Source: Actinomycetota bacterium
GTDB lineage: Bacteria > Actinomycetota > UBA4738 > CALAEC01
NCBI GenBank assembly: GCA_050693155.1
Contig: JBOGWA010000128.1
Span: forward strand, 10,668-74,667
Length of the DNA: 64,000 nucleotides
Reading direction: 5' to 3'
Below are positions 1-64,000 of this stretch, piece by piece. Positions within the stretch are counted from its first letter, which is position 1, and every line of letters starts with the position of its first letter. Under the pieces are notes generated by a model. The model had not been told where the DNA came from. It saw only the letters and a list, made by a program, of their open reading frames with translations, and made no database searches. The position numbers were made by a program, and so were the translations under genes.

Positions 1-599
1 AGCCAACTCTCATATCCGGGGATGGGTCGGTTGCTCGGAGCGTCGAGGTTGCCGGCGATGATCTGTGCGGTCCCCTCGTCGTCGGGGTAGAGGCCCCTCA
101 TCGACGGCCCGATGTAGAGCACGTCCGCCCGCTGGGCCAGGCTCGAGAGATCTCCCGCTCCGACCAACAGCGTCACTTCGTAGAGAGGCCCATCGTCAGG
201 GAGGGCCGTCACCGTCCCGATTTCCCCGATCTCGGTCAGAGCCTGCTCGACCTCGGCGATCTGCTCGCCATGGACGAGTACCGCGACGGGGAGGCTGCCA
301 TCGATCGCCGGCGAGAGGGCGAGCTTCTCGACCGGCAGGACGGCGCGAACCGACCGAACGTGTTGAAGCGCCCGACTCCGCGCCAGGGCGTCCTCGCCCA
401 GCCACGAGAGGTACGAATCGTGCGGCACGTACAAGAGTGACCGGGCGCCGAGCGCTTCCAGGGATGCCCGATCGGCGCTCGTGATCCGTTCCGCGAACGT
501 CACCCGGTACCAACCTCCCTCGTCGTTTCCGGAAGCGGCGCCGACCGGCGCCAAGGAGATGGCGACGGTTGCGATGACGGCCGCGAGGAGACGTTTCAA
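1..599 (-). CDS. Secreted hypothetical protein, N-terminal ~199 aa only (gene continues past the window start). Starts with TTG at complement 597..599, which overlaps the P450 stop (TTGA).
   Basis: Open reading frame on the minus strand with no stop back to position 1. N-terminus LKRLLAAVIATVAISLAPVGAAS is a typical signal peptide. An in-frame stop lies 78 nt upstream of the TTG, with no ATG or GTG between them. Absent from the ORF track because it is truncated. Confidence 0.4.
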   Translation of the reverse strand, partial: MKRLLAAVIATVAISLAPVGAASGNDEGGWYRVTFAERITSADRASLEALGARSLLYVPHDSYLSWLGEDALARSRALQHVRSVRAVLPVEKLALSPAIDGSLPVAVLVHGEQIAEVEQALTEIGEIGTVTALPDDGPLYEVTLLVGAGDLSSLAQRADVLYIGPSMRGLYPDDEGTAQIIAGNLDAPSNRPIPGYESW

Positions 600-1951
600 G
601 CGCTGCGTCTCGAGTGGAGCGTCATCCGCATCCCGCCCTCGGGGCGAAGGACGATGCTCGGCAGAAGCTCGGGGACCTCATCGCTCACCGAGCGGATCCT
701 CCAGTTCTGCGCGATGCTCGCGAGAACGAGTACGCCTTCCGCCATTGCGAACGGTTCGCCGAGGCAGACGCGCGGCCCCCCACCAAATGGGTAGTAGGAG
801 TACTTCGGCCGCTTGTCGGTCGGTTCCCGAATCCAGCGTTCGGGCCTGAAGGCGTCCGGGTCCTCGAAGAAGCGGGGGTCCCGGTGAAGGACCCATTGCG
901 GCATGAGCACGATCGAATCCTTGGGAATGCGAACCCCTCCTACCTCGGTGTCCTTGTTCGCTCTCCGATCGATCAGCCAGACCGGCGGGTAGAGGCGCAT
1001 CGCCTCCAAGAAGATCGCCTTCGCGTACGGCAGCGCCTCCGTATCGTCGACCGATGCCGGTCGTGACCCAAGAACTGCATCGAGCTCCTCGTGCAGCTTC
1101 GACTCTTCATCCGGGTGCAGGGCAAGGAGATGCCACGCAAACGTCAGGCCGTTCGACGTCGTTTCGTGCCCCGCAAGGACGAGCGTCATCAGCTCGTCCC
1201 TCAGTTGCTCGTCGGACATTGACGTCTCGGGATGCTCCAGCCCCCGGATGAGGGTGGAGAGCAGATCAGAGCCGCGAGCCCCTTCATTTCGACGTTGATC
1301 GATCAACTCGTAGATTGCCTCGTCCATGGTCTTCCGAGCCGGTTCGAGCCGTTGGGAGATCTCTGGAGGCAGCAGGTCAGCCGAGAGGCTCGAGGGGTGG
1401 AACGACTTCCGGAAGGCTTCGAGCCACAGCGTGAGACCGTCTCCGATCCCTCGTGCGAATGCGTCATCGACTTCCAGGTCGAAGATGGCCCTACAGATGA
1501 TCCAGAGCGCAAGCAGCCGCATCTCCTCGTTGATGTTGACCTCCTGCTCGGACGCCCAGCGGTCTTGAAACCGCGTGCTCTCCTCGAGCATCACCTGGGC
1601 GTACGCGCTGATCTGACGAGGGCCGAAACCGGGTTGGAGGATCGGGCGCTGCCGGTCGTGGAGCTCGCCGTCCGATGTGATGAGACCCTGACCCAGGATC
1701 ATCGCGAGCTTCGCGTTGCTCACTCCCTTGTTGAAGTCTCGATGTCGAACGGTGAGGACCTCGCGGACGAGATCCGGATGATTGAGCGCGAAGCAGCGTT
1801 GGAGGCCCAGTCTCCATTGGGCCATGTACGGGTGGGTGCGTCCGACCTTCTCCATGAAGTCGATTGGGTGGCGGAGCCACTCCTCGACCGAGGCCAGGCC
1901 ACCTCCCAGCATGACCGGCTCGAGCCGTTCCGGATCGCTCTCTGTCTTCAT
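596..1951 (-). CDS. Cytochrome P450 monooxygenase
   Basis: 451 aa. Heme-binding signature FGGGPRVCLGEPFA (FxxGxRxCxG) and an EMRLYPP (ExxR-type) region. The ATG overlaps the upstream FAAL stop (ATGA). Confidence 0.9.
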   Translation of the reverse strand: MKTESDPERLEPVMLGGGLASVEEWLRHPIDFMEKVGRTHPYMAQWRLGLQRCFALNHPDLVREVLTVRHRDFNKGVSNAKLAMILGQGLITSDGELHDRQRPILQPGFGPRQISAYAQVMLEESTRFQDRWASEQEVNINEEMRLLALWIICRAIFDLEVDDAFARGIGDGLTLWLEAFRKSFHPSSLSADLLPPEISQRLEPARKTMDEAIYELIDQRRNEGARGSDLLSTLIRGLEHPETSMSDEQLRDELMTLVLAGHETTSNGLTFAWHLLALHPDEESKLHEELDAVLGSRPASVDDTEALPYAKAIFLEAMRLYPPVWLIDRRANKDTEVGGVRIPKDSIVLMPQWVLHRDPRFFEDPDAFRPERWIREPTDKRPKYSYYPFGGGPRVCLGEPFAMAEGVLVLASIAQNWRIRSVSDEVPELLPSIVLRPEGGMRMTLHSRRSA

Positions 1952-3588
1952 GGCACGGTCTCGGGTGTCAGCTCTCCGCGCGCGTGGGCGTCACGAAGAG
2001 CGCTTCGCCGAAGCTTCCCGCTCGTCGTCTTCGGCGCGGATCCTCGCGGCAGGACCACAACCTCGCCGACGGTGATGCCCACCGACTCGTTGACGGCCTT
2101 GCGGACGAGCTTCGGCAGGGCATCCGGATCGGCATCCCGGGCGGGTTCCACGGCCACGACCACGTGCCCCTCGCCATCGCCGGGGGCCGCGAAGGCGATG
2201 CAGGATCCAGGGCGCACCCCGTAGACACGGCTCGCCGCCCACTCGATGTCCTCGGGGGCGTAGTTATTGCCCATGACGATGATGAGGTCCTTGATCCGGC
2301 CGGTCACGAACAGCTCGCCATCCGACAGGTAGCCGAGGTCGCCGGTGCGAAGCCAGCCATCCACAAAGGGATCTGGGGCATCACCGAGATATCCGGACAT
2401 GAGCGACGGGCTTCGGAGGAGGATCTCGGCGACGTGGCGGTCGGGCACGTCGCCGGCATCATTCGCGATACGAACCTCGACGCCGGGCATCGGCGGTCCG
2501 CTCGACACGATGCGTTTGGACGCGCCACTCCCGCCCGAGATTGCTCTCCCGGACGTCGCAAGCTCTTCGATGTCGACCTCGTCGATCCGGATCTCGGTCC
2601 CCCGCGTCGTGAGCGTGGCTCCCAGCACGTTCTCCGCCAGCCCGTAGGCGATGAGCAGGGTTCCTGGACGAAGGCCCAGTTGCCCGCCGACTTGAAGGAT
2701 GAGGTCGACCATAAAGGGGTCAATCGACTCCGCGCTCAGAACCGCAAGGACGATTGGAGAGAGATCGATCCCGGTCGGGTCCCGAAGCGCGGCCTTGAGC
2801 GCGGCCCCCCACGCGGACGCCGGTCCGCCAGTGAAGCCGGCTCCTACCTCCGCGATCAGCCGAAACCACAGCGCCGGATCCTTCGCCATCAGCTCGGTCG
2901 GCATGAGATGCGCGTCCACGCCGTACACGAGGGGGCACGTGACGAAGCCGAAAAGCCCGTAGTCGTGAAACAGGGGAAGCCAGGCCAGCGTGGGGTTGTC
3001 CTTTCCGAGTCCACTGTTGACGGAGTTCGACCGAGACGCGGCAAGGATGGCTTGATGGGAGAGCGTCGCGCCTTTTGGTGATGCGGTGCTGCCGGAGGTG
3101 AATTGGATGGCCGCGATGCCCTCGGGATCGAGATCGGGAAGCGCTCGAGCCTGGGGACTCGGGACCGAGGCGTCCCAAGAGAACGCGACTTCCGGGGGAA
3201 TCTCATCGAAGAAGCGGGGATGCACCAAGACCGTTTGGCACTCCGCCGCTTGGATCAACGGCTGAAGTCGTTCCGACGACGGGACCCGCCCGCGGAGTCC
3301 CGGCGAGTAGGGGAGGGACACGACCGTGCCTCCGAGGCACCACGTCGAGAATGCCCACTTCACCCATTCAGGGTGGTTCGGCCCCAGGATCCCAACCGTG
3401 CCCCCGGGTCCCACGCCTCGGTCGGCCAGCACCTGTGCTCCCCCGAACATCGCATCCACGAGCTCGTCTCCAGGCAGGGTGCGCATGACGTCGTCGAGGT
3501 GAAAGTGCATGGCCCAGCCCGCTTCCGCGCCCTGAACGAGGGCTTCGGGGATCGTCGTCGCCTCGTTATTCATGTGTTTGAACCGCAA
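1948..3588 (-). CDS. Fatty acyl-AMP ligase / acyl-CoA synthetase family adenylating enzyme (FadD/FAAL-like)
   Basis: 546 aa. AMP-binding motifs FTSGSTASPKG, a YGLAE region and C-terminal TSGKLRR. The track start is TTG at 3588; an in-frame ATG (MNNEATT...) at 3573 is an alternative start. Confidence 0.8.
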   Translation of the reverse strand: MRFKHMNNEATTIPEALVQGAEAGWAMHFHLDDVMRTLPGDELVDAMFGGAQVLADRGVGPGGTVGILGPNHPEWVKWAFSTWCLGGTVVSLPYSPGLRGRVPSSERLQPLIQAAECQTVLVHPRFFDEIPPEVAFSWDASVPSPQARALPDLDPEGIAAIQFTSGSTASPKGATLSHQAILAASRSNSVNSGLGKDNPTLAWLPLFHDYGLFGFVTCPLVYGVDAHLMPTELMAKDPALWFRLIAEVGAGFTGGPASAWGAALKAALRDPTGIDLSPIVLAVLSAESIDPFMVDLILQVGGQLGLRPGTLLIAYGLAENVLGATLTTRGTEIRIDEVDIEELATSGRAISGGSGASKRIVSSGPPMPGVEVRIANDAGDVPDRHVAEILLRSPSLMSGYLGDAPDPFVDGWLRTGDLGYLSDGELFVTGRIKDLIIVMGNNYAPEDIEWAASRVYGVRPGSCIAFAAPGDGEGHVVVAVEPARDADPDALPKLVRKAVNESVGITVGEVVVLPRGSAPKTTSGKLRRSALRDAHARGELTPETVP

Positions 3589-3711
3589 CCGGTCGACTCA
3601 TTCGGTGGAGTCGGGTCCGGGAATTATCTCTGAATCTGCGCCTCACGGGGGCGGAGGGTGGCGTCGGGCGCTCGATGAGGCTCGACTAGACTCCGGGACC
3701 GAGAAGTAGAG

Positions 3712-4875
3712 ATGGACTTCGACCTCACGCCCGAGCAGGAGGAGTTTCGAAAGACCGTCCGTTCGTTCGCTGAGGAGATCATCGCGCCTCGGGCCGAAGA
3801 GATGGACCGGTCCGAGGAGCTCCCCATGGACATCGTGAAGCAGATGGGCGAGCTCGGGCTCTTCGGCCTTCCGTTCCCCGAGGCGTACGGCGGCCAGGGG
3901 GCGGACTTCCTCACGTTCTGTCTCGCGATCGAAGAGCTCGCTCGCGTCGATTCCTCCATGGCCATCACCCTCGAGGCGGCCGTGGGTCTCGGAGCGAACC
4001 CGATCTATCGACACGGGACCGAGGACCAGAAGCAGCGCTGGCTGGTTCCCATGTGCCACGGAGAGATTCTGGGAGCCTTCGGCCTCACGGAACCGGGCGG
4101 TGGCTCCGATGCCGGGGCGACCAAGACGAAGGCGACGCTCGAAGGTGGGGAGTGGGTCATCAACGGCTCCAAGGCGTTCATCACGAATGCCGGCACGCCG
4201 ATCTCGAAAGTCGTGACGGTCACCGCCGTGACGGGTGATCGAGACGACGGCAGCCCGGAGATCTCGACGATCATCATCCCGACCGATACCCCCGGATTCG
4301 GGGTCGGAAGGGCGTACCGGAAGATCGGCTGGCACGCGAGCGACACTCGAGAGCTCTCGCTCAGCGACTGCCGCGTGCCCGAGAGGAACCTTCTCGGCGA
4401 GCGCGGGAAGGGCTTTGCGCAGTTCCTCGAGACGCTCGACGACGGGCGAATCGCGATCGCCGCCCTCGCGGTCGGGCTCGCGCAGGGATGCCTCGACGAA
4501 TCGGTGAAGTACGCGATCGAGCGCCACGCGTTCGGACGCCCGATCGGAGAGTTCCAGGGCGTCCAGTTCAAGGTCTCCGATATGAAGGTTGCCGTTGAGA
4601 CGGCGCGCTTGGCGACGTACAAGGCCGCCTGGTTGCGGGACGGCGGGCGGCCGTACAAGGGTGCGGCGGCTCTCGCGAAGCTGTACGCGAGCGAGATCGC
4701 CGTCACCTGCGCCCGGGAGGCGGTTCAGGTCCACGGGGGATATGGCTACATGGAGGAGGTCCCCGTCGCTCGCTACTACCGGGACTCGAAGGTCCTCGAA
4801 ATCGGGGAGGGGACGAGCGAGATCCAGAGGATCCTGATTGCCCGGGATCTCGGCCTTCCCGGAACTCAGTTCTAG
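3712..4875 (+). CDS. Acyl-CoA dehydrogenase (short/branched-chain type)
   Basis: 387 aa. N-terminus MDFDLTPEQEEFR and a C-terminal YEGTSEIQR catalytic-Glu region typical of ACADs. Divergent from the FAAL-P450 operon. Confidence 0.9.
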   Translation: MDFDLTPEQEEFRKTVRSFAEEIIAPRAEEMDRSEELPMDIVKQMGELGLFGLPFPEAYGGQGADFLTFCLAIEELARVDSSMAITLEAAVGLGANPIYRHGTEDQKQRWLVPMCHGEILGAFGLTEPGGGSDAGATKTKATLEGGEWVINGSKAFITNAGTPISKVVTVTAVTGDRDDGSPEISTIIIPTDTPGFGVGRAYRKIGWHASDTRELSLSDCRVPERNLLGERGKGFAQFLETLDDGRIAIAALAVGLAQGCLDESVKYAIERHAFGRPIGEFQGVQFKVSDMKVAVETARLATYKAAWLRDGGRPYKGAAALAKLYASEIAVTCAREAVQVHGGYGYMEEVPVARYYRDSKVLEIGEGTSEIQRILIARDLGLPGTQF

Positions 4876-4925
4876 CCCCCAAACCTGCCGATAGACCCGA
4901 TACGGCGTCACGTGGGCAACACAAG

Positions 4926-4954
4926 TTGACTCCCGTGTCAGGCGCCGTTACTTT
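4926..4954 (+). promoter_or_regulatory. Candidate sigma70-like promoter for the M23 peptidase gene: -35 TTGACT (4926-4931), 17-nt spacer, -10 TACTTT (4949-4954)
   Basis: Hexamers read directly from the sequence. The ATG at 4964 is only ~3 nt from the predicted transcription start, so the transcript would be leaderless, as is common in high-GC Gram-positives. Confidence 0.35.
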
Positions 4955-4963
4955 TTAAGGTCC

Positions 4964-6112
4964 ATGAGCCTTCCGCAGGGGTCGCCTCGGCCTCGGCTGC
5001 TGCGTGCCGCAGCGGCCGTCTTGTTGGTCCTGTCCGTGACCTCCGCCGCGGCCGCGGGGACCGATGATGAGCTCCAGTCGGCTCGGGAGCGTCTTCACGA
5101 GCTGAAGCGCGAGCTCCGGGCCGAGCAGGCGAGCCTCGTCGTCCTCGACGCCGAGATCGAGTCGCTCACTCGCATGATCACGCAGGCGTACGCCCAGAAG
5201 ATCGCGATCGATGACCGGATCGAGTTCATCCGCAAGGAGATCGAGAAGAAGGACCGTCAAGGCGACCGGCTCCAGGAGCGGCTCAACGAACGGGCGCGTG
5301 AGGCCTACATCGCGGGCCCCGGCGGCGTCTTCGAGGTGATCCTCGAGTCGGATTCGCTCGCGGAGCTCTCCGACCGGGCCCTGTTCCTCGACCTGCTTTC
5401 GGGCGCGGACGCGGATCTCGCAGCGGGCGTCGCCTACCAGCGAACCGAGCTGGACGAGTTCCGGCTCAGCCTGACGGATCTGCTCTCTCAGCAGGCGGAG
5501 CTGCTCGACGATCTTCGAGTCCGTGGGCGTGAGCTCGAGGCCAAGTTCGGCAAACAGGCGGCCATCACGAACCGGATCGAGGAGCGCTTTCAGGAGCTCG
5601 AGGGGCTGATCGAAGACCTCAAGACACAGCGTCAGCAGGAAGCGATCCTCGCGGCCGTGACGACCCCGCCGCCGGCGCCTCCCGCTCCACCTCCCATCGT
5701 GAGCGGGAAAGCCCCCGTGCTCCAGGTCTGCCCCGTCGCCGAGCCGCGGTCCTACATCGACGACTGGCACTTTCCTCGGCCCGGGGGCCGCGTCCACGAG
5801 GGCAACGACATCTTCTCGGAAGACGGGGCTCGAATCTTCGCGCCGTTTGACGGCCTTGCTCGGGAACATTGGGGCCGGCTCGGCGGACTTGCCGTCCTCG
5901 TCTACGCACCCGATGGCACCTTTGTCTACAACGCTCACATGTCGAGGTACGCGGGGGTCCACGGGAAGACCGTTCAGGCGGGAGACGTCATCGGGTTCGT
6001 GGGACACACGGGAAATGCGGTCGGAACGCCGTCGCACAATCATTTTCAGTACCACCCGGGCGGAGGGGAGCCCGTGAATCCCTTCCCGTTCCTGAACGCC
6101 GTCTGCCGCTAG
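4964..6112 (+). CDS. Secreted M23-family peptidoglycan metalloendopeptidase with an N-terminal coiled-coil region
   Basis: 382 aa. Signal peptide, a long heptad-like coiled coil, and C-terminal M23 motifs HEGNDIF and HTGNAVGTPSHNHFQYH. Confidence 0.85.
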   Translation: MSLPQGSPRPRLLRAAAAVLLVLSVTSAAAAGTDDELQSARERLHELKRELRAEQASLVVLDAEIESLTRMITQAYAQKIAIDDRIEFIRKEIEKKDRQGDRLQERLNERAREAYIAGPGGVFEVILESDSLAELSDRALFLDLLSGADADLAAGVAYQRTELDEFRLSLTDLLSQQAELLDDLRVRGRELEAKFGKQAAITNRIEERFQELEGLIEDLKTQRQQEAILAAVTTPPPAPPAPPPIVSGKAPVLQVCPVAEPRSYIDDWHFPRPGGRVHEGNDIFSEDGARIFAPFDGLAREHWGRLGGLAVLVYAPDGTFVYNAHMSRYAGVHGKTVQAGDVIGFVGHTGNAVGTPSHNHFQYHPGGGEPVNPFPFLNAVCR

Positions 6113-6137
6113 CCGCCGGGACCGGCCGGTATGCTTC

Positions 6138-8135
6138 GTGACCGGAGGGCTCGACGTGGCTCTTGACCACCCCTGGATCTTTCGCACCTACGCGGGGTTC
6201 GGCACCGCGCGACAGTCGAACGAGCGTTTCAAGGCGAACCTCGACAAGGGGCAGACCGGACTTTCAGTCGCTTTCGACCTGCCGACCCAGTGCGGATACG
6301 ACTGCGACCACCCGATGGCGACGGGAGAGGTCGGTAGGGTCGGCGTCCCCATTGCGCATCTCGGGGACATGCGCACGCTCTTCGATGGGATCCCCCTCTC
6401 CGAGATGAACACGTCGATGACGATCAACGCGACGGCGGTGTGGCTCCTCGCGAACTACGTCGCTGTGGCCGACGAACAGGGGGCGACTCGCGGGGACCTC
6501 CAAGGAACGACACAGAACGACATCCTCAAGGAGTACCTATCCCGGGGAACCTACGTCTTTCCGCCCGAGCCTTCAATGCGCCTCACGACCGACCTGATCA
6601 CGTGGACGTTCCACGAGGTCCCGAAGTGGAACCCGATCAACGTCTGCTCGTACCACCTGCAAGAAGCGGGGGCGGATCCCGTGCTCGAGGTGGCCTTCAC
6701 TCTGGCGAATGCCGTCGCGGTGCTCGATGGCGTGCGCGCGTCGGGGAAAGTCTCGGAAAGCGAGTTCCCTCGGTTGGTCGGTCGGATCTCGTTCTTCTGC
6801 AACGCGGGAATCCGGTTCCTCGAGGAGATGTGCAAGATGCGAGCCTTCGTCCGCCTGTGGGAGCGGATCACGTCGGAACGCTACGGCGTGGGGGACCCGA
6901 AGTATCGGCGCTTCCGCTACGGGGTCCAGGTCAACTCCCTCGGGCTGAGCGCGGTCCAGCCTGAGAACAACGTTTACCGAATCCTCCTGGAGATGCTCGC
7001 GGTCACGCTCTCGAAGGACGCTCGAGCCAGAGCCGTGCAGCTGCCGGCATGGAACGAAGCGCTCGGGCTGCCCCGCGCCTGGGATCAGCAATGGTCGTTG
7101 CGGGCGCAGCAGATCCTGGCCTACGAGACGGATCTCCTCGATCACGATGACGTCTTCGAGGGCTCCACCGTGGTTCAGACGAGAACGGCGGAAATCACCG
7201 ACGCGTCGTGGGAGGAGCTGGGGCGCGTGCTCGATGCCGGTGGTTCCGTCGAGGCCTTGGAATACATGAAAGAACGCCTCGTGGCCACGCACGCCGAGCG
7301 GATCCGGGAGATCGAATCGGGAGCGCGGACCGTCGTCGGCGTGAATCGATACAGGGAAACGGAACCGTCGCATCTCACCGAGGATCTCGGTGAGGGCTTC
7401 GCCTTCCACCAGGTCGATCCCGAGGCGGAGAAGGAGCAGCTGGAGCACCTGGAGCGGTGGCGGGCCGAGCGTAACGAACCCGCGACGAATGCAGCGCTGG
7501 ATGCTCTGCGTCGTGCCGCAGAGAGCGACGAGAATCTCGTTCCGGTTTCGATCGAGGCCGTCAAGGCAGGCGTGACTACCGGAGAGTGGGCGGACGCGCT
7601 TCGCGAGGCGTTCGGCGAGTACCGGGCGCCGACGGGTGTCTCGGCGCTCGCTTCCGCGCGTGCGAAGCCGGAAGCGCTCGTGGATGCGCGACGGCGCGTC
7701 GAGGAAGCGGCGGTTCGGGTCGGTGCGAAACGGCTGAGGATGCTCGTGGCGAAACCGGGCCTGGACGGACATTCGAACGCGGCCGAGCAGATCGCCGTGA
7801 GGGCCCGAGATGTCGGCTTCGAGGTCGTGTACCAGGGAATCCGGCTCACGCCCGAGCAGATCGCGCGTGCCGCCGCTGAGGAAGACGTGCACGTGATTGG
7901 CCTTTCGGTGCTCTCAGGAGCTCACAACTTGCTCGTTCCTGAAGTTCTCTCACGACTCCGGGACCACGGCGTGGACCCGGACCGCGTCCCGGTCGTCGTC
8001 GGCGGCGTGATCTCGGATGAGGACGCGGAGAAGCTGCTGGAGCTCGGCGCCGCCCGCGTCTACACGCCCCGGGACTACGACCTCACCGCGATGATGGGCG
8101 AGATCGCCGACCTGATCGGATCCGGGAAAGGCTGA
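6138..8135 (+). CDS. B12-dependent acyl-CoA mutase with fused B12-binding domain, ethylmalonyl-CoA mutase (Ecm/MeaA)-like
   Basis: 665 aa, GTG start. The N-terminus (DHPWIFRTYAGFGTA...GQTGLSVAFDLPTQCGYDCDHPMATGEVGRVGV) matches the MeaA/Ecm pattern rather than MutB. The C-terminus has a B12-binding domain (LDGHSNAAEQIA...GLSVLSGAH). Confidence 0.8.
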   Translation: MTGGLDVALDHPWIFRTYAGFGTARQSNERFKANLDKGQTGLSVAFDLPTQCGYDCDHPMATGEVGRVGVPIAHLGDMRTLFDGIPLSEMNTSMTINATAVWLLANYVAVADEQGATRGDLQGTTQNDILKEYLSRGTYVFPPEPSMRLTTDLITWTFHEVPKWNPINVCSYHLQEAGADPVLEVAFTLANAVAVLDGVRASGKVSESEFPRLVGRISFFCNAGIRFLEEMCKMRAFVRLWERITSERYGVGDPKYRRFRYGVQVNSLGLSAVQPENNVYRILLEMLAVTLSKDARARAVQLPAWNEALGLPRAWDQQWSLRAQQILAYETDLLDHDDVFEGSTVVQTRTAEITDASWEELGRVLDAGGSVEALEYMKERLVATHAERIREIESGARTVVGVNRYRETEPSHLTEDLGEGFAFHQVDPEAEKEQLEHLERWRAERNEPATNAALDALRRAAESDENLVPVSIEAVKAGVTTGEWADALREAFGEYRAPTGVSALASARAKPEALVDARRRVEEAAVRVGAKRLRMLVAKPGLDGHSNAAEQIAVRARDVGFEVVYQGIRLTPEQIARAAAEEDVHVIGLSVLSGAHNLLVPEVLSRLRDHGVDPDRVPVVVGGVISDEDAEKLLELGAARVYTPRDYDLTAMMGEIADLIGSGKG

Positions 8136-8203
8136 ACGAATACGACGCGTTTTCGATCGCCGGCAGGAATAGCCTGAGAAACAACGAAGTTACCCGCAGC
8201 CTC

Positions 8204-8914
8204 ATGAGAAAGCTCGCGCCCGCGCTCCTCGTGGCAGTTACCCTCATACCTGCTCTCCCAGCCAACGCCGCGAAGCCGCTCGAGGTCATGACGGACGCGG
8301 CCGGTGACTCCGGAACCGCCGGAACCCCTGCGGGCGAGGTCGGCATCCCGGGAGTCGACGAGGGGGGCTTCGACCTGGTAAGCGCGACGATCACGAAAGC
8401 GGGCAAGAACCTCGAGTTCACCGTGGTTCATTCCGTCATGCCACCGTTCGGATCGATGCCCGAGGCGTTTCGGTTCATCTGGGCCTTCATGGTCGACGGC
8501 AACGAGTATCGGATCATCGCGAAGAACGTCGACGTCGGGAAGCCGGATCTAGCCGCGATGACCGGGAACGAGCGCATCGGCCAGATCGACACCGACGGGC
8601 ACTTCCGGCTCGAGGGAGCGTGCGTCGCCGAGGATGCGGTCGTGACTCAGTTCGTCAACTGCCCGCCGCTCGCGTACCCGGAAGGGACGTTCGATCCCGC
8701 GGGCGCCTCGTTCACGGTAACGATTCCGCTGAGCGCCGTGAAGGCGAAGACCGGCTCCGTGATCGAGGGGAGCACCGGGGAGGGAGCGGGGATCTGCGGT
8801 ACGGCGGGCGGTTTCCACCTCTGCTGGAGTACCCACATCGCGGAACGCTCGAGCACCGCGACCCTCATCGACATCGCTACACAAACGAAGGCCTACAAGG
8901 TCCCGAAGAAGTAG
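8204..8914 (+). CDS. Secreted hypothetical protein (Cys-containing, no recognisable domain)
   Basis: 236 aa. Signal peptide MRKLAPALLVAVTLIPALPANAA, four Cys residues, no motif I recognise. Confidence 0.5.
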   Translation: MRKLAPALLVAVTLIPALPANAAKPLEVMTDAAGDSGTAGTPAGEVGIPGVDEGGFDLVSATITKAGKNLEFTVVHSVMPPFGSMPEAFRFIWAFMVDGNEYRIIAKNVDVGKPDLAAMTGNERIGQIDTDGHFRLEGACVAEDAVVTQFVNCPPLAYPEGTFDPAGASFTVTIPLSAVKAKTGSVIEGSTGEGAGICGTAGGFHLCWSTHIAERSSTATLIDIATQTKAYKVPKK

Positions 8915-9047
8915 CGGGCTTCCCGGTCGCAGGGGTCCGGGGGCTCAAGAAGCGGAGCCAGGCAGTAGCGGCTGGCGGTTCTCGGAGGAAAGCGGAGCGT
9001 TAGCCCCCGGTCGGATAGGCTGAGCCTCCCACGCACAGGAGGACGCA

Positions 9048-9908
9048 ATGAAGCCTGAGGACGTCAAGAAGGTTTCCGTGATCGGCTGCGGCATCATGGG
9101 TTCCGGGATCGTCGAGGTCTGCGCGAAAGCCGGGACCGAGGTGACGTTCGTTGAGAGAGACGACGCGAGGCGTGACCGCGGTCAGGGCTCGATCGAAAAG
9201 TCGCTCGCGAAGGCGGTCGAGCGCGAGAAGATCACGGCCGAGGAACGGGATCAGGTACTTGGACGGATCAGCGGCAGCCTCGATCTCGACGCGGCGGCTG
9301 ACGCCGATCTCGTCATCGAGGCCGTGACCGAAGATCTGGAGACCAAGCTCGACGTCTTCCGGACGCTCGACAAGATCACGCGCGACGAGATCGTCCTCGC
9401 GACCAACACGTCGTCGCTTCCCGTGATTCAGATGGCGTCCGCGACGATCCGCCCGGACAAGGTGTTGGGGATGCACTTCTTCAATCCGGCACAGATCATG
9501 GGGCTGCTCGAGCTGGTTCGTGCGCTCACGACATCGGACGAGACTCTCGAGTTCGCGACGGGGTTCGGCGAGCGCCTCGGGAAGACCACGGTCGTCGCCA
9601 AGGACCGTGCGGGGTTCATCGTGAACTACCTGCTCACGACCTATTTGAACGCCGCCGTGCGGATGTACGAGGAAGGGTTCGCCACGAAGGAGGACATCGA
9701 TACGGCGGTGAAGCTCGGACTCGGACATCCGATGGGACCGCTCGAGCTCTTGGACCTCATCGGCCTGGACACGATGGCGTCGGTCGCCGAGGTGCTCTAC
9801 GAGGAGTTCAGGGATCCCGACTTCGCCGCGTCGCCGCTGGCCCGGCGAATGGTGCAGGCCGGCTACCTGGGAAGGAAGACCGGCAAGGGCTTCTACGACT
9901 ACTCGTAG
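9048..9908 (+). CDS. hbd: 3-hydroxybutyryl-CoA dehydrogenase (3-hydroxyacyl-CoA dehydrogenase family)
   Basis: 286 aa. Rossmann motif VIGCGIMGSGI and overall similarity to Hbd/FadB NAD-binding and C-terminal domains. Confidence 0.85.
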   Translation: MKPEDVKKVSVIGCGIMGSGIVEVCAKAGTEVTFVERDDARRDRGQGSIEKSLAKAVEREKITAEERDQVLGRISGSLDLDAAADADLVIEAVTEDLETKLDVFRTLDKITRDEIVLATNTSSLPVIQMASATIRPDKVLGMHFFNPAQIMGLLELVRALTTSDETLEFATGFGERLGKTTVVAKDRAGFIVNYLLTTYLNAAVRMYEEGFATKEDIDTAVKLGLGHPMGPLELLDLIGLDTMASVAEVLYEEFRDPDFAASPLARRMVQAGYLGRKTGKGFYDYS

Positions 9909-9927
9909 GACGGATTCCGGCAAGGCC

Positions 9928-10773
9928 GTGCCGAAGGCGATCGATCTGCACGTCCACCTCCCGACAGAGGAATGGCTCGAGGGCGCCATCGGCCCACACC
10001 TGGAGGCGACCGAGGCGTACTTCCGGGCCCGGCCCGAGCGGAAGTCGCTCGACGAGATCGCTGAGGAGTATCGGGAGCGCGACATCCTCGGCGTCGTCCT
10101 CGATTGGGACGACGAGTCGGTCACCGGGCGGGGCTGGCTCGGAAACGAATTTCTCTCCTCGTTGGCGCAGCGGTATCCGGGCGTCCTGATGGGGTTCGGG
10201 TCGGTCGACCCGTACGCCTCCGACGCCCTCGACGAGATGGCGCGAGCCGCCGATCTCGGATTGAAGGGACTGAAGTTCCATCCGACAATGCAGGCGTTCG
10301 AGCCCGGCGACGAACGCTTCTATCCGCTCTGGGAGCGGGCCCAGGACCTCGGCCTGGCGCTCCTGTTCCACACCGGCACCTGCGGGATCGCCGCCGGCAC
10401 CCCCGGGGCCGGGGGGACGAAGATCCGCTACTCGCACCCGGGATTCCTCGATGCCGTCGGGGCCGACTTCCCCGGCGTCACGTGGATCGCCGCGCACTTC
10501 GGGTGGCCGTGGTTCCTCGAGTGCCTCGCGATCGCGCTCCACAAGGCGAACGTGTGGATCGAGCTGTCGGGCTGGGCCCCTAAATATCTGCCGCCGGAAG
10601 TCGTCCGCGAAGCGGGGAAGCGATTGAACGAGCGGACCGTATTCGGGAGCGACTATCCGTTCATCTCGCTCGACCGCTGGTTCGAGGAAGCGGCGGACCT
10701 GCCGTGGGACGAGGAAGCGAGGGCGAACATCCTTTGGAAGAACGCCGCCCGACTGCTCGGCCTCGACGGCTAG
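9928..10773 (+). CDS. Amidohydrolase-2 family metal-dependent hydrolase (TIM barrel)
   Basis: 281 aa, GTG start. Metal-binding HxH motif near the N-terminus (IDLHVHLP) plus later His/Asp residues typical of PF04909-type hydrolases. Confidence 0.7.
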   Translation: MPKAIDLHVHLPTEEWLEGAIGPHLEATEAYFRARPERKSLDEIAEEYRERDILGVVLDWDDESVTGRGWLGNEFLSSLAQRYPGVLMGFGSVDPYASDALDEMARAADLGLKGLKFHPTMQAFEPGDERFYPLWERAQDLGLALLFHTGTCGIAAGTPGAGGTKIRYSHPGFLDAVGADFPGVTWIAAHFGWPWFLECLAIALHKANVWIELSGWAPKYLPPEVVREAGKRLNERTVFGSDYPFISLDRWFEEAADLPWDEEARANILWKNAARLLGLDG

Positions 10774-10776
10774 CGG

Positions 10777-11505
10777 CTAGTCGCGAATCTCGAAGCGAAC
10801 CTCGACCCGGACCGTGATCTCCTGGGTTCCGGTCTCGATCCGCGGTGCCAGCGAGGCAAACGCTTTGGCCGTGTCGGCATTGAGGGTGGCGGGCAGTCGC
10901 AGCGCTGCTCCGCCCCCGAAGCCTGAGATCTCCCGAATGGAGAACGGAGACCCCAGCTTCACCCCTGCAGTGTCGGCCAGCTCTTCGCCTCGCCGGATCG
11001 CGTCCTCAACTGCCCGCATCCGTGCTTGCTCCCTCGCAGCTTCCTCATCGGAAACCTCGAGGGACATCCTCTCGACCCGCGCGTCGTCTCCCGCTGCGGC
11101 GACGGCGGCAGCAACGACCTCCCCGGCCTTCGTCAGATCCCCGATGGTGACGCGGAACATCTCGGTTCCCGCGAAGCCGATGATCGTCCCTCGATCGTCG
11201 AACTGTGGATTTACGTCGAGCCTGGTCGTGCGGATGTCCCGCTCCGGAACGCCGTTCGCGACGATCGCCTGAAGCATCGCTCTCGCTCCACGGCTCACGG
11301 CATCCAGGGCTTCGGTCGCCGAGGCTGCCTCCGAGACGACTCCCATCGAAACCACCAACGTGTCGGGCCTGACCTCCACGCGACCGACTCCAGTGACGAC
11401 GAGGCCGCTGGCGTCCCGCCCGGCCGCTGGTGTCTCGACGGTCGTTCGGCTGCATGCCCCCAATGCCAATGCGAGAATCAGCAACCCCGCGAGTCGTTTC
11501 GACAT
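10777..11505 (-). CDS. SIMPL/DUF541-domain lipoprotein (periplasmic 26-kDa immunogenic protein family)
   Basis: 242 aa. Lipobox LALGAC, then sequence typical of SIMPL proteins (GVGRVEVRPD...VSDEEAAREQARMRAVEDAIRRGEELA). Confidence 0.75.
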   Translation of the reverse strand: MSKRLAGLLILALALGACSRTTVETPAAGRDASGLVVTGVGRVEVRPDTLVVSMGVVSEAASATEALDAVSRGARAMLQAIVANGVPERDIRTTRLDVNPQFDDRGTIIGFAGTEMFRVTIGDLTKAGEVVAAAVAAAGDDARVERMSLEVSDEEAAREQARMRAVEDAIRRGEELADTAGVKLGSPFSIREISGFGGGAALRLPATLNADTAKAFASLAPRIETGTQEITVRVEVRFEIRD

Positions 11506-11595
11506 AGCTTGCCTCCTTGAGGGGCGTCGGAACCCTCTCTCTATCCGACGTTCGGACGTCGTGTTCGGCTTAGGTGACGAGGAATCCTGCGGGAC

Positions 11596-11616
11596 GAGGA
11601 CTTCTAGAGGACTTCT
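11596..11616. repeat. Tandem direct repeat GAGGACTTCT x2 separated by 1 nt, in the intergenic region upstream of the SIMPL gene and downstream of the PaaI thioesterase gene
   Basis: Read directly from the sequence. An adjacent inverted repeat CGTCGGA(12 nt)TCCGACG lies at 11525-11550. Confidence 0.3.
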
Positions 11617-11628
11617 GACCGGTTTGCC

Positions 11629-12078
11629 CTAGAAAGCGCCGGGGGCTTCCATGACGATGAAGGTCGCGCTCGCGCGGGCCAGAAGTCGGTCGGTCTCGTC
11701 GTAGACCTCGGCTTCCCCGTAGCCCATGCGACGGCCGAGGTGAACGGCTCGGCCGCGAGCGACGAGACGGTTTCCCTCTCCTTTGGACAGGAAGTGAACG
11801 TTCAGCTGCGCGGTTCGGTGCGAAAACCCGGGCCGGAGCTTCGAGCGGAGCGCGAGACCGATCGCGGTGTCGGCGACCGCCGAGATGATGCCCCCGTGGA
11901 CGATCCGCTGGGGATTGAAATGGCGATCCTCGTCGAGTTCCATGACGATCTCCGCCTCCCCGCCTCCGACGGACGTGAGCTCCATCCCCGACCACCGGTG
12001 AAACGGCGAGCCCTTGACGCGCTCGCGAAGCTGCTCGAGATGGCGCTCGTCCAGCTCCTCGGTCACGTCGTCGCTCAT
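11629..12078 (-). CDS. PaaI-type hotdog-fold thioesterase
   Basis: 149 aa. Contains HGGIISAVADTAIG, characteristic of the PaaI / 4HBT class II hotdog fold. Confidence 0.75.
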   Translation of the reverse strand: MSDDVTEELDERHLEQLRERVKGSPFHRWSGMELTSVGGGEAEIVMELDEDRHFNPQRIVHGGIISAVADTAIGLALRSKLRPGFSHRTAQLNVHFLSKGEGNRLVARGRAVHLGRRMGYGEAEVYDETDRLLARASATFIVMEAPGAF

Positions 12079-12105
12079 CGCGGCTCCTTGTCTCTTCCCC
12101 AGAAT

Positions 12106-13215
12106 CTACGCCGGCGCGCTGCCCAGGGCCTTCAGCGCCGTTTGGACGTCGTCCTCGTTGTTGAAGGCGTGAAAGCCCAGCCTCAGGAAACCGCCGCGCA
12201 CGGCGGCGCGCACCTGGTGCTCGTTCAGCCGCTCCTGTAGCCCCTCGGGCTCCGAAACGGTGACACCGACGATGTGGCTCGGCTCCTCCTCCGGCACGAC
12301 CCGGAATCCTTGCTCCTGCGCGCCCTCGCGGAAGGTGGCCGCCAGGTCGAGGCAGCGGGTTTCGACCTCCTGGGGATCCAGCTCACGGAGGAGATCGAGC
12401 GCAGCCCGGGCCCCCGGCCACGCGAACCACACCAGCGACACGTCAAGCTTGCGGGCGGCCTTCGGGTATTCGAGCGGCCCGCCGTAATAGTCGGCGTACG
12501 GATCTTCGGGCGTCTTCCAATTGGGGCCGAGGGGCCGCAGCTCGTCGATGCGGTCGGGCCGAACGTAGAGCCACGCGGCGCCGCGCGGTCCGAGAAGCCA
12601 CTTGTAGCCGTGCGTCGTCGCATAGTCCACGCCTGAGGTTGTCGCATCGAACCGAAGGGCGCCCAGGGACTGGCAGACATCCACGAAAACCCGAGTGCCG
12701 TGGTCTCGAGCCGCGTCGACGAGCAGGGGGAGGTCAACGCGGAAACCGTTCGATGATTGGACCAGACTGACGGCGATGAGGACGGTGTCGTCGTCGATCT
12801 CCCGAGCGAGGGTCTCCGTTGGGACGATGCCGTCGTCGTTCGCCGGCACATCGACGACGTCGAATCCTCGGTCTCGGAGCGCGATCCAGGGGAAGTAGTT
12901 GCTTCGAAACTCGTTGCCGCCGACGACGACCCGGCCCCGCGGAAGCGACATCGCGACCGTGGCAGCGGCGAAGGAGACGGACGAGACGAGCGCGATCGAT
13001 TCCGGTGAGCCGTGGATGAGCTCGGCGAAGAGCGGCCGGGTCTCGTAGGCCTCTGCCTCCCACGCCCGCCAGCTGAAGTCGCCCGTTTCCCACTCTCGCT
13101 CCACGCGCCGGAGGGCCTCGATCACCGGCCGCGCGGCGGGTGGAGCGGTCGGGGTGTTCAACCAGACATGGCGTTCGAGCGCCGGGAAGAGCGAACGGAA
13201 CTCGGCCAGGTTCAT
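12106..13215 (-). CDS. Class-V aminotransferase-fold PLP-dependent enzyme (cysteine-desulfurase-like)
   Basis: 370 aa from the ATG at complement 13213..13215. The track ORF is extended by a 136-aa Arg-rich leader. PLP lysine is in the context TTHGYKWLLGPRGAAWLYV. The ATG overlaps the stop of the upstream GT2 (ATGA). Confidence 0.75.
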   Translation of the reverse strand: MNLAEFRSLFPALERHVWLNTPTAPPAARPVIEALRRVEREWETGDFSWRAWEAEAYETRPLFAELIHGSPESIALVSSVSFAAATVAMSLPRGRVVVGGNEFRSNYFPWIALRDRGFDVVDVPANDDGIVPTETLAREIDDDTVLIAVSLVQSSNGFRVDLPLLVDAARDHGTRVFVDVCQSLGALRFDATTSGVDYATTHGYKWLLGPRGAAWLYVRPDRIDELRPLGPNWKTPEDPYADYYGGPLEYPKAARKLDVSLVWFAWPGARAALDLLRELDPQEVETRCLDLAATFREGAQEQGFRVVPEEEPSHIVGVTVSEPEGLQERLNEHQVRAAVRGGFLRLGFHAFNNEDDVQTALKALGSAPA

Positions 13216-14132
13216 GCTCGTCGTCGCCCGGCGAGCCGCCCGCTCACATAGCCGGCCATCTTCGCGACGTCGATGAGCGCCATGAGCGCCGGTACGGCCG
13301 CGACGGTGGCGGTCCGTTCGACCGGGCCGGGTAGGAGTCGCATCGCCCGGCGAATCCGCCGCGATGCGTACCAGGCGGCCGCGAGGCCGAAGGCTCCCAG
13401 CGCCGGCCGGCTCCGCACGGCGAGCGCCGCAACGAGAGCTCCGTACGCGCCGAAGCGAATCGCGTGCCGCTCCTGATACAGACCCGCGTAGCCGTCGCCC
13501 CACGCGTAGCCCGAGTACTGGCGCCAAAGGCCGGGAAGCGTTCCCCGCATTCGCCAGTACGCCACGGCTTCTGGCACGAACCGGAGATCCAGCGCGAGCT
13601 CGCGGAGCCGGTGGTTGAGCCACATGTCCTCACCGATCGGGAGCCATTCCGGATAGCCGCCGACGAGCTCGAGCGTCTCGCGACGGAAGGCGATCGAGCG
13701 CGACGAGGGCATGTAGCGGTCGGGATCGACTTCCTCAGCCTCCGGAAGGCCGATCGCGGCCGAGCAGGCCTCGAAGAACCCCCTCGCGATGGGGCGCGTG
13801 AACCCCATCGCGGCGTCGGCGCCGTCCTCCAAGGCCTTGGTGAGGGACTGGAGCCAGACGGGGGAGAGCACGCAGTCGCCGTCGGAGAGCGCGATGAGAT
13901 CGTGCGTGGCGGCGCGAATGCCGACGTTGCGCCCTCGGGAGATCCCCGCCCCGGGCTCGTCGAGCAACGTCACATCGGGCGCGGCGCGGAGCGCCTCGAG
14001 CGTCCCGTCGGAGGACCCTCCATCGACGATGACGATCTCCTCGGGCGGCCGCGTTTGCGCCCGGACGGAGGTGAGAAACTCGCCGATGTCCGCGGCGGCG
14101 TCCTTGACCGTCGTGACGAGCGAGACTTTCAA
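13212..14132 (-). CDS. Glycosyltransferase family 2
   Basis: 306 aa. GT-A fold motifs (VIVDGGSSDGT, a DGD region). Confidence 0.8.
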   Translation of the reverse strand: MKVSLVTTVKDAAADIGEFLTSVRAQTRPPEEIVIVDGGSSDGTLEALRAAPDVTLLDEPGAGISRGRNVGIRAATHDLIALSDGDCVLSPVWLQSLTKALEDGADAAMGFTRPIARGFFEACSAAIGLPEAEEVDPDRYMPSSRSIAFRRETLELVGGYPEWLPIGEDMWLNHRLRELALDLRFVPEAVAYWRMRGTLPGLWRQYSGYAWGDGYAGLYQERHAIRFGAYGALVAALAVRSRPALGAFGLAAAWYASRRIRRAMRLLPGPVERTATVAAVPALMALIDVAKMAGYVSGRLAGRRRA

Positions 14133-14144
14133 CGGACCTTGAGT

Positions 14145-15269
14145 CTAGTTGAGGACCCGTTCGTAGACCCGGAGTGTGAGACGGGCCGTTCGTTCCCACG
14201 AGAACTGTTCCGCGCGCGCACGAGCGGACGCGGACAGCACAGCGGACCGGTCCGCGTCGGTCAGCACGTGCTCGATGGCGTCGGCGATTTCCCGGACCGA
14301 CCTTGGCTCCACCATGAGCGCCGCGTCGCCTGCGACTTCGGGGAGAGACGAGGTGCTCGACACGATGGTGGGCACGCCACGAGCCATCGCCTCGAGAACC
14401 GGGAGCCCGAAGCCCTCGTACAGCGACGGATATACGAAGACCGCGGCTCGCCGGTACAGAGCGTCCAGGTCCTCCGACGCCGTCATGCCCGTGAGCACGA
14501 TCTCACCCGGGCCCTCGCTGCGGAGCTCTCGGAGCAGTCGCTCGGTCCGCCACCCGAGCGGTCCGGCCAGCACGAGGGTGTGCGGCAACCCCGCCGCCGT
14601 GACGGCACGTCGATACGCCCGGATGAGGCGTACGAGGTTCTTTCTCGGCTCGAGCGTCCCAACGAACAGCACGAAAGGATCCGGAATCTTGAGGCGCTCG
14701 AGCACCCGATCGGTGTCGCCGTTTGCCGAGCGGATCGTGGCCGCCAGGGGGACCACGTGGATTCGCTTGGGATCGGCGTGTGTGAATCGGGCAAGGTCCT
14801 TTGCGGTGTTCTCCGACACGGTGATGAGGGCGTCGGCGCGTCGGGCCGCCTGCGCCGTGCCGAATCGGTAGAGGGCACGCCACACGGGCGGGAAGAGACT
14901 GGGGTAGATGCGGGGCGCGAGGTCGTGGACCGTAACGATCAGGCGCTGGCCGAGGCCGGGGGGAGGAACGCTTGCCGGCGAGGGCGCGTGGAGCAGATCG
15001 AGTGTCGCGAGTTCGGGAGGAAGCGCAGGCCGGTTGGCCAGGAGCCAGCGGGGGTAAAGACGCCGGATCGAGCCGGGGACATGGTCGATGGGAAACGGCT
15101 GCATCCATGGTTCGGAGGACCGAGCGAGGCCGATATCGGTGTGAAAGAGCGTGACGTCGAGGCCCGAATCGACCGACGCGAGGGCGGGGACGAGCTCACG
15201 AATGTAGGTCCCGATCCCTCCGGGCGCCGAAGCGAATATCTGGTCGATATGGAACGCAACCGACGTCAC
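14145..15269 (-). CDS. Glycosyltransferase family 4 (GT-B)
   Basis: 374 aa. Contains EPRKN and PSLYEGFGLPVLEAMA (an EX7E motif region). Confidence 0.8.
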   Translation of the reverse strand: MTSVAFHIDQIFASAPGGIGTYIRELVPALASVDSGLDVTLFHTDIGLARSSEPWMQPFPIDHVPGSIRRLYPRWLLANRPALPPELATLDLLHAPSPASVPPPGLGQRLIVTVHDLAPRIYPSLFPPVWRALYRFGTAQAARRADALITVSENTAKDLARFTHADPKRIHVVPLAATIRSANGDTDRVLERLKIPDPFVLFVGTLEPRKNLVRLIRAYRRAVTAAGLPHTLVLAGPLGWRTERLLRELRSEGPGEIVLTGMTASEDLDALYRRAAVFVYPSLYEGFGLPVLEAMARGVPTIVSSTSSLPEVAGDAALMVEPRSVREIADAIEHVLTDADRSAVLSASARARAEQFSWERTARLTLRVYERVLN

Positions 15270-15382
15270 GGATGAAAGCGTAATCGGGCCTTGTGTCCCT
15301 CTGCGTCCCCTCGGGGTAGTCCCGTCCCACCTACGTCGTTTGTGGCGTCAAGGCCGGCGGTTCACGTTTCGATAGCGCTCAT

Positions 15383-15742
15383 ATGGCGCCGGCAGTGTCA
15401 CTCCGAGAGGCTCTCGATATCCTCGAGACCGGGCAGATCGGCGCAGTGCTGATCGTCATCGACCCGGCAGCGACCCGAGCCCTCCTCGCGGCCACGGCGC
15501 CAGACGCTGTGGAGCCCGGAGCGGAACCCGCGGTCGCTGGCCGGCCCCTCTACCTCACGCCGATCGAGCGCAGGGTGCTGGCCCTCGTGGCGGGAGGAAA
15601 GGCGAACAAGCAGGTGGCGTTCGAGCTCGGCATCTCTCCGCTCACGGTGAAGAACCACCTCGCCCGGATCCGGGCTCGATTCGGGGCGGCCGACAGGACT
15701 CAGGTCGTCGCCCTCGCGATACGCGCCGGACTCCTCGACTAG
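15383..15742 (+). CDS. LuxR-family helix-turn-helix transcriptional regulator (small, no receiver domain)
   Basis: 119 aa. C-terminal LuxR HTH (LTPIERRVLALVAGGKANKQVAFELGISPLTVKNHLARI). Confidence 0.75.
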   Translation: MAPAVSLREALDILETGQIGAVLIVIDPAATRALLAATAPDAVEPGAEPAVAGRPLYLTPIERRVLALVAGGKANKQVAFELGISPLTVKNHLARIRARFGAADRTQVVALAIRAGLLD

Positions 15743-15755
15743 GGATTCGACGCAG

Positions 15756-16640
15756 CTATCGAACGAGCAGCGTTCCCATGATGCGGATTGCCGCGGGCCC
15801 CAGGATCACGATCAACAGAGCGGGGAAGATTCCGAGGATGAGCGGGAACAGGATCTTCACCGGAGTCTTTGCGGCTCGTTCTCGTGCGTTCTGACGGCGC
15901 CGGCGTCGCATCTCCGCTGCCTGCGTTTTCAGAACCCGGCCCACCGCGATGCCGAGGCTGTCGGCCTGGAGGAGCGCAAGGACGAAGCTGGTCATCGCCG
16001 GCACACCGACCCGCTGCTTCAAGGACTGGAAGGCCTCTCGGCGCGACGCCCCGAGATTCATCTCGTGCAGGACGCGGCGGTATTCCTCCCCGAGCGGCCC
16101 ATCAACCTCCTGCGCAGCCCGGTCGAGCGCGCCTTCCAGGCCAACGCCCGCCTCGACCGAGATCGCCATGAGATCGAGTGTTTCGGGAAGCGCCCGCCCG
16201 ATCGCCTCGGCTCGCGTGGATCGGCGCCGCTCCAGAATGACATCGGGAAGCAGGAATCCCGCCCCGCCGACGAGGAGGCCGAACACAGGGCCCGAGATCG
16301 GGGCACGAGACGCTGTCCAGAGCATGAGGAGCGCACCGAAGACCGCGCCGGCGCCTTTCAATGCAAGGAAGCGCTCGACAGTGATGCGGCCGCCAGCACG
16401 CGCCAGGCGCTCGCGGACACGGGACGCGTAGGCCGGGGGTGTGAGCCAACGCGTTAGACCGGCGAATGCGTGGGTCGTCGATGACGTCTCCGCGGAATCG
16501 GGTGGGGAGAATCCATGCCGACCGAGGTACCGGAGCGCTTGCCGACCCGAGGCCCGGGCCCCACCCGTTCGCACGGCCCCGAGGAGCAGGAGCGGGACCG
16601 ATGCCACGAGCGCCGACAGACCGAGCGCAAGGTGGAGCAT
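15756..16640 (-). CDS. tadC: Tad pilus inner-membrane platform protein TadC (type II secretion system F family)
   Basis: 294 aa. T2SS-F domain with multiple transmembrane segments. Last gene of the co-directional tad operon. Confidence 0.8.
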   Translation of the reverse strand: MLHLALGLSALVASVPLLLLGAVRTGGARASGRQALRYLGRHGFSPPDSAETSSTTHAFAGLTRWLTPPAYASRVRERLARAGGRITVERFLALKGAGAVFGALLMLWTASRAPISGPVFGLLVGGAGFLLPDVILERRRSTRAEAIGRALPETLDLMAISVEAGVGLEGALDRAAQEVDGPLGEEYRRVLHEMNLGASRREAFQSLKQRVGVPAMTSFVLALLQADSLGIAVGRVLKTQAAEMRRRRRQNARERAAKTPVKILFPLILGIFPALLIVILGPAAIRIMGTLLVR

Positions 16641-17573
16641 CTAGGCCTCCACCTTGGTGATCCGCGTCATCCAGATCGTGCCGATGGCCATCAGGACCCC
16701 CGCCGTCACGGTCAGGATCCACCCCAGCGGGGTCGACACGAGCAAGGCCAGATACGACGGGTTGACGATCGAGAAGAAGGTTGCAACGACGAAGGGCAGA
16801 GCGATGAGGATGTAGGCTGAGATCCTTCCCTCGGCGGTCAAGGTTCGGACCTCTCGCTTGAGCTCGTGCCGGAACCGAACGAAGTCGGCCAAGGTTCGAA
16901 GCAGATCGGAGAGTGAAGCACCGAAGTCCTGCTGGATCCGGATCGCCCGAACACACCATGCGTAGTCGCGGCTGCCGGTCCTCGCCGCGGAGGCCTCGAG
17001 CGCATCGACGAGCGATTCGCCGAGCCGATTGTCGGCCATGACGCGGTCGAACTCCGTGGCGACCGGCGGCTGCCCCTCGGCGGCGAGCAACTCCATGGCC
17101 TGGGCCAGCGAGGCGCCGGCTTCCAGGGAGCCGGCCAGCAAGTCGAGCGCGTCCGGGAGCTCGTTCTCGAATCGATCGACCCAGCGGTTCGCCCGCCGCC
17201 GAAGCAGGATCCGGGCGGCAGGGGGAGCGATGGCTGTGGTAACGAGCCCGACGGCCGTGCTGCGAAACAGGAGCCCGGCAAGGACCCCGGCGAAGATCGC
17301 AACCCCAGCCGCGCCGGCGACGAACTCGCCCGGGGACAGGCGCAGCCCGACGCGGGGAAGCTCGGCTCCCAGGCGGCGCCCGAGGCTCGTGCTCGCAACG
17401 GCCTTCTCCGCCGCTCGACCGAGCAGTCCGAATCGCGTTTCGACGGCAGCTTCTGCTCGATGCCCGAGGCCCTCCGGGAGGCGCCGCCCCGACCGTCGCG
17501 AGACGAGGGCGAGCCCAACCACGGCGACTCCCGCGCCGATCAGGACCGCGCCGAGGAGCGCAAGAGACCTCAT
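16641..17573 (-). CDS. tadB: Tad pilus inner-membrane platform protein TadB (type II secretion system F family)
   Basis: T2SS-F domain. The ATG at complement 17571..17573 overlaps the cpaF stop (ATGA). The track start at 17606 would give a 37-nt overlap instead. Confidence 0.75.
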   Translation of the reverse strand: MRSLALLGAVLIGAGVAVVGLALVSRRSGRRLPEGLGHRAEAAVETRFGLLGRAAEKAVASTSLGRRLGAELPRVGLRLSPGEFVAGAAGVAIFAGVLAGLLFRSTAVGLVTTAIAPPAARILLRRRANRWVDRFENELPDALDLLAGSLEAGASLAQAMELLAAEGQPPVATEFDRVMADNRLGESLVDALEASAARTGSRDYAWCVRAIRIQQDFGASLSDLLRTLADFVRFRHELKREVRTLTAEGRISAYILIALPFVVATFFSIVNPSYLALLVSTPLGWILTVTAGVLMAIGTIWMTRITKVEA

Positions 17574-18892
17574 CGGCCCTTCCTCGAGGCGGTTCGACGT
17601 TTCCACGGGGAGGGGATCTCCACGCCGTGGATCTCGAAGCGTTCGAGCAGGCGGGGCCGAAGGCCGGTGAGCCGGAGCTTGCCGGCGCGGTAATCGAACG
17701 CGAACAGCGTCTGGAGGATGACCATCTCCCCTTCCAGTCCTTGGACCTCGCTCACTTCCACGATCCGGCGGGCGCCGGTTCTGGTTCGCTCTTGGTGGAG
17801 GATCAGGTCGATGCCGGCGGCGGTCTGTTCGCGAATGGCCCGCACGGGAAGGTCCATGCCCGCCATGAGCACCATCGTTTCCAAGCGGGAAAGCGAGTCC
17901 CGGGTCGAGTTCGCGTGGATCGTCGTGAGCGACCCCTCGTGACCGGTGTTCATGGCTTGGAGCATGTCGAGCGCCTCGCCGCCTCGGACCTCCCCGACGA
18001 CGATGCGATCGGGGCGCATGCGCAGGGCGTTTCGAACGAGATCACGGATGGTGACCTCGCCCTTGCCCTCGATGTTCGCTGGGCGAGACTCGAGGGAAAC
18101 CACGTGCGGCTGGCCGAGCTTGAGCTCGGCCGCGTCCTCAATGGTGACGATCCGCTGGGTCTCGGGGATGAAAGACGAGAGAACGCCGAGGGTCGTCGTC
18201 TTCCCGGTCCCCGTCCCGCCGGAGATCATGATGTTCTGCTTGCCTCGGACACAGGCTTCGAGGAAGAGAGCCAACTCGAGGGAAAGCGTTCCGAGGTTCA
18301 CCAGGTCCTTCGGTCCGAAGGGGTCGGGTCGGAACTTCCGGATCGTGAGAACGGGGCTCAATCGGGCGAGAGGCGGGATGATCGCGTTCACGCGCGATCC
18401 ATCGGGAAGCCGTGCGTCCACCATCGGGCTGGCCTCGTCGAGGCGACGGCCGACCCCGGCGACGATGCGATCGATGATCGCGCGGAAATGCTCCTCGTCG
18501 GTGAAGGCTGCCTCGGTGTGCTCGATCGCTCCCTCCCGCTCGATGTAGATGTCGTCGTGGGCGTTGCACATGATCTCGTTCACGGCCGGATCCGCGAGGT
18601 ACTCGTCGAGCGGCCCGTAACCGAGGATGTCGGACAGCAGCTCGCTCAGGAAGGCCTGCCGAGCACGCCGGCCGACCCGGACGTCTTCGCGCTCGAGGAC
18701 GTCGTCGAGAGCACGGGTGACCCGGCTGCGCAGCTCTTCGGGTGAGCGGCGCAGGTCGGGGCCGATCTCGTCGAGAACCAGCGTTCGCACGCGCCGCTTG
18801 ATCGAGGCGAGGGCGCCCCGGTTCCGCGGACTGCTCGCGATGTTCGCGGACGCCGCTTCTGCAGCATGGTTCAGCCGGTCTGACAGCTTCAT
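17570..18892 (-). CDS. cpaF: Tad pilus assembly ATPase CpaF/TadA (type II/IV secretion NTPase)
   Basis: 440 aa. Walker A (GGTGTGKTT) and a VirB11/PilT-like core. Its ATG overlaps the cpaE stop. Confidence 0.9.
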   Translation of the reverse strand: MKLSDRLNHAAEAASANIASSPRNRGALASIKRRVRTLVLDEIGPDLRRSPEELRSRVTRALDDVLEREDVRVGRRARQAFLSELLSDILGYGPLDEYLADPAVNEIMCNAHDDIYIEREGAIEHTEAAFTDEEHFRAIIDRIVAGVGRRLDEASPMVDARLPDGSRVNAIIPPLARLSPVLTIRKFRPDPFGPKDLVNLGTLSLELALFLEACVRGKQNIMISGGTGTGKTTTLGVLSSFIPETQRIVTIEDAAELKLGQPHVVSLESRPANIEGKGEVTIRDLVRNALRMRPDRIVVGEVRGGEALDMLQAMNTGHEGSLTTIHANSTRDSLSRLETMVLMAGMDLPVRAIREQTAAGIDLILHQERTRTGARRIVEVSEVQGLEGEMVILQTLFAFDYRAGKLRLTGLRPRLLERFEIHGVEIPSPWKRRTASRKGR

Positions 18893-20151
18893 CGAACACC
18901 TCCGGAGCTCGCGGCGGCAGCGGAACGGGGGGTTGCTTTCGGATGGAGGAGGCGGGTGAGCCAGGATCTGCTCGCCGCGCGTCGGCGGTCGACGTTGATT
19001 TCTTCGAGCGATGTCTCAACCGGGAGGATCCGCGCGAGCGTCTTCACGAGGGCCCTGGATACCTCCGCTCGGGGGGCAACGTCGAGGACCGGGCGACCGA
19101 CGTTGATGGATCGCGAGACCTCACGCGAGTACGGAAGCGTTCCCTGGAACCCTTGGGGGAAGAGGCGCCGGATCTTCTCGGGGGAGAGCCCGACGTCCTT
19201 CTCCGCCTTGTTGAGAACTAGAGAAACGCCTTCCGATGGAATCTTCAGCCGCTCGAGCGTCGAGAGAAAGAGCCCGAGGTTCTTCACGCTCGGAACATCG
19301 ACGGTCGCGAGCACGATGAGGCGCTCGGAGAGATCGAAGGCAGCGAGCACCTGCTCGGTGATGGCCGCCGGCGTGTCGATGATGACGTAGTCGTAGAGGT
19401 CCCGGGCTACTTGCAGGACCTTCGTGATGTCGGGTGAGAGGATCCGGTCGGCCTCGGCCAGGTCGGCGGGCGCCGCGAGGACCTCGAGGCCGCTCCGGTG
19501 GGTCACGGTGAATTCACGGAAATGCGAGTGCAAGGATTCGTTGTCGCTCGCATGCGTCAGATCCGCAATCGTGTACTGGGGTCGCAGCCGGAGGGCGGTC
19601 ACGACCTCACCGAACTGAAGATCGAGATCGATGATCGCAACGCGCCGTCCGGTGACGGCCAGCGCGTACGCGAGGTTCGTCGCGAAGAAGGTCTTCCCGC
19701 AGCCGCCGCTCGGACTCGTGATCGTGATCGTCGTGGCGGCGGTCCGGTGTCCCTCGCCACCAGGGCGAACCCCTTCGATGCCTTTCGCCATGTCGAGCGC
19801 GCGCTGAAGTGCGGTGCGCAGCGTTCGACTCGCCGCGGGAAACTGGACGAGGTCGGAGGCGCCGATCCGCAGGAGATCCCGGTCTGGGTGCAGCGACCCG
19901 TTCTTCGGCGCGACGAGGAGCGTGACCACGTGGGGATGCTCCTCCCTCACACGCTGAAGGAACCGAATCCCCTGAGGCGAGAGCGAGGACGGCCCGGCGA
20001 CGAGCACCCGAATCTGACCTTTGGCGAGCTCGGATCCCGCCATCGCCGTCTGGAACGAAGGCGTCAGGTCTCCATCGAGGTTCGGGCACGCCCGCACGAG
20101 CGCCTGATACAGCTCGTCCTCACGGTCCAAGACGAGGATCTGCCCGCTCAT
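18889..20151 (-). CDS. cpaE: CpaE-like pilus assembly protein: N-terminal receiver-like domain plus ParA/MinD-type ATPase
   Basis: 420 aa from the ATG at complement 20149..20151 (MSGQILVLD...). The track ORF carries a 151-aa spurious N-terminal extension. Contains a deviant Walker A (ITSPSGGCGKT). Confidence 0.8.
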   Translation of the reverse strand: MSGQILVLDREDELYQALVRACPNLDGDLTPSFQTAMAGSELAKGQIRVLVAGPSSLSPQGIRFLQRVREEHPHVVTLLVAPKNGSLHPDRDLLRIGASDLVQFPAASRTLRTALQRALDMAKGIEGVRPGGEGHRTAATTITITSPSGGCGKTFFATNLAYALAVTGRRVAIIDLDLQFGEVVTALRLRPQYTIADLTHASDNESLHSHFREFTVTHRSGLEVLAAPADLAEADRILSPDITKVLQVARDLYDYVIIDTPAAITEQVLAAFDLSERLIVLATVDVPSVKNLGLFLSTLERLKIPSEGVSLVLNKAEKDVGLSPEKIRRLFPQGFQGTLPYSREVSRSINVGRPVLDVAPRAEVSRALVKTLARILPVETSLEEINVDRRRAASRSWLTRLLHPKATPRSAAAASSGGVR

Positions 20152-20861
20152 CGGACGGGAAGGAACTCGTAGGAGACGTCGGGCACGCGGGGGCTCTGCT
20201 GACCCTCGGGAACGAGGGTGAACCAGATCGAGCCGAGCTCCTGGGCGAAGACGAGTCGAGACGCTTCTCTCGGCGTCACCGAGAGGACGAACACCAGTTG
20301 GCTCCCTACTCCGGACGTGCCTGTGAGCCGCTGCGCCGCGCTCTGCGGATTCGCGCTCGTGGCGAGGACCTCGACGGCCGCGAGGATCTTTCTGGTAAAG
20401 GACTCCTGGCCGGTACGGAACGTGCTGTAGACGCTCACGATGTCTCCAGGGGCCGCGTACTGCGCGAGACCCTGCTCGAGAGAAACGGCGACCGACACGG
20501 CCTCCTCTCCCTCGGGGATCGGGAGTCGACCGGCGGTGCTTCCGGCCTCCGCGAACTGGCTCGCTGTGATCGTCTCGCCGGCCTCGATCTGCTCCACGGT
20601 CCACTGGTCGGCTACCCGCTTGAGGTCGGTAACCGCCCCAGGAGCCGCGTACCGTCGCGGAACCTCGATTGTTCGAACCAGGTCGGCGATGGCCGAACCG
20701 GAGGTTCCGGCAGCGATCGTTTCCTCGGCCACGAGGACTCGGATCGGTTCGCCCTCGGCCTCGGCTCGGCTCTCGAGGTTTCTGACGTATGCGAAGACGA
20801 GCGATCCTCCGAGAAGGCCGAGGACCAGCCCGCCGACCAACAGCACCGACTGACGTTGCAT
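20148..20861 (-). CDS. cpaB: Flp pilus assembly protein CpaB
   Basis: 237 aa. N-terminal transmembrane helix, then a CpaB/RcpC-like periplasmic region. Its position between tadE and cpaE supports the call. Confidence 0.7.
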   Translation of the reverse strand: MQRQSVLLVGGLVLGLLGGSLVFAYVRNLESRAEAEGEPIRVLVAEETIAAGTSGSAIADLVRTIEVPRRYAAPGAVTDLKRVADQWTVEQIEAGETITASQFAEAGSTAGRLPIPEGEEAVSVAVSLEQGLAQYAAPGDIVSVYSTFRTGQESFTRKILAAVEVLATSANPQSAAQRLTGTSGVGSQLVFVLSVTPREASRLVFAQELGSIWFTLVPEGQQSPRVPDVSYEFLPVR

Positions 20862-20865
20862 CTTC

Positions 20866-21339
20866 CTACTCCTCTCTCATGACGGTTGTGGACTCGAGCA
20901 GAAAACCTTCGGGCGGCAGAGGCGGGCCCTCGCCGAACAGGCCCGTGAACGCGCCGACGAGTCCGTTCACGGCGCGGCCGAGCGGGCCGAGCTCGACCCG
21001 GGTGGCGACGGTGACGGTCACGTCATCGCCGGGGAGGGCGGCCTGCGGATCCGGCGTGACCGACACCGTTTCCAAGGGCAGGTCGGCGATCCCGCGCACG
21101 TAGGCCTCGACCTCCGCGGCGGAGGGCCGGAGTCGGTACTCCCCAACCCTGCTGGGGTCGGGGCCGGCCCGCGTCGCATAGCGGGCGCCCGTCTCCGAGA
21201 GGCGGTTGAGGGTGGAGTAATCGAGCAGGAGCCCGACGATGAACGCCGCGGCAGCCGCCATGAACACGACGAGGGGGAGAAACAGCGCAACCTCCAAGAG
21301 CGCCCCGCCTTCTTCTCTCGCCCGGGCACCGGGAGTCAC
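20866..21339 (-). CDS. TadE-like pseudopilin
   Basis: 157 aa. N-terminal hydrophobic segment (ALLEVALFLPLVVF) of TadE/TadF type. Confidence 0.65.
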   Translation of the reverse strand: MTPGARAREEGGALLEVALFLPLVVFMAAAAAFIVGLLLDYSTLNRLSETGARYATRAGPDPSRVGEYRLRPSAAEVEAYVRGIADLPLETVSVTPDPQAALPGDDVTVTVATRVELGPLGRAVNGLVGAFTGLFGEGPPLPPEGFLLESTTVMREE

Positions 21340-21761
21340 TCGCGCCTCACCTCCGCCTCGGATCTGAGGGTCAGGGCATCCGGCACGTCGCCCGCAAACC
21401 CGAGCGCACGGAGCGGAGCGAGAAGCAGGGCGAGTGGATTCGCGACCTCGTAGGTCACGAGGACTCGCACAGGACCGTTCGGGCTCGCGCTCTCCGGTTC
21501 GACGGAAACCGTCGTGGGGGTCAGGAGCGGCGTTGCCTCATCGACCGCCTCCGTCACGCTGGCCTGATCCGGATACGAGCGAAGGTCCGGCGAGGACGGG
21601 ATAGAGACGAATCGGGCCCCGGCCCGAGCGCCGTGGTCGAGGATGGTCTTCACCGTTCCCAACCACGAGGCGAAGAGCAGTGTGCCGACGGCCGCGAGGA
21701 GAATCGGCAAAGCGAACGCCAGCTCGACGGTGGCCACCCCGCGCTGCCTGTCATCAGTCAT
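21336..21761 (-). CDS. tadE: TadE-family pseudopilin
   Basis: 141 aa. Classic TadE N-terminus GVATVELAFALPILL. Confidence 0.7.
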   Translation of the reverse strand: MTDDRQRGVATVELAFALPILLAAVGTLLFASWLGTVKTILDHGARAGARFVSIPSSPDLRSYPDQASVTEAVDEATPLLTPTTVSVEPESASPNGPVRVLVTYEVANPLALLLAPLRALGFAGDVPDALTLRSEAEVRRE

Positions 21762-22921
21762 TGGACGAGGGTCGCGCCGAAGAGACCTCGGGCCGTGGTC
21801 AGCTGCGCGAGCGGGATCGGGATTGCCTGAAAGGAGCCGTTTGCGAGCGGCGATAGGTACGCCGCCGTGAAGTCGAGGGCAGGAATGCCGAGAATCGGAT
21901 ACCGAAAGAGTCGAAGAAGGACGACGGGGTCTCCCGTTCGCGCGGCCTCGGCGGCCACGTCGACGGGCGAGGGGGGCGTGGCGCCGCCGGGTGGGTCGTA
22001 CAGGTCCCGGACGTCGAGGATCAGCTGAGTGAGGTCGAACTCACTGCCGGGCGGAAGCAGGGGATTCAGCGCATTGCCGAGCGCGTCATTCGCCTGCCAG
22101 AGCACCGGTAGGAGGAGGTCGCGAACCTCTGCCGCCGTTGGGTTCGGGTTCACCTGGGGCAACGGAGCGGGAACACCGCTCCACAGGTCGGCGACCGGCT
22201 GGGCGATCCCGGTCACGCTGTCCGTTCGAACGGCCGGAAGGACGATGAGGTTCTTGAAGCGCCGGCGCGCGATCGCCGTCGCATCGACGGTCCGCTCTCC
22301 CTCGAACTCGGGCAGGGGCACCGGCGGCTCGACGCGATCGCTGACGCCGACCCGAACTCGGGGCGTCACGGTGGCAGGCGAAAGGTTTTCCGGAAGCCCG
22401 TCGACGGCGGCCTGCAGCGCCGCACAGTCGGTCGCCGTCAGCGTCCTGAGAAACGGGTCGAGCAGACCTCCAACGAGCGGATTGCACAGAAGATTGAGCG
22501 GGACCCCGAGCGTGCCGGTAAGGGCCTCCAGGGCATTTCTGACCTCTTCCATGAGCGGCCACTCGGCAAGGGGTTCGATCGTGACGTCGCCGGCAAGGCA
22601 TGTCGGCCCCGCTCCGGACACGGAAAGGTTGTTCGAGAGAGGCGAGTGGGCTGCAGTGAGCAGGCGCTGCGCCTGGTTGCACGCGGTGCTTTGCGGTTCG
22701 TTTGAGGAAAGCGCTCCAACCAGCGGAATGCTGGCTGCGCCGGCCAGGGCGGAGAGGTTGGCGGCCCGCTCGACCTCACGACGGACGCCGTAGAGGCTCA
22801 CCGTGTTCGCTCCCCAGAGCGATGCGGCGACCAGGCCGCCAACAAGGACGATGATGAGCGGCGCGGCTGCTCCGTCTTCTGCCGAGAGGCCGCGTCGGTG
22901 GCGTGGATGTGCATCGTTCAT
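21758..22921 (-). CDS. TadG-like large pseudopilin / pilus tip-associated protein
   Basis: Pilin-like transmembrane segment (AAPLIIVLVGGLVAAS) followed by a long domain. I chose the ATG at complement 22919..22921, which has GGAGA 4 nt upstream. The track TTG at 22972 is the alternative. Confidence 0.55.
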   Translation of the reverse strand: MNDAHPRHRRGLSAEDGAAAPLIIVLVGGLVAASLWGANTVSLYGVRREVERAANLSALAGAASIPLVGALSSNEPQSTACNQAQRLLTAAHSPLSNNLSVSGAGPTCLAGDVTIEPLAEWPLMEEVRNALEALTGTLGVPLNLLCNPLVGGLLDPFLRTLTATDCAALQAAVDGLPENLSPATVTPRVRVGVSDRVEPPVPLPEFEGERTVDATAIARRRFKNLIVLPAVRTDSVTGIAQPVADLWSGVPAPLPQVNPNPTAAEVRDLLLPVLWQANDALGNALNPLLPPGSEFDLTQLILDVRDLYDPPGGATPPSPVDVAAEAARTGDPVVLLRLFRYPILGIPALDFTAAYLSPLANGSFQAIPIPLAQLTTARGLFGATLVQ

Positions 22922-22990
22922 CGCGTCTCCGAGAACAAGGCGGCGCCGGGGGGTGGGGACCGGCGCCGCCAATGCTCGTGCGAGTCCGTC

Positions 22991-23212
22991 TTACGGTCCG
23001 GGCGGGGTGACTCCTGCACCGGTGAGCGCGTCCACAATCGCCTGGAACGCGCCGGCGATCATCGGGCCAAGCAGGACGACAACGCTCACGATCACCGCTG
23101 CGATGAGAGCGACGAGCATGCCGTACTCGACGGCGGATGCTCCCTCCTCACGGCGAAGTCGAGCGCGGATTGCGCCAAGGGCCTGGCCGAAGCTCCGCAG
23201 CAGGTTGGTCAT
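22991..23212 (-). CDS. flp: Flp-family type IVb pilin precursor
   Basis: 74 aa from the ATG at complement 23210..23212, with RBS GGAGGG. Flp processing motif G/ASAVEYGMLVALIAAVIV after a 24-aa leader. The track ORF extends this gene by 78 aa upstream. Confidence 0.8.
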   Translation of the reverse strand: MTNLLRSFGQALGAIRARLRREEGASAVEYGMLVALIAAVIVSVVVLLGPMIAGAFQAIVDALTGAGVTPPGP

Positions 23213-23581
23213 TACTCCCTCCTTCCGCGGGCTTCGAGCGGGCGCTTCCTCTGTTCGTTCTGCGTATCGGCGGAGGGAGGTGTGGCGATTGATGGCCCGA
23301 TCGGTCGCCGGCGGGTCCGATCGGACTAACGAAAGGCTTGTGCTACTTGGCGTCGCCGCGGCCGATGAGCGGCTCCGTCCCCCGGCTCGCAAAGGGAGCG
23401 CGGAGCGACCAGGGTGATTCGGCTTGGTGGCGCCCCTGGAGCGCACCGAGTCGGAGCCCCTGAAGACGTCCCGCGAGAGCCCACGGGGATGGACGGGGCT
23501 TCGAGAAGACTCGTTCGAGCGCGGAGATCGCGGCGCGTTCCTCTTCGGGGGTGAGCTCGTGCGGCAGCTCGAACCGCTGAG

Positions 23582-25156
23582 TCACAGCGGGATGTTGCCG
23601 TGCTTGCGCGGCGGGACCGCTTCGCGCTTCGTCCGCAACATGTTCAGGGCCTGGATCAGGCGAATGCGCGTCTCGGCCGGTTCGATGACGTCGTCGACGT
23701 AGCCGCGGTCGGCCGCGATGTAGGGGTTGGCGAACTGCTCCTGGTAGTCCGCGATGAGCTCCTTGCGCCTCGTCTCCGGGTCGTCCGCTTTCTCGAGCTC
23801 TTTTCGAAAGACGATGTTGACGGCCCCCTCCGGCCCCATGACGGCGATCTCCGCCGTCGGCCAGGCGAGCTCGATATCGGCGCGCAGATGCTTGGAGTTC
23901 ATGACGACGTACGCGCCGCCGTAGGCCTTCCGGGTGATCACCGTCATCCGGGGGACGGTCGCCTCGGTGAACGCGTAGAGGAGCTTCGCGCCGCGCCGGA
24001 TGATGCCGCCGTGCTCCTGGGTGGTCCCCGGAAGGAAGCCGGGGACGTCCACGAACGTGAGAAGCGGGATGTTGAACGCGTCGCAGAAGCGAACGAACCG
24101 GGCGGCCTTCTCCGAGGCGTCGATATCGAGCGTTCCCGCGAGCACCTTCGGTTGGTTCGCGACGATCCCGACCGAGTGTCCATCGAGCCGTGCGAACCCG
24201 GTCACGATGTTCATCGCCCAGAGAGGGAAGACCTCGAAGAAGTCGCCGGCGTCGACGACCGCTCGGATCACGTCCTTCATGTCGTAGGGCTCGCGCGGAG
24301 AGTCGGGGATGAGATCGTTCAGTTCGTCCGCTCGCCGCATGGGATCGTCGGTCGAGGCGAACGACGGTGGGTCCTCCAGGTTGTTCTGCGGCAGGAACGA
24401 CATCAGGTAGCGCACCTTCTCGAGGCACTCCTTCTCGCCGTCGGCGATGAAGGCGGCGATGCCGGACTTCGTCGCATGTGTCTGCGCGCCGCCGAGCTCC
24501 TCGAACGTGACGTCCTCGCCCGTCACGGTCTTGATGACCTCCGGGCCGGTGATGAACATGTGCGAGGTCTCCTTCACCATGAAGATGAAGTCGGTGACGG
24601 CGGGGGAGTAGACGGCGCCACCGGCGCACGGGCCGAGGATCACGCTGATCTGGGGGATCACTCCCGACGCGCGGATGTTCCGGTCGAAGATGTAGCCGTA
24701 GCCGGCGAGGGAGGCGGCCCCCTCCTGGATCCGAGCGCCTCCGGAGTCGTTCAGCCCGATGACCGGAGCGCCGGTCGCGACCGCGAGGTCCATGATCTTG
24801 CAGACCTTTTCGGCAAAGGACTCGCCAAGCGAACCGCCGAAAACGGTGAAGTCCTGGCTGAAGACAAAGACCTTCCGGCCGTCGATCGTGCCCCATCCGG
24901 TGATGACGCCGTCGCCGTAGGGCCGCGTCTTCTCGAGGCCGAAGGCCTGGACGCGGTGACGCGTGAGCATGTCAGTCTCGACGAACGACCCGGGGTCCAG
25001 GAGCAGGTCGACGCGCTCTCGCGCGGTGAGTTTTCCGCGGTCGTGCTGCCGCTTGACGGCCTCCTTGCCGGCGGCGACGATCGCCTCTTCCTTCCTGCGC
25101 CTGAGGTCGTCGACCTTCTCGTCGACCTTGCGACGCGGCGGCGCCTTCTTGGCCAT
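23582..25156 (-). CDS. pccB: Acyl-CoA carboxylase carboxyltransferase (beta) subunit, propionyl-CoA carboxylase type
   Basis: 525 aa from the ATG MAKKAPP (complement 25154..25156); the track has an alternative start 30 codons upstream. Carboxyltransferase motifs and the PccB-typical C-terminus KHGNIPL. Confidence 0.85.
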
Positions 25157-25179
25157 CGCGACCGAGTCTAGCGTGGGCC

Positions 25180-26250
25180 TTGATCCAATCCTTCGAACGT
25201 CGGGATCGTGTCGGTGCGGGGGCTTACCATCACCGTGCGATGCCACTCACGTCCGTTCAGGAACGGACGCTCGTCGAGCTCATGGCGAGCAAGGAGGAGC
25301 GGCCGGTCTTCTCCGCGGATCTCGCCGATGGCCTCCGATCGACCCTTGAAAAGCGTCTCGCGCCGATCGCCGAGCGGATCGATGACGGCGACCAGTTGTG
25401 GGCGACGAAGGCGCGACTCACCAACCTTCACCTGAGGTGCGAAGGCCTGTTCGCTGCGAACGAGTTCCGGGAAGGAGAGTTCGAGTACGGCTTCAAGCTC
25501 GCGGTCGGGAACGTCACGCACAAAGCCGTTGAGGTCTCGGTCTTCCGCCCAGGTGTCCCCGAAGCCGAGCTCGTTCAGCGCGCGCTCGAGAAACTACGCC
25601 GCGATGACTCACGGTTCGACGAGTACGTCGAACGGCTCGACGATGTGGATCACGCCGAGATCGAGGCCGAATCGGTGAGACGGACAACACTCTTTCGGGC
25701 CACCCTCCCGCCGATCGAGCGTGCGTGGGCGCCCGTGGTCGAGCTGCCGCTCAAGGTGGAGCTGCTCGATCGTCGCGTCGTGCTGTACGGGCAGCCGGAC
25801 ATCAGCCTTGGATCACAGGACGAGGAGGATCCGATGCGCGCTCGACGGCTCTTCCTCGAGTTGAAGACCGGACAGGACCGGCCCGAGTACGACGAGGACC
25901 TCCGCTTCTACGCTCTCTGCGCGACGCTCCGGTTTGGCGTTCCTCCGTTCCGGGTCGCGACCCTTCTGCTCGACGACGGTACGTGGCGGATACAGGACGT
26001 GACGCCCGACCTTCTCGAAGCGGCGGCGCGCCGGGTCGTGGGCTACTTCGAGCGGGCCATCGATCTGGTGAATGGGGCGGAGCCCGCACTTCGGCCCGGA
26101 GCGTGGTGCGCTTGGTGCCCCCGCCGGAACACCTGCCCCGAATCCACAGCGAAGGATCCAGTCGTCGTCGGGGAGTCTCAGGCCGTGAGATCTTCGCCGG
26201 TCAGGGGGGTCCGGGGGGAAAGCTCGCCCCAGACGGATCGCGCGCGTTGA
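25180..26250 (+). CDS. PD-(D/E)XK nuclease-superfamily protein (RecB/Cas4-like nuclease domain with a Cys cluster)
   Basis: 356 aa. Motif D (GQPDIS), motif ELK (LFLELKTG), a QxxxY-like RFYALCATL region, and a C-terminal [10 protein letters not shown] plus an upstream Cys, consistent with a Cas4/AddB-type Fe-S nuclease. Confidence 0.5.
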
Positions 26251-26275
26251 CGGAAGCGAGCGTCCCACCGGTCGG

Positions 26276-27478
26276 ATGAAGGCCGTCGCCTGCTCGACCC
26301 TCGTCACCTGCGCGTCTCGCTCCATACCCGTCACTCCGATGGACGAACCCCACGTCATCAACGACGGCGTGGTGGCGTGGGACGGGGAAACCATCGTCTA
26401 TGCGGGGCCGGGTGACGGTTTCGACGGAAGCCTCGACGAGACGTACGAGGGATGCACGATCGTTCCCGGGTTCGTCGACTGTCACACCCATCTCCCGTTC
26501 TTCGGCTGGCGCGAGGACGAGTGGGAGGCGCGACTTGCCGGGCAGACGTATCGAGACCTCCAGGGGCGGGGCGGCGGCATCGCGCGGAGCGCTCGAATGC
26601 TCGCCGAGGCCTCCGACGATATGGTGCTCGACTTCTGCAGGCCGCTCATGGCCGAGATGCTGGCGCACGGCACCACGGCCCTCGAGATGAAGACGGGCTA
26701 CGGCCTTTCCGTCGACGCGGAGCTTCGGCAGGCGCGCCTCGCTCGGGCGCTGGCGGACGAAGCCCCTCAGACGTGCACGGTGACGCTGCTCGCGTGCCAC
26801 GCCGTGCCCGAGGGCGTCTCGCGCGAGGAGTGGGTCCGGGTCGCCTGCGAGGAGCTCATCCCGAAGGCCTTGGCCGAAGGTTTCATCGACGCCGTCGATG
26901 TCTATGTCGAGGACATCGCGTTCTCGGTCGCAGACCTCGAGCGCGTCGCCGAATCCGCAAGCGAGGCCGGGCTCCCCCTTCGTTGCCACGCGGAGCAACT
27001 GGGCCGAACGGGGTCGGCCGAAGCAGCGTCCAAGCTGGGTGCGAGGAGCGCCGACCACCTGAACAACGTCGACGCGTCCGGCATTGCCGCCCTCGCTGCG
27101 TCCCACACCGTTGGGGTTCTCCTGCCAGCATCGACGTTCTCCCTCCGGATGCGCCCGCCTCCCGTCGCGGAGCTCATCGAGGCCGGGGTGCACCTCGCCG
27201 TCGGCACCGACTTCAATCCCGGGACGTCGCCGGTTCTCTCAATGCCCGAAGCGATCGCAATGGCGTGCTCGCTCTATGGTCTGGGGCCGAAGCAGGCTCT
27301 CACCGGTGCGACGATCAACGGAGCATGGGTTCTCGGTCTTCACGATCGACTCGGGTCCCTCGAGCCGGGGAAGCGCGCGGATTTCCTCGTCCTCGATGGC
27401 GAGGATGTTCGGATGCTTGCCTACCGTCCGGGTCACAACCCCGTTCGCCGCGTCTTCGTCGGTGGGAAGGCCGCGTAG
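26276..27478 (+). CDS. hutI: Imidazolonepropionase
   Basis: 400 aa. Amidohydrolase metal motif FVDCHTHLPF and full-length HutI-like sequence. Flanked by hutG, hutU and hutH. Confidence 0.85.
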   Translation: MKAVACSTLVTCASRSIPVTPMDEPHVINDGVVAWDGETIVYAGPGDGFDGSLDETYEGCTIVPGFVDCHTHLPFFGWREDEWEARLAGQTYRDLQGRGGGIARSARMLAEASDDMVLDFCRPLMAEMLAHGTTALEMKTGYGLSVDAELRQARLARALADEAPQTCTVTLLACHAVPEGVSREEWVRVACEELIPKALAEGFIDAVDVYVEDIAFSVADLERVAESASEAGLPLRCHAEQLGRTGSAEAASKLGARSADHLNNVDASGIAALAASHTVGVLLPASTFSLRMRPPPVAELIEAGVHLAVGTDFNPGTSPVLSMPEAIAMACSLYGLGPKQALTGATINGAWVLGLHDRLGSLEPGKRADFLVLDGEDVRMLAYRPGHNPVRRVFVGGKAA

Positions 27479-27483
27479 GTCTG

Positions 27484-28395
27484 CTAGCTCACGCGATCGG
27501 CGAGACCGGAGGAGAACGACAGGAGGCAGGAGGCGGCAGCAAGCGTCGTCGCGTCGGCAACGTCCTTTGTGGGGTCCATCTCCACCAAATCAAGAGCTCG
27601 GACCTTTGGTTCCCTGCCGCAGAGGAACGCGGCCTGACGAAGCTCCCACGGCGTGAGCCCGCCGGGACGTGAGCCGGGAGCAGCGGGAGCGAAGACGCGA
27701 TCGAGGACATCGAGATCCAGATCGACGTAGATCTCATCGCATCGCGCAGATAGCTGCGTGAGCGCTCCCGCGACGACTGGTTCGATCCCGCCGGAGCGGA
27801 CGGCGTCGATCGTCACGACCGAGATTCCGGCTTTCTCCGCCACCTCGGCATAGAAGGCGGAGTTGGCGAACGACTGAATTCCGATCTGGACGATGTTCTC
27901 CCCCGGTAGCCCGTCGGCCAGCAGAGCGCGGATCGGGTTGCCGTTGCTGAGTCCGCCCTCGAGGTCACGGAGGTCGTGATGGGCGTCGAGTGTCAGCAAG
28001 CCGATGCGCCCGAGCGAGTCGCCGACAGCGTGCACTCCCGGCCTCGTGACGCTGTTGTCCCCTCCGAGGACGGCGACCACATCCGCGCCTTCCAGTGCTT
28101 TGCGCAGGCCCTGGCTCAACGGTTCGAGTGCATCCTCGGGTTTCACATCCGCGAGGTCGAGGTCACCGAGGTCGGTCGCAGCGAGGCGCTGGACGTCCGT
28201 TCCGCTTTCGACGTCGAAGGTACTGAACGTATGCAGCACCGCCCGGATCGCTCCCGGCGCCAGGTCGCAGCGGCCCGGAGTGATCGACGAGAGATGGAGC
28301 GGCGCTCCCAGGACGGCGATGCTTTTACTCGGGTTGGGCTCGTGCTTTCCGAGGAGCCAGGTGCTTGCTCGAGGCCAGTTCGGATCGTCGGGCAA
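27484..28395 (-). CDS. hutG: Formimidoylglutamase (arginase/agmatinase family)
   Basis: 303 aa. Ureohydrolase Mn-binding motifs (GGDNSVT, a DAHHDL region, SVDLDVLD). The hut context favours HutG over arginase. Confidence 0.75.
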
Positions 28396-28401
28396 CAGGC
28401 C

Positions 28402-30051
28402 TTAGCCCTCCTTCATCGGCAGGCGGATCCCGCGCTCTCGGGCGACTTCGACGGCGCGGTCGTAGCCGGCGTCCGCGTGGCGGATCACCCCGAGGCCCGG
28501 GTCGCACGTGAGGACCCGCTCGAGACGCTCGGCGGCCTCCTTGGTCCCGTCGGCGACGACGACCATTCCGGCGTGGATCGAGTACCCGATTCCGACGCCG
28601 CCTCCATGGTGCAGTGAGACCCAGTCGGCTCCGGCGGCCGTATTCAGGAGTGCGTTTAGCACCGGCCAGTCGGCAATCGCGTCGGAACCGTCGGCCATTC
28701 CCTCTGTCTCTCGATACGGAGAGGCCACGCTCCCCGCGTCCAGGTGGTCGCGCCCGATCACGATCGGCGCCGCGAGCTCGCCGGACGCGACCATCTCGTT
28801 GAACCTGACCCCGGCTCGGTCGCGTTCGCCGTAGCCGAGCCAGCAGATCCGCGCGGGCAGTCCCTGATACTTGACCCGGTCCTCGGCCATCTGGAGCCAG
28901 CGTTGCAGCCGGTCGTTCTCAGGAAATAGCTCGGCGACCGCTCGGTCCGTCGCGATGATGTCGGCGGGATCTCCCGAGAGCGCGACCCATCGGAAGGGCC
29001 CCCTCCCCTCGCAGAACATGGGACGGATGAACGCGGGGACGAACCCTGGGTAGTCGAAGGCCCGCGTCGAGCCCCCCTTCTCGGCGCCGGCGCGGAGGTT
29101 GTTTCCATAGTCGAAGACGACGGCGCCGGCTTCCTGGAAGCCCAGCATCGCCTCGACCTGGCTCGCCATCGACGCGTAAGCGCGATCCGCGTACTCCTCC
29201 GGCTTCGTGCGACGGAGCTCGGCGGCCCCGCCGAGCGAGAGGCCTGTCGGGACGTATCCGTCGAGCGGATCGTGGGCCGACGTCTGATCGGTGACCACGT
29301 CCGGTCGAAAACCGCGCCGCAGAAGCTCCGGGTGGGTCTCCGCGGCGTTTCCAAGGAGGCCGATCGAGACTGCTTCTCCCCCGCGCACCCCTTCCTCGAC
29401 CCACCGGATCGCTTCATCGAGGTCGTCGGTCGAGCGGTCGAGGTAGCCGGTCTTCTGACGTCTTTCGATCCGCAGCGGGTCCACCTCGACGACGAGTGCG
29501 ACGCCTTCGTTCATGGTGACTGCGAGCGGTTGCGCGCCGCCCATGCCGCCGAGGCCCGCGGTCAGGACCACCCGACCGCGAAGGCTGCCGCCGAAATGCT
29601 GGGACGCGCACTCGGCCAGGGTCTCGTAGGTTCCCTGGAGGATCCCTTGGGTCCCGATGTAGATCCAGGAGCCCGCCGTCATCTGCCCGTACATCGTGAG
29701 CCCGGCATCTTCCAGCTCACGGAACGTCTCCCAGTCGGCCCACTTTGGGACGATCATCGCGTTCGAGATGAGGACCCGAGGCGAGGTGGGATGGGTTCGG
29801 AAGACCCCGACCGGCTTCCCCGATTGCACGAGGAGCGTTTCGTCTCCCTCGAGGCTCCGGAGCGACGCCACGATCGCGTCGAACGCCTTCCAGCTGCGGG
29901 CCGCCCTCCCGGTTCCTCCGTAGACCACGAGGTCTTCGGGCCGCTCGGCGACCTCGGGGTCGAGGTTGTTCATGAGCATCCGGAGGGCTGCCTCCTGCGG
30001 CCATCCCTCGCACGAGATATCCGGGCCGCGCGGCGCTCGGATCTCTCTCAC
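28402..30051 (-). CDS. hutU: Urocanate hydratase
   Basis: 549 aa from the GTG at complement 30049..30051 ([17 protein letters not shown]...), which overlaps the hutH stop. The track ORF carries a 226-aa spurious extension. Full-length urocanase similarity, including the [11 protein letters not shown]-binding motif. Confidence 0.9.
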
Positions 30052-31595
30052 TGGAGCGGACCGGCGGCCGCCGCGGCGGTGTCCACGAGGGCTCCGGTTC
30101 GGACGATCTCGGTCGACTCGGAGATGTCGATGGAGAGGTCGCGGTCTTCCTCCAAAAATGGCACTCGCTCCCGGAGGGCATTCAGGGCCCCCATGGTCCC
30201 CGGGGCCGGCTCCAGCGGCTTCCTGAGGTCGATCGCCTGCGCGGCGCACAGGGCCTCGATCGCGAGGATCGTCCCGACCAGTTCGACGACGCGCCGGAGC
30301 TTCAGGCCCGCGAGCCAGCCCATGCTCACGTGGTCTTCTTGCGTACCGGACGTCGGGATCGAGTCGAGGCTCGCCGGCTGCGCGAGCAGCTTGCACTCGG
30401 AGACCAGCGCGGCCTGCGTGTACTGAGCGAGCATGTAGCCCGATCCAAGCCCCGGCGTCGTCGAGAGGAAGGGAGGAAGCCCCCGCGCCGCCCCCGGTCC
30501 GAGGAGCCAGAGTGTTCTTCGTTCGGAAATGTTGCCGATTCCGCAGAGGGCGACGGCCATGAAGTCGAGCGCGTAAGCGAGGGGCTGACCGTGAAAGTTC
30601 CCGGTGCTCTCGACGCGACCGTCGGGAAGGACGACAGGATTGTCGACCACGGATTCGAGCTCCCGGGCGAACACCTCGGCGGCGAAGGCGAGGGTGTCCC
30701 GACCCGCTCCGTGCACCTGTGGTGCGCACCGCATCGAGTACGCGTCCTGGACCGCATGCTCGCTCTCGGAGTGCGAAGCGATGATCGAGCTTCCCTCAAG
30801 GAGGCGGCGGATGTTCTCGGCCGACGCGCTCTGTCCGGGGTACGGGCGGAGCAGGTGCAGGTCCTCCGCGAACGGACCGTCCGTTCCCAGAGCGCCCTCG
30901 ATCGTCATCGCCGCGGTCACGTCGGCGGTGGAAGCCAGGAGCGCCGCATCGTGGTGAGCAAGCAAGCCGAGAGCGAGCATCCCGTCGGTCCCGTTTACGA
31001 GCGCAAGTCCCTCCTTCGGCTGGAGGCTGAGGGGCTCGAGGCCGGCTCGTTTGAGGGCCGAGTCCGTGGGTTCTGTTCCGGTACGAGCGTGGAGCACCCG
31101 CCCCTCTCCGATCAGGACGAGCGCGATATGGGCGAGCTGGGCGAGATCGCCGCTGGCGCCCACCGAACCGCGATCCGGCACGGCCGGGTGGATTCGCTCG
31201 TTCAAGAGCTCCACGAACCTCGTGACAACGTCGGGACGCACGCCGGAGAACCCGGCGGCAAGGGTTCGCGCCCGGAGGAGCATCATCGCCCGGACCACTT
31301 CCGCAGGCAGGAGATCTCCTGTTCCGGTCGCGTGGCTTCGGATCAGGTTCTGCTGGAGCCGGTCGAGGTCGTCGGGATCGATGCGGACGTCGGCGAGAGC
31401 CCCCAAACCGGTCGTGAGCCCATAGATCGCCTCGCCGCTCGCCACGTGGTCCTCGACGAGCTTTCGGGATCTCCCCATGGAGGGGACAACTTCCGGATCG
31501 AGCGAGACGCGCGCGCCGTCTCGAGCCACGGCGAGCACGTCGCCCGCACCCAGCGGTCCGCCGTCGATGACCACCTCCGCACGCCGGTCCGCCAT
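30048..31595 (-). CDS. hutH: Histidine ammonia-lyase
   Basis: 515 aa. The MIO-forming ASG triad (SVGASGDL) and an aromatic ammonia-lyase fold. Confidence 0.9.
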
Positions 31596-31693
31596 CCTCG
31601 GGCGAGACTAGCACCGAGGCGAAGGCACTCGCCTTGCCCGAACCGTTCGTAGTGACCTACCCTCTGGTAACCACCCAACAGGAGGACTTCACC

Positions 31694-32941
31694 GTGGCGA
31701 AGGACGTGTACGAGATCGGCGAGATCCCTCCCGTCGGAGAGGTCCCGAAGCGAATGGTTGCGCAGGTCATCCGGCCCGAGCGCTTCGGTGACCCCAATGA
31801 TGCCTTCAAGATCGAGGAGATCCAGGTGCCCGAGGTCGGGCCCGACGACGCCCTCGTGCTCGTGATGGCCGCCGGAGTCAACTACAACAACGTCTGGGCC
31901 GCGCTCGGGATCCCGGTGAACGTGTGCGAGGTCCACGGCCGCTACGGGGAGCCCACGGAATTCCACATCGGCGGCTCGGACGCGTCGGGAGTCGTTTACG
32001 CGGTGGGCGAGAACGTCACGAACGTGAAGGTCGGAGAGCATGTCGTGGTCCATTGCGGCCAGTGGGACCTCGACGATCCCACGCTGGCGAATGGGGGAGA
32101 CCCCATGTTCGGCGACTCCTTCCGGATCTGGGGCTACGAGTCGAACTGGGGGTCATTCGCCCAGTTCACGAAGGTCCAGGCTCATCAGTGCCTGCCCAAA
32201 GCGGAGCACCTGTCGTGGGAAGCGGCCGCTGCCCCGACGCTCGTGGGCGCGACCGCGTACCGGATGCTGTTCGGCTGGCCGCCACACACGGTCCAGGACG
32301 GGGATGTCGTCCTCGTCTGGGGCGGCGCCGGCGGGCTCGGCTCGATGGCCATCCAGCTCGTGGCGGACCGTGGAGGCCGCGCCGTCGCCGTCGTCTCCTC
32401 CGAGGACAAGGCCGAGTTCTGCAAGAAGCTGGGCGCGGTCGGCGCGATCAACCGGAAAGACTTCGACCACTGGGGGATGCCGCCCCACTGGAGGGACTCG
32501 GATGGGTACAAGACGTGGTTCGAAGGCGCGAAGGCGTTCGGCAAGGCATTGTGGGACGCCGTCGGCGAGAAGGTCTCGCCGAGGATCGTATTCGAGCATC
32601 CGGGAGAGGACACCGTTCCGACCTCGGTGTTCGTCTGCGACACGGGCGGGATGGTCGTGATCTGCGCGGGCACGAGCGGATACAGCGCGGTCGCCGATCT
32701 CCGGTACCTCTGGATGCGCCAGAAGAGGTTGCAGGGGAGTCACTTTGCGAACGACGAGCAGTCGAGCGCGTTCAACCAGCTCGTCGTCGAAGGACGCGTC
32801 GACCCCGCTCTCTCGCGGACGTTCTCATTCCATGCGATCCCGGAGGCGCACCAGCTGATGCACGAGAACCGCCACCCCGAAGGAAACATGGCGGCGCTCG
32901 TGTCGGCTCCAAAGGAAGGTCTCACCGACCTCCCGGGCTAG
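31694..32941 (+). CDS. ccr: Crotonyl-CoA carboxylase/reductase (enoyl-CoA reductase, MDR family)
   Basis: 415 aa from a GTG preceded by AGGAGG with an 8-nt spacer ([13 protein letters not shown]...). Strong overall match to Ccr, including HLSWEEAAAP and GTSGY...[16 protein letters not shown]. Confidence 0.8.
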
Positions 32942-32949
32942 GGGACCGA

Positions 32950-33387
32950 ATGGCGCGGGTCGAGTTCGACATCGAGACGAGCGTTACGCCGGAGCGAGTG
33001 CTTGAGGGGCTCACAGACTTCACGGAGCGTCGGCCCGACATCTGGCCCGGTCTCAAAAGGGAGATGTACGAGGTCCACGAAGTTGGCGACACCTGGGCGG
33101 ACGTTACGGAAGGAACCGGTGGGTCCGTCTGGGCACGGGAGCGTTACGACTGGGCCTCTCCGGGGAAGGTCACGTGGACCGTTCAGGAGAGCGGGTTCTG
33201 CGCGCCCGGGAGCTTCATCTCGGCCGACGTGACTCCAAGAGACGGTGGCAGCCGGATCCACATCACCTGGGAACGCACGCCGACGACGCTTCTCGGCAGG
33301 ATGATTGCGGTCCTCATCGTCCTCACACGTGGGGCGGCCCTAAGGGGTTCCTACGTCAAGGGACTCCGGAATCTCGAAACCGCCTAG
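32950..33387 (+). CDS. SRPBCC (START/Bet v1-like, polyketide-cyclase-type) domain protein
   Basis: 145 aa. Small alpha/beta-grip-like protein. Assignment is by general pattern only. Confidence 0.5.
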   Translation: MARVEFDIETSVTPERVLEGLTDFTERRPDIWPGLKREMYEVHEVGDTWADVTEGTGGSVWARERYDWASPGKVTWTVQESGFCAPGSFISADVTPRDGGSRIHITWERTPTTLLGRMIAVLIVLTRGAALRGSYVKGLRNLETA

Positions 33388-33396
33388 CATCTCCTC

Positions 33397-34803
33397 GTGA
33401 GCGAGCGGTTCGACCTCGTCGTTCTCGGTTCCGGGCCGGCCGGCGAGAAGGGGGCGGCCCAGGCCGCCTACGTCGGGAAACGGGTCGCCGTCGTCGACAT
33501 TGGGCCCAACCCCGGCGGGGCCGCGGTCAGACTGGCCGTGATCCCTTCCAAGACCCTCCGCGAGACGGCCCAGTATCTGACCGGCTTTCGTCGCCGGAAC
33601 GTCTACGGCGTCAGCCTGTCGCTCGATCCCGGCGCTGCCCTCGCGCGGCTCATGGCCCGCAAGGCGATGGTCGTCGAAACGATGACCGAAGCCGTGCGCA
33701 GGAACTTCGAACGCCACGGCGTCGAGTTCGTAGTGGGAACGCCTACCGTGGAGCCGGGACCGGCGGTCAAAGTCGCCAACACCGATGGCGATCGCGTGCT
33801 CGAGGCGTCCGCTGTGCTCGTCGCAACCGGCGCCCGCCCCTATCACCCACCGGATGTTCCGTTCGAGGATCCCGACGTCCACGACTCCGAGGGGATTCTG
33901 ACCATCGATCGCATCCCCGGCTCGATCGTCGTTGTCGGCGGCGGAGTGATCGGCTGTGAGTACGCCTCCGTATTCGCCGCCCTCGGAGCCGATGTGACCC
34001 TGGTCCATGCAGGTCCCCGCATCCTTCCATTCGCCGACCAGGAGATCTCGGAGTCGCTCGCCATGACGTTCGAGAGCTTTGGCATGAGTGTCGCCACCGG
34101 AACGCGCGCCGACTCTATCGAGCGACGCGATGGAGCCCTAACAGTGAATCTGGCCGGTGGCCGGTCGATCGCTGCCGAGAAGGTGCTCTTCTCCCTCGGG
34201 CAGGTTGGGAACACCGAAGGCTTGGGGCTCGAGGCGCTCGGTGTCGATGTCGACGATCGGGGCCGAGTGCTCGTGGACGAGCACTATCGCTCGACCGTCG
34301 ATGGGATCTATGCAGCGGGCGACGTCATCGGGCCTCCGGCCCTCGCTTCCGTCTCCATGGAACAGGGGAGGGTCGCGATGTGTCACGCGTTCGACATCCC
34401 TTTCAAGGCGTATGTGGATCCGCTAGCGCCGATGGGGATCTACACGATCCCCGAAGTCGCGATGGTGGGCCTTACCGAGTCGGACGCCCGGGAGCGAGGA
34501 CTGGACATCGAGACTGGTAGGGGACAGTTTGAGGCGAATCCGCGCGCGCAGATCACCGGCATGACCGATGGGCTCATCAAGCTCGTCTTCCGCCGGAGCG
34601 ACCGGGTGATCGTGGGTGCTCACATCTTGGGGGAAATCGCGACCGAGCTGATCCACATCGGGCAGGCGGCGATCGCCGACGAGCATCCGATCGACCGGTT
34701 CATTGATGTGACGTTCAACGTCCCGACGCGTGCCGATGCCTTCAAGTACGCGGCGTATGACGGTCTCCAGCGCCATGGAGCCGCTATTCCCGAGGGGAAC
34801 TAG
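33397..34803 (+). CDS. sthA: Soluble pyridine nucleotide transhydrogenase (FAD/NAD-disulfide-oxidoreductase fold)
   Basis: 468 aa. FAD motif GSGPAGE, the VIPSKTLRE motif shared with SthA, a second Rossmann motif VGGGVIGCEYAS, and a C-terminal dimerisation domain. Confidence 0.8.
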   Translation: MSERFDLVVLGSGPAGEKGAAQAAYVGKRVAVVDIGPNPGGAAVRLAVIPSKTLRETAQYLTGFRRRNVYGVSLSLDPGAALARLMARKAMVVETMTEAVRRNFERHGVEFVVGTPTVEPGPAVKVANTDGDRVLEASAVLVATGARPYHPPDVPFEDPDVHDSEGILTIDRIPGSIVVVGGGVIGCEYASVFAALGADVTLVHAGPRILPFADQEISESLAMTFESFGMSVATGTRADSIERRDGALTVNLAGGRSIAAEKVLFSLGQVGNTEGLGLEALGVDVDDRGRVLVDEHYRSTVDGIYAAGDVIGPPALASVSMEQGRVAMCHAFDIPFKAYVDPLAPMGIYTIPEVAMVGLTESDARERGLDIETGRGQFEANPRAQITGMTDGLIKLVFRRSDRVIVGAHILGEIATELIHIGQAAIADEHPIDRFIDVTFNVPTRADAFKYAAYDGLQRHGAAIPEGN

Positions 34804-35276
34804 GGTTCCTGGACGAGCTCGACGAGGACCCCGCCGAAGCCCTTCGGGTGGACGAACGCCACCTTCGTGCCCCGCGAACCCGGCCGCGGCTCCTGGTCGA
34901 CGAGTGAGATTCCCTCCTCCTTGAGGCGCTCGAGGGCGGCCCGGATGTCCGTCACCCGGTATCCCACGTGGTGGACGCCCTCTCCGCGCTTGGCGAGGAA
35001 TCTCCCGACGGGCGTGTCCGGCCCGAGCGAGCGCAGGAGCTGAATGTAGGAGGTCCCGATCTTGAAGAGGACCTCTTCCACGCCTTGATCCTCGATCGTC
35101 TCCCGGTGTGCAGGTTCCACGCCGAACGAGCGCCGGTATCGCTCGACCGCGGCCTCGAGGTCGGCGACCGCGATGCCGACGTGATCGATGCCGTCAAGCA
35201 CGCTGTGCCTCTGTTCTGCGGCGCCGCCCGGGGCTCGGCTCCGGCTGGAGGGATTGTTGTGAATCATGACAATCAT
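34800..35276 (-). CDS. mce: Methylmalonyl-CoA epimerase (VOC/glyoxalase family)
   Basis: 158 aa from the ATG at complement 35274..35276; the track ORF is extended by 258 aa. Motifs IDHVGIAV and HHVGYRV. Its stop overlaps the sthA stop (convergent). Confidence 0.7.
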   Translation of the reverse strand: MIVMIHNNPSSRSRAPGGAAEQRHSVLDGIDHVGIAVADLEAAVERYRRSFGVEPAHRETIEDQGVEEVLFKIGTSYIQLLRSLGPDTPVGRFLAKRGEGVHHVGYRVTDIRAALERLKEEGISLVDQEPRPGSRGTKVAFVHPKGFGGVLVELVQEP

Positions 35277-35423
35277 ATCGCCGTGTCCGAATGGCGCTTC
35301 GTGTCCGCATGCAGCCTTCACGGCAGCGCAGGTGTCCTGATTCGGCCGTCGAACCTTCGATCGATGGGCATGACCGGTAGCGCGAATTGGCGTCATCCGG
35401 CAGACTGTGCACCCCGTATCGAG

Positions 35424-37259
35424 ATGAGTCCGACGACCACGAGCTCCGTCGCAGCCACCCTCGGCCAGTCGAGGCTGCTCGCGGTCGGCAAGGCCGACGT
35501 TGCGAGAATCCGCGCGAAGACGCGCCGGCGCCGCATCGTTCGGTTCCTCGTGATCTTCGGTCTTGTCGACGGCTATCTCTGGTACCGCTACCTCTCGGGG
35601 AACCCGATCGGCCCGCCGAGCCTCCCAGCCGACGCGGTCCTCTGGCTCCCGGCGCTTCTCTTGATTGTGCTCCTGGGCGTGCTGATCCTGCTGCCGATGA
35701 TCGGGAGCGGCCGCTCGCCCCACTCCCTCGTGCGACCTGAGCAGATCGACGTGGGCCTCGAAGAATTGAAGGGCCTGGACCCGCAGGTCGATGAGGTCAT
35801 TCGAAGCCTGAACGTCTTCCTCGGCCACGTGACCTTCCGGGAACGGCTCGGTGGGACCCCTCGCCGAGGGATCCTCTTCGAGGGCCCTCCCGGGACCGGG
35901 AAGACGTTCCTCGCGAAGGCGATGGCCAAGCAGGCGGGCGTCCCGTTCCTGTTCGTCTCGGCGCCGGCCTTCCAATCGATGTGGTTCGGGATGACGAACG
36001 CGAAGATCCGAGCGTTCTTCAGGGCGCTTCGCAAGATTGCTCGGCGCCAAGGCGGGGCGATCGGCTTCATCGAGGAGATCGATGCCATCGGAGCCGACCG
36101 AGGCGCGGTAACCGCCACGGCCTCAGCCGACGACAACAGGAGAAGCGTCTCGAGCTTCATCTCACCCGGAGCCGGAGGAATGGTGAACGAGCTGCTGATC
36201 CAGATGCAGTCCTTCGATCAGCCGACGTGGAGGCAGAGGCTGTGGACGCGAATCGTCGAGTGGATCAACGGTTATCTGCCGGAAGGAAAGCGGGTCGAGT
36301 CGGGTCGGCCCGAATACCACAACATCCTGCTGATCGCTGCGACGAATCGCGCGGAGGCGCTCGACCCCGCGCTCGTGCGACCCGGTCGCTTCGACCGCCG
36401 ACTCTACTTCGACCTTCCCACGAAGAAGGGGAGGAGAGATCTCATCGACTACTTCCTCGCCCGAAAGTCGCACGGAGAGGACCTCGAGGGGGAGGAGGCG
36501 CGCGAGCGTCTCGCACACGACACGTTCGGCTACACGCCCGTCGCGCTCGAGCGGCTCTTCGACGAGGCGCTCCTCACGGCCCTCCGCCACGGGCGCGATC
36601 GGATGACCCCTCCCGACGTCTACGAGGCCAAGCTCTCCGAGGAGGTCGGTCTCCGCCAGCCGGTGGTCTACACGCAAGAGGAGAAGGTGACCGTCGCCAC
36701 CCACGAGGCGGGGCACGCGACCGTCGCACACATCCTCGGCACGACCCGCCGGCTCGAGGTGCTCTCGATCATCAAGCGAAGGAAGTCCCTCGGCCTCCTC
36801 GCGCACGCCGATCTGGAGGAGCGCTTCACGAAGTCGCGCTCCGAGCTCGAGGCGCTGGTCGCTATCGCGATGGGTGGCCTCGCGGCCGAAGAGCTCTTCC
36901 TCGGCGAGAGCGGAACCGGGCCCGGGGCCGATCTGGCTGCGGCGACGGAAGTTGCCGCAACGATGGTGGGCGCGCTTGGAATGGCCGGCTCACTCGTGTC
37001 CTACGAGGCGATCGGAGAGAGCGCGATCCAGACGCGAAATCTCGTGGCGAAGGTCCTCGCCGATCCGGATGCAAAACGTCGGGTGGAGCTACTCCTTGAG
37101 AAGCAAAGACAGAAGGCCGTGAGCGTGCTCGAGGAAAACCGGGACATCGTTGAGTCGCTCCGCGACGCCCTTCTCGACCGCGACGAGCTCGTGGGGAACG
37201 AGATCGTCGGCGTGATCGAGGAAGCACTCGGCCGGCGCCCCGTCCTCGTCCTCGACTAG
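35424..37259 (+). CDS. FtsH-like membrane AAA+ ATPase fused to an M41 zinc metalloprotease (divergent paralog)
   Basis: Two N-terminal transmembrane helices, Walker A GPPGTGKTF, Walker B IEEIDAIG, an SRH region, and HEAGHA (HEXXH). I chose the ATG at 35424; an alternative ATG is at 35364. The track ORF from 34968 overlaps mce. Confidence 0.7.
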   Translation: MSPTTTSSVAATLGQSRLLAVGKADVARIRAKTRRRRIVRFLVIFGLVDGYLWYRYLSGNPIGPPSLPADAVLWLPALLLIVLLGVLILLPMIGSGRSPHSLVRPEQIDVGLEELKGLDPQVDEVIRSLNVFLGHVTFRERLGGTPRRGILFEGPPGTGKTFLAKAMAKQAGVPFLFVSAPAFQSMWFGMTNAKIRAFFRALRKIARRQGGAIGFIEEIDAIGADRGAVTATASADDNRRSVSSFISPGAGGMVNELLIQMQSFDQPTWRQRLWTRIVEWINGYLPEGKRVESGRPEYHNILLIAATNRAEALDPALVRPGRFDRRLYFDLPTKKGRRDLIDYFLARKSHGEDLEGEEARERLAHDTFGYTPVALERLFDEALLTALRHGRDRMTPPDVYEAKLSEEVGLRQPVVYTQEEKVTVATHEAGHATVAHILGTTRRLEVLSIIKRRKSLGLLAHADLEERFTKSRSELEALVAIAMGGLAAEELFLGESGTGPGADLAAATEVAATMVGALGMAGSLVSYEAIGESAIQTRNLVAKVLADPDAKRRVELLLEKQRQKAVSVLEENRDIVESLRDALLDRDELVGNEIVGVIEEALGRRPVLVLD

Positions 37260-37319
37260 ATCCACGTTCAACTAGGCTCTTCACGCGCAAGGACGTCGAT
37301 AGACCGGACCCGCTGTCTG

Positions 37320-38465
37320 ATGGATTTCAGTCTGACCGAGGAACAAACCCGATTCCGGGAAGAGGTTCTGCGGTTCGCCGAGGCGGAGCTGAACGACGAT
37401 CTGATCCGGCGGGACGCCGACGGAACTTTCTCTCGCGAGGCATGGAAGAAGTGCGCGGCGCTCGGGATCCAGGGAATGCCGGTTCCGCAGGAGTACGGAG
37501 GACTTGCGGCCGACCCGCTCACGATCATGATCGCGATGGAGGCCCTCGGCTACGGGTGTCGGGACAACGGGCTTCTCTTCTCGCTGAATGCGCAGATGTG
37601 GTCTTGCGAGGTCCCGCTCGTAAAGTTCGGAACCGAGGAGCAGAAGCGCCGGTACCTTCCTGGGCTCTGCGACGGCTCCCTGATCGGGGTGCAGGCCATG
37701 ACCGAGCCGGAGTCGGGATCGGATGCGTTCGCCTTGCGAACCACGGCCGTGAAGAAGGACGGCGTCTATGTTCTCAATGGCTCGAAGACCTTCGTGACGA
37801 ACGCGCCCCTGGCCGACGTGTTCGTCGTGTTCGCGACGGCCGATCAGGCGAGGGGGAGCGCCGCCATCTCGGCCTTCCTTGTCGATGCGGAGACGCCGGG
37901 ACTCTCCCGAGGACGTCCGTTCGACAAGATGGGGCTTCGAACCTCGCCGATGAGCGAAGTCGCCCTTTCGGACTGTGAAGTGCCCGAGGAGGGCCTTCTT
38001 GGACGCCCGTACGCGGGCATGGCGATCTTCAACTCCTCGATGCAATGGGAGCGAGCCTGCATCTTGGGGACGACGGTCGGGACGATGGAGCGCCTTCTCG
38101 AGCGTTCGATCTCTCACGCTCGCTCGCGGCGCCAGTTCGGAAAGTCCATTGGCAAGTTCCAGGGAGTCTCGCATCGGATCGCCGACATGAAGGTCCGCCT
38201 CGAGTGCGCCCGCCTCCTTCTGTACCGCCTCGGATGGCTGATGAACGAGGGGCGGGCGAGCCCGCTCGATTCGGCGATGACAAAGGTGTTTCTGTCCGAG
38301 AGCTTGGTCCAAACGAGCCTCGACGCGCTTCAGATCCACGGGGGATACGGCTACATGCGCGAGTACGAGCTCGAACGAGAGGTACGGGACGCGATCGCGG
38401 GCCGAATCTACTCGGGGACATCGGAGATCCAGCGAAACATCATCGCCGGCTTTCTGGGCTTGTGA
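37320..38465 (+). CDS. Acyl-CoA-dehydrogenase-family flavoprotein; by context a candidate aminoacyl-S-carrier-protein dehydrogenase (PltE/RedW/AnaB-like)
   Basis: 381 aa. ACAD fold with C-terminal YSGTSEIQRNIIA. Its stop overlaps the GTG of the downstream adenylation enzyme (GTGA). Confidence 0.8.
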   Translation: MDFSLTEEQTRFREEVLRFAEAELNDDLIRRDADGTFSREAWKKCAALGIQGMPVPQEYGGLAADPLTIMIAMEALGYGCRDNGLLFSLNAQMWSCEVPLVKFGTEEQKRRYLPGLCDGSLIGVQAMTEPESGSDAFALRTTAVKKDGVYVLNGSKTFVTNAPLADVFVVFATADQARGSAAISAFLVDAETPGLSRGRPFDKMGLRTSPMSEVALSDCEVPEEGLLGRPYAGMAIFNSSMQWERACILGTTVGTMERLLERSISHARSRRQFGKSIGKFQGVSHRIADMKVRLECARLLLYRLGWLMNEGRASPLDSAMTKVFLSESLVQTSLDALQIHGGYGYMREYELEREVRDAIAGRIYSGTSEIQRNIIAGFLGL

Positions 38466-40051
38466 CCGACTCCCTCCCCGCGGTTCTCGAAACGGCGACC
38501 GAGGCCAACCCCCAGAGGCTTGCGGTTGCCGATTCCCGTCTGTCCATGACCTATGCGGACCTGGAGCGTCAGGCGAATCGGCTGGCGCACCTTCTCAGGG
38601 ATCTCGGGGTGAAGAAAGGTGACCGCGTCGGTGTCTACCTCGAGAAGTCGTGCGAATCGCTCGTCGGTGTCTACGGGGCGATGAAGGCGGGGGCTGCGTA
38701 CGTCCCCCTCGACCCGTTCAGCCCGGCGAAGCGGCTCGCCTACATCGGTCGAGACTGCGGTATCCGAACGCTCTTGACTGGAGCGGAAATGGCCGAGACC
38801 TGGCCGGCGCTCATCGCCGAGGGGGCGGCGATCGACCATCTGGTGGTGCTGAACGAGCCCGAGGGACGCCTTCCCGGCGAGATTTCCGGCCCCCGCGGAA
38901 TCGGGACTGCGTCGCTGCTCGAGATGCCGGACGCGCCTCCAACGCACCCGCCGGGCGACGGGGATCTCGCCTACATCCTCTACACGTCGGGGTCGACGGG
39001 GAACCCGAAGGGGGTGATGCTCACCCACCGAAATGCGCTCGCATTCGTTGAGTGGGCCGCCTCGGAGTTAGCGCTGACGCCCGAGGATCGGCTCTCGAGC
39101 CACGCTCCGCTGCATTTCGACCTGTCGATCTTCGACCTGTTCGCAGCCGCCCGAGCTGGAGCTTCGCTTTGCCTCGTCCCGAGCGAAGTGGCGCTCTTTC
39201 CTGTCCAGCTTGCCGCCTGGATCGACGAGCAGCAGATTTCGGTTTGGTATTCGGTGCCCTCCGCCCTCTCCATGCTCGTCGATCGAGGGAGGCTCGAGCC
39301 GGGTGCGTTCCCCCGTCTTCGCACCGTGCTGTTCGCTGGCGAGGTCTTCCCGAAGAAGTTCCTCCGTCGGCTCATGCAGCTTGTGCCGCATGCACGCTTC
39401 TACAACCTGTACGGACCGACCGAGACCAACGTGTGCACGTTCCATGCCGTGCGCTCCTCGGAGGTTGACGATTCGTCCGAGATCCCGATCGGGAAGGCGA
39501 TCAGCGATGTCGAGGTCTTCGCGGTAACCGAGCGAGACCGTGTTGCGGCTCCGGGTGAGGTGGGTGAGCTCTTCGTTCGGGGCCCGAGCGTGATGCAAGG
39601 CTACTGGGGAGATACCGAACGGACCGCCCGGGTGCTCGTTTCGAATCCGATCGATCGAGCTTCGCGGGATCTCGTCTACCGAACGGGTGACCTCGTGCGG
39701 CTGGAGCGGGACGGAAACTATTCCTTCCTGGGTCGCCGTGATGCGCAGATCAAGAGCCGTGGGTACCGCATCGAGCTTGGTGAGATCGAGAGTGTGTTGA
39801 ACGCGCATCCGGCAGTACTTGAGTCGGCCGTCGTCGCGGTCCCGGATGAGCTGCTGACGAACAGGATCAAGGCCTTCGTCGTCGCCGGCCAGAAAGTCCC
39901 TGCCGGGGATCTCGCGCGCTTCTGCGTCGAGCGGATTCCCCGCTACATGGTGCCAGAAGAGTTCGAGTTCCTCTCGCGACTTCCGAAGACATCAACGGGC
40001 AAGATCGACCGCCAGGCCCTTCGTCCCCAGGAGTCCTCTAACCCGGCATAA
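38462..40051 (+). CDS. Free-standing amino-acid adenylation enzyme (NRPS A-domain; candidate L-prolyl-AMP ligase)
   Basis: 530 aa from the GTG at 38462; the track ORF has a 139-aa extension. Core motifs A3 LAYILYTSGSTGNPKG, A4 FDLS, A5 NLYGPTE, A7 YRTGDL, A8 GRRDAQIKSRGYRIELGEIE and A10 PRYMVP...TSTGKIDR. By-eye Stachelhaus code D-L-F-Y-L-A-L-V-C-K. Confidence 0.85.
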   Translation: MTDSLPAVLETATEANPQRLAVADSRLSMTYADLERQANRLAHLLRDLGVKKGDRVGVYLEKSCESLVGVYGAMKAGAAYVPLDPFSPAKRLAYIGRDCGIRTLLTGAEMAETWPALIAEGAAIDHLVVLNEPEGRLPGEISGPRGIGTASLLEMPDAPPTHPPGDGDLAYILYTSGSTGNPKGVMLTHRNALAFVEWAASELALTPEDRLSSHAPLHFDLSIFDLFAAARAGASLCLVPSEVALFPVQLAAWIDEQQISVWYSVPSALSMLVDRGRLEPGAFPRLRTVLFAGEVFPKKFLRRLMQLVPHARFYNLYGPTETNVCTFHAVRSSEVDDSSEIPIGKAISDVEVFAVTERDRVAAPGEVGELFVRGPSVMQGYWGDTERTARVLVSNPIDRASRDLVYRTGDLVRLERDGNYSFLGRRDAQIKSRGYRIELGEIESVLNAHPAVLESAVVAVPDELLTNRIKAFVVAGQKVPAGDLARFCVERIPRYMVPEEFEFLSRLPKTSTGKIDRQALRPQESSNPA

Positions 40052-40059
40052 TTGGTCCC

Positions 40060-40341
40060 GTGACGCTCGCGCCCCGCATCCTCGAATTCGTGAAGAACGA
40101 AGTGCTCGTAGAGGATCACGAGATGCCGATCTCCGACGACACCCCACTGCTTCGCGGCCTCGTGGACTCTGTCAACCTGTTTCGGCTCGTCGCGTTCTTG
40201 GAGGAGGAGTTCGATATCGAGATCGACGAGCTGGAGATCACCGCTGAGAACTTCGGCACGATCGCCGACATCGCGCGCCTGGTGGACCGGACGCGTCGTG
40301 ACACGCCAGAACAGTCTGACCCCGGTTCCCCGTCTACGTAA
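40060..40341 (+). CDS. Small peptidyl/aminoacyl carrier protein (type II PCP, DltC/PltL-like)
   Basis: 93 aa, GTG start. Phosphopantetheine-attachment motif GLVDSVNLFRLV and an acidic helical protein. Confidence 0.75.
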   Translation: MTLAPRILEFVKNEVLVEDHEMPISDDTPLLRGLVDSVNLFRLVAFLEEEFDIEIDELEITAENFGTIADIARLVDRTRRDTPEQSDPGSPST

Positions 40342-40375
40342 AAGCCAGGCCAGCCAACGCGTCCGAAGGGTTTCT

Positions 40376-41065
40376 TCACGGCTCCCTGCGGAACAGGACG
40401 TAGACCATGTCGACGTGTTTCCTGCCGAGCGGGTACCGGATCTTCTGAACGGCAAGGGTTTTCAGGGTGGGCGCGGCGAGGTCTGGAAGCAGGGACTCCA
40501 AGGGCGCCTCGTTTCGGAGAAAGCGTCTGATGAGGGTTCGAACGACGGGAACGGGAATCCTGTTGATGCGCCCGAGTCGCGCACAGTACAGCTGAAACAA
40601 GCCTCCCGGCCTGAGGAGCCGGCAAACGGCCTCGAAATAGTCGGGCCACTCCGAGGGCGGAACGTGGTGGAGACATCCTCGGTCGAACACGAACGTGAAC
40701 GTGCCGTCTTTGAAGGGGATCCGCGGCGCCTCTGCAACGAGATATGAGACCTTCCCACCGACCGTGCCGTTGGCTTCCCTGGCCTGCATGAGCGCGCCAA
40801 TGGCCACGTCGAGGCCGACGACCCGCTCTAGATGGCGCCCCAGGTAGTTCGTCACGACTCCGGAACCGCAGCCAACATCGAGCGCGAGACCCTGTGGCAG
40901 CTCGCGACTCTCCTCGAGGAGCCGAAGCTCTGGGGGCGGCTCGGCAAGGTACCACCCGAACTCTGAAGCGCGCCTCCTTGACCATTCGACTTCCCAGTGT
41001 CCCCGCTGTTCGCTGGGCCCCGGCGGTCCCTGACTGTTCCGCTCTTCTGGATGGCTCGAGATCAA
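40376..41065 (-). CDS. Class I SAM-dependent methyltransferase
   Basis: SAM-binding motif LDVGCGSGV plus post-I/II motifs. I propose a TTG start at complement 41063..41065, overlapping the stop of the upstream thioesterase (TTGA). The track ORF is 117 aa longer. Confidence 0.6.
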   Translation of the reverse strand: MISSHPEERNSQGPPGPSEQRGHWEVEWSRRRASEFGWYLAEPPPELRLLEESRELPQGLALDVGCGSGVVTNYLGRHLERVVGLDVAIGALMQAREANGTVGGKVSYLVAEAPRIPFKDGTFTFVFDRGCLHHVPPSEWPDYFEAVCRLLRPGGLFQLYCARLGRINRIPVPVVRTLIRRFLRNEAPLESLLPDLAAPTLKTLAVQKIRYPLGRKHVDMVYVLFRREP

Positions 41066-41532
41066 ACCGGGGCTCCGGGAGTCGCCTCTTCTTCGGCCAC
41101 CACGGGCTCGGCGAGGGAGGCGCGGCGGCCGGGGAGGATCATCGAGGTGCCGACCGCCGCCGCGACCCGCTTTCCTTCGGCGTTCACGACCTCGCAGACC
41201 GCGGTCGCGAGGGTCTTCCCTCGATGGTCGATCGTCGCCCTCGCCTCGAGGTCTCGGCCGTCGGGTTCCACGGGACGGAAGAAGTTCATCTTGATGTCGA
41301 GTGGGGCGAAGGCCGTTCCGGCAGGCACCGTTGTCAGGACGGCGCCCTGCATCGCGAGTTCCGCGACGAACACGATCGCGCCGCCCTGGACACGCCGGAG
41401 AGGTGAGTTGAGCCACTCGGTCGTGGGAAGTGTCTGCGTGGCCCTCCCTTCCTCAGCATCAACCGGGCGAGATCCCGTGAGGTAGTAGAGCGGGGGAGCC
41501 GGCAACCTTCCGTCGATCCATTCTTGCATCAT
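41062..41532 (-). CDS. Hotdog-fold thioesterase (PaaI/4HBT-like)
   Basis: 156 aa. Contains VQGGAIVFVAELAMQG, a hotdog core. It overlaps the upstream paralog by 74 nt, so the start is uncertain. Confidence 0.6.
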   Translation of the reverse strand: MMQEWIDGRLPAPPLYYLTGSRPVDAEEGRATQTLPTTEWLNSPLRRVQGGAIVFVAELAMQGAVLTTVPAGTAFAPLDIKMNFFRPVEPDGRDLEARATIDHRGKTLATAVCEVVNAEGKRVAAAVGTSMILPGRRASLAEPVVAEEEATPGAPV

Positions 41533-42172
41533 CTGGAGACCGCTCCATGCGGTCCCACACCTCCTGCGGGATCGGCTCGCCCATCACCGGGCGCTCCCAC
41601 GGATCGGGCGTGTCGTAGGAAGGAATCTCCGGCGCGTAATCATCCGGCGGAGGGTCGGGCGCCGGATCGAGCGGCGGGAAGACGTAACAACGGGAGGTCC
41701 CGTGCGCCAGCATCCGCTCGTGCTCGTCGTAGAGGAACGTTTCCGAGAGGCCGATCGAGCGTCCGACGTGGATCAATTGCCCGTGCGCGGAGATCCGACC
41801 GCTCCGGACCGTGGCCGGCCGAAGAAACGTCATCGAGAGTTCCGCCGTCGTGTACGCGGTCGCAGGCGGAAGGGCCGAATGGACCGCCGTGCCGAGCGGG
41901 GCGTCGGCGAGCATGGCGAGGACCCCACCCGGAATGACGCCCGCGGGAGATTGGAGCCACGGACTCGCCGGCATCGAAAACGCTGACGTGCCCTCGCCTA
42001 TCTGGTCGAACCAGATGCCGATGAGATGAGAGACCGGCGGTCGCGGTCCGAGGAACTTGAGCCCGGTGCGGAGCTGCTCCAACCCCGTGAGGCCGAAAAG
42101 GCGTAGGTCGCCGTATCCGCCCCGCGCCGGCTCGCTCGTCGCGATGGGCTCCGGGAAGGGCGATGGACTCAT
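41459..42172 (-). CDS. Hotdog-fold thioesterase (PaaI/DUF4442-like), tandem paralog
   Basis: GVIPGGVLAMLADAPLG motif. I chose the ATG at complement 42170..42172; the track GTG is at 42187. Confidence 0.6.
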   Translation of the reverse strand: MSPSPFPEPIATSEPARGGYGDLRLFGLTGLEQLRTGLKFLGPRPPVSHLIGIWFDQIGEGTSAFSMPASPWLQSPAGVIPGGVLAMLADAPLGTAVHSALPPATAYTTAELSMTFLRPATVRSGRISAHGQLIHVGRSIGLSETFLYDEHERMLAHGTSRCYVFPPLDPAPDPPPDDYAPEIPSYDTPDPWERPVMGEPIPQEVWDRMERSPDDARMDRRKVAGSPALLPHGISPG

Positions 42173-42224
42173 GCGTGAGGAACCCACTTGGGGCCGACTG
42201 TCGGCCGAGCTAGTGAGCCTTCCC

Positions 42225-42932
42225 TCAGCTCACGGGTTCGGGGTCGACTGCGGAGAGGAAGCCCCACCAGGCCTCGAGGGCATCCTCGGTGGCGCCAACG
42301 GCGGCTTCCGGCTCGTCCTCCGCGAGTTCCTCGAGCATCGCGCGCTCGGCGCCCGAATGCTCCACATCGAGCCGCTCGTGGACCTCGAAGAACCCCGTGG
42401 TCCGGCCATCATCGATCCCGTAGTGCTTCCGCAGCCCGTCGATCTTCACACGAGAAACGGCCGGCACTTGTGCTTCGTAGGCATGGATCGCGGCGATCCC
42501 GGCAGCGACGGGCTCGCGGGCCGAGGTCCTCCGGTACGTCTCGACCAGCGTTCGCGTGGCCTCGTTTCGCTGCGAAGAGCGGACGTCGTCCCGTCCGACG
42601 CCCATCCCTTCGGCGAACTGGAGCCATAGCTCGGCGTGGTTTTCCTCCCCGTGCTCCTCATCCCACAGGTTCTCCAGCAGATGTTTGCGAACGAGCGGGT
42701 TCTCCGATCTCGAATGGATCGCCGAGAGAAACCGTGGGAATTCCGATTCGAAGGCGTAGTACTGACGGGCGTACTCCTGGATGGCTTCTTTCGGGAGCGT
42801 CCCCGCGTCCCACTTCTTGTAGAGCGGATGGGAAAGCAGATGGCGCTCCTGGATCATGCGATCGATCGTGTCGATGACGGCCACAGCGTCTCCTCCTTGT
42901 ATGTTGTCCGTGGGGCCCCAACAGACTCCCAC
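42225..42932 (-). CDS. CADD-like heme-oxygenase-like di-metal oxygenase (PqqC/TenA fold); homolog of the Chlamydia self-sacrificing p-aminobenzoate synthase
   Basis: 235 aa, GTG start. Aligns along nearly its full length with CADD/CT610 as I recall it. All six metal ligands are conserved (WDEEHGEENH, YEAQ, HERLDVEH). The sacrificial Tyr context (PLYKKW versus TFYVKW) and the Lys in RVKIDGL are also conserved. Confidence 0.75.
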   Translation of the reverse strand: MGVCWGPTDNIQGGDAVAVIDTIDRMIQERHLLSHPLYKKWDAGTLPKEAIQEYARQYYAFESEFPRFLSAIHSRSENPLVRKHLLENLWDEEHGEENHAELWLQFAEGMGVGRDDVRSSQRNEATRTLVETYRRTSAREPVAAGIAAIHAYEAQVPAVSRVKIDGLRKHYGIDDGRTTGFFEVHERLDVEHSGAERAMLEELAEDEPEAAVGATEDALEAWWGFLSAVDPEPVS

Positions 42933-43020
42933 TCCGCCCCCCTTCGATCAACCCCTTCCCAACCCGGTGAGCCTGCTTGTCCCCCCCCGGTGGGCCGGCG
43001 GCGGGAATCGTGCATCGCCG

Positions 43021-43026
43021 TAGAAT
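43021..43026 (+). promoter_or_regulatory. Candidate -10 element TAGAAT about 29 nt upstream of the thiolase GTG (which has RBS GAAAGGAG)
   Basis: Hexamer read from the sequence. No convincing -35 element. Confidence 0.25.
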
Positions 43027-43054
43027 GAGGACCAGACCGGGAAAGGAGTCGCGC

Positions 43055-44251
43055 GTGGGTGGATCGGTGATTGTTGCGGGGGCGAGGACCCCGATCGGGA
43101 AGTTCGGCGGCGGGTTCAAGGACCTGCCCGCGGTGGACCTGGGCGCAGCCGCGATCAAAGAAGCGCTCACGCGCGCCGGCATTCCGCCCGAACAGGTGGA
43201 CTACGTCCTGATGGGGCAGGTGATCCAGGCAGGCGCCGGGCAGATCACCGCGCGGCAGGCAGCGATCAAGGCGGGCATTCCGAAAGAAGTCCCGGCGATC
43301 ACGATCAACAAGGTTTGCCTCTCGGGCTTGAACGCGATCGCGCTCGCCGATCAGCTCATTCGAGCGGGGGAGATTGAGATCGCCGTCGCGGGAGGGATGG
43401 AGTCGATGGATCAGGCCCCCTACCTGCTCCCGTCGGCGCGGTTCGGGGCGAGGATGGGCAACGTCGAGTTGATCGACTCGATGATCTACGACGGACTCTG
43501 GTCGACATTTACCGACATGCACATGGGAGAGTCCTCGGATGACGTCAACTCCGAGCTGGGGATCGGCCGCGAGGAGCAGGATGCCTGGTCGGCGCGGAGC
43601 CACCAGCGAGCGAACGAAGCGTGGGAGGCGGGACGCATGAGCGAGGAGACCGTCCCGGTCGAGGTCCCACAGCGGAAGGGCGACCCGGTCGTGGTTGATC
43701 GCGACGAGGGCATCCGCCCCGACACCACAGCGGAGTCGCTTGCTTCGTTGAAGCCCGCATTCAAGAAGGACGGAACGATCACCGCCGGCAACGCCTCCCA
43801 GATCTCCGACGGCGGCGCGGCCGTCGTCGTGATGAGCCGGGAGCGGGCTGAGGGGTTCGGCCTCGAGCCGCTCGTGGAAATCGTCGCCCACGGGATGAGC
43901 GCCGAACGCTTCCCGTATCTCCACACGGTTCCTGCCCTCGCGGTCGAAGCGGCGCTGAAGAAGGCGGGACTCGGGACGAAGGACCTCGGGCTCGTGGAGG
44001 TCAACGAGGCGTTCGCAGCCGTCTCGCTCAACGCGGCTCGGATGCTCGACGTCGACCAGGAGGTCGTAAACGTGAACGGCGGTGCGGTCGCGCTCGGGCA
44101 CCCGATCGGGATGAGCGGTGCGCGGCTCGTGCTGACGCTCGCGTACGAGATGCGGCGCCGCGGCGTCGACCATGGGGCAGCCGCCCTGTGTGGGGGCGGA
44201 GGCCAGGGCGACGCGCTGATCCTGCGCAGGCCGGGGGGTTCGGAGGGCTAG
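43055..44251 (+). CDS. Acetyl-CoA C-acetyltransferase (thiolase II)
   Basis: 398 aa from a GTG 6 nt after GAAAGGAG. N-terminus VIVAGARTPIGKFGG, active-site Cys (VCLSGLNAI), and C-terminal GGGQGDALIL. Confidence 0.9.
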   Translation: MGGSVIVAGARTPIGKFGGGFKDLPAVDLGAAAIKEALTRAGIPPEQVDYVLMGQVIQAGAGQITARQAAIKAGIPKEVPAITINKVCLSGLNAIALADQLIRAGEIEIAVAGGMESMDQAPYLLPSARFGARMGNVELIDSMIYDGLWSTFTDMHMGESSDDVNSELGIGREEQDAWSARSHQRANEAWEAGRMSEETVPVEVPQRKGDPVVVDRDEGIRPDTTAESLASLKPAFKKDGTITAGNASQISDGGAAVVVMSRERAEGFGLEPLVEIVAHGMSAERFPYLHTVPALAVEAALKKAGLGTKDLGLVEVNEAFAAVSLNAARMLDVDQEVVNVNGGAVALGHPIGMSGARLVLTLAYEMRRRGVDHGAAALCGGGGQGDALILRRPGGSEG

Positions 44252-44253
44252 CT

Positions 44254-45843
44254 GTGACTCTCGCCCGCCCGCTCCGCCGCTTCTTGCCCCTCTTGCTCGC
44301 GGTCCTACTCGTCCTCCCGAATCCAGCAGGAGCGGCGAAGGAACGCGACTGCCTCATCGAGATCGGCGGGGTCCACCTCCAACAAGCGACCATTCGAGAC
44401 ATCCAGAAGGCGCTTGCGACCGGTCGGCTGACGAGTCGCGCGCTGGTCGAGCGCTATCTGGACCGGATCGCCTTCTTCGATACCTCCGGGGCCTCCCTGA
44501 ACTCGGTGCGGGAGCTCCATCCCCAGGCGCTTCAGCAGGCGGCGAAGCTCGATCGCGAACGAGCGGCAGGCAAAGTACGAGGGCCGCTGCACGGCGTCGC
44601 CGTCCTCCTCAAGGACAACATCGGGACCGACGACGTACCCACGACGGCGGGTTCGATCGCGCTTGAGGACAGCATCCCGGAACGAGACGCGTTTCTCACG
44701 GCCCAGCTCCGAGCGGCCGGCGCCATCATCTTGGGAAAGGCGAACCTGTCGGAATTCGCGAACTGGGTGGACCTGTCGATGCCCTCGGGGTACAGCTCGC
44801 TCGGCGGGCAGGTCATCAACCCGTACGTGTTCGGAGCTACCCCCAGCGGTTCTTCCTCAGGTTCGGGCGTGGCCGCTGCGATGGCCCTGGCGACCGTAAC
44901 GGTGGGTACCGAGACGTCCGGAAGCATCATCTCGCCGAGCCAAGCGAACGGCGTCGTCGGCATCAAGCCCACGGTGGGGCTGATCAGCCGGGCGGGAATC
45001 ATTCCGTTGGCCGCGAGCTTCGACACGCCCGGTCCCATGACCCGGAACGTCACGGACGCCGCGATTCTCCTCGGCGCCATGACGGGCGTCGACCCACGCG
45101 ATCCAGCGACGGCCGCGAGCGAGGGTGAGCTTCCCGCGAATGGGGACTACGCGCGGTCCTTGCGACTCTCCGGCCTGAAGGGCGCGAGGCTCGGCTTCGA
45201 TCCGGACGACCGGCCGGGGTTCCAGGGCGACATCTGGGACCGGGCGATGGACGACCTTCGCGCCGCCGGGGCCGAGATCGTCGAGATCGACGGCCTCGAC
45301 AGCCTGTCGCTCGTAGGGCTCACGGAGATCGCGGCGATCCCCAACGAGTTCAAGGCCGGGCTGAACCAGTACCTGGCCGAGGAAGCCGACCCGCCCAGCG
45401 GAGTGCAGACCCTCTCCGACATCATTGCCTTCAACGAGCAACATCCGGACCGGGTGCGATACGGACAGCGGTTGCTCATCGCTTCTGATGCGACCCCGGG
45501 GAACATGACGGTCGGGATTCCGAACCGAGAACTTGCGATCCAGAGCGCTCGCGCCGCGATCGACGCGACATTCCTTCGGTATGAGCTCGACGCGGTGATC
45601 TCGCCGGGCGCGACGTATGTGAACGTGGGTGCGGCAGCCGGTTATCCCACGATCACCGTTCCTGCCGGGGGCGGATTGACCCCGATCAGTCTCTCCTTCC
45701 TTGGCCAGGCGTGGGACGAGCCCGACTTGATTCGGCTCGGCTATGCGTACGAGCAGACGAGCCTACGTCGGGCGCCGCCGACCGCTCTCAACCCCGGACT
45801 CTTTCCGAAAGGATGCAAGCCGCTACGCTCTGCGCGTGGCTGA
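44254..45843 (+). CDS. Amidase-signature-family amidase with an N-terminal signal peptide
   Basis: 529 aa from the GTG at 44254. Signal peptide LLLAVLLVLPNPAGAA, and a GGSSSGSG / Ser-cisSer-Lys signature region. Confidence 0.85.
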   Translation: MTLARPLRRFLPLLLAVLLVLPNPAGAAKERDCLIEIGGVHLQQATIRDIQKALATGRLTSRALVERYLDRIAFFDTSGASLNSVRELHPQALQQAAKLDRERAAGKVRGPLHGVAVLLKDNIGTDDVPTTAGSIALEDSIPERDAFLTAQLRAAGAIILGKANLSEFANWVDLSMPSGYSSLGGQVINPYVFGATPSGSSSGSGVAAAMALATVTVGTETSGSIISPSQANGVVGIKPTVGLISRAGIIPLAASFDTPGPMTRNVTDAAILLGAMTGVDPRDPATAASEGELPANGDYARSLRLSGLKGARLGFDPDDRPGFQGDIWDRAMDDLRAAGAEIVEIDGLDSLSLVGLTEIAAIPNEFKAGLNQYLAEEADPPSGVQTLSDIIAFNEQHPDRVRYGQRLLIASDATPGNMTVGIPNRELAIQSARAAIDATFLRYELDAVISPGATYVNVGAAAGYPTITVPAGGGLTPISLSFLGQAWDEPDLIRLGYAYEQTSLRRAPPTALNPGLFPKGCKPLRSARG

Positions 45844-46291
45844 GCTGAGCCCGAAGCCCGCGTCCGAGTCACAGGTCACTCTCGCCCAGCAGATGGGCAT
45901 CACCGACGCAAACCTCGCCGGGAACGTGCACGGCGGGACGATCATGAAGCTCGTGGACACGGCGGCCGGGCTCGCGGCCTCCAAGCACTGCGGAGGTCTC
46001 GCGGTCACGGCCGCGATGGATGAGATGTCCTTCATCGAGCCGGTCTTTGTCGGTGACGTGGTGACGGTCAAGGCCACCGTAAACGTCGCCTGGAGCACGT
46101 CGATGGAGGTCGGCGTTCGCGTCGAAGCCGAGAACGTTCGAAGCGGCCGGCACACGCACACCTCGAGCGCGTACCTTAGGCCGGCTCTTCGACCTTCTCG
46201 GCGAGCTCGATCGTGCAGGAAGCCTGCCCGCGCTTCTCGAGATACCGCTGGTGATATTCCTCGGCGGAGTAGAAGGTGTCGGCCGGCGTGA
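45836..46291 (+). CDS. Acyl-CoA thioesterase (YciA-like hotdog); the C-terminal ~40 codons look aberrant and may result from a frameshift
   Basis: GTG at 45836 overlaps the amidase stop. Hotdog core [16 protein letters not shown]...RHTHTSSAY. The tail after SSAYL is Arg/Pro-rich and runs antisense into msrA. Confidence 0.5.
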
Positions 46292-46673
46292 TCTCGGTCA
46301 CGATCGGCTTCCGGAAGTTCTTCTGCTGTTCCTTCTTTGACGCCTCCGCGAGCTCTCGCTGGGCATCGTCGTGGTGGAAGATGGCCGTCCGGTACTGCGT
46401 CCCCACGTCCGGGCCCTGGCGATTCATCTGTGTCGGATCGTGGCTCCCCCAGAAGACGTCCAGCAGGCCCTGATAGGAGACTCGGGCTGGGTCGTACTCG
46501 ACCAGGACGGCCTCCGCGTGCCCGGTTCGATCGGTGCACACGTCCTCGTAGGTTGGGTTGTCCGTCTGCCCGCCCGTATATCCGACGGTCGTATTCATCA
46601 CCCCCGGGAGCATCCGGAAGTCGGCCTCCACCTGCCAGAAGCAGCCGGCCGCAAACGTCGCTTTTTCCGTCAC
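46176..46673 (-). CDS. msrA: Peptide methionine-S-sulfoxide reductase
   Basis: 165 aa. Active-site motif AGCFWQVE at the N-terminus. Confidence 0.9.
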
Positions 46674-46759
46674 GGAATCTCCTCGCGGTTCAGGCTCAGC
46701 CTATCGCTCTGATTCAGGAAACGCTCGCACAACGATCGTTGTTCCCGGAGGGTGGAGCC

Positions 46760-48706
46760 TCAGGCCGTCGCGGCCCTGATCTTCTCGAGGGCGCTTGGGT
46801 TCTCGAGACTCGAAAGGTCACCCGGGTCTTCCCCGAGGACAGCGGCTCGGATCGCGCGGCGGAGGATCTTCGCCGAGCGCGTCTTCGGGAGATCGTCGAC
46901 GAAAACGATTCGCGAGGGCGTGAAAGCCTTCCCCAGCCTCTCTGCGACGAGTCCCTTCAGTTCCTTCTCGAGCGTGTCGTCGATCTCTGCGCCCGGCTTC
47001 GTGATGACGAAGCACCACACCGCCTCGCCCTTGACCTCGTGGGGCACGCCGACGGCCGCGGACTCCGCGACGAACGGATGGTCCACGAGCGCCGATTCCA
47101 CCTCTGCCGGGCCCAGGCGCTTGCCGGCGATGTTCATCGTGTCGTCGGAACGGCCGTGGAGGAACCAGGCGCCGTCCTCATCGACGCTCGCCCAGTCGCC
47201 GTGGACCCAGACGTCGGGCCACCGGGACCAGTAGGTCTCGAGATACCGTTCCGGATCGCCCCAAACGCCCCGAGTCATGCCCGGCCAGGGCTTCGTGCAC
47301 ACGAGCTCGCCCACCTCGCCTGGGGCTACAGGTTTTCCATCCGGCCCCCAGACCTCGATCGCCATCCCGAGCGAAGGCCCGCCGAGGGAGGAGTTCTTGA
47401 TCGGTGCGATCGGGAGCGGCGAGAGGAAGCAGGCGCCGACCTCGGTCCCTCCCGAGATGTTGATGATCGGGCACCGGGCGCCGCCGATTCTCTCGAAGAA
47501 CCATTGGTACGGTTCCGGGTTCCAGGGCTCGCCGGTGGAGCCGAGAACCCGAAGAGATGACAGGTCGTGCGCGTCCACCCATTCCTCACCTGCGGGGATG
47601 AGCGCCCGGATGAGCGTGGGGGAAACCCCCAGGTGGGTGATCCGGCGCCGTTCGATCATGTCCCAGAGGCGGTCGGGATCGGGGTGGTTCGGAGCGCCCT
47701 CGTACAAGAAGACCGTCGCACCCAGGGCGCCCGCTCCGACGATCTCCCACGGGCCCATGATCCACCCGAGGTCGCTCACCCAGAAGAGGGTCTCGCCCTG
47801 GTGAAGATCGATCTGATAGGCGACCTCTTCGGCGATCTTCACCGTGAACCCGCCGTGGACGTGCACCGAACCTTTCGGGAGGCCGGTCGTCCCGCTCGTG
47901 TACGCGATCAGGAGCGGGTGCTCGCTGTCGAGCGAGCGAGTCTCGAAGCGCTCATCGGGCGCCTCATCGAGAAGCGTCTCCCAGCGAACGTCCCGGGTTT
48001 CGTCCCACGGCAGGTCGTCGCGATGCAGCCGTGACCAGGTGACGACGTGTTCGAGGGTCGGCGCGGCGCGCGCGGCCTCGTCGGCCGTCTCTTTCATCGG
48101 AACCGTTCCGCCTCTTCGGAGGAACCCGTCGGCCGTGATCAGGACCTTCGCGCTCGCGTCGACCAAGCGCGTGGCCACGGCGTCGGCAGCGAACCCCGAG
48201 AAGATCGGCAGGTAGATCGCTCCCAGCTTGGCACAGGCGAGCGTTGCGCCCACGGTCTCCGGGGCCATAGGCATGAAGATGCCGATGGTGTCGCCCTCCT
48301 GGACGCCGAGTGAGCGAAGGCCGTGCGCCAGCCGGTCGGCCATGGCGCGCAACTCCCGGTATGTAACGGTGCGGGAGGCGCCGTCCTCTCCCTCCCAAAG
48401 GATCGCCGTCGCGTCGGGGGTTCGCTCGGCCCACCGATCGACGCAGATATGGGCGAGGTTCGTCCGCCCGCCTACGAACCATCTCGCCCAGGGGATTCCG
48501 TCGGAGGTGTCGAGCACCCGCTCGTAGGGGGCGAGGAAGGCGAGATCGAGGTCCTTGACGACGGCGTCCCAGAACCACTCGAGGTCATCTTGGGATCGGC
48601 GCACGAGCTCCTCGTACGAGTCGATCTCGTGTGCGCGCATGAACCGGGTGACGTTCGCCCGCTCCACGTACTCCTTCGTCGGCTTCCAGATCGGAGGCTG
48701 AGGCAT
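46760..48706 (-). CDS. AMP-forming acyl-CoA synthetase of the acetyl-CoA-synthetase family (acetate, propionate or acetoacetate-CoA ligase type)
   Basis: 648 aa from the ATG at complement 48704..48706 (MPQPPIWKPTKEY...); the track ORF has 35 extra codons. Motifs YTSGTTGLPKG and ISGGTE, and C-terminal KTRSAKILRR. Confidence 0.8.
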   Translation of the reverse strand: MPQPPIWKPTKEYVERANVTRFMRAHEIDSYEELVRRSQDDLEWFWDAVVKDLDLAFLAPYERVLDTSDGIPWARWFVGGRTNLAHICVDRWAERTPDATAILWEGEDGASRTVTYRELRAMADRLAHGLRSLGVQEGDTIGIFMPMAPETVGATLACAKLGAIYLPIFSGFAADAVATRLVDASAKVLITADGFLRRGGTVPMKETADEAARAAPTLEHVVTWSRLHRDDLPWDETRDVRWETLLDEAPDERFETRSLDSEHPLLIAYTSGTTGLPKGSVHVHGGFTVKIAEEVAYQIDLHQGETLFWVSDLGWIMGPWEIVGAGALGATVFLYEGAPNHPDPDRLWDMIERRRITHLGVSPTLIRALIPAGEEWVDAHDLSSLRVLGSTGEPWNPEPYQWFFERIGGARCPIINISGGTEVGACFLSPLPIAPIKNSSLGGPSLGMAIEVWGPDGKPVAPGEVGELVCTKPWPGMTRGVWGDPERYLETYWSRWPDVWVHGDWASVDEDGAWFLHGRSDDTMNIAGKRLGPAEVESALVDHPFVAESAAVGVPHEVKGEAVWCFVITKPGAEIDDTLEKELKGLVAERLGKAFTPSRIVFVDDLPKTRSAKILRRAIRAAVLGEDPGDLSSLENPSALEKIRAATA

Positions 48707-48707
48707 C

Positions 48708-50075
48708 GTGAGTCCGGGTACCCTTTGCCTGATGTCTGAGCGTAAGCGTACGACCGCGGCCGGCCCGAGCACCACGGCGCCGGGACCTCTCGGGCGGTGG
48801 GATCGAATCATGCTCGTGATCGCCGGCTACCTGACGGCCGCACTCTCCCTCGGCGCCGCGGGCGCGATCGGCTTGCTGAAGTTCACCGAGTCCCAGCTCA
48901 ACCGAGTCGAAGTTTCGGCGCTTTCAAGAGAGTTCAGCGGCCCGGTGAACGTTCTCTTGCTCGGAAGCGACACGCGGGAAGGCCTCACGGAGGAGGAGCA
49001 GCAGCGGAAAGGTAGTCCTGAAGAGGTATCGGGCGTGCGTTCCGACACGATCATCCTCATCAACTTCGACCCTCGCAGGAACCGAGCCGTGATGGTCCAC
49101 TTCCCTCGTGATCTCCGCGTGGAGATCCCCGGGCACGGGGAGGACAAGATCAACGCGGCGCTCAATCTCGGCGGTCCGGATCTGGTCGTGGAGGCGATCC
49201 GGAAGTTCACCGGCCTGCCCATCCACCACTACCTGGAAGTGAACTTCAACGGTTTCCGGGCCCTCGTCGAAGCGATCGGCGGCGTCGATATGTGTGTCGA
49301 CCGACCGCTGTTCGACGAGCTCGCGGAGCTCAACATCCCGCAAGCCGGCTGCTACACGTTCGACGGCGACACAGCACTCGCGTTCGTTCGAGCCCGAAAC
49401 GTCGAGGGAGACCTGATCCCCGACTTCAATCGGATCGCGAGGCAACAGCAGTTCATCCGGGCTCTGCTGAACGAATTCCTCCGGCCGGGGGCGCTGGTTC
49501 GCCTTCCTTCGCTCCTCGGCCTTGCGGCGCGAAACCTCACCACCGACACCGAGCTTGCGGCGACGGACCTGCTCTTCCTCGCGGCGAAGCTCCGCGGGCT
49601 CGCCGAGGCCGACCCCACCGGGGCATCGAATATCGATCTTCGCGTCGTCCCGGGCCTGCCGCAGACCATCGACGAGATCTCCTACGTGATCGCCGTCCAA
49701 CCGGAAACCGAGCGGCTCTTCAAGGCCCTGCGGAACGGGACGGCCCTGGGCAACCTCGGCACGGTTCAGGCGGGAACCCCGACGTCTCCTGCGCTCATCG
49801 GGATCCAGGTGTTGGAGGCTGGAGCCGGTGACGAACAGACCGGGCTCGTCGTCGATCTGCTCCGCCGAGCGGGATTCCTGGTGCTCGGCACGGCGCCGGC
49901 GCCGCCCGAGGAGACCGCAAGCGTGATCATCTACCGGCGGGGGGCCCGGGACCTTGCAGACACCGTCGCCGGCTTCTTCCCGGAGCTGCCGCTTCGTGAG
50001 GGGAGCACGGCCATCCTCCGGGGAGCCGACGTCGCGATCGTCGTCGCCGATGACTTCCGGGGGTTCGAAGGATGA
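48708..50075 (+). CDS. LytR-CpsA-Psr (LCP) family cell-wall glycopolymer transferase with a C-terminal LytR_C domain
   Basis: 455 aa. N-terminal transmembrane anchor, then LCP core (VLLLGSDTR...RSDTIILINFDP...FDGDTALAFVRAR). Its stop overlaps the next gene's ATG (ATGA). Confidence 0.85.
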   Translation: MSPGTLCLMSERKRTTAAGPSTTAPGPLGRWDRIMLVIAGYLTAALSLGAAGAIGLLKFTESQLNRVEVSALSREFSGPVNVLLLGSDTREGLTEEEQQRKGSPEEVSGVRSDTIILINFDPRRNRAVMVHFPRDLRVEIPGHGEDKINAALNLGGPDLVVEAIRKFTGLPIHHYLEVNFNGFRALVEAIGGVDMCVDRPLFDELAELNIPQAGCYTFDGDTALAFVRARNVEGDLIPDFNRIARQQQFIRALLNEFLRPGALVRLPSLLGLAARNLTTDTELAATDLLFLAAKLRGLAEADPTGASNIDLRVVPGLPQTIDEISYVIAVQPETERLFKALRNGTALGNLGTVQAGTPTSPALIGIQVLEAGAGDEQTGLVVDLLRRAGFLVLGTAPAPPEETASVIIYRRGARDLADTVAGFFPELPLREGSTAILRGADVAIVVADDFRGFEG

Positions 50076-51133
50076 AGGCGCTCGTCCTCGCCGGCGGTGA
50101 GGGATCGAGGCTCCGCCCGATCACCCACACGAATGCAAAGCAGCTCATCCCGATTGCGAACAAACCGATTCTGTTCTACGGGCTCGAGGCCATTCGAGAC
50201 GCGGGGATCCGCGAGGTCGGGATCGTGGTCGGAGCGACCGCGGACGAGATCACGGGTGAGGTGGGCGACGGCTCTGCGTGGGGCCTTCGGGCGACCTACC
50301 TTCGCCAGGACTCTCCACGCGGTCTCGCTCACGCCGTCCTGATCTCGCGGGAGTTCTTGGGGGACGAGCCGTTCGTCATGTATCTGGGCGACAACGTCCT
50401 CCTCGAGGGGGTTGCCGGCTTCGTGGAACAGTTCGAAGCCCACCGTCCGAACGCGCAGATCTTTCTTGCCGCGGTGCCGGAGCCGGAACGGTTCGGGGTT
50501 GCCGTGCTCGAAGGCGATCGAGTCGTCCGACTGGTCGAGAAGCCGAAGGAGTACATTTCCGATCTCGCGCTCGTTGGTGTGTATCTCTTCGACCCCTCGA
50601 TTCACCAGGCCGTCGCGTCGATCGAGCCGTCCTCGCGTGGGGAGCTCGAGATCACCGACGCGATTCAGAACTTGATCGATGCCGGGCGCGCCGTGCGCGC
50701 GGAGATCGTCGGCGGCTGGTGGAAGGACACGGGCAAGCTCGAGGATCTCCTCGAAGCGAATCAGATGATGCTTTCGGTACTCGAGCCTCGCGTAGATGGG
50801 GAGGTCGACGAGGACTCAACGCTCGTGGGACCCGTCACGATCGAACCGGGAGCGAAGGTCGTTCGCTCGGTGATCCGCGGGCCCTCGATCATCGGATCGG
50901 ACACCGTGATCGAAGATTCACTCGTCGGTCCCTACGCTTCGGTCTACTTCGGCTGCGAGATCACCGGGAGCCAGATCGAGAACTCCATCGTCATGGAGCG
51001 CTGCCGGGTGGACGGTATCGAAGCGATCGCCGAGTCGCTTGTCGGAAAGAACGTCGAGATCCGCCGCGGAGGTGTCCGACCCGCGATGTACCGGCTGATG
51101 CTCGGCGATCAAAGCCAAGTCGAGGTCTCCTAG
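50072..51133 (+). CDS. rmlA: Glucose-1-phosphate thymidylyltransferase, long form (nucleotidyltransferase plus left-handed beta-helix)
   Basis: 353 aa. N-terminal LAGGEGSRLRPITHTNAKQL signature and C-terminal hexapeptide repeats. Confidence 0.8.
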   Translation: MKALVLAGGEGSRLRPITHTNAKQLIPIANKPILFYGLEAIRDAGIREVGIVVGATADEITGEVGDGSAWGLRATYLRQDSPRGLAHAVLISREFLGDEPFVMYLGDNVLLEGVAGFVEQFEAHRPNAQIFLAAVPEPERFGVAVLEGDRVVRLVEKPKEYISDLALVGVYLFDPSIHQAVASIEPSSRGELEITDAIQNLIDAGRAVRAEIVGGWWKDTGKLEDLLEANQMMLSVLEPRVDGEVDEDSTLVGPVTIEPGAKVVRSVIRGPSIIGSDTVIEDSLVGPYASVYFGCEITGSQIENSIVMERCRVDGIEAIAESLVGKNVEIRRGGVRPAMYRLMLGDQSQVEVS

Positions 51134-51138
51134 ACCCG

Positions 51139-52296
51139 ATGCGGGTCGCGATCGATGTCCGTCCGGCGGTGTCGGCCGGAATGACTGGAATCGGTTTCTA
51201 CACCCGCTATTTGCTCGAGCTGCTTCCCGAGGTGGATCCGGCGGCCACGTACGTCGCCTGGTATCTGAACGCGAAGGCTATTTTGAAGCCGATCCATCGG
51301 CGGCGGTTCTTTTCGAACATCGCCGGCCTCGTCGAGCGCGCAACGCCCTTTCCCGCTCGACTGTTCGAGCGGCTTTCCGAGCGGTTCGAGCTCCCGAGGG
51401 TGGAATGGTTCACGCGGTTTGACGTCCTATTCGCGCCGAACTTCCTTCCGCCCCCGACGAAGACCCGCCGGCTGGTGCTGACGATCCACGACCTCGCGTT
51501 CAGGAAGTTCCCGGAGACGGCCCCGGCCGCGACGCTTCGCTGGCTCGGTCGCCTGGATCGCGCTCTCGAACAAGCTGCCGAGATCATCGCCGTCTCCGAG
51601 CACACGAAGGCAGACCTCTGTGAGCTATACCCGGTGGAGCCGGACCGGGTGACCGTGATCCCGCATGGGGTCGACACCAATGTGTTCCATCCGCCGCTGC
51701 CTGAGGAAGTCGAGCGAGTTCGGCGGACGTTGGAGATCGAGGGCCCGTACCTCGTTTTCCTCGGAGGGATCGAGCCGCGGAAGAACCTCCCGGCATTGGT
51801 TCGCGCGTTCGCGAAGCTTCCCGCTCGGTTCCAACACACCCTCGTCATCGCAGGCGCGAGCGTGCCGTGGAATCCCGAGGGCGTCGACCAGCTGCGACCG
51901 GTCGTGGAAGAGCTGCGACGCGAAGCGAGGCAGCGCATCGTTTTCGCCGGCTACCTCTCCGACGAGAACAAGGTGGCTCTGCTCGGCGGCGCGCGGGCGC
52001 TGGTGTTTCCCTCCCGCTACGAGGGCTTCGGACTGCCGGTTCTGGAGGCGATGGCGTGCGGAACGCCGGTTCTGACCTCGAACGTGTCCGCCCTCCCGGA
52101 GGTGGCGGGCGACGCGGCGGTGCTCGTCGATCCGACCGATGAGGACTCGATCGCGTGGGGGATCCAGCTCATCCTGGGGAACGAGGAGCATCGAGAACGG
52201 CTTCGGCAGCAGGGGTTTCGCCGAGCGGCGCAGTTCGATTGGCGCGAGACGGCTCGACGCACGGCCGCGGTGCTTCACCGCGCCGCAAAGGCCTAA
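51139..52296 (+). CDS. Glycosyltransferase family 4
   Basis: 385 aa from the ATG at 51139; the track ORF 50278.. is in the same frame but over-extended. Contains IEPRKN and SRYEGFGLPVLEAMA. Confidence 0.8.
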   Translation: MRVAIDVRPAVSAGMTGIGFYTRYLLELLPEVDPAATYVAWYLNAKAILKPIHRRRFFSNIAGLVERATPFPARLFERLSERFELPRVEWFTRFDVLFAPNFLPPPTKTRRLVLTIHDLAFRKFPETAPAATLRWLGRLDRALEQAAEIIAVSEHTKADLCELYPVEPDRVTVIPHGVDTNVFHPPLPEEVERVRRTLEIEGPYLVFLGGIEPRKNLPALVRAFAKLPARFQHTLVIAGASVPWNPEGVDQLRPVVEELRREARQRIVFAGYLSDENKVALLGGARALVFPSRYEGFGLPVLEAMACGTPVLTSNVSALPEVAGDAAVLVDPTDEDSIAWGIQLILGNEEHRERLRQQGFRRAAQFDWRETARRTAAVLHRAAKA

Positions 52297-52333
52297 ACTT
52301 GAGTGCCCGGCGTCCCCCCACTGGAGTCTCCTG

Positions 52334-52798
52334 ATGAGCGATGAGATCAATGGGGTCTGGGTGAAGGATCTCACCGTGATCCCCGACGAGCGGGGACGGC
52401 TGTTCGAGGTTCTCCGCCACGACGACGAGGGCTTTGTTCGTTTCGGGCAGGTCTACGCCACGACCACGTATCCCGGGGTTGTGAAGGCCTGGCATCTTCA
52501 CAGGGTTCAGCTCGACAACTTTTGCTGCGTGAAGGGGATGGTGAAGCTCGTTCTGTTCGACGGCCGGGAGGACTCGCCGACGAAGGGAACGTTGCGCGAA
52601 TACTTCATCGGGGAACACAACATGAAGCTCGTTCGGGTTCCGGCCGGTGTGCACCACGGGTGGAAGTGCATCTCCGAGGAAGAGGCCGTCGTGATCAACG
52701 TCCCGACCGAGCCGTACAACCACGAGGAACCGGACGAGTTTCGCCTGGACTGGGACTCCGCGGAGATCCCGTATTCCTGGGACGTCGTCTTCGAGTGA
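52334..52798 (+). CDS. rmlC: dTDP-4-dehydrorhamnose 3,5-epimerase-family cupin (RmlC-like)
   Basis: 154 aa from the ATG at 52334. Cupin fold with His/Lys/Tyr residues conserved in RmlC (FGQVYATT...KAWHLH). Confidence 0.7.
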   Translation: MSDEINGVWVKDLTVIPDERGRLFEVLRHDDEGFVRFGQVYATTTYPGVVKAWHLHRVQLDNFCCVKGMVKLVLFDGREDSPTKGTLREYFIGEHNMKLVRVPAGVHHGWKCISEEEAVVINVPTEPYNHEEPDEFRLDWDSAEIPYSWDVVFE

Positions 52799-53751
52799 AG
52801 ATCCTCGTTCCCGGCGCGGCGGGCTTCATCGGGTCGCACTTCGTGGACCTGCTCGTCCGAGCGAGGCCGAGCGATGAGCTCGCGGTGCTCGATGCGCTCA
52901 CGTACGCGGGCGACATCCGGAACCTTGCGGCCCACGAACGGGAGCCCCGCTTTCAATTCGTCAGGGGCGACGTCGCCGACCCAAAGATCATCAATCCGCT
53001 CGTCGAGTGGGCCGACCTCGTCGTGAACTTCGCGGCGGAGTCGTTCGTCGATCGGAGCATCGAGGAAGCAGCCCCATTCGTGCGGACCAACCTGACGGGC
53101 ACACTCGTGCTGCTCGACGCCTGCCGCACCTCCCGAACGGCGATGGTCCAGGTCTCAACCGACGAGGTATATGGATCGATCGCTCAGGGAGCGTTCTCGG
53201 AGTCGAGCCTCCTCGCTCCGAACAATCCCTACTCGGCGACGAAGGCGGGGGGCGACTTGCTTTGCCGCGCGTACCACCACACCTACGGGATGGACGTTCG
53301 GATCATGCGCGGTCCGAATTCGTACGGACCGCGGCAGAACCCGGAGAAAGCGATCCCGACCTTTACGATTGCGGCGCTCACGCGAAAGCAGCTACCCATC
53401 TACGGCGATGGCTCGAACCGTCGCGAGTGGCTCTACGTTGCGGACTTCTGCCGTGCCGTGCTGACCGTGGCCGAGGACGGCGAGCCCGGAGAGATCTACA
53501 ACGCGGGCGGGGGTCACGAGCTAGCGAACCTCGAGCTCGCAACGGAGATCTGCCGGCTTACCGGTGCACCGGAGGCGTTGATCACCTTCGTCGAGGACCG
53601 CCCCGGTCACGACTTTCGGTACTCCATGGTCTGGGACCGACTCTCTGCCCTTGGCTGGAAACCGGAGACCGACTTCGGCGAAGGGCTCGAGCGGACGGTC
53701 ACTTGGTTCCAGCAACATGCTGAAAGGTGGCCGGGGGGTTTGGGAGGATAG
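52795..53751 (+). CDS. rmlB: dTDP-glucose 4,6-dehydratase
   Basis: 318 aa from a GTG overlapping the rmlC stop (GTGA). Motifs GAAGFIGSH, STDEVYG and YSATKAG. Confidence 0.9.
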   Translation: MKILVPGAAGFIGSHFVDLLVRARPSDELAVLDALTYAGDIRNLAAHEREPRFQFVRGDVADPKIINPLVEWADLVVNFAAESFVDRSIEEAAPFVRTNLTGTLVLLDACRTSRTAMVQVSTDEVYGSIAQGAFSESSLLAPNNPYSATKAGGDLLCRAYHHTYGMDVRIMRGPNSYGPRQNPEKAIPTFTIAALTRKQLPIYGDGSNRREWLYVADFCRAVLTVAEDGEPGEIYNAGGGHELANLELATEICRLTGAPEALITFVEDRPGHDFRYSMVWDRLSALGWKPETDFGEGLERTVTWFQQHAERWPGGLGG

Positions 53752-53816
53752 CTCGCCATGGGTGAGACGCCGGTTCTGGCGGTAGCGAGCGAACCCCCCG
53801 ATCGGAAGGAGAAGCG

Positions 53817-54647
53817 ATGAGGATCGCGGTTACCGGCGCCGGCGGCGGACTGGGGCGGGCGTTCGTCGAACGGGCGCCCGGACATCACGACATTGTGGCG
53901 TTCACGCACGAGGAGCTCCCGGTGGAGGAGCGCCACAGCGTCTTCCAGCTCCTCGTTCCGACGCGGCCGGATCTCGTTCTGCATTGCGCCGCGATGACGA
54001 GGGTGGACGACTGCGAGGAAGACCCCGATCGAGCGTTCCGGGTGAATGCATCGGGCACGGGGAACGTTGCTCGCGCGACCCGGGAGGCCGGGGCGTTGCT
54101 CGTCTACGTCTCGACGGACTACGTCTTCGACGGCGAGAAGCGGGAGCCGTACCACGAGTTCGACCGCACAAACCCGATCTCGGCGTACGGCGCGAGCAAG
54201 CTCGCAGGGGAGGAACAGGCCCGTCTCACTCCCGAGCATCTCATCGTGAGAACGTCGTGGGTGTTCGGCGCGCCGGGCGATTACGTGACTCGATCGCTCG
54301 AGGAGCTCAGGGGAGGGGCGACGGTCGGCGCGGTGGTTGACCGGACCAGTACACCGACCCACGTTGGTCATCTCGCCGAGCGTCTCGTCCCGCTCGCGCT
54401 CACCGGCCGGCGGGGCCTTGTTCACCTCGGAGGCCCCGAAGCCACGACGTGGTTCGACCTCCTCTCCCGAGCACGAGAGCTCGGTGGTCTCAAGGGCGAG
54501 GTGTTGGAACAGAAGACGGGTGACCTGCGCCTGCCCGCGCCCCGGCCCACGAACTCGGCCCTTCGCAGCGTCGTACTCGAAGACGGGGAGGTTCCGCCGA
54601 TGCCTCCGCTCGATGACGCGCTCGAGGAGTTGCTCGGTGGCGACTGA
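53817..54647 (+). CDS. rmlD: dTDP-4-dehydrorhamnose reductase
   Basis: 276 aa. Motifs VTGAGGGLG, YGASKLAGE, and STDYVFDG. Confidence 0.85.
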   Translation: MRIAVTGAGGGLGRAFVERAPGHHDIVAFTHEELPVEERHSVFQLLVPTRPDLVLHCAAMTRVDDCEEDPDRAFRVNASGTGNVARATREAGALLVYVSTDYVFDGEKREPYHEFDRTNPISAYGASKLAGEEQARLTPEHLIVRTSWVFGAPGDYVTRSLEELRGGATVGAVVDRTSTPTHVGHLAERLVPLALTGRRGLVHLGGPEATTWFDLLSRARELGGLKGEVLEQKTGDLRLPAPRPTNSALRSVVLEDGEVPPMPPLDDALEELLGGD

Positions 54648-55515
54648 AGCGATCCGTACGAGCGAGCCCGCCCGACTCCGATTCGGGGAGCGCCTCGCCG
54701 AGGTGCTCCGCCACCGCGAGGTCCTGGTGAACCTGATCCGCAAGGAGCTCCGGATCAAGTACAAGTCGTCTTTCCTCGGCGTTGCGTGGTCGATGCTGAA
54801 CCCGCTCCTTTACCTGGCGGTCTTCTACGTCGTCTTCACGTTCTTCCTGCGGAACGACACCCCGAACTTCGCCGTGTATCTCGTCTCGGGGCTTCTCGGA
54901 TTCACTCTGTTCTCCACGGGTCTTCAAGGCGCAACGAGTTCGGTCGTCGCGAATGCGTCGCTCGTCACGAAGGTCGCGTTCCCCCGGGAGATCCTTCCGC
55001 TCTCGGCGATCGGCGCCTCGCTCGTGTACTTCTTCTATCAGCTGCTCGTGCTCTTGCTGTTCGTCACGGTGCTGCGCTACCCGTATGTCGGGGCGAATCT
55101 GTTGCTCCTGCCCGCGGCGCTCGCCGTGCTCCTGCTGTTCACCTCGGCGCTCGGGCTCGGGACGGCGGCACTCAACGTGCGGTACCGGGATACCCATCAC
55201 CTCGTCGAGCTGGGGCTCCTCGCGTGGTTCTGGGTTACTCCCATCGTGTATCCGGCCTCGGTCGTGTTCGACAACGTGGGGTCCGATGTCGCGATCCAGA
55301 TCTGGCTCGCGAATCCGATCACGGCCGTCACGCTCGCTTTCCAGCGAGCGATCTACGGAGGCACCTCGACCGTTGCGCAATCGTTCCTTCCGGATGCCGG
55401 CATCGAGTGGTATTTGATCCGACTCGGCTACGTGGCCGCAGCCTCAGTGCTGCTCCTTGCGCTCACGTGGCGTACGTTCTTCCGTCTGTCCGGAGACTTC
55501 GCCGAGGAGCTCTGA
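54637..55515 (+). CDS. wzm: ABC-2-type polysaccharide export permease (Wzm-like)
   Basis: Conserved LIRKELRIKYKSSFLG motif and six transmembrane segments. GTG at 54637 is preceded by GAGGAG 7 nt upstream; an alternative ATG is at 54613. Confidence 0.8.
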   Translation: MATEAIRTSEPARLRFGERLAEVLRHREVLVNLIRKELRIKYKSSFLGVAWSMLNPLLYLAVFYVVFTFFLRNDTPNFAVYLVSGLLGFTLFSTGLQGATSSVVANASLVTKVAFPREILPLSAIGASLVYFFYQLLVLLLFVTVLRYPYVGANLLLLPAALAVLLLFTSALGLGTAALNVRYRDTHHLVELGLLAWFWVTPIVYPASVVFDNVGSDVAIQIWLANPITAVTLAFQRAIYGGTSTVAQSFLPDAGIEWYLIRLGYVAAASVLLLALTWRTFFRLSGDFAEEL

Positions 55516-56696
55516 TGTCGGAGATCGCAGTCTCGATCGAGTCGCTCTCCAAGCGTTTTCGCCTCTATCACGAGCGCCCGACGACCTTGAAGGAGCGCTT
55601 CCTCCGACTCAGGCGAACGACGGCGGAGGACTTCTGGGCTCTTCGTGACGTGTCATACGAGATCGCCAAGGGTCGAACGATCGGGCTCGTCGGTGCAAAC
55701 GGTTCGGGAAAGACGACGCTGCTCAAGCTGATCGGCGGGATCCTCCGCCCGACGACGGGGCGGGTTGTCACGCGCGGTCGCATCGCGGCCTTGCTCGAGC
55801 TCGGGGCCGGGTTTCACCCGGAGCTCACCGGTCGCGAGAACATCTACCTGAACGCCTCGATCCTCGGGCTCTCTCGCAAGGAGATCGACCGGACGTTCGA
55901 CGACATCGTTGGCTTTGCGGAGCTCGGGCGATTCATCGACAGTCAGGTGAAGTACTACTCCTCGGGCATGTTCGTCCGCCTCGGCTTCGCGGTGGCGGTC
56001 CACGTCGACCCCGAGATTCTTCTCGTCGACGAGGTGCTCGCGGTCGGAGACGAAGCCTTCCAGCACAAGTGTCTCACCCGAGTCAGGGAGTTCCAGCGAG
56101 AGGGGCGCACGATCGTGTTCGTGACGCACGACGTGGACATGGTTCGCCAGATCTGCAACGAGGCCATCATGCTCGAGCGCGGAGCGATCCGGGTCTCCGG
56201 AGAAGTGAACGATGTCATCCGGGAGTTCCGCTCTGCCATGCTCGCGCTCCGAACGTCCTTCGTCCGCGAAGACATCACCGGCGATATCGAGATCCTCTCG
56301 GTCCAGTTCCTGGACGCTGAAGGAGCGCCGGTCAAGAAGATCCGCCCGGGCGAAACGCTCGCGGTCCAGATCGACCTTCGGGCGAACGGCCCCGTCGAAG
56401 AGCCGGTCGTGTCGATCGCGATCTACGACTCCGCAGACCGGCTCCAGCTGAAGACCGGCACCGACTGGAAGCAGGTCCGTCTCGGCACCGTCGACGGGAA
56501 ACGTCGAGTGACGTTCGAGTTCTACCCGATGCCCTTCATGTCCGGGCGGTACCACGTGACGATCGGCGTGCACGCCCCCGACCTCTCAGCGGTTCACGAC
56601 TGGCACGATCAGCGCTACGCGTTCGACGTCGAGCACGAGTGGCGCCGAGAGGCGCAGGTCTACGTCCCCTGTGAAGTGCGGATCGAAGAGCTCTAG
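55515..56696 (+). CDS. wzt: ABC polysaccharide export ATP-binding protein (Wzt-like) with a C-terminal glycan-binding domain
   Basis: 393 aa. Its ATG overlaps the wzm stop (TGATG). Walker A GANGSGKTT, the ABC signature YSSGM, Walker B LLVDE, and a ~150-aa C-terminal beta-rich extension. Confidence 0.85.
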   Translation: MSEIAVSIESLSKRFRLYHERPTTLKERFLRLRRTTAEDFWALRDVSYEIAKGRTIGLVGANGSGKTTLLKLIGGILRPTTGRVVTRGRIAALLELGAGFHPELTGRENIYLNASILGLSRKEIDRTFDDIVGFAELGRFIDSQVKYYSSGMFVRLGFAVAVHVDPEILLVDEVLAVGDEAFQHKCLTRVREFQREGRTIVFVTHDVDMVRQICNEAIMLERGAIRVSGEVNDVIREFRSAMLALRTSFVREDITGDIEILSVQFLDAEGAPVKKIRPGETLAVQIDLRANGPVEEPVVSIAIYDSADRLQLKTGTDWKQVRLGTVDGKRRVTFEFYPMPFMSGRYHVTIGVHAPDLSAVHDWHDQRYAFDVEHEWRREAQVYVPCEVRIEEL

Positions 56697-57692
56697 ATGC
56701 GGATCCTCGTGGTGTCCTCGTATCCGCCGCGACACTGCGGGATCGGCTCGTACACGCGCGGGCACGTGGAGCAGCTCCGCCGGGAGGGCCACCACGTGAC
56801 GGTCCTTTCGCCTCCGGACGGCGACGGCGACGAACGAAGCTACTTCTTCTCCGGTCGGCCATTCTTCCGGGCCGCTCGGACCGGGGCCGAGTTCGAGCGG
56901 ATCATCGTTCACTTTCAACCGGCCCTCTACTACCGGCCGCGGGCTCCTTTCGCGAAGGTGCTGGCGTCGCTCGGTCTTGCCTGGCTCTGCCTCCGGAGAA
57001 GACAGACCGAGGTGCTCGTCCACGAGGCGGACTCCCCCAACCTGTGGAGGCCGGACTACCTGCTGCTTGCGCTCGCGTTTCGCCTGGCGCCGGTTCTGCT
57101 GTTTCATACCGCCGCGGAACGCGACGCCCTCGAACGGGCGTATCGAGTGCGCGTTCGGGCACGGCTCGTTCGGCATACGGACGGGATCCTCGTGGCAGGC
57201 CCCACGGGCCGAGCCGACGCGCGGCGCAGACTGGGCATCCTCGACGGCGAGACGCTCTTCGTGTGCCCGGGATTCCTGCACCCCGACAAGGGGTTCGAGC
57301 GCGCGGTGATGGCGTTCCGCGATTCGGGTGGAGGGCGCCTTGTCGTTCTCGGCTCGGTGCGGGATGAGTCTCCGGAGAAGCGAGCCTACGCCGGGCGTCT
57401 CCGTGCGCTCGTAGAGACGACTCCAGGCGCCGAGCTGCTGGAGCGATTCGTCGACGCCGAGGAATTCGACGCCTGGATCGCCGCCGCCGACGCCGTCGTG
57501 CTCCCGTACCGTCGCTCCTGGTCCTCCGGCGCGCTCGCCCGTGCCCAGGTGATCGGGACGCCGGCGATCGTTTCCGACGTCGGCGGGCTCGCCGAGCAGG
57601 CAGGCGACCGCGACGTCGTGATCCGGACTGATGAGGAACTTCGCAAGACGCTTACCGCGATGGCCCGCCCCGTACCCGAGGTTCGGGCGTGA
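56697..57692 (+). CDS. GT-B-fold glycosyltransferase (GT4-like)
   Basis: 331 aa. Starts immediately after the wzt stop. GT-B pattern only, without a sharp motif. Confidence 0.65.
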   Translation: MRILVVSSYPPRHCGIGSYTRGHVEQLRREGHHVTVLSPPDGDGDERSYFFSGRPFFRAARTGAEFERIIVHFQPALYYRPRAPFAKVLASLGLAWLCLRRRQTEVLVHEADSPNLWRPDYLLLALAFRLAPVLLFHTAAERDALERAYRVRVRARLVRHTDGILVAGPTGRADARRRLGILDGETLFVCPGFLHPDKGFERAVMAFRDSGGGRLVVLGSVRDESPEKRAYAGRLRALVETTPGAELLERFVDAEEFDAWIAAADAVVLPYRRSWSSGALARAQVIGTPAIVSDVGGLAEQAGDRDVVIRTDEELRKTLTAMARPVPEVRA

Positions 57693-57787
57693 GATGGCTT
57701 CGTCGACAACCTGCTCATGAGCATACGAGCCCCCTGGATGTCGACTACGAACCACCCCCGCCGCCGGGGGAGGGGAGGAGAACTCGC

Positions 57788-58159
57788 ATGATCCTCGCGT
57801 TCATCCTGCTTTCGGTTGCGCTCGCCGCGGTCGCCCAGCTCGTTCTCAAGTACGGCATGAATCAGGTCGGGCCGATCGGCAAGGTCGCGCTCCAAGACCC
57901 CGTCGCCACCGCCCTCAGGGTCGCGCGGCAGCCGACCGTCTGGGTGGGCCTCGCCCTATTCGGCGTCTCGGCGGTTTTCTGGCTCGTGGTTCTTTCGCGG
58001 ACCTCGCTCTCCTTCGCCTATCCCTTCGCGGCGCTGTCCTACGTTCTGATCCTGCTCTTCGACCGGCTCGCTTTGAACGAGCCGATCTCGGGACTGCGCT
58101 ACGGCGGGGTCGTGTTGATCATCGGAGGGCTCCTTCTCATCTCGAGAACCGGAAGCTAA
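57788..58159 (+). CDS. Small EamA/ArnE-like DMT-superfamily membrane protein (putative polyprenyl-phosphate-sugar flippase subunit)
   Basis: 123 aa from the ATG at 57788, preceded by GGGAGGGGAGGAG. Four predicted transmembrane segments and an LSFAYP motif. Confidence 0.5.
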   Translation: MILAFILLSVALAAVAQLVLKYGMNQVGPIGKVALQDPVATALRVARQPTVWVGLALFGVSAVFWLVVLSRTSLSFAYPFAALSYVLILLFDRLALNEPISGLRYGGVVLIIGGLLLISRTGS

Positions 58160-58167
58160 GGCCCTCG

Positions 58168-59016
58168 ATGCCGGGCACGCTTGCCGTCGTCGTCGTGAAT
58201 TACAACGCGGGTGACTACCTCGCGCGCTGCATCGGATCGATCTATCGGTCGGCCTCGGACCTGGAACTCGACGTCGTCGTCATCGACAACGCATCGCGCG
58301 ACGGAAGCACCGACCGGGCAAAGATCGCCTATCCGACGGTTCGCGTGCTGGAGAACCCGGTGAATCGTGGGTTCGCGGCTGCCGCGAACCAGGGAATCCG
58401 AGCCACCACGGCCCCCTACATATTCCTTTTGAACCCCGATGCGGAGATCACCGGCGGGATGCTCGGGGCGTTTGTGAAGCTCGCCGATGATCGGCCGCGG
58501 GCCGGTGCGGTGGGCCCGCTCGTGCGGAATCCGGACGGCTCGGTTCAGCCGTCGGCTCGGAAAGTGCCGGGGATCCTGGAATCGCTCGTCCATGCGTTTG
58601 TCGGCCCGGCCTGGCCGAACAACCCCTTTACTCGCTCGTACACCCTCTCGGACTGGGACCGCACGACCGAACGGGAGGTGGAGTGGCTGTCCGGCTCGGC
58701 CGTCCTCCTCCGGCGTGCCGCCGTCGAGGAGATCGGACTCTACGACGAGGGCTTCTTCATGTACGTCGAGGACGTTGATCTCTGCACCCGGCTTCGCGCG
58801 GCGGGATGGCAGGTCGTCTTCTCGCCCGAGCTCGAGGTGACGCACGTGATCGGGGTCTCGGCTCGTGGGCAGACGCGACGCATGGCGAGGGAGCACTCGC
58901 GAAGCATCTACAGGTACTTCGCGAAGCACGCTCGTGGCCCCGAGGCGCTGCTTCGACCATTCGTCCGACTGGCGCTCTGGTTCCGGGCCCTCCTGGCCGC
59001 CAGGGAGAAGCGTTGA
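58168..59016 (+). CDS. Glycosyltransferase family 2, WbbL-like (candidate rhamnosyltransferase or polyprenyl-phosphate glycosyltransferase)
   Basis: 282 aa. Motifs VVVNYN, VIDNASRDGS, and DVDLC (a DXD region). The gene order GT2 followed by a ManB-like gene after rmlD resembles the mycobacterial rmlD-wbbL-manB arrangement. Confidence 0.7.
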   Translation: MPGTLAVVVVNYNAGDYLARCIGSIYRSASDLELDVVVIDNASRDGSTDRAKIAYPTVRVLENPVNRGFAAAANQGIRATTAPYIFLLNPDAEITGGMLGAFVKLADDRPRAGAVGPLVRNPDGSVQPSARKVPGILESLVHAFVGPAWPNNPFTRSYTLSDWDRTTEREVEWLSGSAVLLRRAAVEEIGLYDEGFFMYVEDVDLCTRLRAAGWQVVFSPELEVTHVIGVSARGQTRRMAREHSRSIYRYFAKHARGPEALLRPFVRLALWFRALLAAREKR

Positions 59017-60023
59017 AAGCGGTCGTCCTCGTCGGAGGGGAAGGGACGCGGCTTCGACCGCTGACCGAGACGACCCCGAAGCCGTTGATCCCTTTCTTGA
59101 ATCGCGCGTTCCTTCACCACGTCCTCGACTATCTCGCACGCCACGGCGTCGACGAGGTCGTGCTCTCCTCCCCGTACCTGGAAGAGGAGTTCACCGGCTT
59201 CCTCGCAGAACGTCGAGGTGCGCCCTCGGTCACGTGGATCACCGAGGAGACGCCGCTCGGGACCGGGGGAGCGGTCGCGGGCGCCCGTCACCTGATGGAC
59301 GAGACGTTCCTCGTCCTGAACGGCGACATCCTGACCGATCTCGATCTCGGCGCCATCGTTTCGTTTCACCGCGATCGCGGCTCGATGGCCACGATCGCGC
59401 TCACCCACGTCCCCGACGCGCGAGCCTTCGGGCTCGTTGAACGTGACGCCGATGGCGTCGTGACCGCCTTTCGTGAGAAGCCGGAAGACCCGATCCCCGG
59501 GGACGTGAACGCCGGGACCTACGTCCTCGAACCCGAGGCGCTCGGCGGGGCGCCTCCGGGGGTCGCGGTCTCCATCGAGCGGGAGACGTTCCCAAGCCTC
59601 ATCGAAGCGGGCGCGGCCGTGTACGGGTTCGTTTGGGAGGGGTACTGGCGTGACTTGGGAACGCCCGAGTCCTACTTGGAAGCTCACCTCGACGCATTGG
59701 ATGGGCGGATCGGCGGGCTGCGACCCGCGGCGCCGCTGCTGGGCGAAGGAGCAGTGGTGGCGTCGGGTGCATTGGTGGCGCCGACCGCGACGATAGGGCC
59801 CGAGGCAGCGATCGGAACGGGGGCGCGGATCGAACGCTCCGTCCTTCACGAACGCGTCCGGATCGGCGAGGACGCACGAGTCGACGGCAGCATTCTCGGA
59901 GCCGATGTCGAGGTCGGAGCGGGCGCGATCGTGCGTGACGCCATTGTCAGCGCCGGCGCCCGGATCGCCGATGGGGTTCGCGTGAGCGGGGGGCGTATCG
60001 GTCCCGGCGACACGGTCGGATAG
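59013..60023 (+). CDS. NDP-sugar pyrophosphorylase, mannose-1-phosphate guanylyltransferase-like, with a C-terminal left-handed beta-helix
   Basis: 336 aa from a TTG overlapping the GT2 stop (TTGA), with GGGAGAAG upstream. N-terminus KAVVLVGGEGTRLRPLTETTPKPL and C-terminal hexapeptide repeats. Confidence 0.8.
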   Translation: MKAVVLVGGEGTRLRPLTETTPKPLIPFLNRAFLHHVLDYLARHGVDEVVLSSPYLEEEFTGFLAERRGAPSVTWITEETPLGTGGAVAGARHLMDETFLVLNGDILTDLDLGAIVSFHRDRGSMATIALTHVPDARAFGLVERDADGVVTAFREKPEDPIPGDVNAGTYVLEPEALGGAPPGVAVSIERETFPSLIEAGAAVYGFVWEGYWRDLGTPESYLEAHLDALDGRIGGLRPAAPLLGEGAVVASGALVAPTATIGPEAAIGTGARIERSVLHERVRIGEDARVDGSILGADVEVGAGAIVRDAIVSAGARIADGVRVSGGRIGPGDTVG

Positions 60024-60090
60024 GCGAAATCCGAGAGAACATGCACCTGATGTGCTAGGTTGAGGCGCCCGGCGACGCCGCCGGTGGACG

Positions 60091-61785
60091 ATGAAACGGA
60101 TCGCCCTCACTCTTTCCTTCTGCGTGATCGCCGGCATGTTTGCTGCGTCGGGGACTCCCGCGAGCGCGGCCTCCTCCTTTACGTTCTTCGGCGCCGGTCG
60201 CGGACATGGCATCGGGATGAGCCAGTACGGGGCATACGGTCTCGCCCAAGAGGGCTGGACCGCCGAGCGGATCGTCCGCCACTACTACACGGGCACCCAG
60301 GTCCAGAATCGGCAGCCTCCTGCCAACCTCTTCCGGATCGGCCTGCTCCAGAGCCGGGAGACGACGAAGGTCGTGGCCGAGCGCGGTTCGTACGAGATTC
60401 TCGTCGATGGGCAGGTCATCGAGTCGGTCGGTGAGGGACAGGCCCGGACGATCAAGGTCACCGACGACAAGCGCTTCCGGATCCTCCGCGCGGATGGCTC
60501 GGCGGTGGGTGAGCCGGTCGGTTCTCCCAACCAGCCGCTTCGCATCGAGCGGGTTGACGGCGGACCTCAGCCGGCGATCGCGAGGGTCGTGGAATGGGGT
60601 CACGGGATGGCACGTGGCGAGATCGAGCTCGTGATCATCGGGCCCGGGAAGGCCAACGTCGTCGCGCTCGTGGATCCGGAGGAGTATCTCTACGGCATCT
60701 CGGAGGTCCCGTCCTCTTGGCCGGCGGCAGCGCTCGAGGCGCAGGCGATCGCGGCTCGCACCTACGCCTACCGCAAGGTCGCGAACGCCGCGAACCAGAG
60801 CGGCTGCAGCTGCGGTTTGTATGGGTCGACGCGTGACCAGGCCTACACCGGATGGGACAAGGAGTCCTCGACCGACGGGGATCGATGGGTTGCCGCAGTC
60901 GACGCGACCGCTCAGATGGTCGCCACCTACAACGGGGACTTCATCTACACGTTCTATTCCGCGTCGAGCGGTGGGTTTACCGAGAACATCGAGAACGTCT
61001 GGGCGGCGTCGTCGCCACAACCGTACCTGAAGGGCGTCTGCGATCCCGGTGACTTCGTGAACGCGAATCCCGACAGGGTGTGGAGCGAGCAGATGTCCGG
61101 ATCCGACGCGGCGGTCGGTCTCGGAAGTCCCCAGGGCATGGCGCAGGTCACTCGGATCAACGTCGTGGAGCGCGGCGTGTCGGGGCGAGTGGTGAAGGCA
61201 GAGATCGTCGGCACGACCGCATCAGGTGAACGGGTCAGCATCAGCGAGACCGGCTGGGATCTGCGCGGGCCGTTCGGGCTCGGCGATTCGCGTTGGTGGG
61301 TGAACGCAAACCGAAATGTCACTGGAAAGATCCGTCAGGAGTATGACGGCGTGATGTGCGCTCCCGGCCTCGCGACCAGCAACCAGCGGAATGTCTCCGG
61401 AGGGGCGTATCAGACGTTTCAGGAGGGCCGGATCTACGAAAACGACGCGACGGGTTCCGCCGTCTGGCTCCGCGGCGCGGTCCTTGCCAAGTACCTGAAG
61501 CTCAAGGGGCACACGTCGTTCCTCGGCCTTCCCCGAAAGCAGCTCGTTGTGAAGAAGGGCAAACGCGTGATCTTCGAGGGTGGCGAGATTTACACGAAGG
61601 GCGCCACCGGTACACACGAGCTCCACGGCGCGGTCCTGGCTGCCTTCCTCGAGGAGAACGGCGTGAAGGGCCCGCTGGGCTTCCCCACGACCGACGTCTC
61701 GAAGCGCCGGGGAACGGCCCACGCGGAGTTCGAAGGCGGGCGGATCGTCTGCCCGAGGAACGGGTCCTGCAGGATCAGGACCTAG
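60091..61785 (+). CDS. Secreted SpoIID/LytB-domain protein with C-terminal LGFP repeats
   Basis: 564 aa. Signal peptide, then SpoIID/LytB region (GHGIGMSQYGAYGLAQEG...FYSASSGGFTEN), and at least two LGFP-type repeats at the C-terminus. Confidence 0.75.
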   Translation: MKRIALTLSFCVIAGMFAASGTPASAASSFTFFGAGRGHGIGMSQYGAYGLAQEGWTAERIVRHYYTGTQVQNRQPPANLFRIGLLQSRETTKVVAERGSYEILVDGQVIESVGEGQARTIKVTDDKRFRILRADGSAVGEPVGSPNQPLRIERVDGGPQPAIARVVEWGHGMARGEIELVIIGPGKANVVALVDPEEYLYGISEVPSSWPAAALEAQAIAARTYAYRKVANAANQSGCSCGLYGSTRDQAYTGWDKESSTDGDRWVAAVDATAQMVATYNGDFIYTFYSASSGGFTENIENVWAASSPQPYLKGVCDPGDFVNANPDRVWSEQMSGSDAAVGLGSPQGMAQVTRINVVERGVSGRVVKAEIVGTTASGERVSISETGWDLRGPFGLGDSRWWVNANRNVTGKIRQEYDGVMCAPGLATSNQRNVSGGAYQTFQEGRIYENDATGSAVWLRGAVLAKYLKLKGHTSFLGLPRKQLVVKKGKRVIFEGGEIYTKGATGTHELHGAVLAAFLEENGVKGPLGFPTTDVSKRRGTAHAEFEGGRIVCPRNGSCRIRT

Positions 61786-61797
61786 GAAGAGACGAGC

Positions 61798-62532
61798 TCA
61801 GGGCGCGCTTGGCTCCGGAGCCGTAGACGCGTTCCGGTACTTCGCGATGAATCCATCGGCGACGAGCTTCAGATCGTCGATGTCAACCGCGTCATCGACG
61901 CTGCACTCTTGCAACCTCGTCCAGGCAGCGAACGCGACGTTCGTCCCGTCCGCCAGACTCGGGTGCGGCGCCAGGATGACCTCTACCTCCGATTCGGCGA
62001 TCTCGGTCAGGGCATCAACCACGTCCTGCTCGACGCCTTCCGCGTCCGCCCGGTAGTACATGAGGACGTAGCCGTGCTCGAAATTGTGAACGGCCCGAAA
62101 CTCGAGGCTGGGATCGAAGGCCTGCTCGTAGACGGGCACATCCCGGGGAAGTGGCGATGAGAAATGCGGGCCCGAGTTCGCCGGCTGCGTGGCGTAGGTC
62201 GGCGGCGTCTCCACGTGGTTCTGCCCCTCGCTCTGGAGCTCCTGAACCTCACCGCAGCCGATCCGCGCGGCGGCAGCGGCAGCTTTCTGCTCGCGCTCAC
62301 GATCGGCCGCTCCTTGAACGAAGATGAAGGCGGTGACCCCCCCGCCGATCGCGGCGAGCATTCCAACGATGGCCGCGCGCCTCAGCCAAACGCGTCGCCT
62401 GGCGCGGCGGATCAGTTGTTCCCGCTGCTGCCGCGCAAGGTCCTTCTTCGCCTGGCGAGCCGACGCCTCCTCAGGTGCTGCGAGCGCCGCCGGCGGGCTC
62501 CACTTCTTTCTTCGTCGTTTCCTCTTTGCCAT
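61798..62532 (-). CDS. Membrane-anchored DUF3105-domain protein
   Basis: 244 aa. Basic N-terminus, one transmembrane segment, and a DUF3105-like VHNFEHGYVLMYY motif. Confidence 0.6.
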   Translation of the reverse strand: MAKRKRRRKKWSPPAALAAPEEASARQAKKDLARQQREQLIRRARRRVWLRRAAIVGMLAAIGGGVTAFIFVQGAADREREQKAAAAAARIGCGEVQELQSEGQNHVETPPTYATQPANSGPHFSSPLPRDVPVYEQAFDPSLEFRAVHNFEHGYVLMYYRADAEGVEQDVVDALTEIAESEVEVILAPHPSLADGTNVAFAAWTRLQECSVDDAVDIDDLKLVADGFIAKYRNASTAPEPSAP

Positions 62533-62574
62533 GTTTGGCAGCCTCAGGGCTTTATACGTGGGAGCGGCGCACCA

Positions 62575-63873
62575 CTATAGGTCACGAAGGCGCGCCGCCG
62601 GGTCGATCGGGGCGCGGGGAGGGCGATCCTCCTCTGGAGCAAGACCCGCGGCCACCGATCCCATCGGAAGCCATTCATCTTCGAGGCCGATGGCTTCCCG
62701 TACTTCGTCTTTGCAGAAGAGCGTTGAGGAGACCCAGCATGACCCGTACCCCTGCGCGTGGAGCGCGAGCATGAAGTTCTGGACGGCGGCCCCCGTCGCG
62801 AGGAGAAACATCTCCCGCTCCGCCTGTCTGCGGCGCTCGTCCGGATAATCGTCGGCGACTCCGAGACTGAGCGCAGGGATCGCCAGCACGGGCGCTCGAC
62901 CGAGGAAGGCTTCGGAACGAGCGATCCGACGAGCGATGGTCTCGGCCGCGACGCCGTCTCCCTGGAGGTCGCGCTGCCACGCGGCGGCCATGGCGCCGAG
63001 CAGACGCTTCCGCGCGGCAGGGGAGTCCAACACGACCCAGAGCCACGGGCGGGTTCGGTGTCGTGATCCGTGGGGAACGGGAGCGGTGAGCGAAGCTTCC
63101 ACGGCTTCCAGAAGCGCGTCGCGCGGGACCGGCCCCGGTTCGAACTCCCGGATGGATCGTCGTGAGGAGATCGCGAGGAGGGAGGACTCGCGAAACAGGT
63201 CCTCATCTCGGTCCCGGACGAGGTCCCGCGCGACGCCGGGCGGCCCTTCCGGCTCGAGCCCACGGACGACCGCTGCCGGAACCCCATCGGCCTTGCCCAT
63301 CACGAGCCCGGCCACCGCCGCGATCTCGTCCGCCAGGGCCACGACGGTCGTCTCAAGCAGCCTGCCCTGCGCATCCTTCGTCCCCCGGAGATCGACAAGG
63401 GCCGGCAGCCCCGCGCATCCGATCGCGACGTTGACCAGGCCGCTTCGCCATGGTCGTCCGAAGGTGTCGGTAATCACGACGCCGACATCGATGCCGAGGC
63501 GGTCTCGGATCGCCGTCCGCAGTCGCTCGGCGGAGCCATCGGGGTCAACCGGCAGAAGCGATAGGAACCCTTCGGGCACGTTGGACCGGTCCACCCCGGC
63601 GTTCGCGCAGACGAATCCGTGGCTCGTCTCCGCGATCAACAAATCGCCCCTCCTCGCCACGACGCGGCGTGTTTCGCGAGCAACCCAGCCGCCGCGGCCG
63701 TCGCCGTCGGGAACGACCCGCCCCTCGGCCTTCGAGACGACCTTCTGGGTAACGACGAGGACGTCGTCCTCCTGCAACGCCTCGCCGCCGGGGGCCTGGA
63801 CGATGAGCTCGGCGAGGTCGTCCCCCTCTCCGACCTCTCCGATGCCTCGAACCGAAATGACCTCGACGCTCAT
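62575..63873 (-). CDS. fbiB: Bifunctional F420 biosynthesis protein FbiB (CofE-like gamma-glutamyl ligase plus nitroreductase-like dehydro-F420-0 reductase domain)
   Basis: 432 aa. N-terminal CofE fold, and a C-terminal nitroreductase domain (SRRSIREFEPGPVP). Confidence 0.85.
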   Translation of the reverse strand: MSVEVISVRGIGEVGEGDDLAELIVQAPGGEALQEDDVLVVTQKVVSKAEGRVVPDGDGRGGWVARETRRVVARRGDLLIAETSHGFVCANAGVDRSNVPEGFLSLLPVDPDGSAERLRTAIRDRLGIDVGVVITDTFGRPWRSGLVNVAIGCAGLPALVDLRGTKDAQGRLLETTVVALADEIAAVAGLVMGKADGVPAAVVRGLEPEGPPGVARDLVRDRDEDLFRESSLLAISSRRSIREFEPGPVPRDALLEAVEASLTAPVPHGSRHRTRPWLWVVLDSPAARKRLLGAMAAAWQRDLQGDGVAAETIARRIARSEAFLGRAPVLAIPALSLGVADDYPDERRRQAEREMFLLATGAAVQNFMLALHAQGYGSCWVSSTLFCKDEVREAIGLEDEWLPMGSVAAGLAPEEDRPPRAPIDPAARLRDL

Positions 63874-64000
63874 TCGTCGAGCGCGTCGAGGGTGACCCGG
63901 GCGAGCGTCTCGGCAGCGCGGTCGTCCACCATGATCGTGTCGGTAACCGCGACCCGGACCCCCAGGGCGGCCTCGATGCGTGGGATAAGCGAGTCATCTC
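63870..64000 (-). CDS. fbiA: C-terminal 43 codons of an upstream gene; 2-phospho-L-lactate transferase FbiA/CofD is expected from synteny (partial at window end)
   Basis: Open frame ending in TGA that overlaps the fbiB ATG (ATGA). Only 43 codons are visible, so the identity rests on the fbiA-fbiB operon convention. Confidence 0.35.
   Translation of the reverse strand, partial: DDSLIPRIEAALGVRVAVTDTIMVDDRAAETLARVTLDALDE

Follow-up and report, generated by a model that had tools for sequence, protein, structure and literature searches.

Among the described systems that oxidise proline on a carrier protein, the starter cassette of anatoxin-a in Oscillatoria PCC 6506 consists of AnaB, AnaC and AnaD, and its dehydrogenase AnaB stops at (S)-pyrroline-5-carboxyl-ACP, which is passed to the PKS AnaE. 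A second group, represented by PltF/PltL/PltE, RedM/RedO/RedW and PigI/PigG/PigA, forms pyrrolyl-2-carboxyl-S-PCP. Further prolyl cassettes are found in surface-glycan loci of Actinomycetota (L165, L166, L167 and L002-L013), where they are joined by hydr1_PEP/hydr2_PEP-like alpha/beta hydrolases, often by a flavin-halogenase-like gene, and by Wzm/Wzt, GT4 and sulfotransferase genes. A free-standing adenylation enzyme and a small carrier likewise act in teichoic acid D-alanylation (DltA/DltC). Relevant to a neighbouring gene of the locus described below is the pABA synthase CADD/CT610 (Chlamydia trachomatis, Nitrosomonas europaea).

The locus analysed here belongs to an uncultured actinomycete, known from a MAG of Actinomycetota; "the window" denotes the whole 64-kb stretch of DNA that was analysed. 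Its features, with functions predicted from sequence, are the following:

37320..38465, plus strand: ACAD-family prolyl-carrier-protein dehydrogenase of the AnaB/PigA/RedW clade
38462..40051, plus strand: free-standing adenylation enzyme, predicted L-proline:carrier-protein ligase (529 aa)
40060..40341, plus strand: carrier protein (93 aa)
40376..41065, minus strand: class I SAM methyltransferase, TPMT/Methyltransf_25-like by Pfam (229 aa)
41062..42187, minus strand: double-hotdog PaaI/YbdB-type thioesterase (TIGR00369), split into two ORFs
41545..41546, minus strand: site of a single inserted base (the additional G of ATGGAGC), which interrupts the double-hotdog gene
42225..42932, minus strand: predicted CADD-family self-sacrificing 4-aminobenzoate synthase orthologue (TIGR04305; start codon uncertain)

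The arrangement agrees in part with the preliminary description. The TGA stop of the dehydrogenase gene overlaps the GTG start of the adenylation gene as GTGA, this start being that of NCBI protein P0031, and the 93-aa carrier protein begins 8 nt beyond the adenylation stop. A gap of 34 nt (40342-40375) separates the carrier protein from the converging methyltransferase (NCBI P0001, same 229 aa), whose TTG start overlaps the stop of the upstream hotdog gene as TTGA. The lack of a ketosynthase, condensation domain, halogenase, KAS-III or PKS in the 64-kb window was also borne out when practically all of its coding ORFs were scanned against Pfam. We consider it somewhat better than an even chance (roughly 55%) that two unrelated gene sets are juxtaposed at this site, namely an accessory prolyl cassette and resident housekeeping genes.

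The dehydrogenase falls, as had been proposed, on the PltE/RedW/AnaB side of the ACAD family. Its best PDB match, and closest solved relative, is AnaB (4irn; 445 bits, 50% identity, gap-free over 380 residues), followed by a Pro-PCP dehydrogenase (5zw0; 330 bits, 44%) and then by butyryl-CoA dehydrogenase (303 bits). PigA and RedW are the top NCBIfam models (450.6 and 425.7, the next family reaching 324.6), both scores lying below the respective equivalog cut-offs of 500 and 650. Glu244, located within QWER, and YSGTSEIQR are common to the window enzyme and AnaB, the motif YSGTSEIQ leaving the MCAD-type base position without Glu.

The adenylation enzyme scores 405.6 with TIGR01733 (cut-off 317.4), and its best single-domain PDB match is PltF (6o6e, 349 bits), with DltA models and structures as strong secondary matches (298.8 bits). 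Mapped via 1amu numbering, its 10-residue code is DLFYLALVCK, identical at 9/10 positions to that of PltF (DLLYLALVCK), and the odd residue is the one present in the second solved Pro ligase (7thn_B, DLFYIAWVCK). AnaC also has a code of the proline type, and exactly DLLYLALVCK or DLFYLALVCK occurs in 39 ACAD-linked A-domains of other genomes. Since the code indicates proline, the concern that the enzyme might activate something other than Pro finds no support. The carrier protein matches PP-binding (23.4 bits, cut-off 20.8) with its phosphopantetheine-site serine in LVDSVNL, and is 78%, 56% and 46% identical to the carriers of L161, L166 and L167, all of which adjoin triad genes. As judged from the proline code and from AnaB as best match of the dehydrogenase, the plus-strand triad is a real prolyl-S-carrier-protein oxidation cassette of the PltE/F/L or AnaB/C/D type, in keeping with the earlier assignment.

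The triad comprises the same three proteins as AnaB/AnaC/AnaD, but it is accompanied by a methyltransferase and by no PKS in the window. It differs from the Plt, Red and Pig systems in its ACAD-A-CP order, its housekeeping surroundings and its lack of a halogenase, a KS and a condensation partner, and from DltA/DltC in a predicted specificity for proline instead of D-alanine and in having a flavoprotein for an extra oxidation step. Neither a DltB- nor a DltD-type protein was found, an 870-aa membrane protein in other phyla giving only weak SGNH-like matches; as in the case of DltA/DltC, a surface-polymer locus is the setting of the triad's relatives. The glycan-locus cassettes L165, L166, L167 and L002-L013 share the ACAD-A order, and their proline codes are identical or almost identical to that of the window (63-72% identity for the dehydrogenase, 54-63% for the A-domain), and 14 of the 15 closest ACAD loci, as well as L165-L168, contain a tyrosine kinase, an NDP-sugar dehydrogenase, GT4, a sulfotransferase, Wzm/Wzt or a hydr1/hydr2_PEP-like pair. 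None of the genes that these cassettes add adjoins the cassette of the window. A rhamnose-glycopolymer locus is present in the window at 48.7-60 kb, but it is no orthologue of the glycan loci that carry triads.

These comparisons bear on whether a PKS/NRPS at another genomic site receives a pyrrolyl or dehydroprolyl starter from the cassette. PltE/F/L, RedM/O/W and AnaB/C/D classically act in this way, and in Xenorhabdus and Photorhabdus a KAS-III-like gene adjoins the homologous CP, A and ACAD genes. We regard such a role as unlikely here, given 64 kb without KS, C domain, KAS-III or PKS and the presence of the closest homologues (A-domain 60-63%, ACAD 66-72% identity) in glycan loci and not in PKS/NRPS clusters; prolyl cassettes split from their PKS/NRPS cluster are, moreover, unusual in bacteria.

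Of the minus-strand genes, the methyltransferase is the only one linked to the triad across the genomes compared. It is lacking from triad-less syntenic relatives, accompanies the triad in L161, and was gained together with it in the window and the L161/L164 clade. All three of the nearest outside homologues that were examined are located in loci with triad-type genes: P0005 (L167) is found within one operon that reads CP, halogenase-like gene, methyltransferase, DUF3179, hydrolase, hydrolase, ACAD and A, and P0004 and P0015 adjoin the hydrolase pair. In L161 a DUF3179 gene lies between methyltransferase and carrier protein, and its counterpart in the L167 operon is 57% identical to it. Only residues 18-163 of the methyltransferase show similarity to the L167 homologue, and within 10 kb of the close ACAD homologue in 80 genomes there is no clear homologue of it (L023 gives a weak match, 31% over 42% of the query). 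These three outside contexts and one clade suggest that the methyltransferase is probably a tailoring enzyme of the cassette.

The hotdog region had been described as two overlapping thioesterases. The two ORFs (41459-42187 and 41062-41532, with 74 nt in common; TIGR00369, 61.7 and 52.7 bits) instead make up a single double-hotdog gene. A DNA alignment with L161 shows that an additional G at 41545/41546 divides it; removal of one G from ATGGAGC restores a single ORF of 375 aa, so that the minus strand carries three genes here and not four. L161, L086, L089 and L103 encode both halves in a single reading frame, with VWDR(R/M)(S/T)GLE as the linker between them, and of more than 900 database homologues of the double-hotdog protein almost all are one polypeptide of 338-390 aa. 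The overlap results from a frameshift, genuine or introduced during assembly, and the halves, with dN/dS of 0.06-0.09 each, show no sign of decay. Double-hotdog genes also occur without the triad in L170-L172, in unrelated housekeeping contexts, and the thioesterase is, on the comparative evidence, a neighbour from a widespread, housekeeping-like family to which no cassette link can be assigned. The methyltransferase and hotdog genes are coupled in translation, which may indicate recruitment of the hotdog enzyme.

It is highly improbable that the cassette is a decaying, now product-less leftover of a larger operon for glycan decoration. Its homologues are accompanied by the hydrolase pair, the halogenase-like gene and DUF3179, all absent from the 64-kb window, and the neighbouring hotdog gene is frameshifted; yet all four cassette genes are intact, with catalytic motifs present, and their dN/dS against L161/L164 is 0.07-0.22 at a dS of about 1 (0.07 for the dehydrogenase against L164, 0.22 for the methyltransferase), which argues that cassette function is maintained.

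A cassette under purifying selection must have an exit, and, the glycopolymer locus being non-orthologous, the adjacent hotdog enzyme is the sole candidate for this step. It is also of the PaaI/YbdB (EntH-like) type, some members of which hydrolyse aryl-S-carrier proteins. The triad could therefore feed a short stand-alone route, in which pyrrolyl- or dehydroprolyl-S-CP would be hydrolysed by the double hotdog and the methyltransferase would yield a methylated pyrrole-2-carboxylate-type molecule, as originally hypothesised except for the CADD enzyme. The overlap of the methyltransferase start with the hotdog stop, and the retention of this arrangement in L161, are in line with such a route. 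We nevertheless find it doubtful, since the hotdog gene is older than the cassette at this site (L086) and belongs to a widespread family without triad link, is lacking from the triad loci elsewhere (the ACAD loci examined), is frameshifted in this assembly, and lies with the methyltransferase in an operon on the strand opposite to the triad.

The CADD-family identity of the remaining gene was upheld (TIGR04305, 254.7 bits against a cut-off of 200; PDB matches 1rcw, 181 bits, and 8va9, '4-aminobenzoate synthase'), its membership of the cassette was not. Its aligned residues Y38, K163 and E153 correspond to Tyr27, Lys152 and Glu142, and no folate genes adjoin it. It is a predicted self-sacrificing pABA synthase orthologue and, by synteny, a housekeeping neighbour outside the cassette. 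In the triad-less relatives the CADD gene adjoins the thiolase gene at the same position: L083-L085 and L092 have thiolase, CADD and a converging FtsH-like gene, with no triad, hotdog or methyltransferase, and L086 has CADD, double hotdog and then the FtsH-like gene, with neither triad nor methyltransferase. The adjacency would be coincidental, the preliminary description had reasoned, if the minus-strand genes occurred without the triad, and this is what is found for the CADD and hotdog genes. Conversely, neither gene was found within 10 kb of the close ACAD homologue in any of the 80 genomes (0/80), and the convergent layout is retained in only one close relative (L161/L164), so that shared ancestry suffices to explain it. 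A full seven-gene pathway, in which the CADD-like oxygenase would tailor the carrier-bound or released proline-derived unit, is for these reasons very unlikely, even though the genes are adjacent, a common transcript for CADD, hotdog and methyltransferase is probable, and natural-product tailoring by heme-oxygenase-like dimetal enzymes exists (BesC is a weak match, 41.5 bits).

In the preferred reading of two juxtaposed sets, the first would comprise the dehydrogenase, the adenylation enzyme, the carrier protein and the converging methyltransferase. As its code and PltF homology suggest, the adenylation enzyme would activate L-proline as the adenylate and transfer it to the phosphopantetheine arm of the 93-aa carrier, and the AnaB/PltE-family flavoprotein would oxidise the prolyl-S-CP either to delta-1-pyrroline-5-carboxyl-S-CP (two electrons, like AnaB) or to pyrrolyl-2-carboxyl-S-CP (four electrons, like PltE, RedW and PigA), products between which the sequence does not discriminate. 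The methyltransferase, to go by gene co-occurrence, may methylate the heterocycle, either carrier-bound or released, and the unit would leave via an enzyme encoded outside the window. Most likely, though this is speculative, an envelope polymer or some other distal acceptor would receive it, because the nearest cassettes sit in cell-surface glycan loci beside an alpha/beta-hydrolase-fold pair. The second set, a CADD-type pABA synthase and a double-hotdog acyl-thioester hydrolase, would already have been resident in this convergent gap, next to the thiolase gene, when the cassette was acquired. The cassette would thus be a variant of the known prolyl-loading system that, with no PKS/NRPS partner in the window, is here combined with a methyltransferase.

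The locus is best read as two gene sets lying side by side, namely resident housekeeping genes (a predicted pABA synthase and a double hotdog thioesterase) and an accessory set made up of an ACAD-fold dehydrogenase, an adenylation enzyme (A-domain), a carrier protein (CP) and a methyltransferase (MT). Genes were picked by third-position G+C in this DNA of ~66% G+C and checked by Pfam and NCBIfam, which gave the following arrangement around the triad of ACAD, A-domain and CP.

Genes of the convergent region, in window positions
37320-38465, plus strand, ACAD-fold dehydrogenase gene (third-position G+C, Pfam/NCBIfam)
38462-40051, plus strand, adenylation gene, 529 aa, begun by a GTG that overlaps the TGA stop before it (GTGA)
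40060-40341, plus strand, carrier protein, 93 aa (PP-binding)
40376-41065, minus strand, class I methyltransferase (TPMT-like), 229 aa, whose TTG start overlaps the upstream stop
41062-41532, minus strand, hotdog ORF (TIGR00369)
41459-42187, minus strand, hotdog ORF (TIGR00369)
42225-42932, minus strand, CADD-family gene (TIGR04305)

A gap of 34 nt (40342-40375) separates the triad from the converging minus-strand genes. These positions, the GTGA coupling and the convergent gap stand as given in the preliminary description, and the NCBI protein calls for the MT (P0001, 229 aa) and the A-domain (P0031, 529 aa) agree with them. The triad is flanked by the FtsH-like gene, CADD, thiolase and amidase, in housekeeping surroundings that also contain Ccr, SthA, MsrA and Acs; further loci of the window are as follows.

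Other loci of the window
15756-22972, Tad/Flp pilus locus (TadA/B/C, CpaE-like, RcpC, TadE)
27484-31595, hut operon (HutH, urocanase, arginase-family enzyme)
48708-60023, rhamnose-type wall-glycopolymer locus (LCP, RmlA/B/D, Wzm/Wzt with Wzt_C, GT4, GT2, second NTP-transferase)
62575-63873, FbiB-like F420 ligase/nitroreductase fusion

Pfam scans of the whole 64-kb window found no ketosynthase, condensation domain, halogenase, KAS-III or PKS, as had been claimed from the first reading. Rfam and tRNA scans over the same 64 kb gave no match, and a promoter/terminator scan gave nothing above shuffles. Note also that the FtsH-like protein (34968-37259, 763 aa) is atypical: its AAA domain is spread over 180 residues, Peptidase_M41 is present, the ~250 N-terminal residues have no domain match, and it scores 281 against an FtsH equivalog cut-off of 600.

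Among solved structures, the A-domain finds its best single-domain match in PltF (6o6e, entered as 'L-proline--[L-prolyl-carrier protein] ligase'; 349 bits), and its TIGR01733 score exceeds the cut-off. The ten specificity positions were set on GrsA-PheA numbering through a GrsA fragment matched to residues 234-335 of 1amu, and the code was then read from alignments to PltF and to 7thn_B, a second solved proline ligase.

Specificity codes of the adenylation enzymes
Window, DLFYLALVCK
PltF, DLLYLALVCK
7thn_B, DLFYIAWVCK

The only difference between the window and PltF lies at position 239 (F for L), where 7thn_B also has F; both code and PltF match support the proposal of a free-standing A-domain of the proline type. 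The literal codes DLFYLALVCK and DLLYLALVCK were not found in a literature search. The carrier protein ORF begins 8 nt downstream of the A-domain, scores 23.4 for PP-binding (cut-off 20.8) and carries the motif LVDSVNL.

The dehydrogenase is closest to AnaB (4irn; 445 bits, 50% identity, gap-free), followed by the prolyl-PCP dehydrogenase 5zw0 (330 bits, 44%), both ahead of the best acyl-CoA dehydrogenases (butyryl-CoA dehydrogenases, at most 303 bits), which bears out its suggested kinship to the prolyl-CP dehydrogenases. Its highest NCBIfam scores are for PigA (450.6) and RedW (425.7), with AcrC next (324.6); as the cut-offs are 500 for PigA and 650 for RedW, it represents a distinct branch of the clade and is an equivalog of neither. 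Like AnaB, the ACAD carries YSGTSEIQ and so has no glutamate at the base position of medium-chain dehydrogenases; it also possesses a glutamate at position 244, within QWER, and we take Glu244 to be the catalytic base in AnaB. The latter enzyme is the prolyl-ACP dehydrogenase of anatoxin biosynthesis and performs a two-electron oxidation to pyrroline-5-carboxyl-ACP, while PltE, RedW and PigA proceed to the pyrrole; the window sequence fits both an AnaB-like pyrroline and a pyrrole as the putative product. Judged by sequence, the triad is a proline cassette, agreeing with AnaB/C/D and PltE/F/L except for the equivalog cut-offs and a clustered acceptor, and we infer that proline would be loaded, oxidised on the carrier and methylated. 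Known prolyl cassettes (PltF/L/E, RedM/O/W, AnaC/D/B) have such an acceptor in their cluster (KS, KAS-III-like protein, condensation domain or TE-carrier fusion), usually together with a halogenase, whereas the window contains none of these.

A seven-gene pathway would join the triad to all the converging genes, with CADD as a tailoring oxygenase. The CADD protein scores 254.7 bits for TIGR04305 (cut-off 200), matches CT610 (1rcw) and PDB entries named '4-aminobenzoate synthase', and its Y38, K163 and E153 align with the sacrificial residue Tyr27, with Lys152 and with the metal ligand Glu142 of the Chlamydia enzyme 1rcw (PMC9522330). Because of this family score, the 1rcw match and the conserved Tyr, Lys and Glu, we read it as a predicted housekeeping pABA synthase; no folate genes lie beside it in the window. 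Metagenomes were scanned with CADD and the loci then compared by tblastn to all proteins of the window, which brought up syntenic relatives whose thiolase (77-80%), FtsH-like (66-71%) and Ccr (76-79%) proteins are closely similar to those of the window. In four of these loci (L083, L084, L085 and L092), CADD stands alone between the thiolase and the converging FtsH-like gene, and in L086 CADD and a double hotdog are followed ~40 bp on by the FtsH-like gene, with neither MT nor triad. CADD, and in some lineages also the hotdog, are therefore residents of the convergent gap. Since both occupy it in relatives that lack the triad, the seven-gene pathway is not supported; against a tailoring role of CADD speak also its pABA-synthase residues, its presence there without the triad and its absence within 10 kb of the ACAD in the 80 loci described below. 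The FtsH-like gene keeps its syntenic place (66-71%) both in relatives that have the triad and in those that lack it. The SthA transhydrogenase gene (33397-34803, between Ccr and the FtsH-like gene) is missing from L083/L084, where a gap of ~170 bp is found (L084:12930-13104), and in L170 it is the FtsH-like gene that is missing instead of SthA. Within this lineage, the entire stretch from Ccr to the thiolase is a hotspot for the gain and loss of genes.

The hotdog thioesterases, previously described as two overlapping genes, turn out to be one double-hotdog gene. Both domains pass TIGR00369 (61.7 and 52.7 bits; cut-off 36.6), and in L161, L086, L089 and L103 the two are in frame, joined by the linker VWDR(R/M)(S/T)GLE. 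Of its >900 homologues, which bear the name 'PaaI family thioesterase', almost all consist of one polypeptide of 338-390 aa. In the window, an extra G in ATGGAGC (41545/41546) causes a +1 frameshift, and its deletion yields one 375-aa ORF over 41062-42187; the NCBI annotation of the window's own MAG holds only a 237-aa fragment (P0168). Compared with L161, the two halves show 87-88% identity and a dN/dS of 0.06-0.09, so the frameshift is recent, tolerated or an assembly error; a 100%-identical contig (L163) begins just downstream of the site. The window also codes for two other 4HBT hotdog thioesterases, each with a single domain (11629-12078 and 45743-46291); L161 has the second of them too, placed between its MsrA and amidase genes. 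Hotdog thioesterases being thus common in this genome, they are not special to the neighbourhood of the cassette. Hydrolysis of the cassette product by the double hotdog would be the only alternative exit nearby, and it is chemically plausible for a thioesterase of the YbdB/EntH type; comparative support is lacking. The three hotdog contexts examined (beside SthA/Ccr/hut, purine/folate and leucine-catabolism genes) contain neither triad nor CADD. PDB sequence searches with the protein returned generic family matches with no substrate hint.

The methyltransferase, by comparison, probably belongs with the triad. Its closest outside homologue (P0002) lies in L161, a relative whose housekeeping genes are 82-91% identical to those of the window and in which LCP, Acs, MsrA, 4HBT, amidase and thiolase are followed by CADD, a fused double hotdog, MT and DUF3179, these facing CP and A-domain convergently; in L164, which belongs to the same series of samples, FtsH-like, ACAD and A are seen. 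Comparing the layouts of L161/L164 with the triad-less relatives distinguishes three states: CADD only, CADD with hotdog, and CADD with hotdog, MT (with or without DUF3179) and triad. Across these states MT and triad turn up together. The next three homologues lie in triad-type loci: P0005 (L167) in a tight one-strand operon of CP, halogenase-like gene, MT, two small ORFs, DUF3179, two hydrolases, ACAD and A; P0004 divergent from a hydrolase pair; and P0015 (L168) together with a hydrolase pair, a carrier protein and Wzm/Wzt. The window MT is 52% identical to the L167 homologue, a value limited to residues 18-163, and the DUF3179 protein of L161 is 57% identical to that of L167 over its full length. 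DUF3179 is absent from the window, where MT is present; since the L167 copy sits inside the cassette operon, it may be a lost cassette member. In L161 the gene (L161:10697-11548) lies between MT and CP, a position where the window holds just the 34-nt gap.

The MT is only 53% identical to its L161 counterpart (L161:9745-10458), with flanking genes at 87-91%, and no alignment to the L167 homologue is obtained for its last ~65 residues, which suggests either fast evolution or a swap of the putative substrate-binding part. A PDB sequence search with the MT returned generic family matches only, with no hint of the substrate.

The accessory genes are maintained by selection, as seen from the comparison of the window with L161/L164.

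dN/dS between the window and L161/L164 (dS ~1)
ACAD, 0.07
A-domain, 0.17
Carrier protein, 0.14
Methyltransferase, 0.22
Housekeeping neighbours, 0.05-0.11

From these values we conclude that the cassette is kept by purifying selection. There is no clear signal of foreign DNA, GC3 being 0.76-0.81 for triad and MT against 0.79-0.87 for the neighbours.

A scan with the ACAD protein, taking one genome per species, returned 80 loci (43-71% identity) that span Actinomycetota/Acidimicrobiia, Armatimonadota, Chloroflexota, Acidobacteriota, Burkholderiales, Gemmatimonadota, Planctomycetota, Xenorhabdus/Photorhabdus and others. In ~65 of the 80 the ACAD adjoins an A-domain homologue, and in ~35 a carrier protein; among the linked A-domains, 24 have the exact PltF code and 15 the exact window code. 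The cassette family is large, since A-domain homologues at E <=1e-100 number >7,600 in a protein search of metagenomes. No CADD or hotdog gene occurs within 10 kb of the ACAD in any of the 80 loci, and an MT match within that distance is found only in L023, where it is weak (31% identity over 42% of the query). In Xenorhabdus/Photorhabdus (L046:6975-8102, L047, L051), the CP-A-ACAD set follows a KAS-III-like gene, which is the classical layout for pyrrolyl transfer, so the scan covers classical as well as non-classical contexts.

Among the 15 closest ACAD loci, 14 have the triad amid surface-glycan genes, including those for a tyrosine autokinase, an NDP-sugar dehydrogenase, GT1/GT4 glycosyltransferases, a GNAT protein and a sulfotransferase. 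Directly upstream of the ACAD, the closest triads have a pair of alpha/beta hydrolases similar to 'exosortase A-associated hydrolase 1 and 2', and in many cases they are accompanied by a flavin-halogenase-like gene (Trp_halogenase Pfam, 206 bits for the CmlS model, WxWxIP motif). The nearest metagenomic A-domain homologues (L165, L166) share this layout, followed by Wzm/Wzt and GT4 genes. The halogenase-like gene is found with a prolyl triad in 18 of the loci compared (L012:12786-14318, L167:6643-8004, L004-L007, L013, L020, L024-L026, L029, L038, L043, L048, L052, L072 and L078), some of them inside polysaccharide clusters, a hint that pyrrole units may be halogenated outside the classical natural-product clusters. 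A literature search of incomplete coverage found no prolyl/pyrrole cassettes tied to polysaccharide loci, which is a weak sign of novelty.

A second layout, seen in ~25 loci of other phyla, has a conserved protein of ~870 aa preceding CP-A-ACAD. This polytopic membrane protein of Proteobacteria, Gemmatimonadota, Acidobacteriota, Planctomycetota and others has a CP-A-ACAD set with the PltF code beside it, usually just downstream (L017, L019 (5206-8169), L020, L023, L025, L027, L028, L034, L036, L038, L043, L048, L052, L055, L056, L059, L074 and L080). Its N-terminal part has an invariant WRR.N.YW motif and two invariant His, and matches nothing in Pfam, NCBIfam or PDB; a profile of 18 members gives weak SGNH/GDSL matches at the C-terminus only (E 0.007-0.03). 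These sequence searches leave its assignment as a DltB-like MBOAT unconfirmed. The protein may be a candidate Dlt-like polymer acyltransferase.

The window cassette differs from the L165-L167 type, which has the hydr1_PEP/hydr2_PEP-like pair immediately upstream of the ACAD and stands amid glycosyltransferase, export and chain-length genes. The window is without this pair (tblastn with the hydrolases of L012 and L167 found no match in it), and its nearest glycan genes are 8 kb off and not orthologous. If the hydrolase pair is taken to define the glycan-locus subtype, the cassette falls outside it. The rhamnose-glycopolymer locus of the window (48.7-60 kb) was considered as a partner and rejected, its Wzm/Wzt and GT proteins not being orthologous to those of L165 (25-47% identity). 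The best reading is that the block of ACAD, A-domain, CP and MT descends from glycan-locus cassettes, minus the hydrolase pair, the halogenase-like gene and, in this organism, DUF3179.

What such a cassette is for can be proposed only tentatively. With a probability that we put at roughly three in ten, triad and MT are a stripped-down member of a very large family of prolyl-CP cassettes that decorate cell-envelope glycopolymers and do not prime PKS/NRPS assembly. The decorations might conceivably be esters of oxidised proline (pyrrole-2-carboxyl or dehydroprolyl), sometimes halogenated or methylated, following a Dlt-like logic with an added flavoprotein step. Lineage-specific transferases could then be involved, possibly the alpha/beta-hydrolase pair in Actinomycetota and, with the same reserve, the 870-aa membrane protein with its SGNH-like C-terminus in Proteobacteria, Gemmatimonadota, Acidobacteriota and Planctomycetota. 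In the organism studied here, the product may be handed to an envelope polymer by enzymes encoded elsewhere, as the relatives suggest.

The window therefore presents a known biosynthetic cassette in an unusual, partner-less setting, next to two housekeeping genes that merely resemble tailoring enzymes, and it cautions against calling clusters by adjacency. Proline cassettes with a PltF-type code are abundant in uncultured Actinomycetota and in several other phyla, where they are found in surface-polysaccharide loci and not in PKS/NRPS clusters. If pyrrole or dehydroproline acylation of envelope polymers does take place, cell-surface modification would gain a new class, and a chemistry that to date is known from antibiotics and toxins alone would gain a new role.

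Follow-up and report, generated by a model that had tools for sequence, protein, structure and literature searches.

The window, by which we mean the whole 64-kb stretch of DNA analysed here, carries on its forward strand three genes which encode a dehydrogenase, an adenylation (A) domain protein and a carrier protein, in that order (Table 1). The stop codon of the dehydrogenase gene overlaps the start codon of the A gene (GTGA), and the carrier gene begins 8 nt past the A-gene stop. A promoter scan returned 0 promoters, and terminator-like sites occurred at chance level.

Table 1. Genes and sites of the proline cassette and its surroundings (positions refer to the window)
Feature	Position	Strand	Remarks
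Prolyl-carrier-protein dehydrogenase homologue	37320..38465	+	381 aa, acyl-CoA dehydrogenase fold
Codon of catalytic Glu244 (dehydrogenase)	38049..38051	+	
Free-standing adenylation enzyme, predicted L-proline--[L-prolyl-carrier protein] ligase	38462..40051	+	529 aa, code DLFYLALVCK
Span of the ten code residues	39119..40003	+	from MAFFT/BLASTP alignments
Codon of D220 (Asp235 equivalent)	39119..39121	+	
Codon of K514 (Lys517 equivalent)	40001..40003	+	
Type II peptidyl carrier protein	40060..40341	+	93 aa; weak Pfam PP-binding, PDB matches
Codon of Ser37, predicted phosphopantetheine site	40168..40170	+	
Two overlapping hotdog-fold thioesterase genes	41062..42187	-	4HBT / TIGR00369; convergent with the cassette
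Second acyl-CoA dehydrogenase of the window (internal control)	3679..4875		

The adenylation enzyme and its specificity code

The reading frame of the A gene is bounded on one side by the stop codon of the upstream gene, which overlaps it, and on the other by its own; it comprises 529 codons between a GTG at 38462 and a TAA at 40049–40051. Because Pfam assigns to its product only AMP-binding (1e-91) and AMP-binding_C, with no further domain, the enzyme is free-standing, as had been stated in the initial annotation, and no C, T or TE domain is fused to it. Core motifs A3 to A10 are intact in the translation; they include YTSGSTGNPKG, FDLS, NLYGPTE, GELFVRG and YRTGD, and also GRRDAQIKSRGYRIELGEIE, PRYMVP and PKTSTGKIDR. 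The deposited record labels the gene 'amino acid adenylation domain-containing protein'.

To extract the specificity code, two MAFFT modes and BLASTP were used to align the protein with the GrsA-PheA sequence of PDB 1AMU. The 1AMU numbering was verified (Asp at position 235), and GrsA, read from the same alignments as a positive control, gave its canonical code DAWTIAAICK. The query returned DLFYLALVCK (residues D220, L221, F224, Y263, L290, A292, L316, V324, C325 and K514), which is the code that had been read by eye before. The equivalents of Asp235 and Lys517 are thus both intact. The description of the earlier alignment as ungapped has to be corrected, as the query carries 6 extra residues between positions 278 and 299 and lacks 3 residues between 301 and 322; the landmarks then used had led to the correct residues in spite of both.

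For free-standing L-proline A-domains, the consensus for the eight variable pocket residues is L(L/F)YLALVC (PMC3874040), and the group comprises CloN4, CouN4, RedM, PltF, AnaC, Leu5, PigI and Bmp4 (PMC3874040, PMC5730197). The query pocket LFYLALVC is an exact fit at 8/8 variable positions, which bears out the proposal that the code belongs to prolyl-AMP ligases of the PltF/RedM/CloN4/AnaC type. The individual codes read from the PDB sequences of PltF (DLLYLALVC) and PigI (DLFYIAWVC) are off from that of the query by one and two positions, respectively. Given the PltF code, DLFYLALVCK therefore represents the F-variant of the consensus and not PltF's own code. DLFYLALVCK, DLLYLALVCK and similar codes were not found verbatim in any paper by full-text search, the consensus being stated in prose.

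The best single-domain PDB match of the A protein is PltF (6o6e_B) with 349 bits; the highest-scoring NRPS domain reaches 253 bits and DltA 234 bits. In the pocket region, PltF reaches 120.8 bits (47% identity) and PigI, which ranks second, 91.5 bits, with all other PDB entries at or below 77.7 bits. Models of the DltA D-alanine--carrier protein ligase score 298.8 and 287.4 bits, below their cut-offs of 476 and 560, and the second-best NCBIfam model, TIGR03098 (exosortase-associated ligase), scores 340 bits against a cut-off of 592. Hence, the characterised stand-alone proline enzymes are nearer to the A protein than are domains of modular NRPS or of the DltA type, and the gene product can probably be named L-proline--[L-prolyl-carrier protein] ligase.

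An identical code is present in 88 of the 120 homologues found, a set that includes the window's own database copy, and in the remaining ones it is off by one or two positions; the match is not due to chance. All related loci with at least 41% identity and an intact gene retain DL(F/L)Y(L/F/V)AL(V/A)(C/N)K. Unrelated codes are encountered in homologues of about 35% identity (DYYPTTMRxK) and about 28% identity (CFLHIAAPVK; Paraburkholderia). As the Paraburkholderia proteins are devoid of Asp235, they probably do not use an amino-acid substrate.

The dehydrogenase and the carrier protein

All three acyl-CoA dehydrogenase (ACAD) domains of Pfam are found in the product of the upstream gene, which among NCBIfam models fits PigA best (450.6 bits against a cut-off of 500), followed by RedW (425.7 bits against 650). 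Both scores lie under the equivalog cut-offs; the protein falls within the functional class of these enzymes, yet it is an orthologue of neither. Its four top PDB matches are all prolyl-carrier-protein dehydrogenases, namely AnaB (4irn; 445 bits, 50% identity), PigA (5zw0; 330 bits, 44%), the E244A mutant of PigA and Bmp3 (6cxt_B; 303 bits). Glu244 lies in the sequence SMQWER, as it does in AnaB, PigA and Bmp3, and it is this glutamate that is mutated in PigA entry 6af6. At the site where ordinary ACADs read YEGT the dehydrogenase has IYSGTSEIQ, with a serine replacing the canonical ACAD glutamate. The second ACAD of the window, used as internal control, possesses the EGT motif together with Gly at position 244, and the same holds for the generic ACAD 5lnx. 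As judged from these motifs, the catalytic base is relocated to Glu244, as in the PigA/RedW/PltE/Bmp3/AnaB class.

For the carrier protein, Pfam gives a weak PP-binding match (7e-5), its 23.4 bits lying above the cut-off of 20.8. Best PDB matches are the carrier domain of Bmp1 (6cxt_A), 2my5, PigG and PltL. The phosphopantetheine site is predicted to be Ser37 in the sequence LVDSV, and the serine of this DS motif is aligned with the one mutated in 2my6.

Related loci and surroundings of the cassette

Scanning with the A protein yielded 160 related loci. The trio of dehydrogenase, A and carrier genes was found again in dozens of them, and a carrier gene occupies the same position in most. In comparison with the closest syntenic relative, L081, dN/dS is 0.07 for the dehydrogenase gene and 0.17 for the A gene, which shows that both genes are under purifying selection. 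These values, together with the intact motifs, rule out that the cassette is a relic. The methyltransferase, hotdog thioesterase, CADD and thiolase genes of the window are beside the cassette in none of the 160 related loci and, therefore, are not considered parts of it; an FtsH-like upstream gene is the only neighbour in common, and it is shared solely with L081. In another locus, L009, whose dehydrogenase and A proteins are 67% and 60% identical to those of the window, a gene for a Bmp2-like pyrrole halogenase (PDB 5bva, 281 bits) is located directly upstream. Streptomyces relatives are located in NRPS regions. The PLSDB record of S. clavuligerus pSCL4 contains a homologous region that is devoid of annotation.

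Pfam searches of essentially every credible ORF in the 64 kb detected no NRPS/condensation domain, PKS/ketosynthase, halogenase or acyltransferase to which the product might be handed; the window does not encode an acceptor for the acyl group, and other prodiginine genes were likewise absent from it. The second of the two convergent thioesterases has a weak match to EntH (8e-5; 22.7 bits versus a cut-off of 237), and the pair is only a candidate for release of the acyl group. A glycopolymer locus (rml/Wzm-Wzt/LCP) begins downstream of the cassette, 8.4 kb from the carrier gene, with housekeeping genes located in between.

Discussion

We are confident that the A enzyme is a type II enzyme for the adenylation of L-proline, belonging to the PltF/RedM/PigI/CloN4/AnaC class, and that its gene is the middle one of a translationally coupled cassette. 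Its substrate, the extent of oxidation and all later steps are predicted from sequence. According to the model we propose, the enzyme would convert L-proline and ATP to L-prolyl-AMP, with Asp220 and Lys514 gripping the amino and carboxyl groups of proline and the pyrrolidine ring seated in a pocket of small size and hydrophobic character (L, F, Y, L, A, L, V, C). Ser37 of the downstream carrier protein would then receive the prolyl group on its phosphopantetheine thiol, and the upstream flavoenzyme would oxidise the resulting prolyl-S-PCP with Glu244 as base. Most likely, two successive two-electron steps would lead to pyrrolyl-2-carboxyl-S-PCP, in line with the established logic of the proline-to-pyrrole pathway on carrier proteins (PMC10849742, PMC11218499). 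The cassette is thus predicted to start pyrrole biosynthesis by a four-electron oxidation, and a carrier-bound pyrrole building block is the most likely product of the three genes.

Alternatives to this model concern what the A enzyme activates, how far the prolyl group is oxidised and where the acyl group goes. It is very improbable that the A enzyme takes a proline analogue (4-methylproline, 4-hydroxyproline, pipecolate or azetidine-2-carboxylate) or a different small amino acid. Specificity codes are predictions and not proof, and CcbC weakly accepts 4-hydroxyproline (PMC3874040); however, all eight variable residues correspond to the consensus of biochemically characterised L-proline enzymes, the analogue-using LmbC required changes at five of eight pocket positions (PMC3874040), and no genes for analogue biosynthesis are present nearby. 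A stronger, though still rather unlikely, alternative is that the dehydrogenase performs a single two-electron oxidation in the manner of AnaB, in which case (S)-1-pyrroline-5-carboxyl-S-PCP (dehydroprolyl) and no pyrrole would be formed. AnaB is the nearest solved homologue, ahead of PigA by bit score and identity, AnaC/AnaD/AnaB yield pyrroline-5-carboxyl-AnaD (PMC3252866), and we found no sequence feature that tells two-electron from four-electron enzymes. This reading is countered by the fact that the pyrroline of anatoxin primes a PKS, which the window does not encode, and that the NCBIfam profile scores for PigA and RedW are as high as that for AnaB. Moreover, halogenases of the Bmp2 type act on pyrrolyl-S-carrier proteins, and the presence of such a gene next to the dehydrogenase gene of L009 therefore supports a four-electron oxidation in this clade.

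Assuming that a pyrrolyl group is formed, it might merely be hydrolysed to free pyrrole-2-carboxylate by the hotdog thioesterases, a route that we consider improbable. Both thioesterase genes are less than 1 kb away from the cassette, and EntH, which one of the products resembles weakly, is a proofreading thioesterase acting on aryl-carrier proteins. Furthermore, hydrolysis of the ChmF type, which frees the pyrrole acid from its carrier, is a documented precedent (PMC10849742). Yet the thioesterase genes are on the opposite strand, their association with the cassette was seen in 0 of 160 related loci, and the EntH match is far below its cut-off. A different fate, which is conceivable but doubtful, is suggested by the related loci: the cassette may supply the acyl donor to a system of the Dlt or exosortase kind which places a pyrrole-2-carboxyl (or prolyl) ester on an envelope glycan, with the acyltransferases encoded elsewhere in the genome. 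In fetched loci with the proline code, the A gene is often adjoined by genes for a pair of α/β-hydrolases that resemble the exosortase-A-associated hydrolases 1 and 2 (TIGR03100, 1.6e-19; TIGR03101, 6e-16). Hydrolase pairs of this type are frequent in glycan loci of relatives from uncultured Actinomycetota, and the glycan genes of the fetched loci comprise those for a polyprenyl glycosylphosphotransferase, GT4, UDP-Glc dehydrogenase, a Wzx flippase and ABC-2, and a NeuB-like gene. The hydrolase 1-like protein has a GxCxG motif plus Asp and His and is, therefore, compatible with an acyl-enzyme intermediate. Also consistent with a role in glycan acylation are the rank of TIGR03098 among the models matched by the A protein and the glycopolymer locus downstream of the cassette. 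Against it stand the housekeeping genes that part this locus from the cassette, the hydrolase and ligase matches, all of which are far under the curated cut-offs, and the window itself, in which neither hydrolase has a homologue (best tblastn E value, 0.04). In addition, we know of no bacterial glycan that is acylated with pyrrole or proline. A precedent for the chemistry is CloN7, which moves a pyrrole-2-carboxyl group to a sugar hydroxyl (PMC11218499).

Taking the glycan reading one step further, it is tempting, though distinctly speculative, to assign the cassette to an undescribed but widespread system in which a proline A-domain and a carrier, with or without a dehydrogenase, feed a pair of the hydrolase 1/hydrolase 2 type that esterifies a surface glycan. 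Its hosts would be Actinomycetota of soil and sediment, as yet uncultured (Gaiellales, Thermoleophilia, Acidimicrobiia), and the pair would consist of an α/β-hydrolase with a cysteine nucleophile and a nucleophile-less partner. The ester formed would be pyrrole-2-carboxylate or, in the Acidimicrobiales version without a dehydrogenase, proline. In chemical terms, such a modification would parallel D-alanylation, with the transferases in the present case encoded outside the window.

For the window, the gain is mostly one of annotation, as the neighbours of the A gene can be named, too, as genes for a prolyl-carrier-protein dehydrogenase and a PCP. Proline/pyrrole cassettes are usually taken as markers of antibiotic or pigment clusters, and they are common in uncultured Actinomycetota, where the cassette occurs in core-genome or glycan-biosynthesis contexts without NRPS or PKS. 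If glycan acylation proved true, it would provide a function for the long-unexplained 'hydrolase 1 / hydrolase 2' pair of the exosortase type and represent a new kind of cell-envelope decoration.

The exosortase A set (TIGR03098, TIGR03100, TIGR03101) combines a ligase, a carrier and two α/β-hydrolases in a polysaccharide locus, as do many relatives of the cassette; scores relative to the cut-offs are 340/592, 70/168 and 59/203, respectively, and the window is devoid of the hydrolases. The CloN4/CloN5/CloN3 proteins of clorobiocin and coumermycin biosynthesis form a proline-to-pyrrole cassette that we liken to the present one by its pathway description, and CloN2/CloN1/CloN7 are dedicated acyltransferases which place the pyrrole product on a sugar hydroxyl (PMC11218499). 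This system is the nearest precedent for a possible role of the hydrolase-linked relatives, while the window itself lacks an acyltransferase. AnaB, which functions in formation of the anatoxin-a starter unit, is 50% identical to the dehydrogenase in a gap-free alignment of 380 residues, with Glu244 conserved, and AnaC is, like the query, one of the free-standing L-proline A-domains of the consensus code (PMC3874040, PMC5730197). However, AnaB halts at (S)-pyrroline-5-carboxyl-ACP, which is passed on to a PKS (PMC3252866), whereas no PKS is encoded in the window.

PltF of the pyoluteorin pathway (6O6E) shares nine of ten code residues with the A enzyme (DLLYLALVCK versus DLFYLALVCK), the exception being position 239 with Leu in PltF and Phe in the query. 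The pocket regions, 47% identical, align without gaps, and in both cases the partners are a dehydrogenase of the ACAD type and a small PCP of type II. In length, the query exceeds PltF by about 30 residues and has extra residues ahead of the A3 motif, and it has no linked downstream enzymes in the window, while PltF acts within a halogenase/PKS cluster. PigI differs from the query code at I299 and W322, and PigG is among the best matches of the carrier protein. PigI/PigG/PigA of the MBC branch of prodigiosin biosynthesis and RedM/RedO/RedW follow the same three-protein logic as the cassette described here.

Results

The A-domain and its specificity code

The A-domain gene begins with a GTG sharing bases with the upstream gene's stop codon (…TTGTGA…), its TAA lies 8 nt from the start of the next gene, and its GC3 is that of the adjoining genes. 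Since AMP-binding (1e-91) and AMP-binding_C are the only Pfam domains in the protein, the adenylation domain is free-standing; core motifs A3 to A10 are readable in its translation. Code extraction was anchored on the real GrsA-PheA sequence from PDB 1AMU, in which the FDASVW aspartate was confirmed as position 235. Two MAFFT modes and pairwise BLASTP alignment returned the canonical DAWTIAAICK for GrsA, the positive control, and DLFYLALVCK for the query, reproducing the ten residues read by eye in the initial annotation. The alignment had been described there as ungapped, which does not hold: the query is six residues longer between positions 278 and 299, and three residues shorter between 301 and 322. 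Software alignment gave DLLYLALVC for PltF and DLFYIAWVC for PigI.

Attribution of this code to the PltF/RedM/CloN4/AnaC-type ligases is supported by identity to the consensus of free-standing A-domains for L-proline, L(L/F)YLALVC, at all eight variable positions, and by PltF (6O6E) scoring highest among single-domain PDB matches (349 bits; best NRPS domain, 253 bits). Biochemically characterised members are CloN4, CouN4, RedM, PltF, AnaC and Leu5 (Kadlcik et al., PMC3874040), and the clade has been extended by PigI, Bmp4, NgnN4, CalN2 and others (PMC5730197). With the pocket region only, PltF ranks first (47% identity, gap-free) and PigI second among PDB matches. DLFYLALVCK is exact in 88 of 120 homologues, the window's own database copy included, the others deviating at one or two positions; the pattern is kept in every related locus of at least 41% identity with an intact gene. 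The next homologues carry DYYPTTMRxK (~35% identity) or CFLHIAAPVK (~28%). Judged from these sequences, the DLFYLALVCK code is clade-specific.

The ~35% identical proteins form a second family of stand-alone A-domains with the conserved code DYYPTTMR(C/V/A/T)K (L043-L070 and L148-L160 among the fetched loci). It ranges over Alphaproteobacteria, Chloroflexi, Planctomycetota and Actinomycetes, and several of its loci have a carrier gene just upstream.

Cassette partners and selection

The upstream gene encodes a protein whose top NCBIfam models are PigA and RedW, neither curated cut-off being reached. Its four top PDB matches, AnaB, PigA, a PigA mutant and Bmp3, are all prolyl-carrier-protein dehydrogenases (50% identity to AnaB and 44% to PigA, both gap-free). 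Both class-distinguishing features are present: Glu244 in SMQWER, the catalytic base according to PMC10849742 and the equivalent of the residue mutated in PigA entry 6AF6, and a serine in IYSGT, at the position of the catalytic glutamate of ordinary acyl-CoA dehydrogenases (IYEGT). The window's second acyl-CoA dehydrogenase, an internal control, has the ordinary pattern at both motifs. The downstream carrier protein has the Bmp1 carrier domain, 2MY5, PigG and PltL as top PDB matches, and its Ser37, the predicted attachment site, aligns with their phosphopantetheine serine. By homology, all three proteins thus indicate one known three-component system.

The closest relative, a 3.9-kb metagenome contig (L081), shares the gene order FtsH-like, dehydrogenase, A-domain. 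Amino acid identities of 87%, 88% and 70% with dN/dS values of 0.07, 0.07 and 0.17, respectively, indicate purifying selection on these genes. The FtsH-like gene is the sole window neighbour kept in this relative.

Features in and around the cassette
Feature	Position	Strand	Remarks
Cytochrome P450, AMP-binding ligase, ordinary acyl-CoA dehydrogenase	596-4875		grouped; ligase without AMP-binding_C match
Second acyl-CoA dehydrogenase (that of the preceding row)	3679-4875		internal control
FtsH-like AAA/M41 protease	34968-37259	+	ends 60 nt 5' of cassette
Dehydrogenase	37320-38465	+	acyl-CoA-dehydrogenase fold
A-domain	38462-40051	+	GTG at 38462, TAA at 40049-40051; 529 residues
Carrier protein	40060-40341	+	93 residues
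Methyltransferase, long ORF	40376-41416	-	N-terminal 130-170 residues Arg-rich, poor codon-position GC; start probably near 40900-40940
Two hotdog-fold thioesterases	41062-42187	-	ORFs overlap 74 nt; converge on carrier gene; second, weak EntH-like match
CADD-family heme-oxygenase-like	42225-42932	-	TIGR04305, 254.7 (cut-off 200)
Putative cell-wall glycopolymer locus	48702-60023		begins 8.4 kb downstream of carrier gene

Surroundings within the window

A Pfam scan of essentially all credible ORFs of the window, which derives from a MAG labelled Actinomycetota bacterium, placed the cassette among core-genome genes (P450, acyl-CoA ligase, acyl-CoA dehydrogenase, methylmalonyl-CoA mutase, Tad pilus, carboxyltransferase, hut, FtsH-like protease, CADD-type, thiolase, amidase, MsrA, acetyl-CoA synthetase and FbiB genes) and found no condensation domain, ketosynthase, halogenase or acyltransferase. 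The methyltransferase, hotdog thioesterase and CADD genes just downstream lie on the opposite strand, and none adjoins the cassette in any of the 160 related loci fetched. GC3 of the methyltransferase ORF is 0.68 in the N-terminal versus 0.77 in the C-terminal part. The CADD gene belongs to the 'putative folate metabolism' type, which has been connected with an alternative route to p-aminobenzoate. Further downstream, what looks like a cell-wall glycopolymer locus comprises genes of RmlA/C/B/D type together with those for an LCP ligase, a Wzm/Wzt ABC exporter that carries a Wzt_C domain, glycosyltransferases (GT4 and GT2) and a second sugar nucleotidyltransferase.

Hydrolase pairs and glycan genes in related loci

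Scanning twice with the A protein recovered 160 related loci, uncultured Actinomycetota being the source of nearly all. Their conserved core is the trio of dehydrogenase, A-domain and carrier. In many of them an α/β-hydrolase pair adjoins the trio (e.g. L001:5009-6892, L026:6037-7951, L144:3777-5653), weakly matching the models for exosortase-A-associated hydrolases 1 and 2. The elbow of hydrolase 1-like proteins is GxCxG (Cys), with Asp and His downstream; in hydrolase 2-like proteins, which lack a nucleophile, its position is taken by Arg, Lys or Trp. Around the pair lie genes for polyprenyl glycosylphosphotransferase, GT4, UDP-Glc/GDP-Man dehydrogenase and Wzx flippase, as well as NeuB-like, YdjC/HpnK-like and ABC-2 genes. 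The nearest relatives with downstream sequence, L144 (67%) and L084 (64%), share the order A-domain, carrier, UDP-sugar dehydrogenase, NTP_transf_5, followed in L144 by hydrolases 2 and 1 and in L084 by ABC-2 and hydrolase 2, where the contig stops. In an unbootstrapped NJ tree the query falls among hydrolase-linked members; homologues of neither hydrolase were found in the 64-kb window.

An Acidimicrobiales clade (L024, L026, L028-L033, L111, L123) has hydrolases 2 and 1, the A-domain and the carrier. That the proline code is kept in these loci without the dehydrogenase implies a prolyl, not pyrrolyl, donor. A NeuB-like gene lies near the module in L024 and L026-L033.

Discussion

According to the model supported by these homologies, the A-domain would form L-prolyl-AMP and thioesterify the carrier protein, and the upstream flavoenzyme would then oxidise the proline ring. 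RedW, PltE and Bmp3 proceed to pyrrole (PMC10849742), and oxidation by AnaB ends at pyrroline (PMC3252866). Sequence alone cannot decide between these products; we lean towards pyrrole because of a halogenase in one relative and the NRPS setting of others. In an Acidimicrobiia MAG (L009; dehydrogenase 67% identical) a Bmp2-like flavin-dependent pyrrole halogenase (5539-6789; PDB 5bva, 281 bits) is encoded directly upstream of the genes for dehydrogenase and A-domain, and relatives from Streptomyces (S. clavuligerus pSCL4, S. flaveolus) are located in NRPS regions. The pSCL4 region (L082; 1,495,138-1,520,640; dehydrogenase 59%, A-domain 55.5% identical) contains three further A-domains and is thus probably an NRPS cluster; no annotation of it was found in the PLSDB record. 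In L025 and L040, a halogenase of the L009 family and an MFS transporter adjoin the A gene.

The hydrolase pair and glycan genes of the relatives, together with the precedent of CloN7, which moves pyrrole-2-carboxyl onto a sugar (PMC11218499), suggest a role in glycan acylation for part of the family. As the window contains neither hydrolase, such a role is no more than a possibility for its own cassette.

Taken together, the sequence comparisons support the interpretation in the initial annotation, and the A gene adds a new member to a class of enzymes that is well known. It is unusual in standing as an orphan in a core-genome setting, and in that its relatives have an undescribed module with hydrolase and glycan links.

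What the first reader, a model, noticed from the sequence alone, without database searches (positions are those of the whole stretch)
42225..42932. CADD-family (Chlamydia pABA-synthase-like) diiron oxygenase in a high-GC genome, with sacrificial Tyr and Lys conserved
The 235-aa protein matches my recollection of C. trachomatis CADD/CT610 across nearly its whole length, not just at the motifs. The six metal ligands are present. The Tyr in PLYKKW corresponds to CADD Tyr27, from which pABA is carved. The Lys in RVKIDGL corresponds to the proposed amino donor. CADD-type pABA synthases are known from Chlamydia and Nitrosomonas, so a homolog embedded next to carrier-protein chemistry is unusual. It could be a stand-alone folate-pathway pABA source replacing pabABC. 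It could also be a tailoring oxygenase recruited to the adjacent pathway.
Basis: partly seen in the sequence, partly recalled or inferred. Interest (0 to 1): 0.75.

Follow-up and report, generated by a model that had tools for sequence, protein, structure and literature searches.

The report
Ordinary self-sacrificing pABA synthase (CADD) gene
This is a genuine but already-annotated member of the CADD family of single-use enzymes, which make the folate precursor p-aminobenzoate from their own tyrosine and lysine; the family is common in soil Actinomycetota and Chloroflexota, and the carrier-protein genes next door are a recent, unrelated insertion.

Summary
The ORF is real. Its true start is most likely GTG 42884 (219 aa, AAGGAGG 7 nt upstream), not 42932. 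It clears NCBIfam's curated cut-off for the CADD family (TIGR04305, 254.7 vs 200 bits) and matches CT610 (E 2e-52) and the 267-aa chain 9pj4, taken to be NePabS (6e-48). An AlphaFold model superposes on CtCADD at TM 0.94-0.96. All six metal ligands, the sacrificial Tyr (Y38 = CT610 Y27), the amine-donor Lys (K163 = K152) and the relay residues are positionally equivalent.

The "unusual" part does not hold. NCBI already names this exact protein "CADD family putative folate metabolism protein". At least 580 species genomes carry relatives. The thioesterase, methyltransferase and carrier-protein genes accompany CADD only in the nearest relatives: hotdog in 4 of 91 loci, methyltransferase/carrier block in 1 of 91. 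Syntenic relatives have an empty slot there, so CADD does not co-vary with them. The block resembles a proline-activating cassette, not pABA chemistry.

Best reading: a stand-alone housekeeping pABA synthase. Untested: pABA production, and absence of pabABC. A minor point is that the protein has the uncharacterised Tyr/Phe state at the two metal-selectivity positions, which is the majority state in the family.

The parts
42225..42884 (-). CADD/PabS-family gene, most likely CDS (219 aa, GTG start)
   Evidence: TIGR04305 254.7 bits vs cut-off 200. PDB 1rcw E 2e-52. Identical to NCBI MGH2740451.1, 219 aa. AF2 pLDDT 95.7, Foldseek top hits CtCADD at TM 0.94-0.96.
42885..42932 (-). 5' extension of the longest ORF (16 codons); probably untranslated leader, not coding
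   Evidence: Homologues are 215-224 aa and align from residue ~17. The Shine-Dalgarno lies inside this stretch.
42892..42898 (-). Shine-Dalgarno AAGGAGG, 7 nt upstream of GTG 42884
   Evidence: Read directly from the sequence.
42819..42821 (-). TAC codon of Tyr38 (Tyr22 in 219-aa numbering) = CtCADD Tyr27 / NePabS Tyr25, the sacrificial aromatic donor
   Evidence: Alignments. Tyr in 120/120 close homologues and 104/109 distant cluster representatives. Role taken from PMC11965152 and PMC9522330.
42444..42446 (-). AAG codon of Lys163 (Lys147) = CtCADD Lys152 / NePabS Lys159, the amine donor
   Evidence: Lys in 120/120 close and 97/109 distant representatives. Role taken from PMC11965152.
42357..42659 (-). 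Span holding the six dimetal ligand codons: E92 (42657-42659), H99 (42636-42638), E153 (42474-42476), H185 (42378-42380), D189 (42366-42368), H192 (42357-42359). Also the metal-selectivity pair Y152/F181.
   Evidence: signature EHEHDH, pair Y/F (CtCADD Y/Y, NePabS F/F).
42885..43054 (.). About 170-bp divergent intergenic region between CADD and the thiolase gene; presumed promoters; no riboswitch
   Evidence: Thiolase start inferred from the L001 orthologue. No Rfam hit at E<=1. No sigma-70 consensus match.
43055..44251 (+). Context, not part of the feature: acetyl-CoA acetyltransferase, the conserved divergent neighbour of CADD in this lineage
   Evidence: Pfam and NCBIfam. Thiolase sits beside CADD in 10 of 91 loci, all the same lineage.
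41065..42187 (-). Context: double-hotdog (2 x 4HBT) thioesterase gene, 37 nt downstream of CADD, split by a +1 frameshift at ~41545-41548
   Evidence: The L001 376-aa orthologue aligns at 89% and 88% identity in two frames. One extra base relative to L001. TIGR00369 hotdog thioesterase.
40376..41047 (-). Context: class I SAM methyltransferase (start approximate)
   Evidence: Pfam Methyltransf_25/11. 53% identity to the L001 methyltransferase.
37320..40341 (+). Context: probable prolyl-carrier-protein cassette. Prolyl-ACP dehydrogenase-like ACAD (37320-38465), stand-alone adenylation enzyme (~38480-40051), carrier protein (40060-40341). Convergent on the CADD operon.
   Evidence: NCBIfam PigA 450.6 and RedW 425.7 bits, both below their equivalog cut-offs; TIGR01733 405.6 vs cut-off 317.4. 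PDB 4irn prolyl-ACP dehydrogenase 445 bits. 6o6e L-Pro ligase 349 bits. PP-binding.

Best explanation
The gene encodes a housekeeping, stand-alone, single-turnover p-aminobenzoate synthase of the CADD/PabS family (heme-oxygenase-like dimetal oxygenase). By analogy with CtCADD and NePabS, a dimetal cofactor is bound by E92, H99, E153, H185, D189 and H192. It reacts with O2 and a reductant and generates an oxidant. A radical hole travels through Tyr/Trp relay residues (Y152, W103, Y58, Y54) to Tyr38. The C-alpha to C-beta bond of Tyr38 is cleaved, leaving Gly. The released aromatic ring is oxidised to the carboxylate and aminated with the epsilon-amine of Lys163, which becomes aminoadipate. The result is one pABA per protein molecule for dihydropteroate/folate synthesis. 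Shown here: family membership, fold, positional conservation of every catalytic residue, and independence from the neighbouring genes. Inferred: the chemistry itself, the metal used, and that the product feeds folate.
For: TIGR04305 scores 254.7 bits against a curated cut-off of 200, while PqqC, BesC and TenA models fall far below theirs. There are full-length matches to CT610 (2e-52) and to the 267-aa chain 9pj4, presumed NePabS (6e-48). The AF2 model has pLDDT 95.7; its best PDB matches are CtCADD at TM 0.94-0.96 and rmsd 1.2-1.3 A, with PqqC next at 0.84. All catalytic and relay residues are conserved, and they are invariant in 120/120 close homologues. The gene sits in unrelated neighbourhoods in different lineages, with no recurrent partner. 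That fits a reaction needing only metal, O2 and reductant (PMC11965152), and validated NE1434 is likewise not clustered with folate genes. CADD identity between the window and L001 is 80%, within the range of the flanking housekeeping genes (85-91%). A strong SD precedes the start.
Against: No member of this Actinomycetota/Chloroflexota clade has been characterised. The protein is only 38-42% identical to the two validated enzymes, and in a crude NJ tree it is not bracketed by them. There is no folate or pab gene in the 64-kb window, no folate gene among recurrent neighbours and no THF or ZTP riboswitch, so nothing independent of homology ties it to folate. Presence or absence of pabABC in the genome could not be examined.
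Confidence: 0.8

Rival explanations
1. A CADD-fold protein of this clade that keeps the Tyr/Lys/ligand signature but has a different physiological output, for example another Tyr-derived aromatic product or a redox or regulatory role, rather than supplying pABA to folate synthesis.
For: It is not phylogenetically bracketed by the two validated enzymes. It has the Tyr/Phe state at the metal-selectivity positions, which has never been characterised. There is no genomic link to folate genes.
Against: Every residue shown by mutagenesis to be essential for pABA formation is invariant across the clade (PMC11965152). The score clears the curated subfamily cut-off. The predicted structure is near-identical to CtCADD. 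The validated NE1434 also lacks folate-gene linkage.
Confidence: 0.12
2. A tailoring oxygenase recruited to the adjacent thioesterase / methyltransferase / carrier-protein pathway.
For: The double-hotdog gene starts 37 nt after the CADD stop on the same strand, with no terminator-like site between them. The order CADD, hotdog, methyltransferase recurs in L001, and CADD followed by hotdog recurs in L002, L013 and L026.
Against: Co-variation fails. The hotdog is present in 4 of 91 CADD loci and the methyltransferase/carrier/adenylation block in 1 of 91. Syntenic relatives L006-L008, L012 and L070 keep thiolase and CADD with nothing in the slot. The sacrificial residues are equally conserved in loci without the block. 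The cassette resembles proline activation and oxidation enzymes. The hotdog gene itself is split by a frameshift in the window.
Confidence: 0.04
3. CADD-made pABA is the starter or building block for a small natural product assembled by the neighbouring adenylation enzyme, carrier protein and methyltransferase.
For: Physical proximity only.
Against: The enzyme performs a single turnover (PMC11363339, PMC11965152), so it would be a very costly source for secondary metabolism. The best full-length, stand-alone relative of the adenylation enzyme among solved structures is the L-proline ligase 6o6e, and the dehydrogenase's best relative is a prolyl-ACP dehydrogenase, not aryl-acid enzymes. The block is absent from 89 of 91 CADD loci.
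Confidence: 0.03

Closest known systems
CtCADD / CT610, Chlamydia trachomatis 4-aminobenzoate synthase (PDB 1RCW, 8VA9, 8VAG)
   Same: Same fold (TM 0.94-0.96). Same E-H-E-H-D-H ligand set, sacrificial Tyr, donor Lys and Tyr43/Tyr47/Trp92 equivalents. Similar length.
   Different: 38% identity. The second metal-selectivity residue is Phe181 rather than Tyr170, so Mn/Fe dependence cannot be assumed. The gene is not in a folate operon (CT610 clusters with folate genes; PMC1971073). It comes from a free-living high-GC actinobacterium.
NePabS / NE1434, Nitrosomonas europaea pABA synthase (PDB 9PJ4 presumed)
   Same: 42% identity over the full length. Sacrificial Tyr25 and Lys159 equivalents are conserved. 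Like NE1434, the gene is not clustered with folate biosynthesis genes. Phe at the second selectivity site.
   Different: The first selectivity site is Tyr152, where NePabS has Phe148. The protein also lacks the ~10-residue insertion that the 9pj4 chain has after the 'SAIH' motif (alignment).
PqqC (pyrroloquinoline-quinone synthase), the name JGI gives these proteins
   Same: Same heme-oxygenase-like helical bundle (TM ~0.84).
   Different: TIGR02111 scores 48 bits against a cut-off of 240, with ~18% identity. PqqC is cofactor-less (PMC11363339). The JGI name is a mis-annotation.
Pathway-embedded HDOs (BesC, UndA, SznF, HrmI)
   Same: Same superfamily (PF14518) and dimetal motif.
   Different: Those enzymes act on free small-molecule substrates and travel with their gene clusters. 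Here the BesC model scores 41 bits against a cut-off of 500, and the gene does not co-vary with any cluster.

Membership tests
CADD/PabS self-sacrificing pABA synthase (NCBIfam TIGR04305) | Score above the curated family cut-off | tested here: met
   254.7 bits vs cut-off 200, covering profile positions 3-210 of 212.
CADD/PabS self-sacrificing pABA synthase (NCBIfam TIGR04305) | Heme-oxygenase-like helical bundle superposable on CtCADD | tested here: met
   AF2 pLDDT 95.7, pTM 0.91. Foldseek hits 8vag/1rcw/8va9 at TM 0.94-0.96, rmsd 1.2-1.3 A.
CADD/PabS self-sacrificing pABA synthase (NCBIfam TIGR04305) | Six dimetal ligands (CtCADD E81, H88, E142, H174, D178, H181) | tested here: met
   E92, H99, E153, H185, D189, H192.
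CADD/PabS self-sacrificing pABA synthase (NCBIfam TIGR04305) | Sacrificial tyrosine (CtCADD Tyr27 / NePabS Tyr25) | tested here: met
   Tyr38 aligns in both phmmer and MAFFT alignments.
CADD/PabS self-sacrificing pABA synthase (NCBIfam TIGR04305) | Amine-donor lysine (CtCADD Lys152 / NePabS Lys159) | tested here: met
   Lys163 aligns.
CADD/PabS self-sacrificing pABA synthase (NCBIfam TIGR04305) | Essential Tyr43 and relay Tyr47/Trp92 equivalents (NePabS Y41, Y45, W99) | tested here: met
   Y54, Y58, W103. Roles taken from PMC11965152.
CADD/PabS self-sacrificing pABA synthase (NCBIfam TIGR04305) | Produces pABA with only metal, O2 and reductant; complements E. coli pabABC deletions | not testable with these tools
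   Needs wet-lab work.
CADD/PabS self-sacrificing pABA synthase (NCBIfam TIGR04305) | Tyr-to-Gly and Lys-to-aminoadipate scars after turnover | not testable with these tools
   Needs protein mass spectrometry.
CADD/PabS self-sacrificing pABA synthase (NCBIfam TIGR04305) | Host genome lacks pabA/pabB/pabC but has the rest of the folate pathway (true of Chlamydia and N. europaea; PMC4161248) | not testable with these tools
   Only the 64-kb window and 10-kb flanks of related loci are readable. No fol or pab gene was found among the window ORFs scanned, which says little either way.
CADD/PabS self-sacrificing pABA synthase (NCBIfam TIGR04305) | Phylogenetic bracketing by experimentally validated members (supportive, not defining) | tested here: not met
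   In the NJ tree, CT610 and NePabS form a 4-leaf clade that excludes the window protein. The tree is crude.
PqqC (TIGR02111) | Score above the curated cut-off | tested here: not met
   48.3 bits vs cut-off 240.
Gene-cluster tailoring HDO | Co-variation of the oxygenase with the cluster's core genes across genomes | tested here: not met
   Hotdog in 4 of 91 loci, methyltransferase/carrier/adenylation block in 1 of 91. The slot is empty in syntenic relatives.

The most novel reading that the evidence does not exclude
In this actinobacterial lineage, CADD is co-transcribed with a double-hotdog protein and, in the closest relatives, with a methyltransferase facing a prolyl-carrier-protein oxidation cassette. 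The most novel reading not excluded is that these genes work together: either the hotdog protein assists or processes the CADD reaction product, or a pABA-plus-pyrrole/pyrroline small molecule is made. That would be the first CADD-family enzyme wired into something other than folate supply.
Probability: 0.05. Interest if true: 0.6.

Novelty: new member of a known kind. Interest (0 to 1): 0.22.

Why it matters
For this gene, very little: it is a correctly annotated member of a known family. There are two modest family-level points. First, papers describe the self-sacrificing pABA route as occurring in "select bacteria" and have characterised only two enzymes, from Chlamydia and Nitrosomonas. 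Relatives were found here in at least 580 species-representative genomes, with the best matches in soil and groundwater Actinomycetota and Chloroflexota. If those genomes lack pabABC, a suicide enzyme would be a mainstream route to a folate precursor in major uncultured phyla. Second, the two characterised enzymes (Tyr/Tyr using Mn/Fe, Phe/Phe using Fe/Fe) are minority states at the metal-selectivity positions. The Tyr/Phe state of this protein is the majority (61 of 84 diverse representatives, 120 of 120 close homologues) and is biochemically unexplored.

Tried and rejected
- **Look-up of the window's own contig by exact protein:** not on record.
- **Genome scan with a very diverse alignment:** Repeated with a closer alignment.
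- **Riboswitch or other RNA evidence for folate regulation:** none, either at E<=1 around the gene or at gathering score across the window.
- **Promoter and terminator consensus scan:** no promoter match. Terminator-like sites were no more frequent than in shuffles, and none lies between CADD and the hotdog gene.
- **Folate genes next to CADD:** none among the window ORFs scanned, and none among recurrent neighbours of 85 non-redundant loci.
- **Phylogenetic bracketing by the validated enzymes:** negative.
- **Literature on family distribution:** the 2020 J. Bacteriol. paper and the 2014 Satoh paper are not held. The papers that are held give no survey of the family.
- **Idea that the adjacent adenylation enzyme activates pABA:** rejected, because it and the dehydrogenase best resemble proline-specific enzymes.
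- **Tailoring-oxygenase idea:** rejected on co-variation.

Full report
**Observation**

The window is uniformly high-GC (0.64-0.69). A 235-aa ORF lies at 42225..42932 on the minus strand, with coding-type third-position GC of 0.79.
- The longest ORF starts at GTG 42932. However, an AAGGAGG Shine-Dalgarno lies at 42898-42892, 7 nt upstream of a second GTG at 42884.
- Homologues are 215-224 aa and align from about residue 17.
- The 219-aa version is identical to NCBI protein MGH2740451.1.
- The real CDS is therefore most likely 42225-42884.

**Family membership**

- Pfam places it in PF14518/PF03070.
- NCBIfam TIGR04305, "CADD family putative folate metabolism protein", scores 254.7 bits against a curated cut-off of 200. 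PqqC (48 vs 240), BesC (41 vs 500) and TenA (21 vs 130) all fail.
- Against the PDB, the best matches are CT610/CtCADD (1rcw, 8va9; E 2e-52, query 20-231 vs chain 9-221) and a 267-aa "4-aminobenzoate synthase" chain (9pj4, 6e-48). PqqC follows at 1e-9. The table gives no organism for 9pj4; I take it to be NePabS.
- An AlphaFold2 model built on 17 homologues has pLDDT 95.7. Its best structural matches are CtCADD at TM 0.94-0.96 and rmsd 1.2-1.3 A, with PqqC next at TM 0.84.

**Catalytic residues**

These come from a MAFFT alignment of the window protein, CT610, the 9pj4 sequence and 229 homologues, anchored on CT610 numbering.

| Role (from PMC11965152, PMC9522330) | CT610 | Window (235-aa numbering) |
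|---|---|---|
| Sacrificial tyrosine | Y27 | Y38 |
| Amine-donor lysine | K152 | K163 |
| Metal ligands | E81, H88, E142, H174, D178, H181 | E92, H99, E153, H185, D189, H192 |
| Essential or relay residues | Y43, Y47, W92 | Y54, Y58, W103 |

- All of these are invariant in 120 of 120 close homologues.
- 84 of 109 distant cluster representatives keep the complete Tyr/Lys/ligand signature.
- Subtract 16 to convert to 219-aa numbering.

**How common the family is**

- The word-indexed search found 1,405 homologues at E<=1e-10. The top 120 are 62-80% identical and come from Actinomycetota and Chloroflexi MAGs. NCBI names several "CADD family putative folate metabolism protein", while JGI mislabels them "pyrroloquinoline-quinone synthase".
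- The exhaustive search of 50%-identity cluster representatives found 138 clusters at E<=1e-30.
The 80 best loci kept come from Actinomycetota, Chloroflexota (Limnocylindria, Dehalococcoidia, Tepidiformaceae), Dormibacterota, Verrucomicrobiota and Myxococcota.
- A CADD homologue in a high-GC genome is therefore ordinary.
- In the held literature only CtCADD and NePabS have been characterised, and the route is described as occurring in "select bacteria" (PMC11965152; the 2026 review PMC13108848).

**The neighbourhood**

- Downstream on the same strand are a double-hotdog thioesterase and a class I methyltransferase.
- Converging on them from the plus strand are an acyl-CoA-dehydrogenase-fold protein, a stand-alone adenylation enzyme and a carrier protein.
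- Upstream and divergent is an acetyl-CoA acetyltransferase.
- The two hotdog ORFs are one gene split by a single extra base. The 376-aa orthologue in L001 aligns at 89% and 88% identity in two frames, meeting at 41545-41548. NCBI's accession numbering implies the two halves were called as separate proteins.

**Co-variation test**

I compared 91 CADD loci: 11 from exact-protein look-ups and 80 from named genomes.
- The double hotdog lies beside CADD in 4 loci (L001, L002, L013, L026).
- The methyltransferase, carrier and adenylation block is beside CADD only in L001.
- The thiolase is the divergent neighbour in 10 loci, all from one actinobacterial lineage.

Within that lineage the backbone is conserved: LytR, acetyl-CoA synthetase, thiolase divergent from CADD, then FtsH-like or pyridine-nucleotide oxidoreductase, alcohol dehydrogenase, PD-(D/E)XK nuclease and carboxyltransferase. 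The slot just downstream of CADD is variable.

| Loci | Slot downstream of CADD |
|---|---|
| L006-L008, L012, L070 | empty |
| L069 | two small ORFs |
| L013, L002 | one double-hotdog gene |
| L026 | two double-hotdog genes |
| window, L001 | hotdog + methyltransferase + cassette |

In other lineages CADD sits beside unrelated genes such as GlpX or LysM plus a two-component system. CADD is therefore the resident gene, and the carrier-protein chemistry is a recent insertion beside it.

**What the inserted block is**

- The dehydrogenase's best NCBIfam hits are PigA (450.6 bits) and the L-prolyl-PCP dehydrogenase RedW (425.7 bits). Both are below their equivalog cut-offs, but above the best non-prolyl model (acryloyl-CoA reductase, 324.6 bits) and well above the other acyl-CoA dehydrogenase models (258 bits or less).
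- Its best solved relative is a prolyl-ACP dehydrogenase (4irn, 445 bits), against about 300 bits for butyryl-CoA dehydrogenases.
- The ligase clears the amino-acid adenylation domain cut-off (405.6 vs 317.4). Its best full-length, stand-alone structural relative is the L-proline-carrier-protein ligase 6o6e (349 bits).
- The block is thus most likely a proline-activating and oxidising cassette, not pABA chemistry.

**Independent links to folate**

None were found.
- No fol or pab gene is among the window ORFs scanned. The window is primary metabolism: acyl-CoA enzymes, an aromatic amino-acid lyase with amidohydrolases (a probable histidine-utilisation cluster, by inference), Tad pilus, cell-wall glycosyltransferases and an F420 ligase/nitroreductase protein.
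- No folate enzyme appears among the recurrent plus-or-minus-2 neighbours of 85 non-redundant loci. The recurrent families are response regulator and histidine kinase, DAO, Pyr_redox_2, amidohydrolase, ASCH, luciferase-like and a class I Trp/Tyr tRNA synthetase, and each is confined to one lineage.
- There is no riboswitch.
- This absence is not evidence against the function. Validated NE1434 is also not clustered with folate biosynthesis genes, although it lies next to a putative glyA, and the reaction needs no partner enzyme.

**Caveats**

- The protein is 38% identical to CT610 and 42% to the 9pj4 sequence. In a crude NJ tree those two cluster together and do not bracket it. Functional transfer therefore rests on residue and fold conservation.
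- Absence of pabABC could not be examined.

**A minor new point**

- The two positions reported to set metal preference are Y141/Y170 in CtCADD (Mn/Fe) and F148/F177 in NePabS (Fe/Fe) (PMC11965152). In the window protein they are Tyr152/Phe181.
- Among sequences with the full catalytic signature, this Tyr/Phe state occurs in 120 of 120 close homologues and 61 of 84 distant representatives. Tyr/Tyr occurs in 16 and Phe/Phe in 3.
- The majority state of the family is therefore uncharacterised.

**Verdict**

This is a genuine, already-annotated member of the CADD/PabS family. It is most likely a stand-alone self-sacrificing pABA synthase, and it is not part of the neighbouring carrier-protein pathway. 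Interest is low.

Noticed in passing
window 37320-40341 (+), with 40376-41047 (-) and 41065-42187 (-): A compact cassette: a prolyl-ACP/PCP-dehydrogenase-like ACAD, a stand-alone amino-acid adenylation enzyme and a carrier protein. This gene trio resembles the proline-activating sets of anatoxin and pyrrole pathways (from my own knowledge). It faces a methyltransferase and a double-hotdog thioesterase. No PKS, NRPS condensation or halogenase gene was seen nearby. It is found only in the window and L001 among 91 loci, and its product is unknown.
   Followed up: partly
window 41545-41548 (minus strand): A +1 frameshift, not in a homopolymer, splits the double-hotdog thioesterase gene into two ORFs (41459-42187 and 41062-41532). 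The second ORF has its own ATG. NCBI appears to have called them as two proteins. It could be a real split or an assembly error.
   Followed up: partly
CADD family alignment (window residues Y152 / F181): The Tyr/Phe state at the two metal-selectivity positions is the majority in the family (61 of 84 diverse representatives, 120 of 120 close homologues). The two characterised enzymes are the minority Tyr/Tyr and Phe/Phe states.
   Followed up: yes
window 34968-37259 (+); L006 10256-12217, L012 1339-3300: An atypical FtsH-like protein (AAA + M41 peptidase, only 281 bits against the FtsH cut-off of 600, with an interrupted AAA match). In relatives without the inserted block it is the conserved convergent neighbour of CADD. 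A protease beside a suicide enzyme is suggestive, but there is no evidence of a link.
   Followed up: no
L023, L047, L053, L054, L060 (gene immediately downstream of CADD, overlapping its stop by ~30 nt): In five Limnocylindria/Chloroflexia loci, a 155-aa ASCH-domain protein overlaps the 3' end of CADD. This suggests translational coupling. Its function is unknown.
   Followed up: partly
window 26276-31595: A probable histidine-utilisation cluster: an aromatic amino-acid lyase at 30048-31595 (-), an amidohydrolase at 26276-27478 (+), and a long unscanned ORF at 28402-30729 (-) between them.
   Followed up: no
window 16641-22972 (-): A Tad/Flp-type pilus cluster (T2SSF, T2SSE ATPase, RcpC/CpaB, TadE-like proteins).
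   Followed up: no
window 62575-63873 (-): A two-domain protein with F420-0:gamma-glutamyl ligase and nitroreductase domains (FbiB-type by my reading), consistent with an actinobacterial origin.
   Followed up: no
homologue table: JGI/IMG annotates most members of this family as 'pyrroloquinoline-quinone synthase'. That is a systematic mis-annotation: the PqqC model scores 48 bits against a cut-off of 240.
   Followed up: yes
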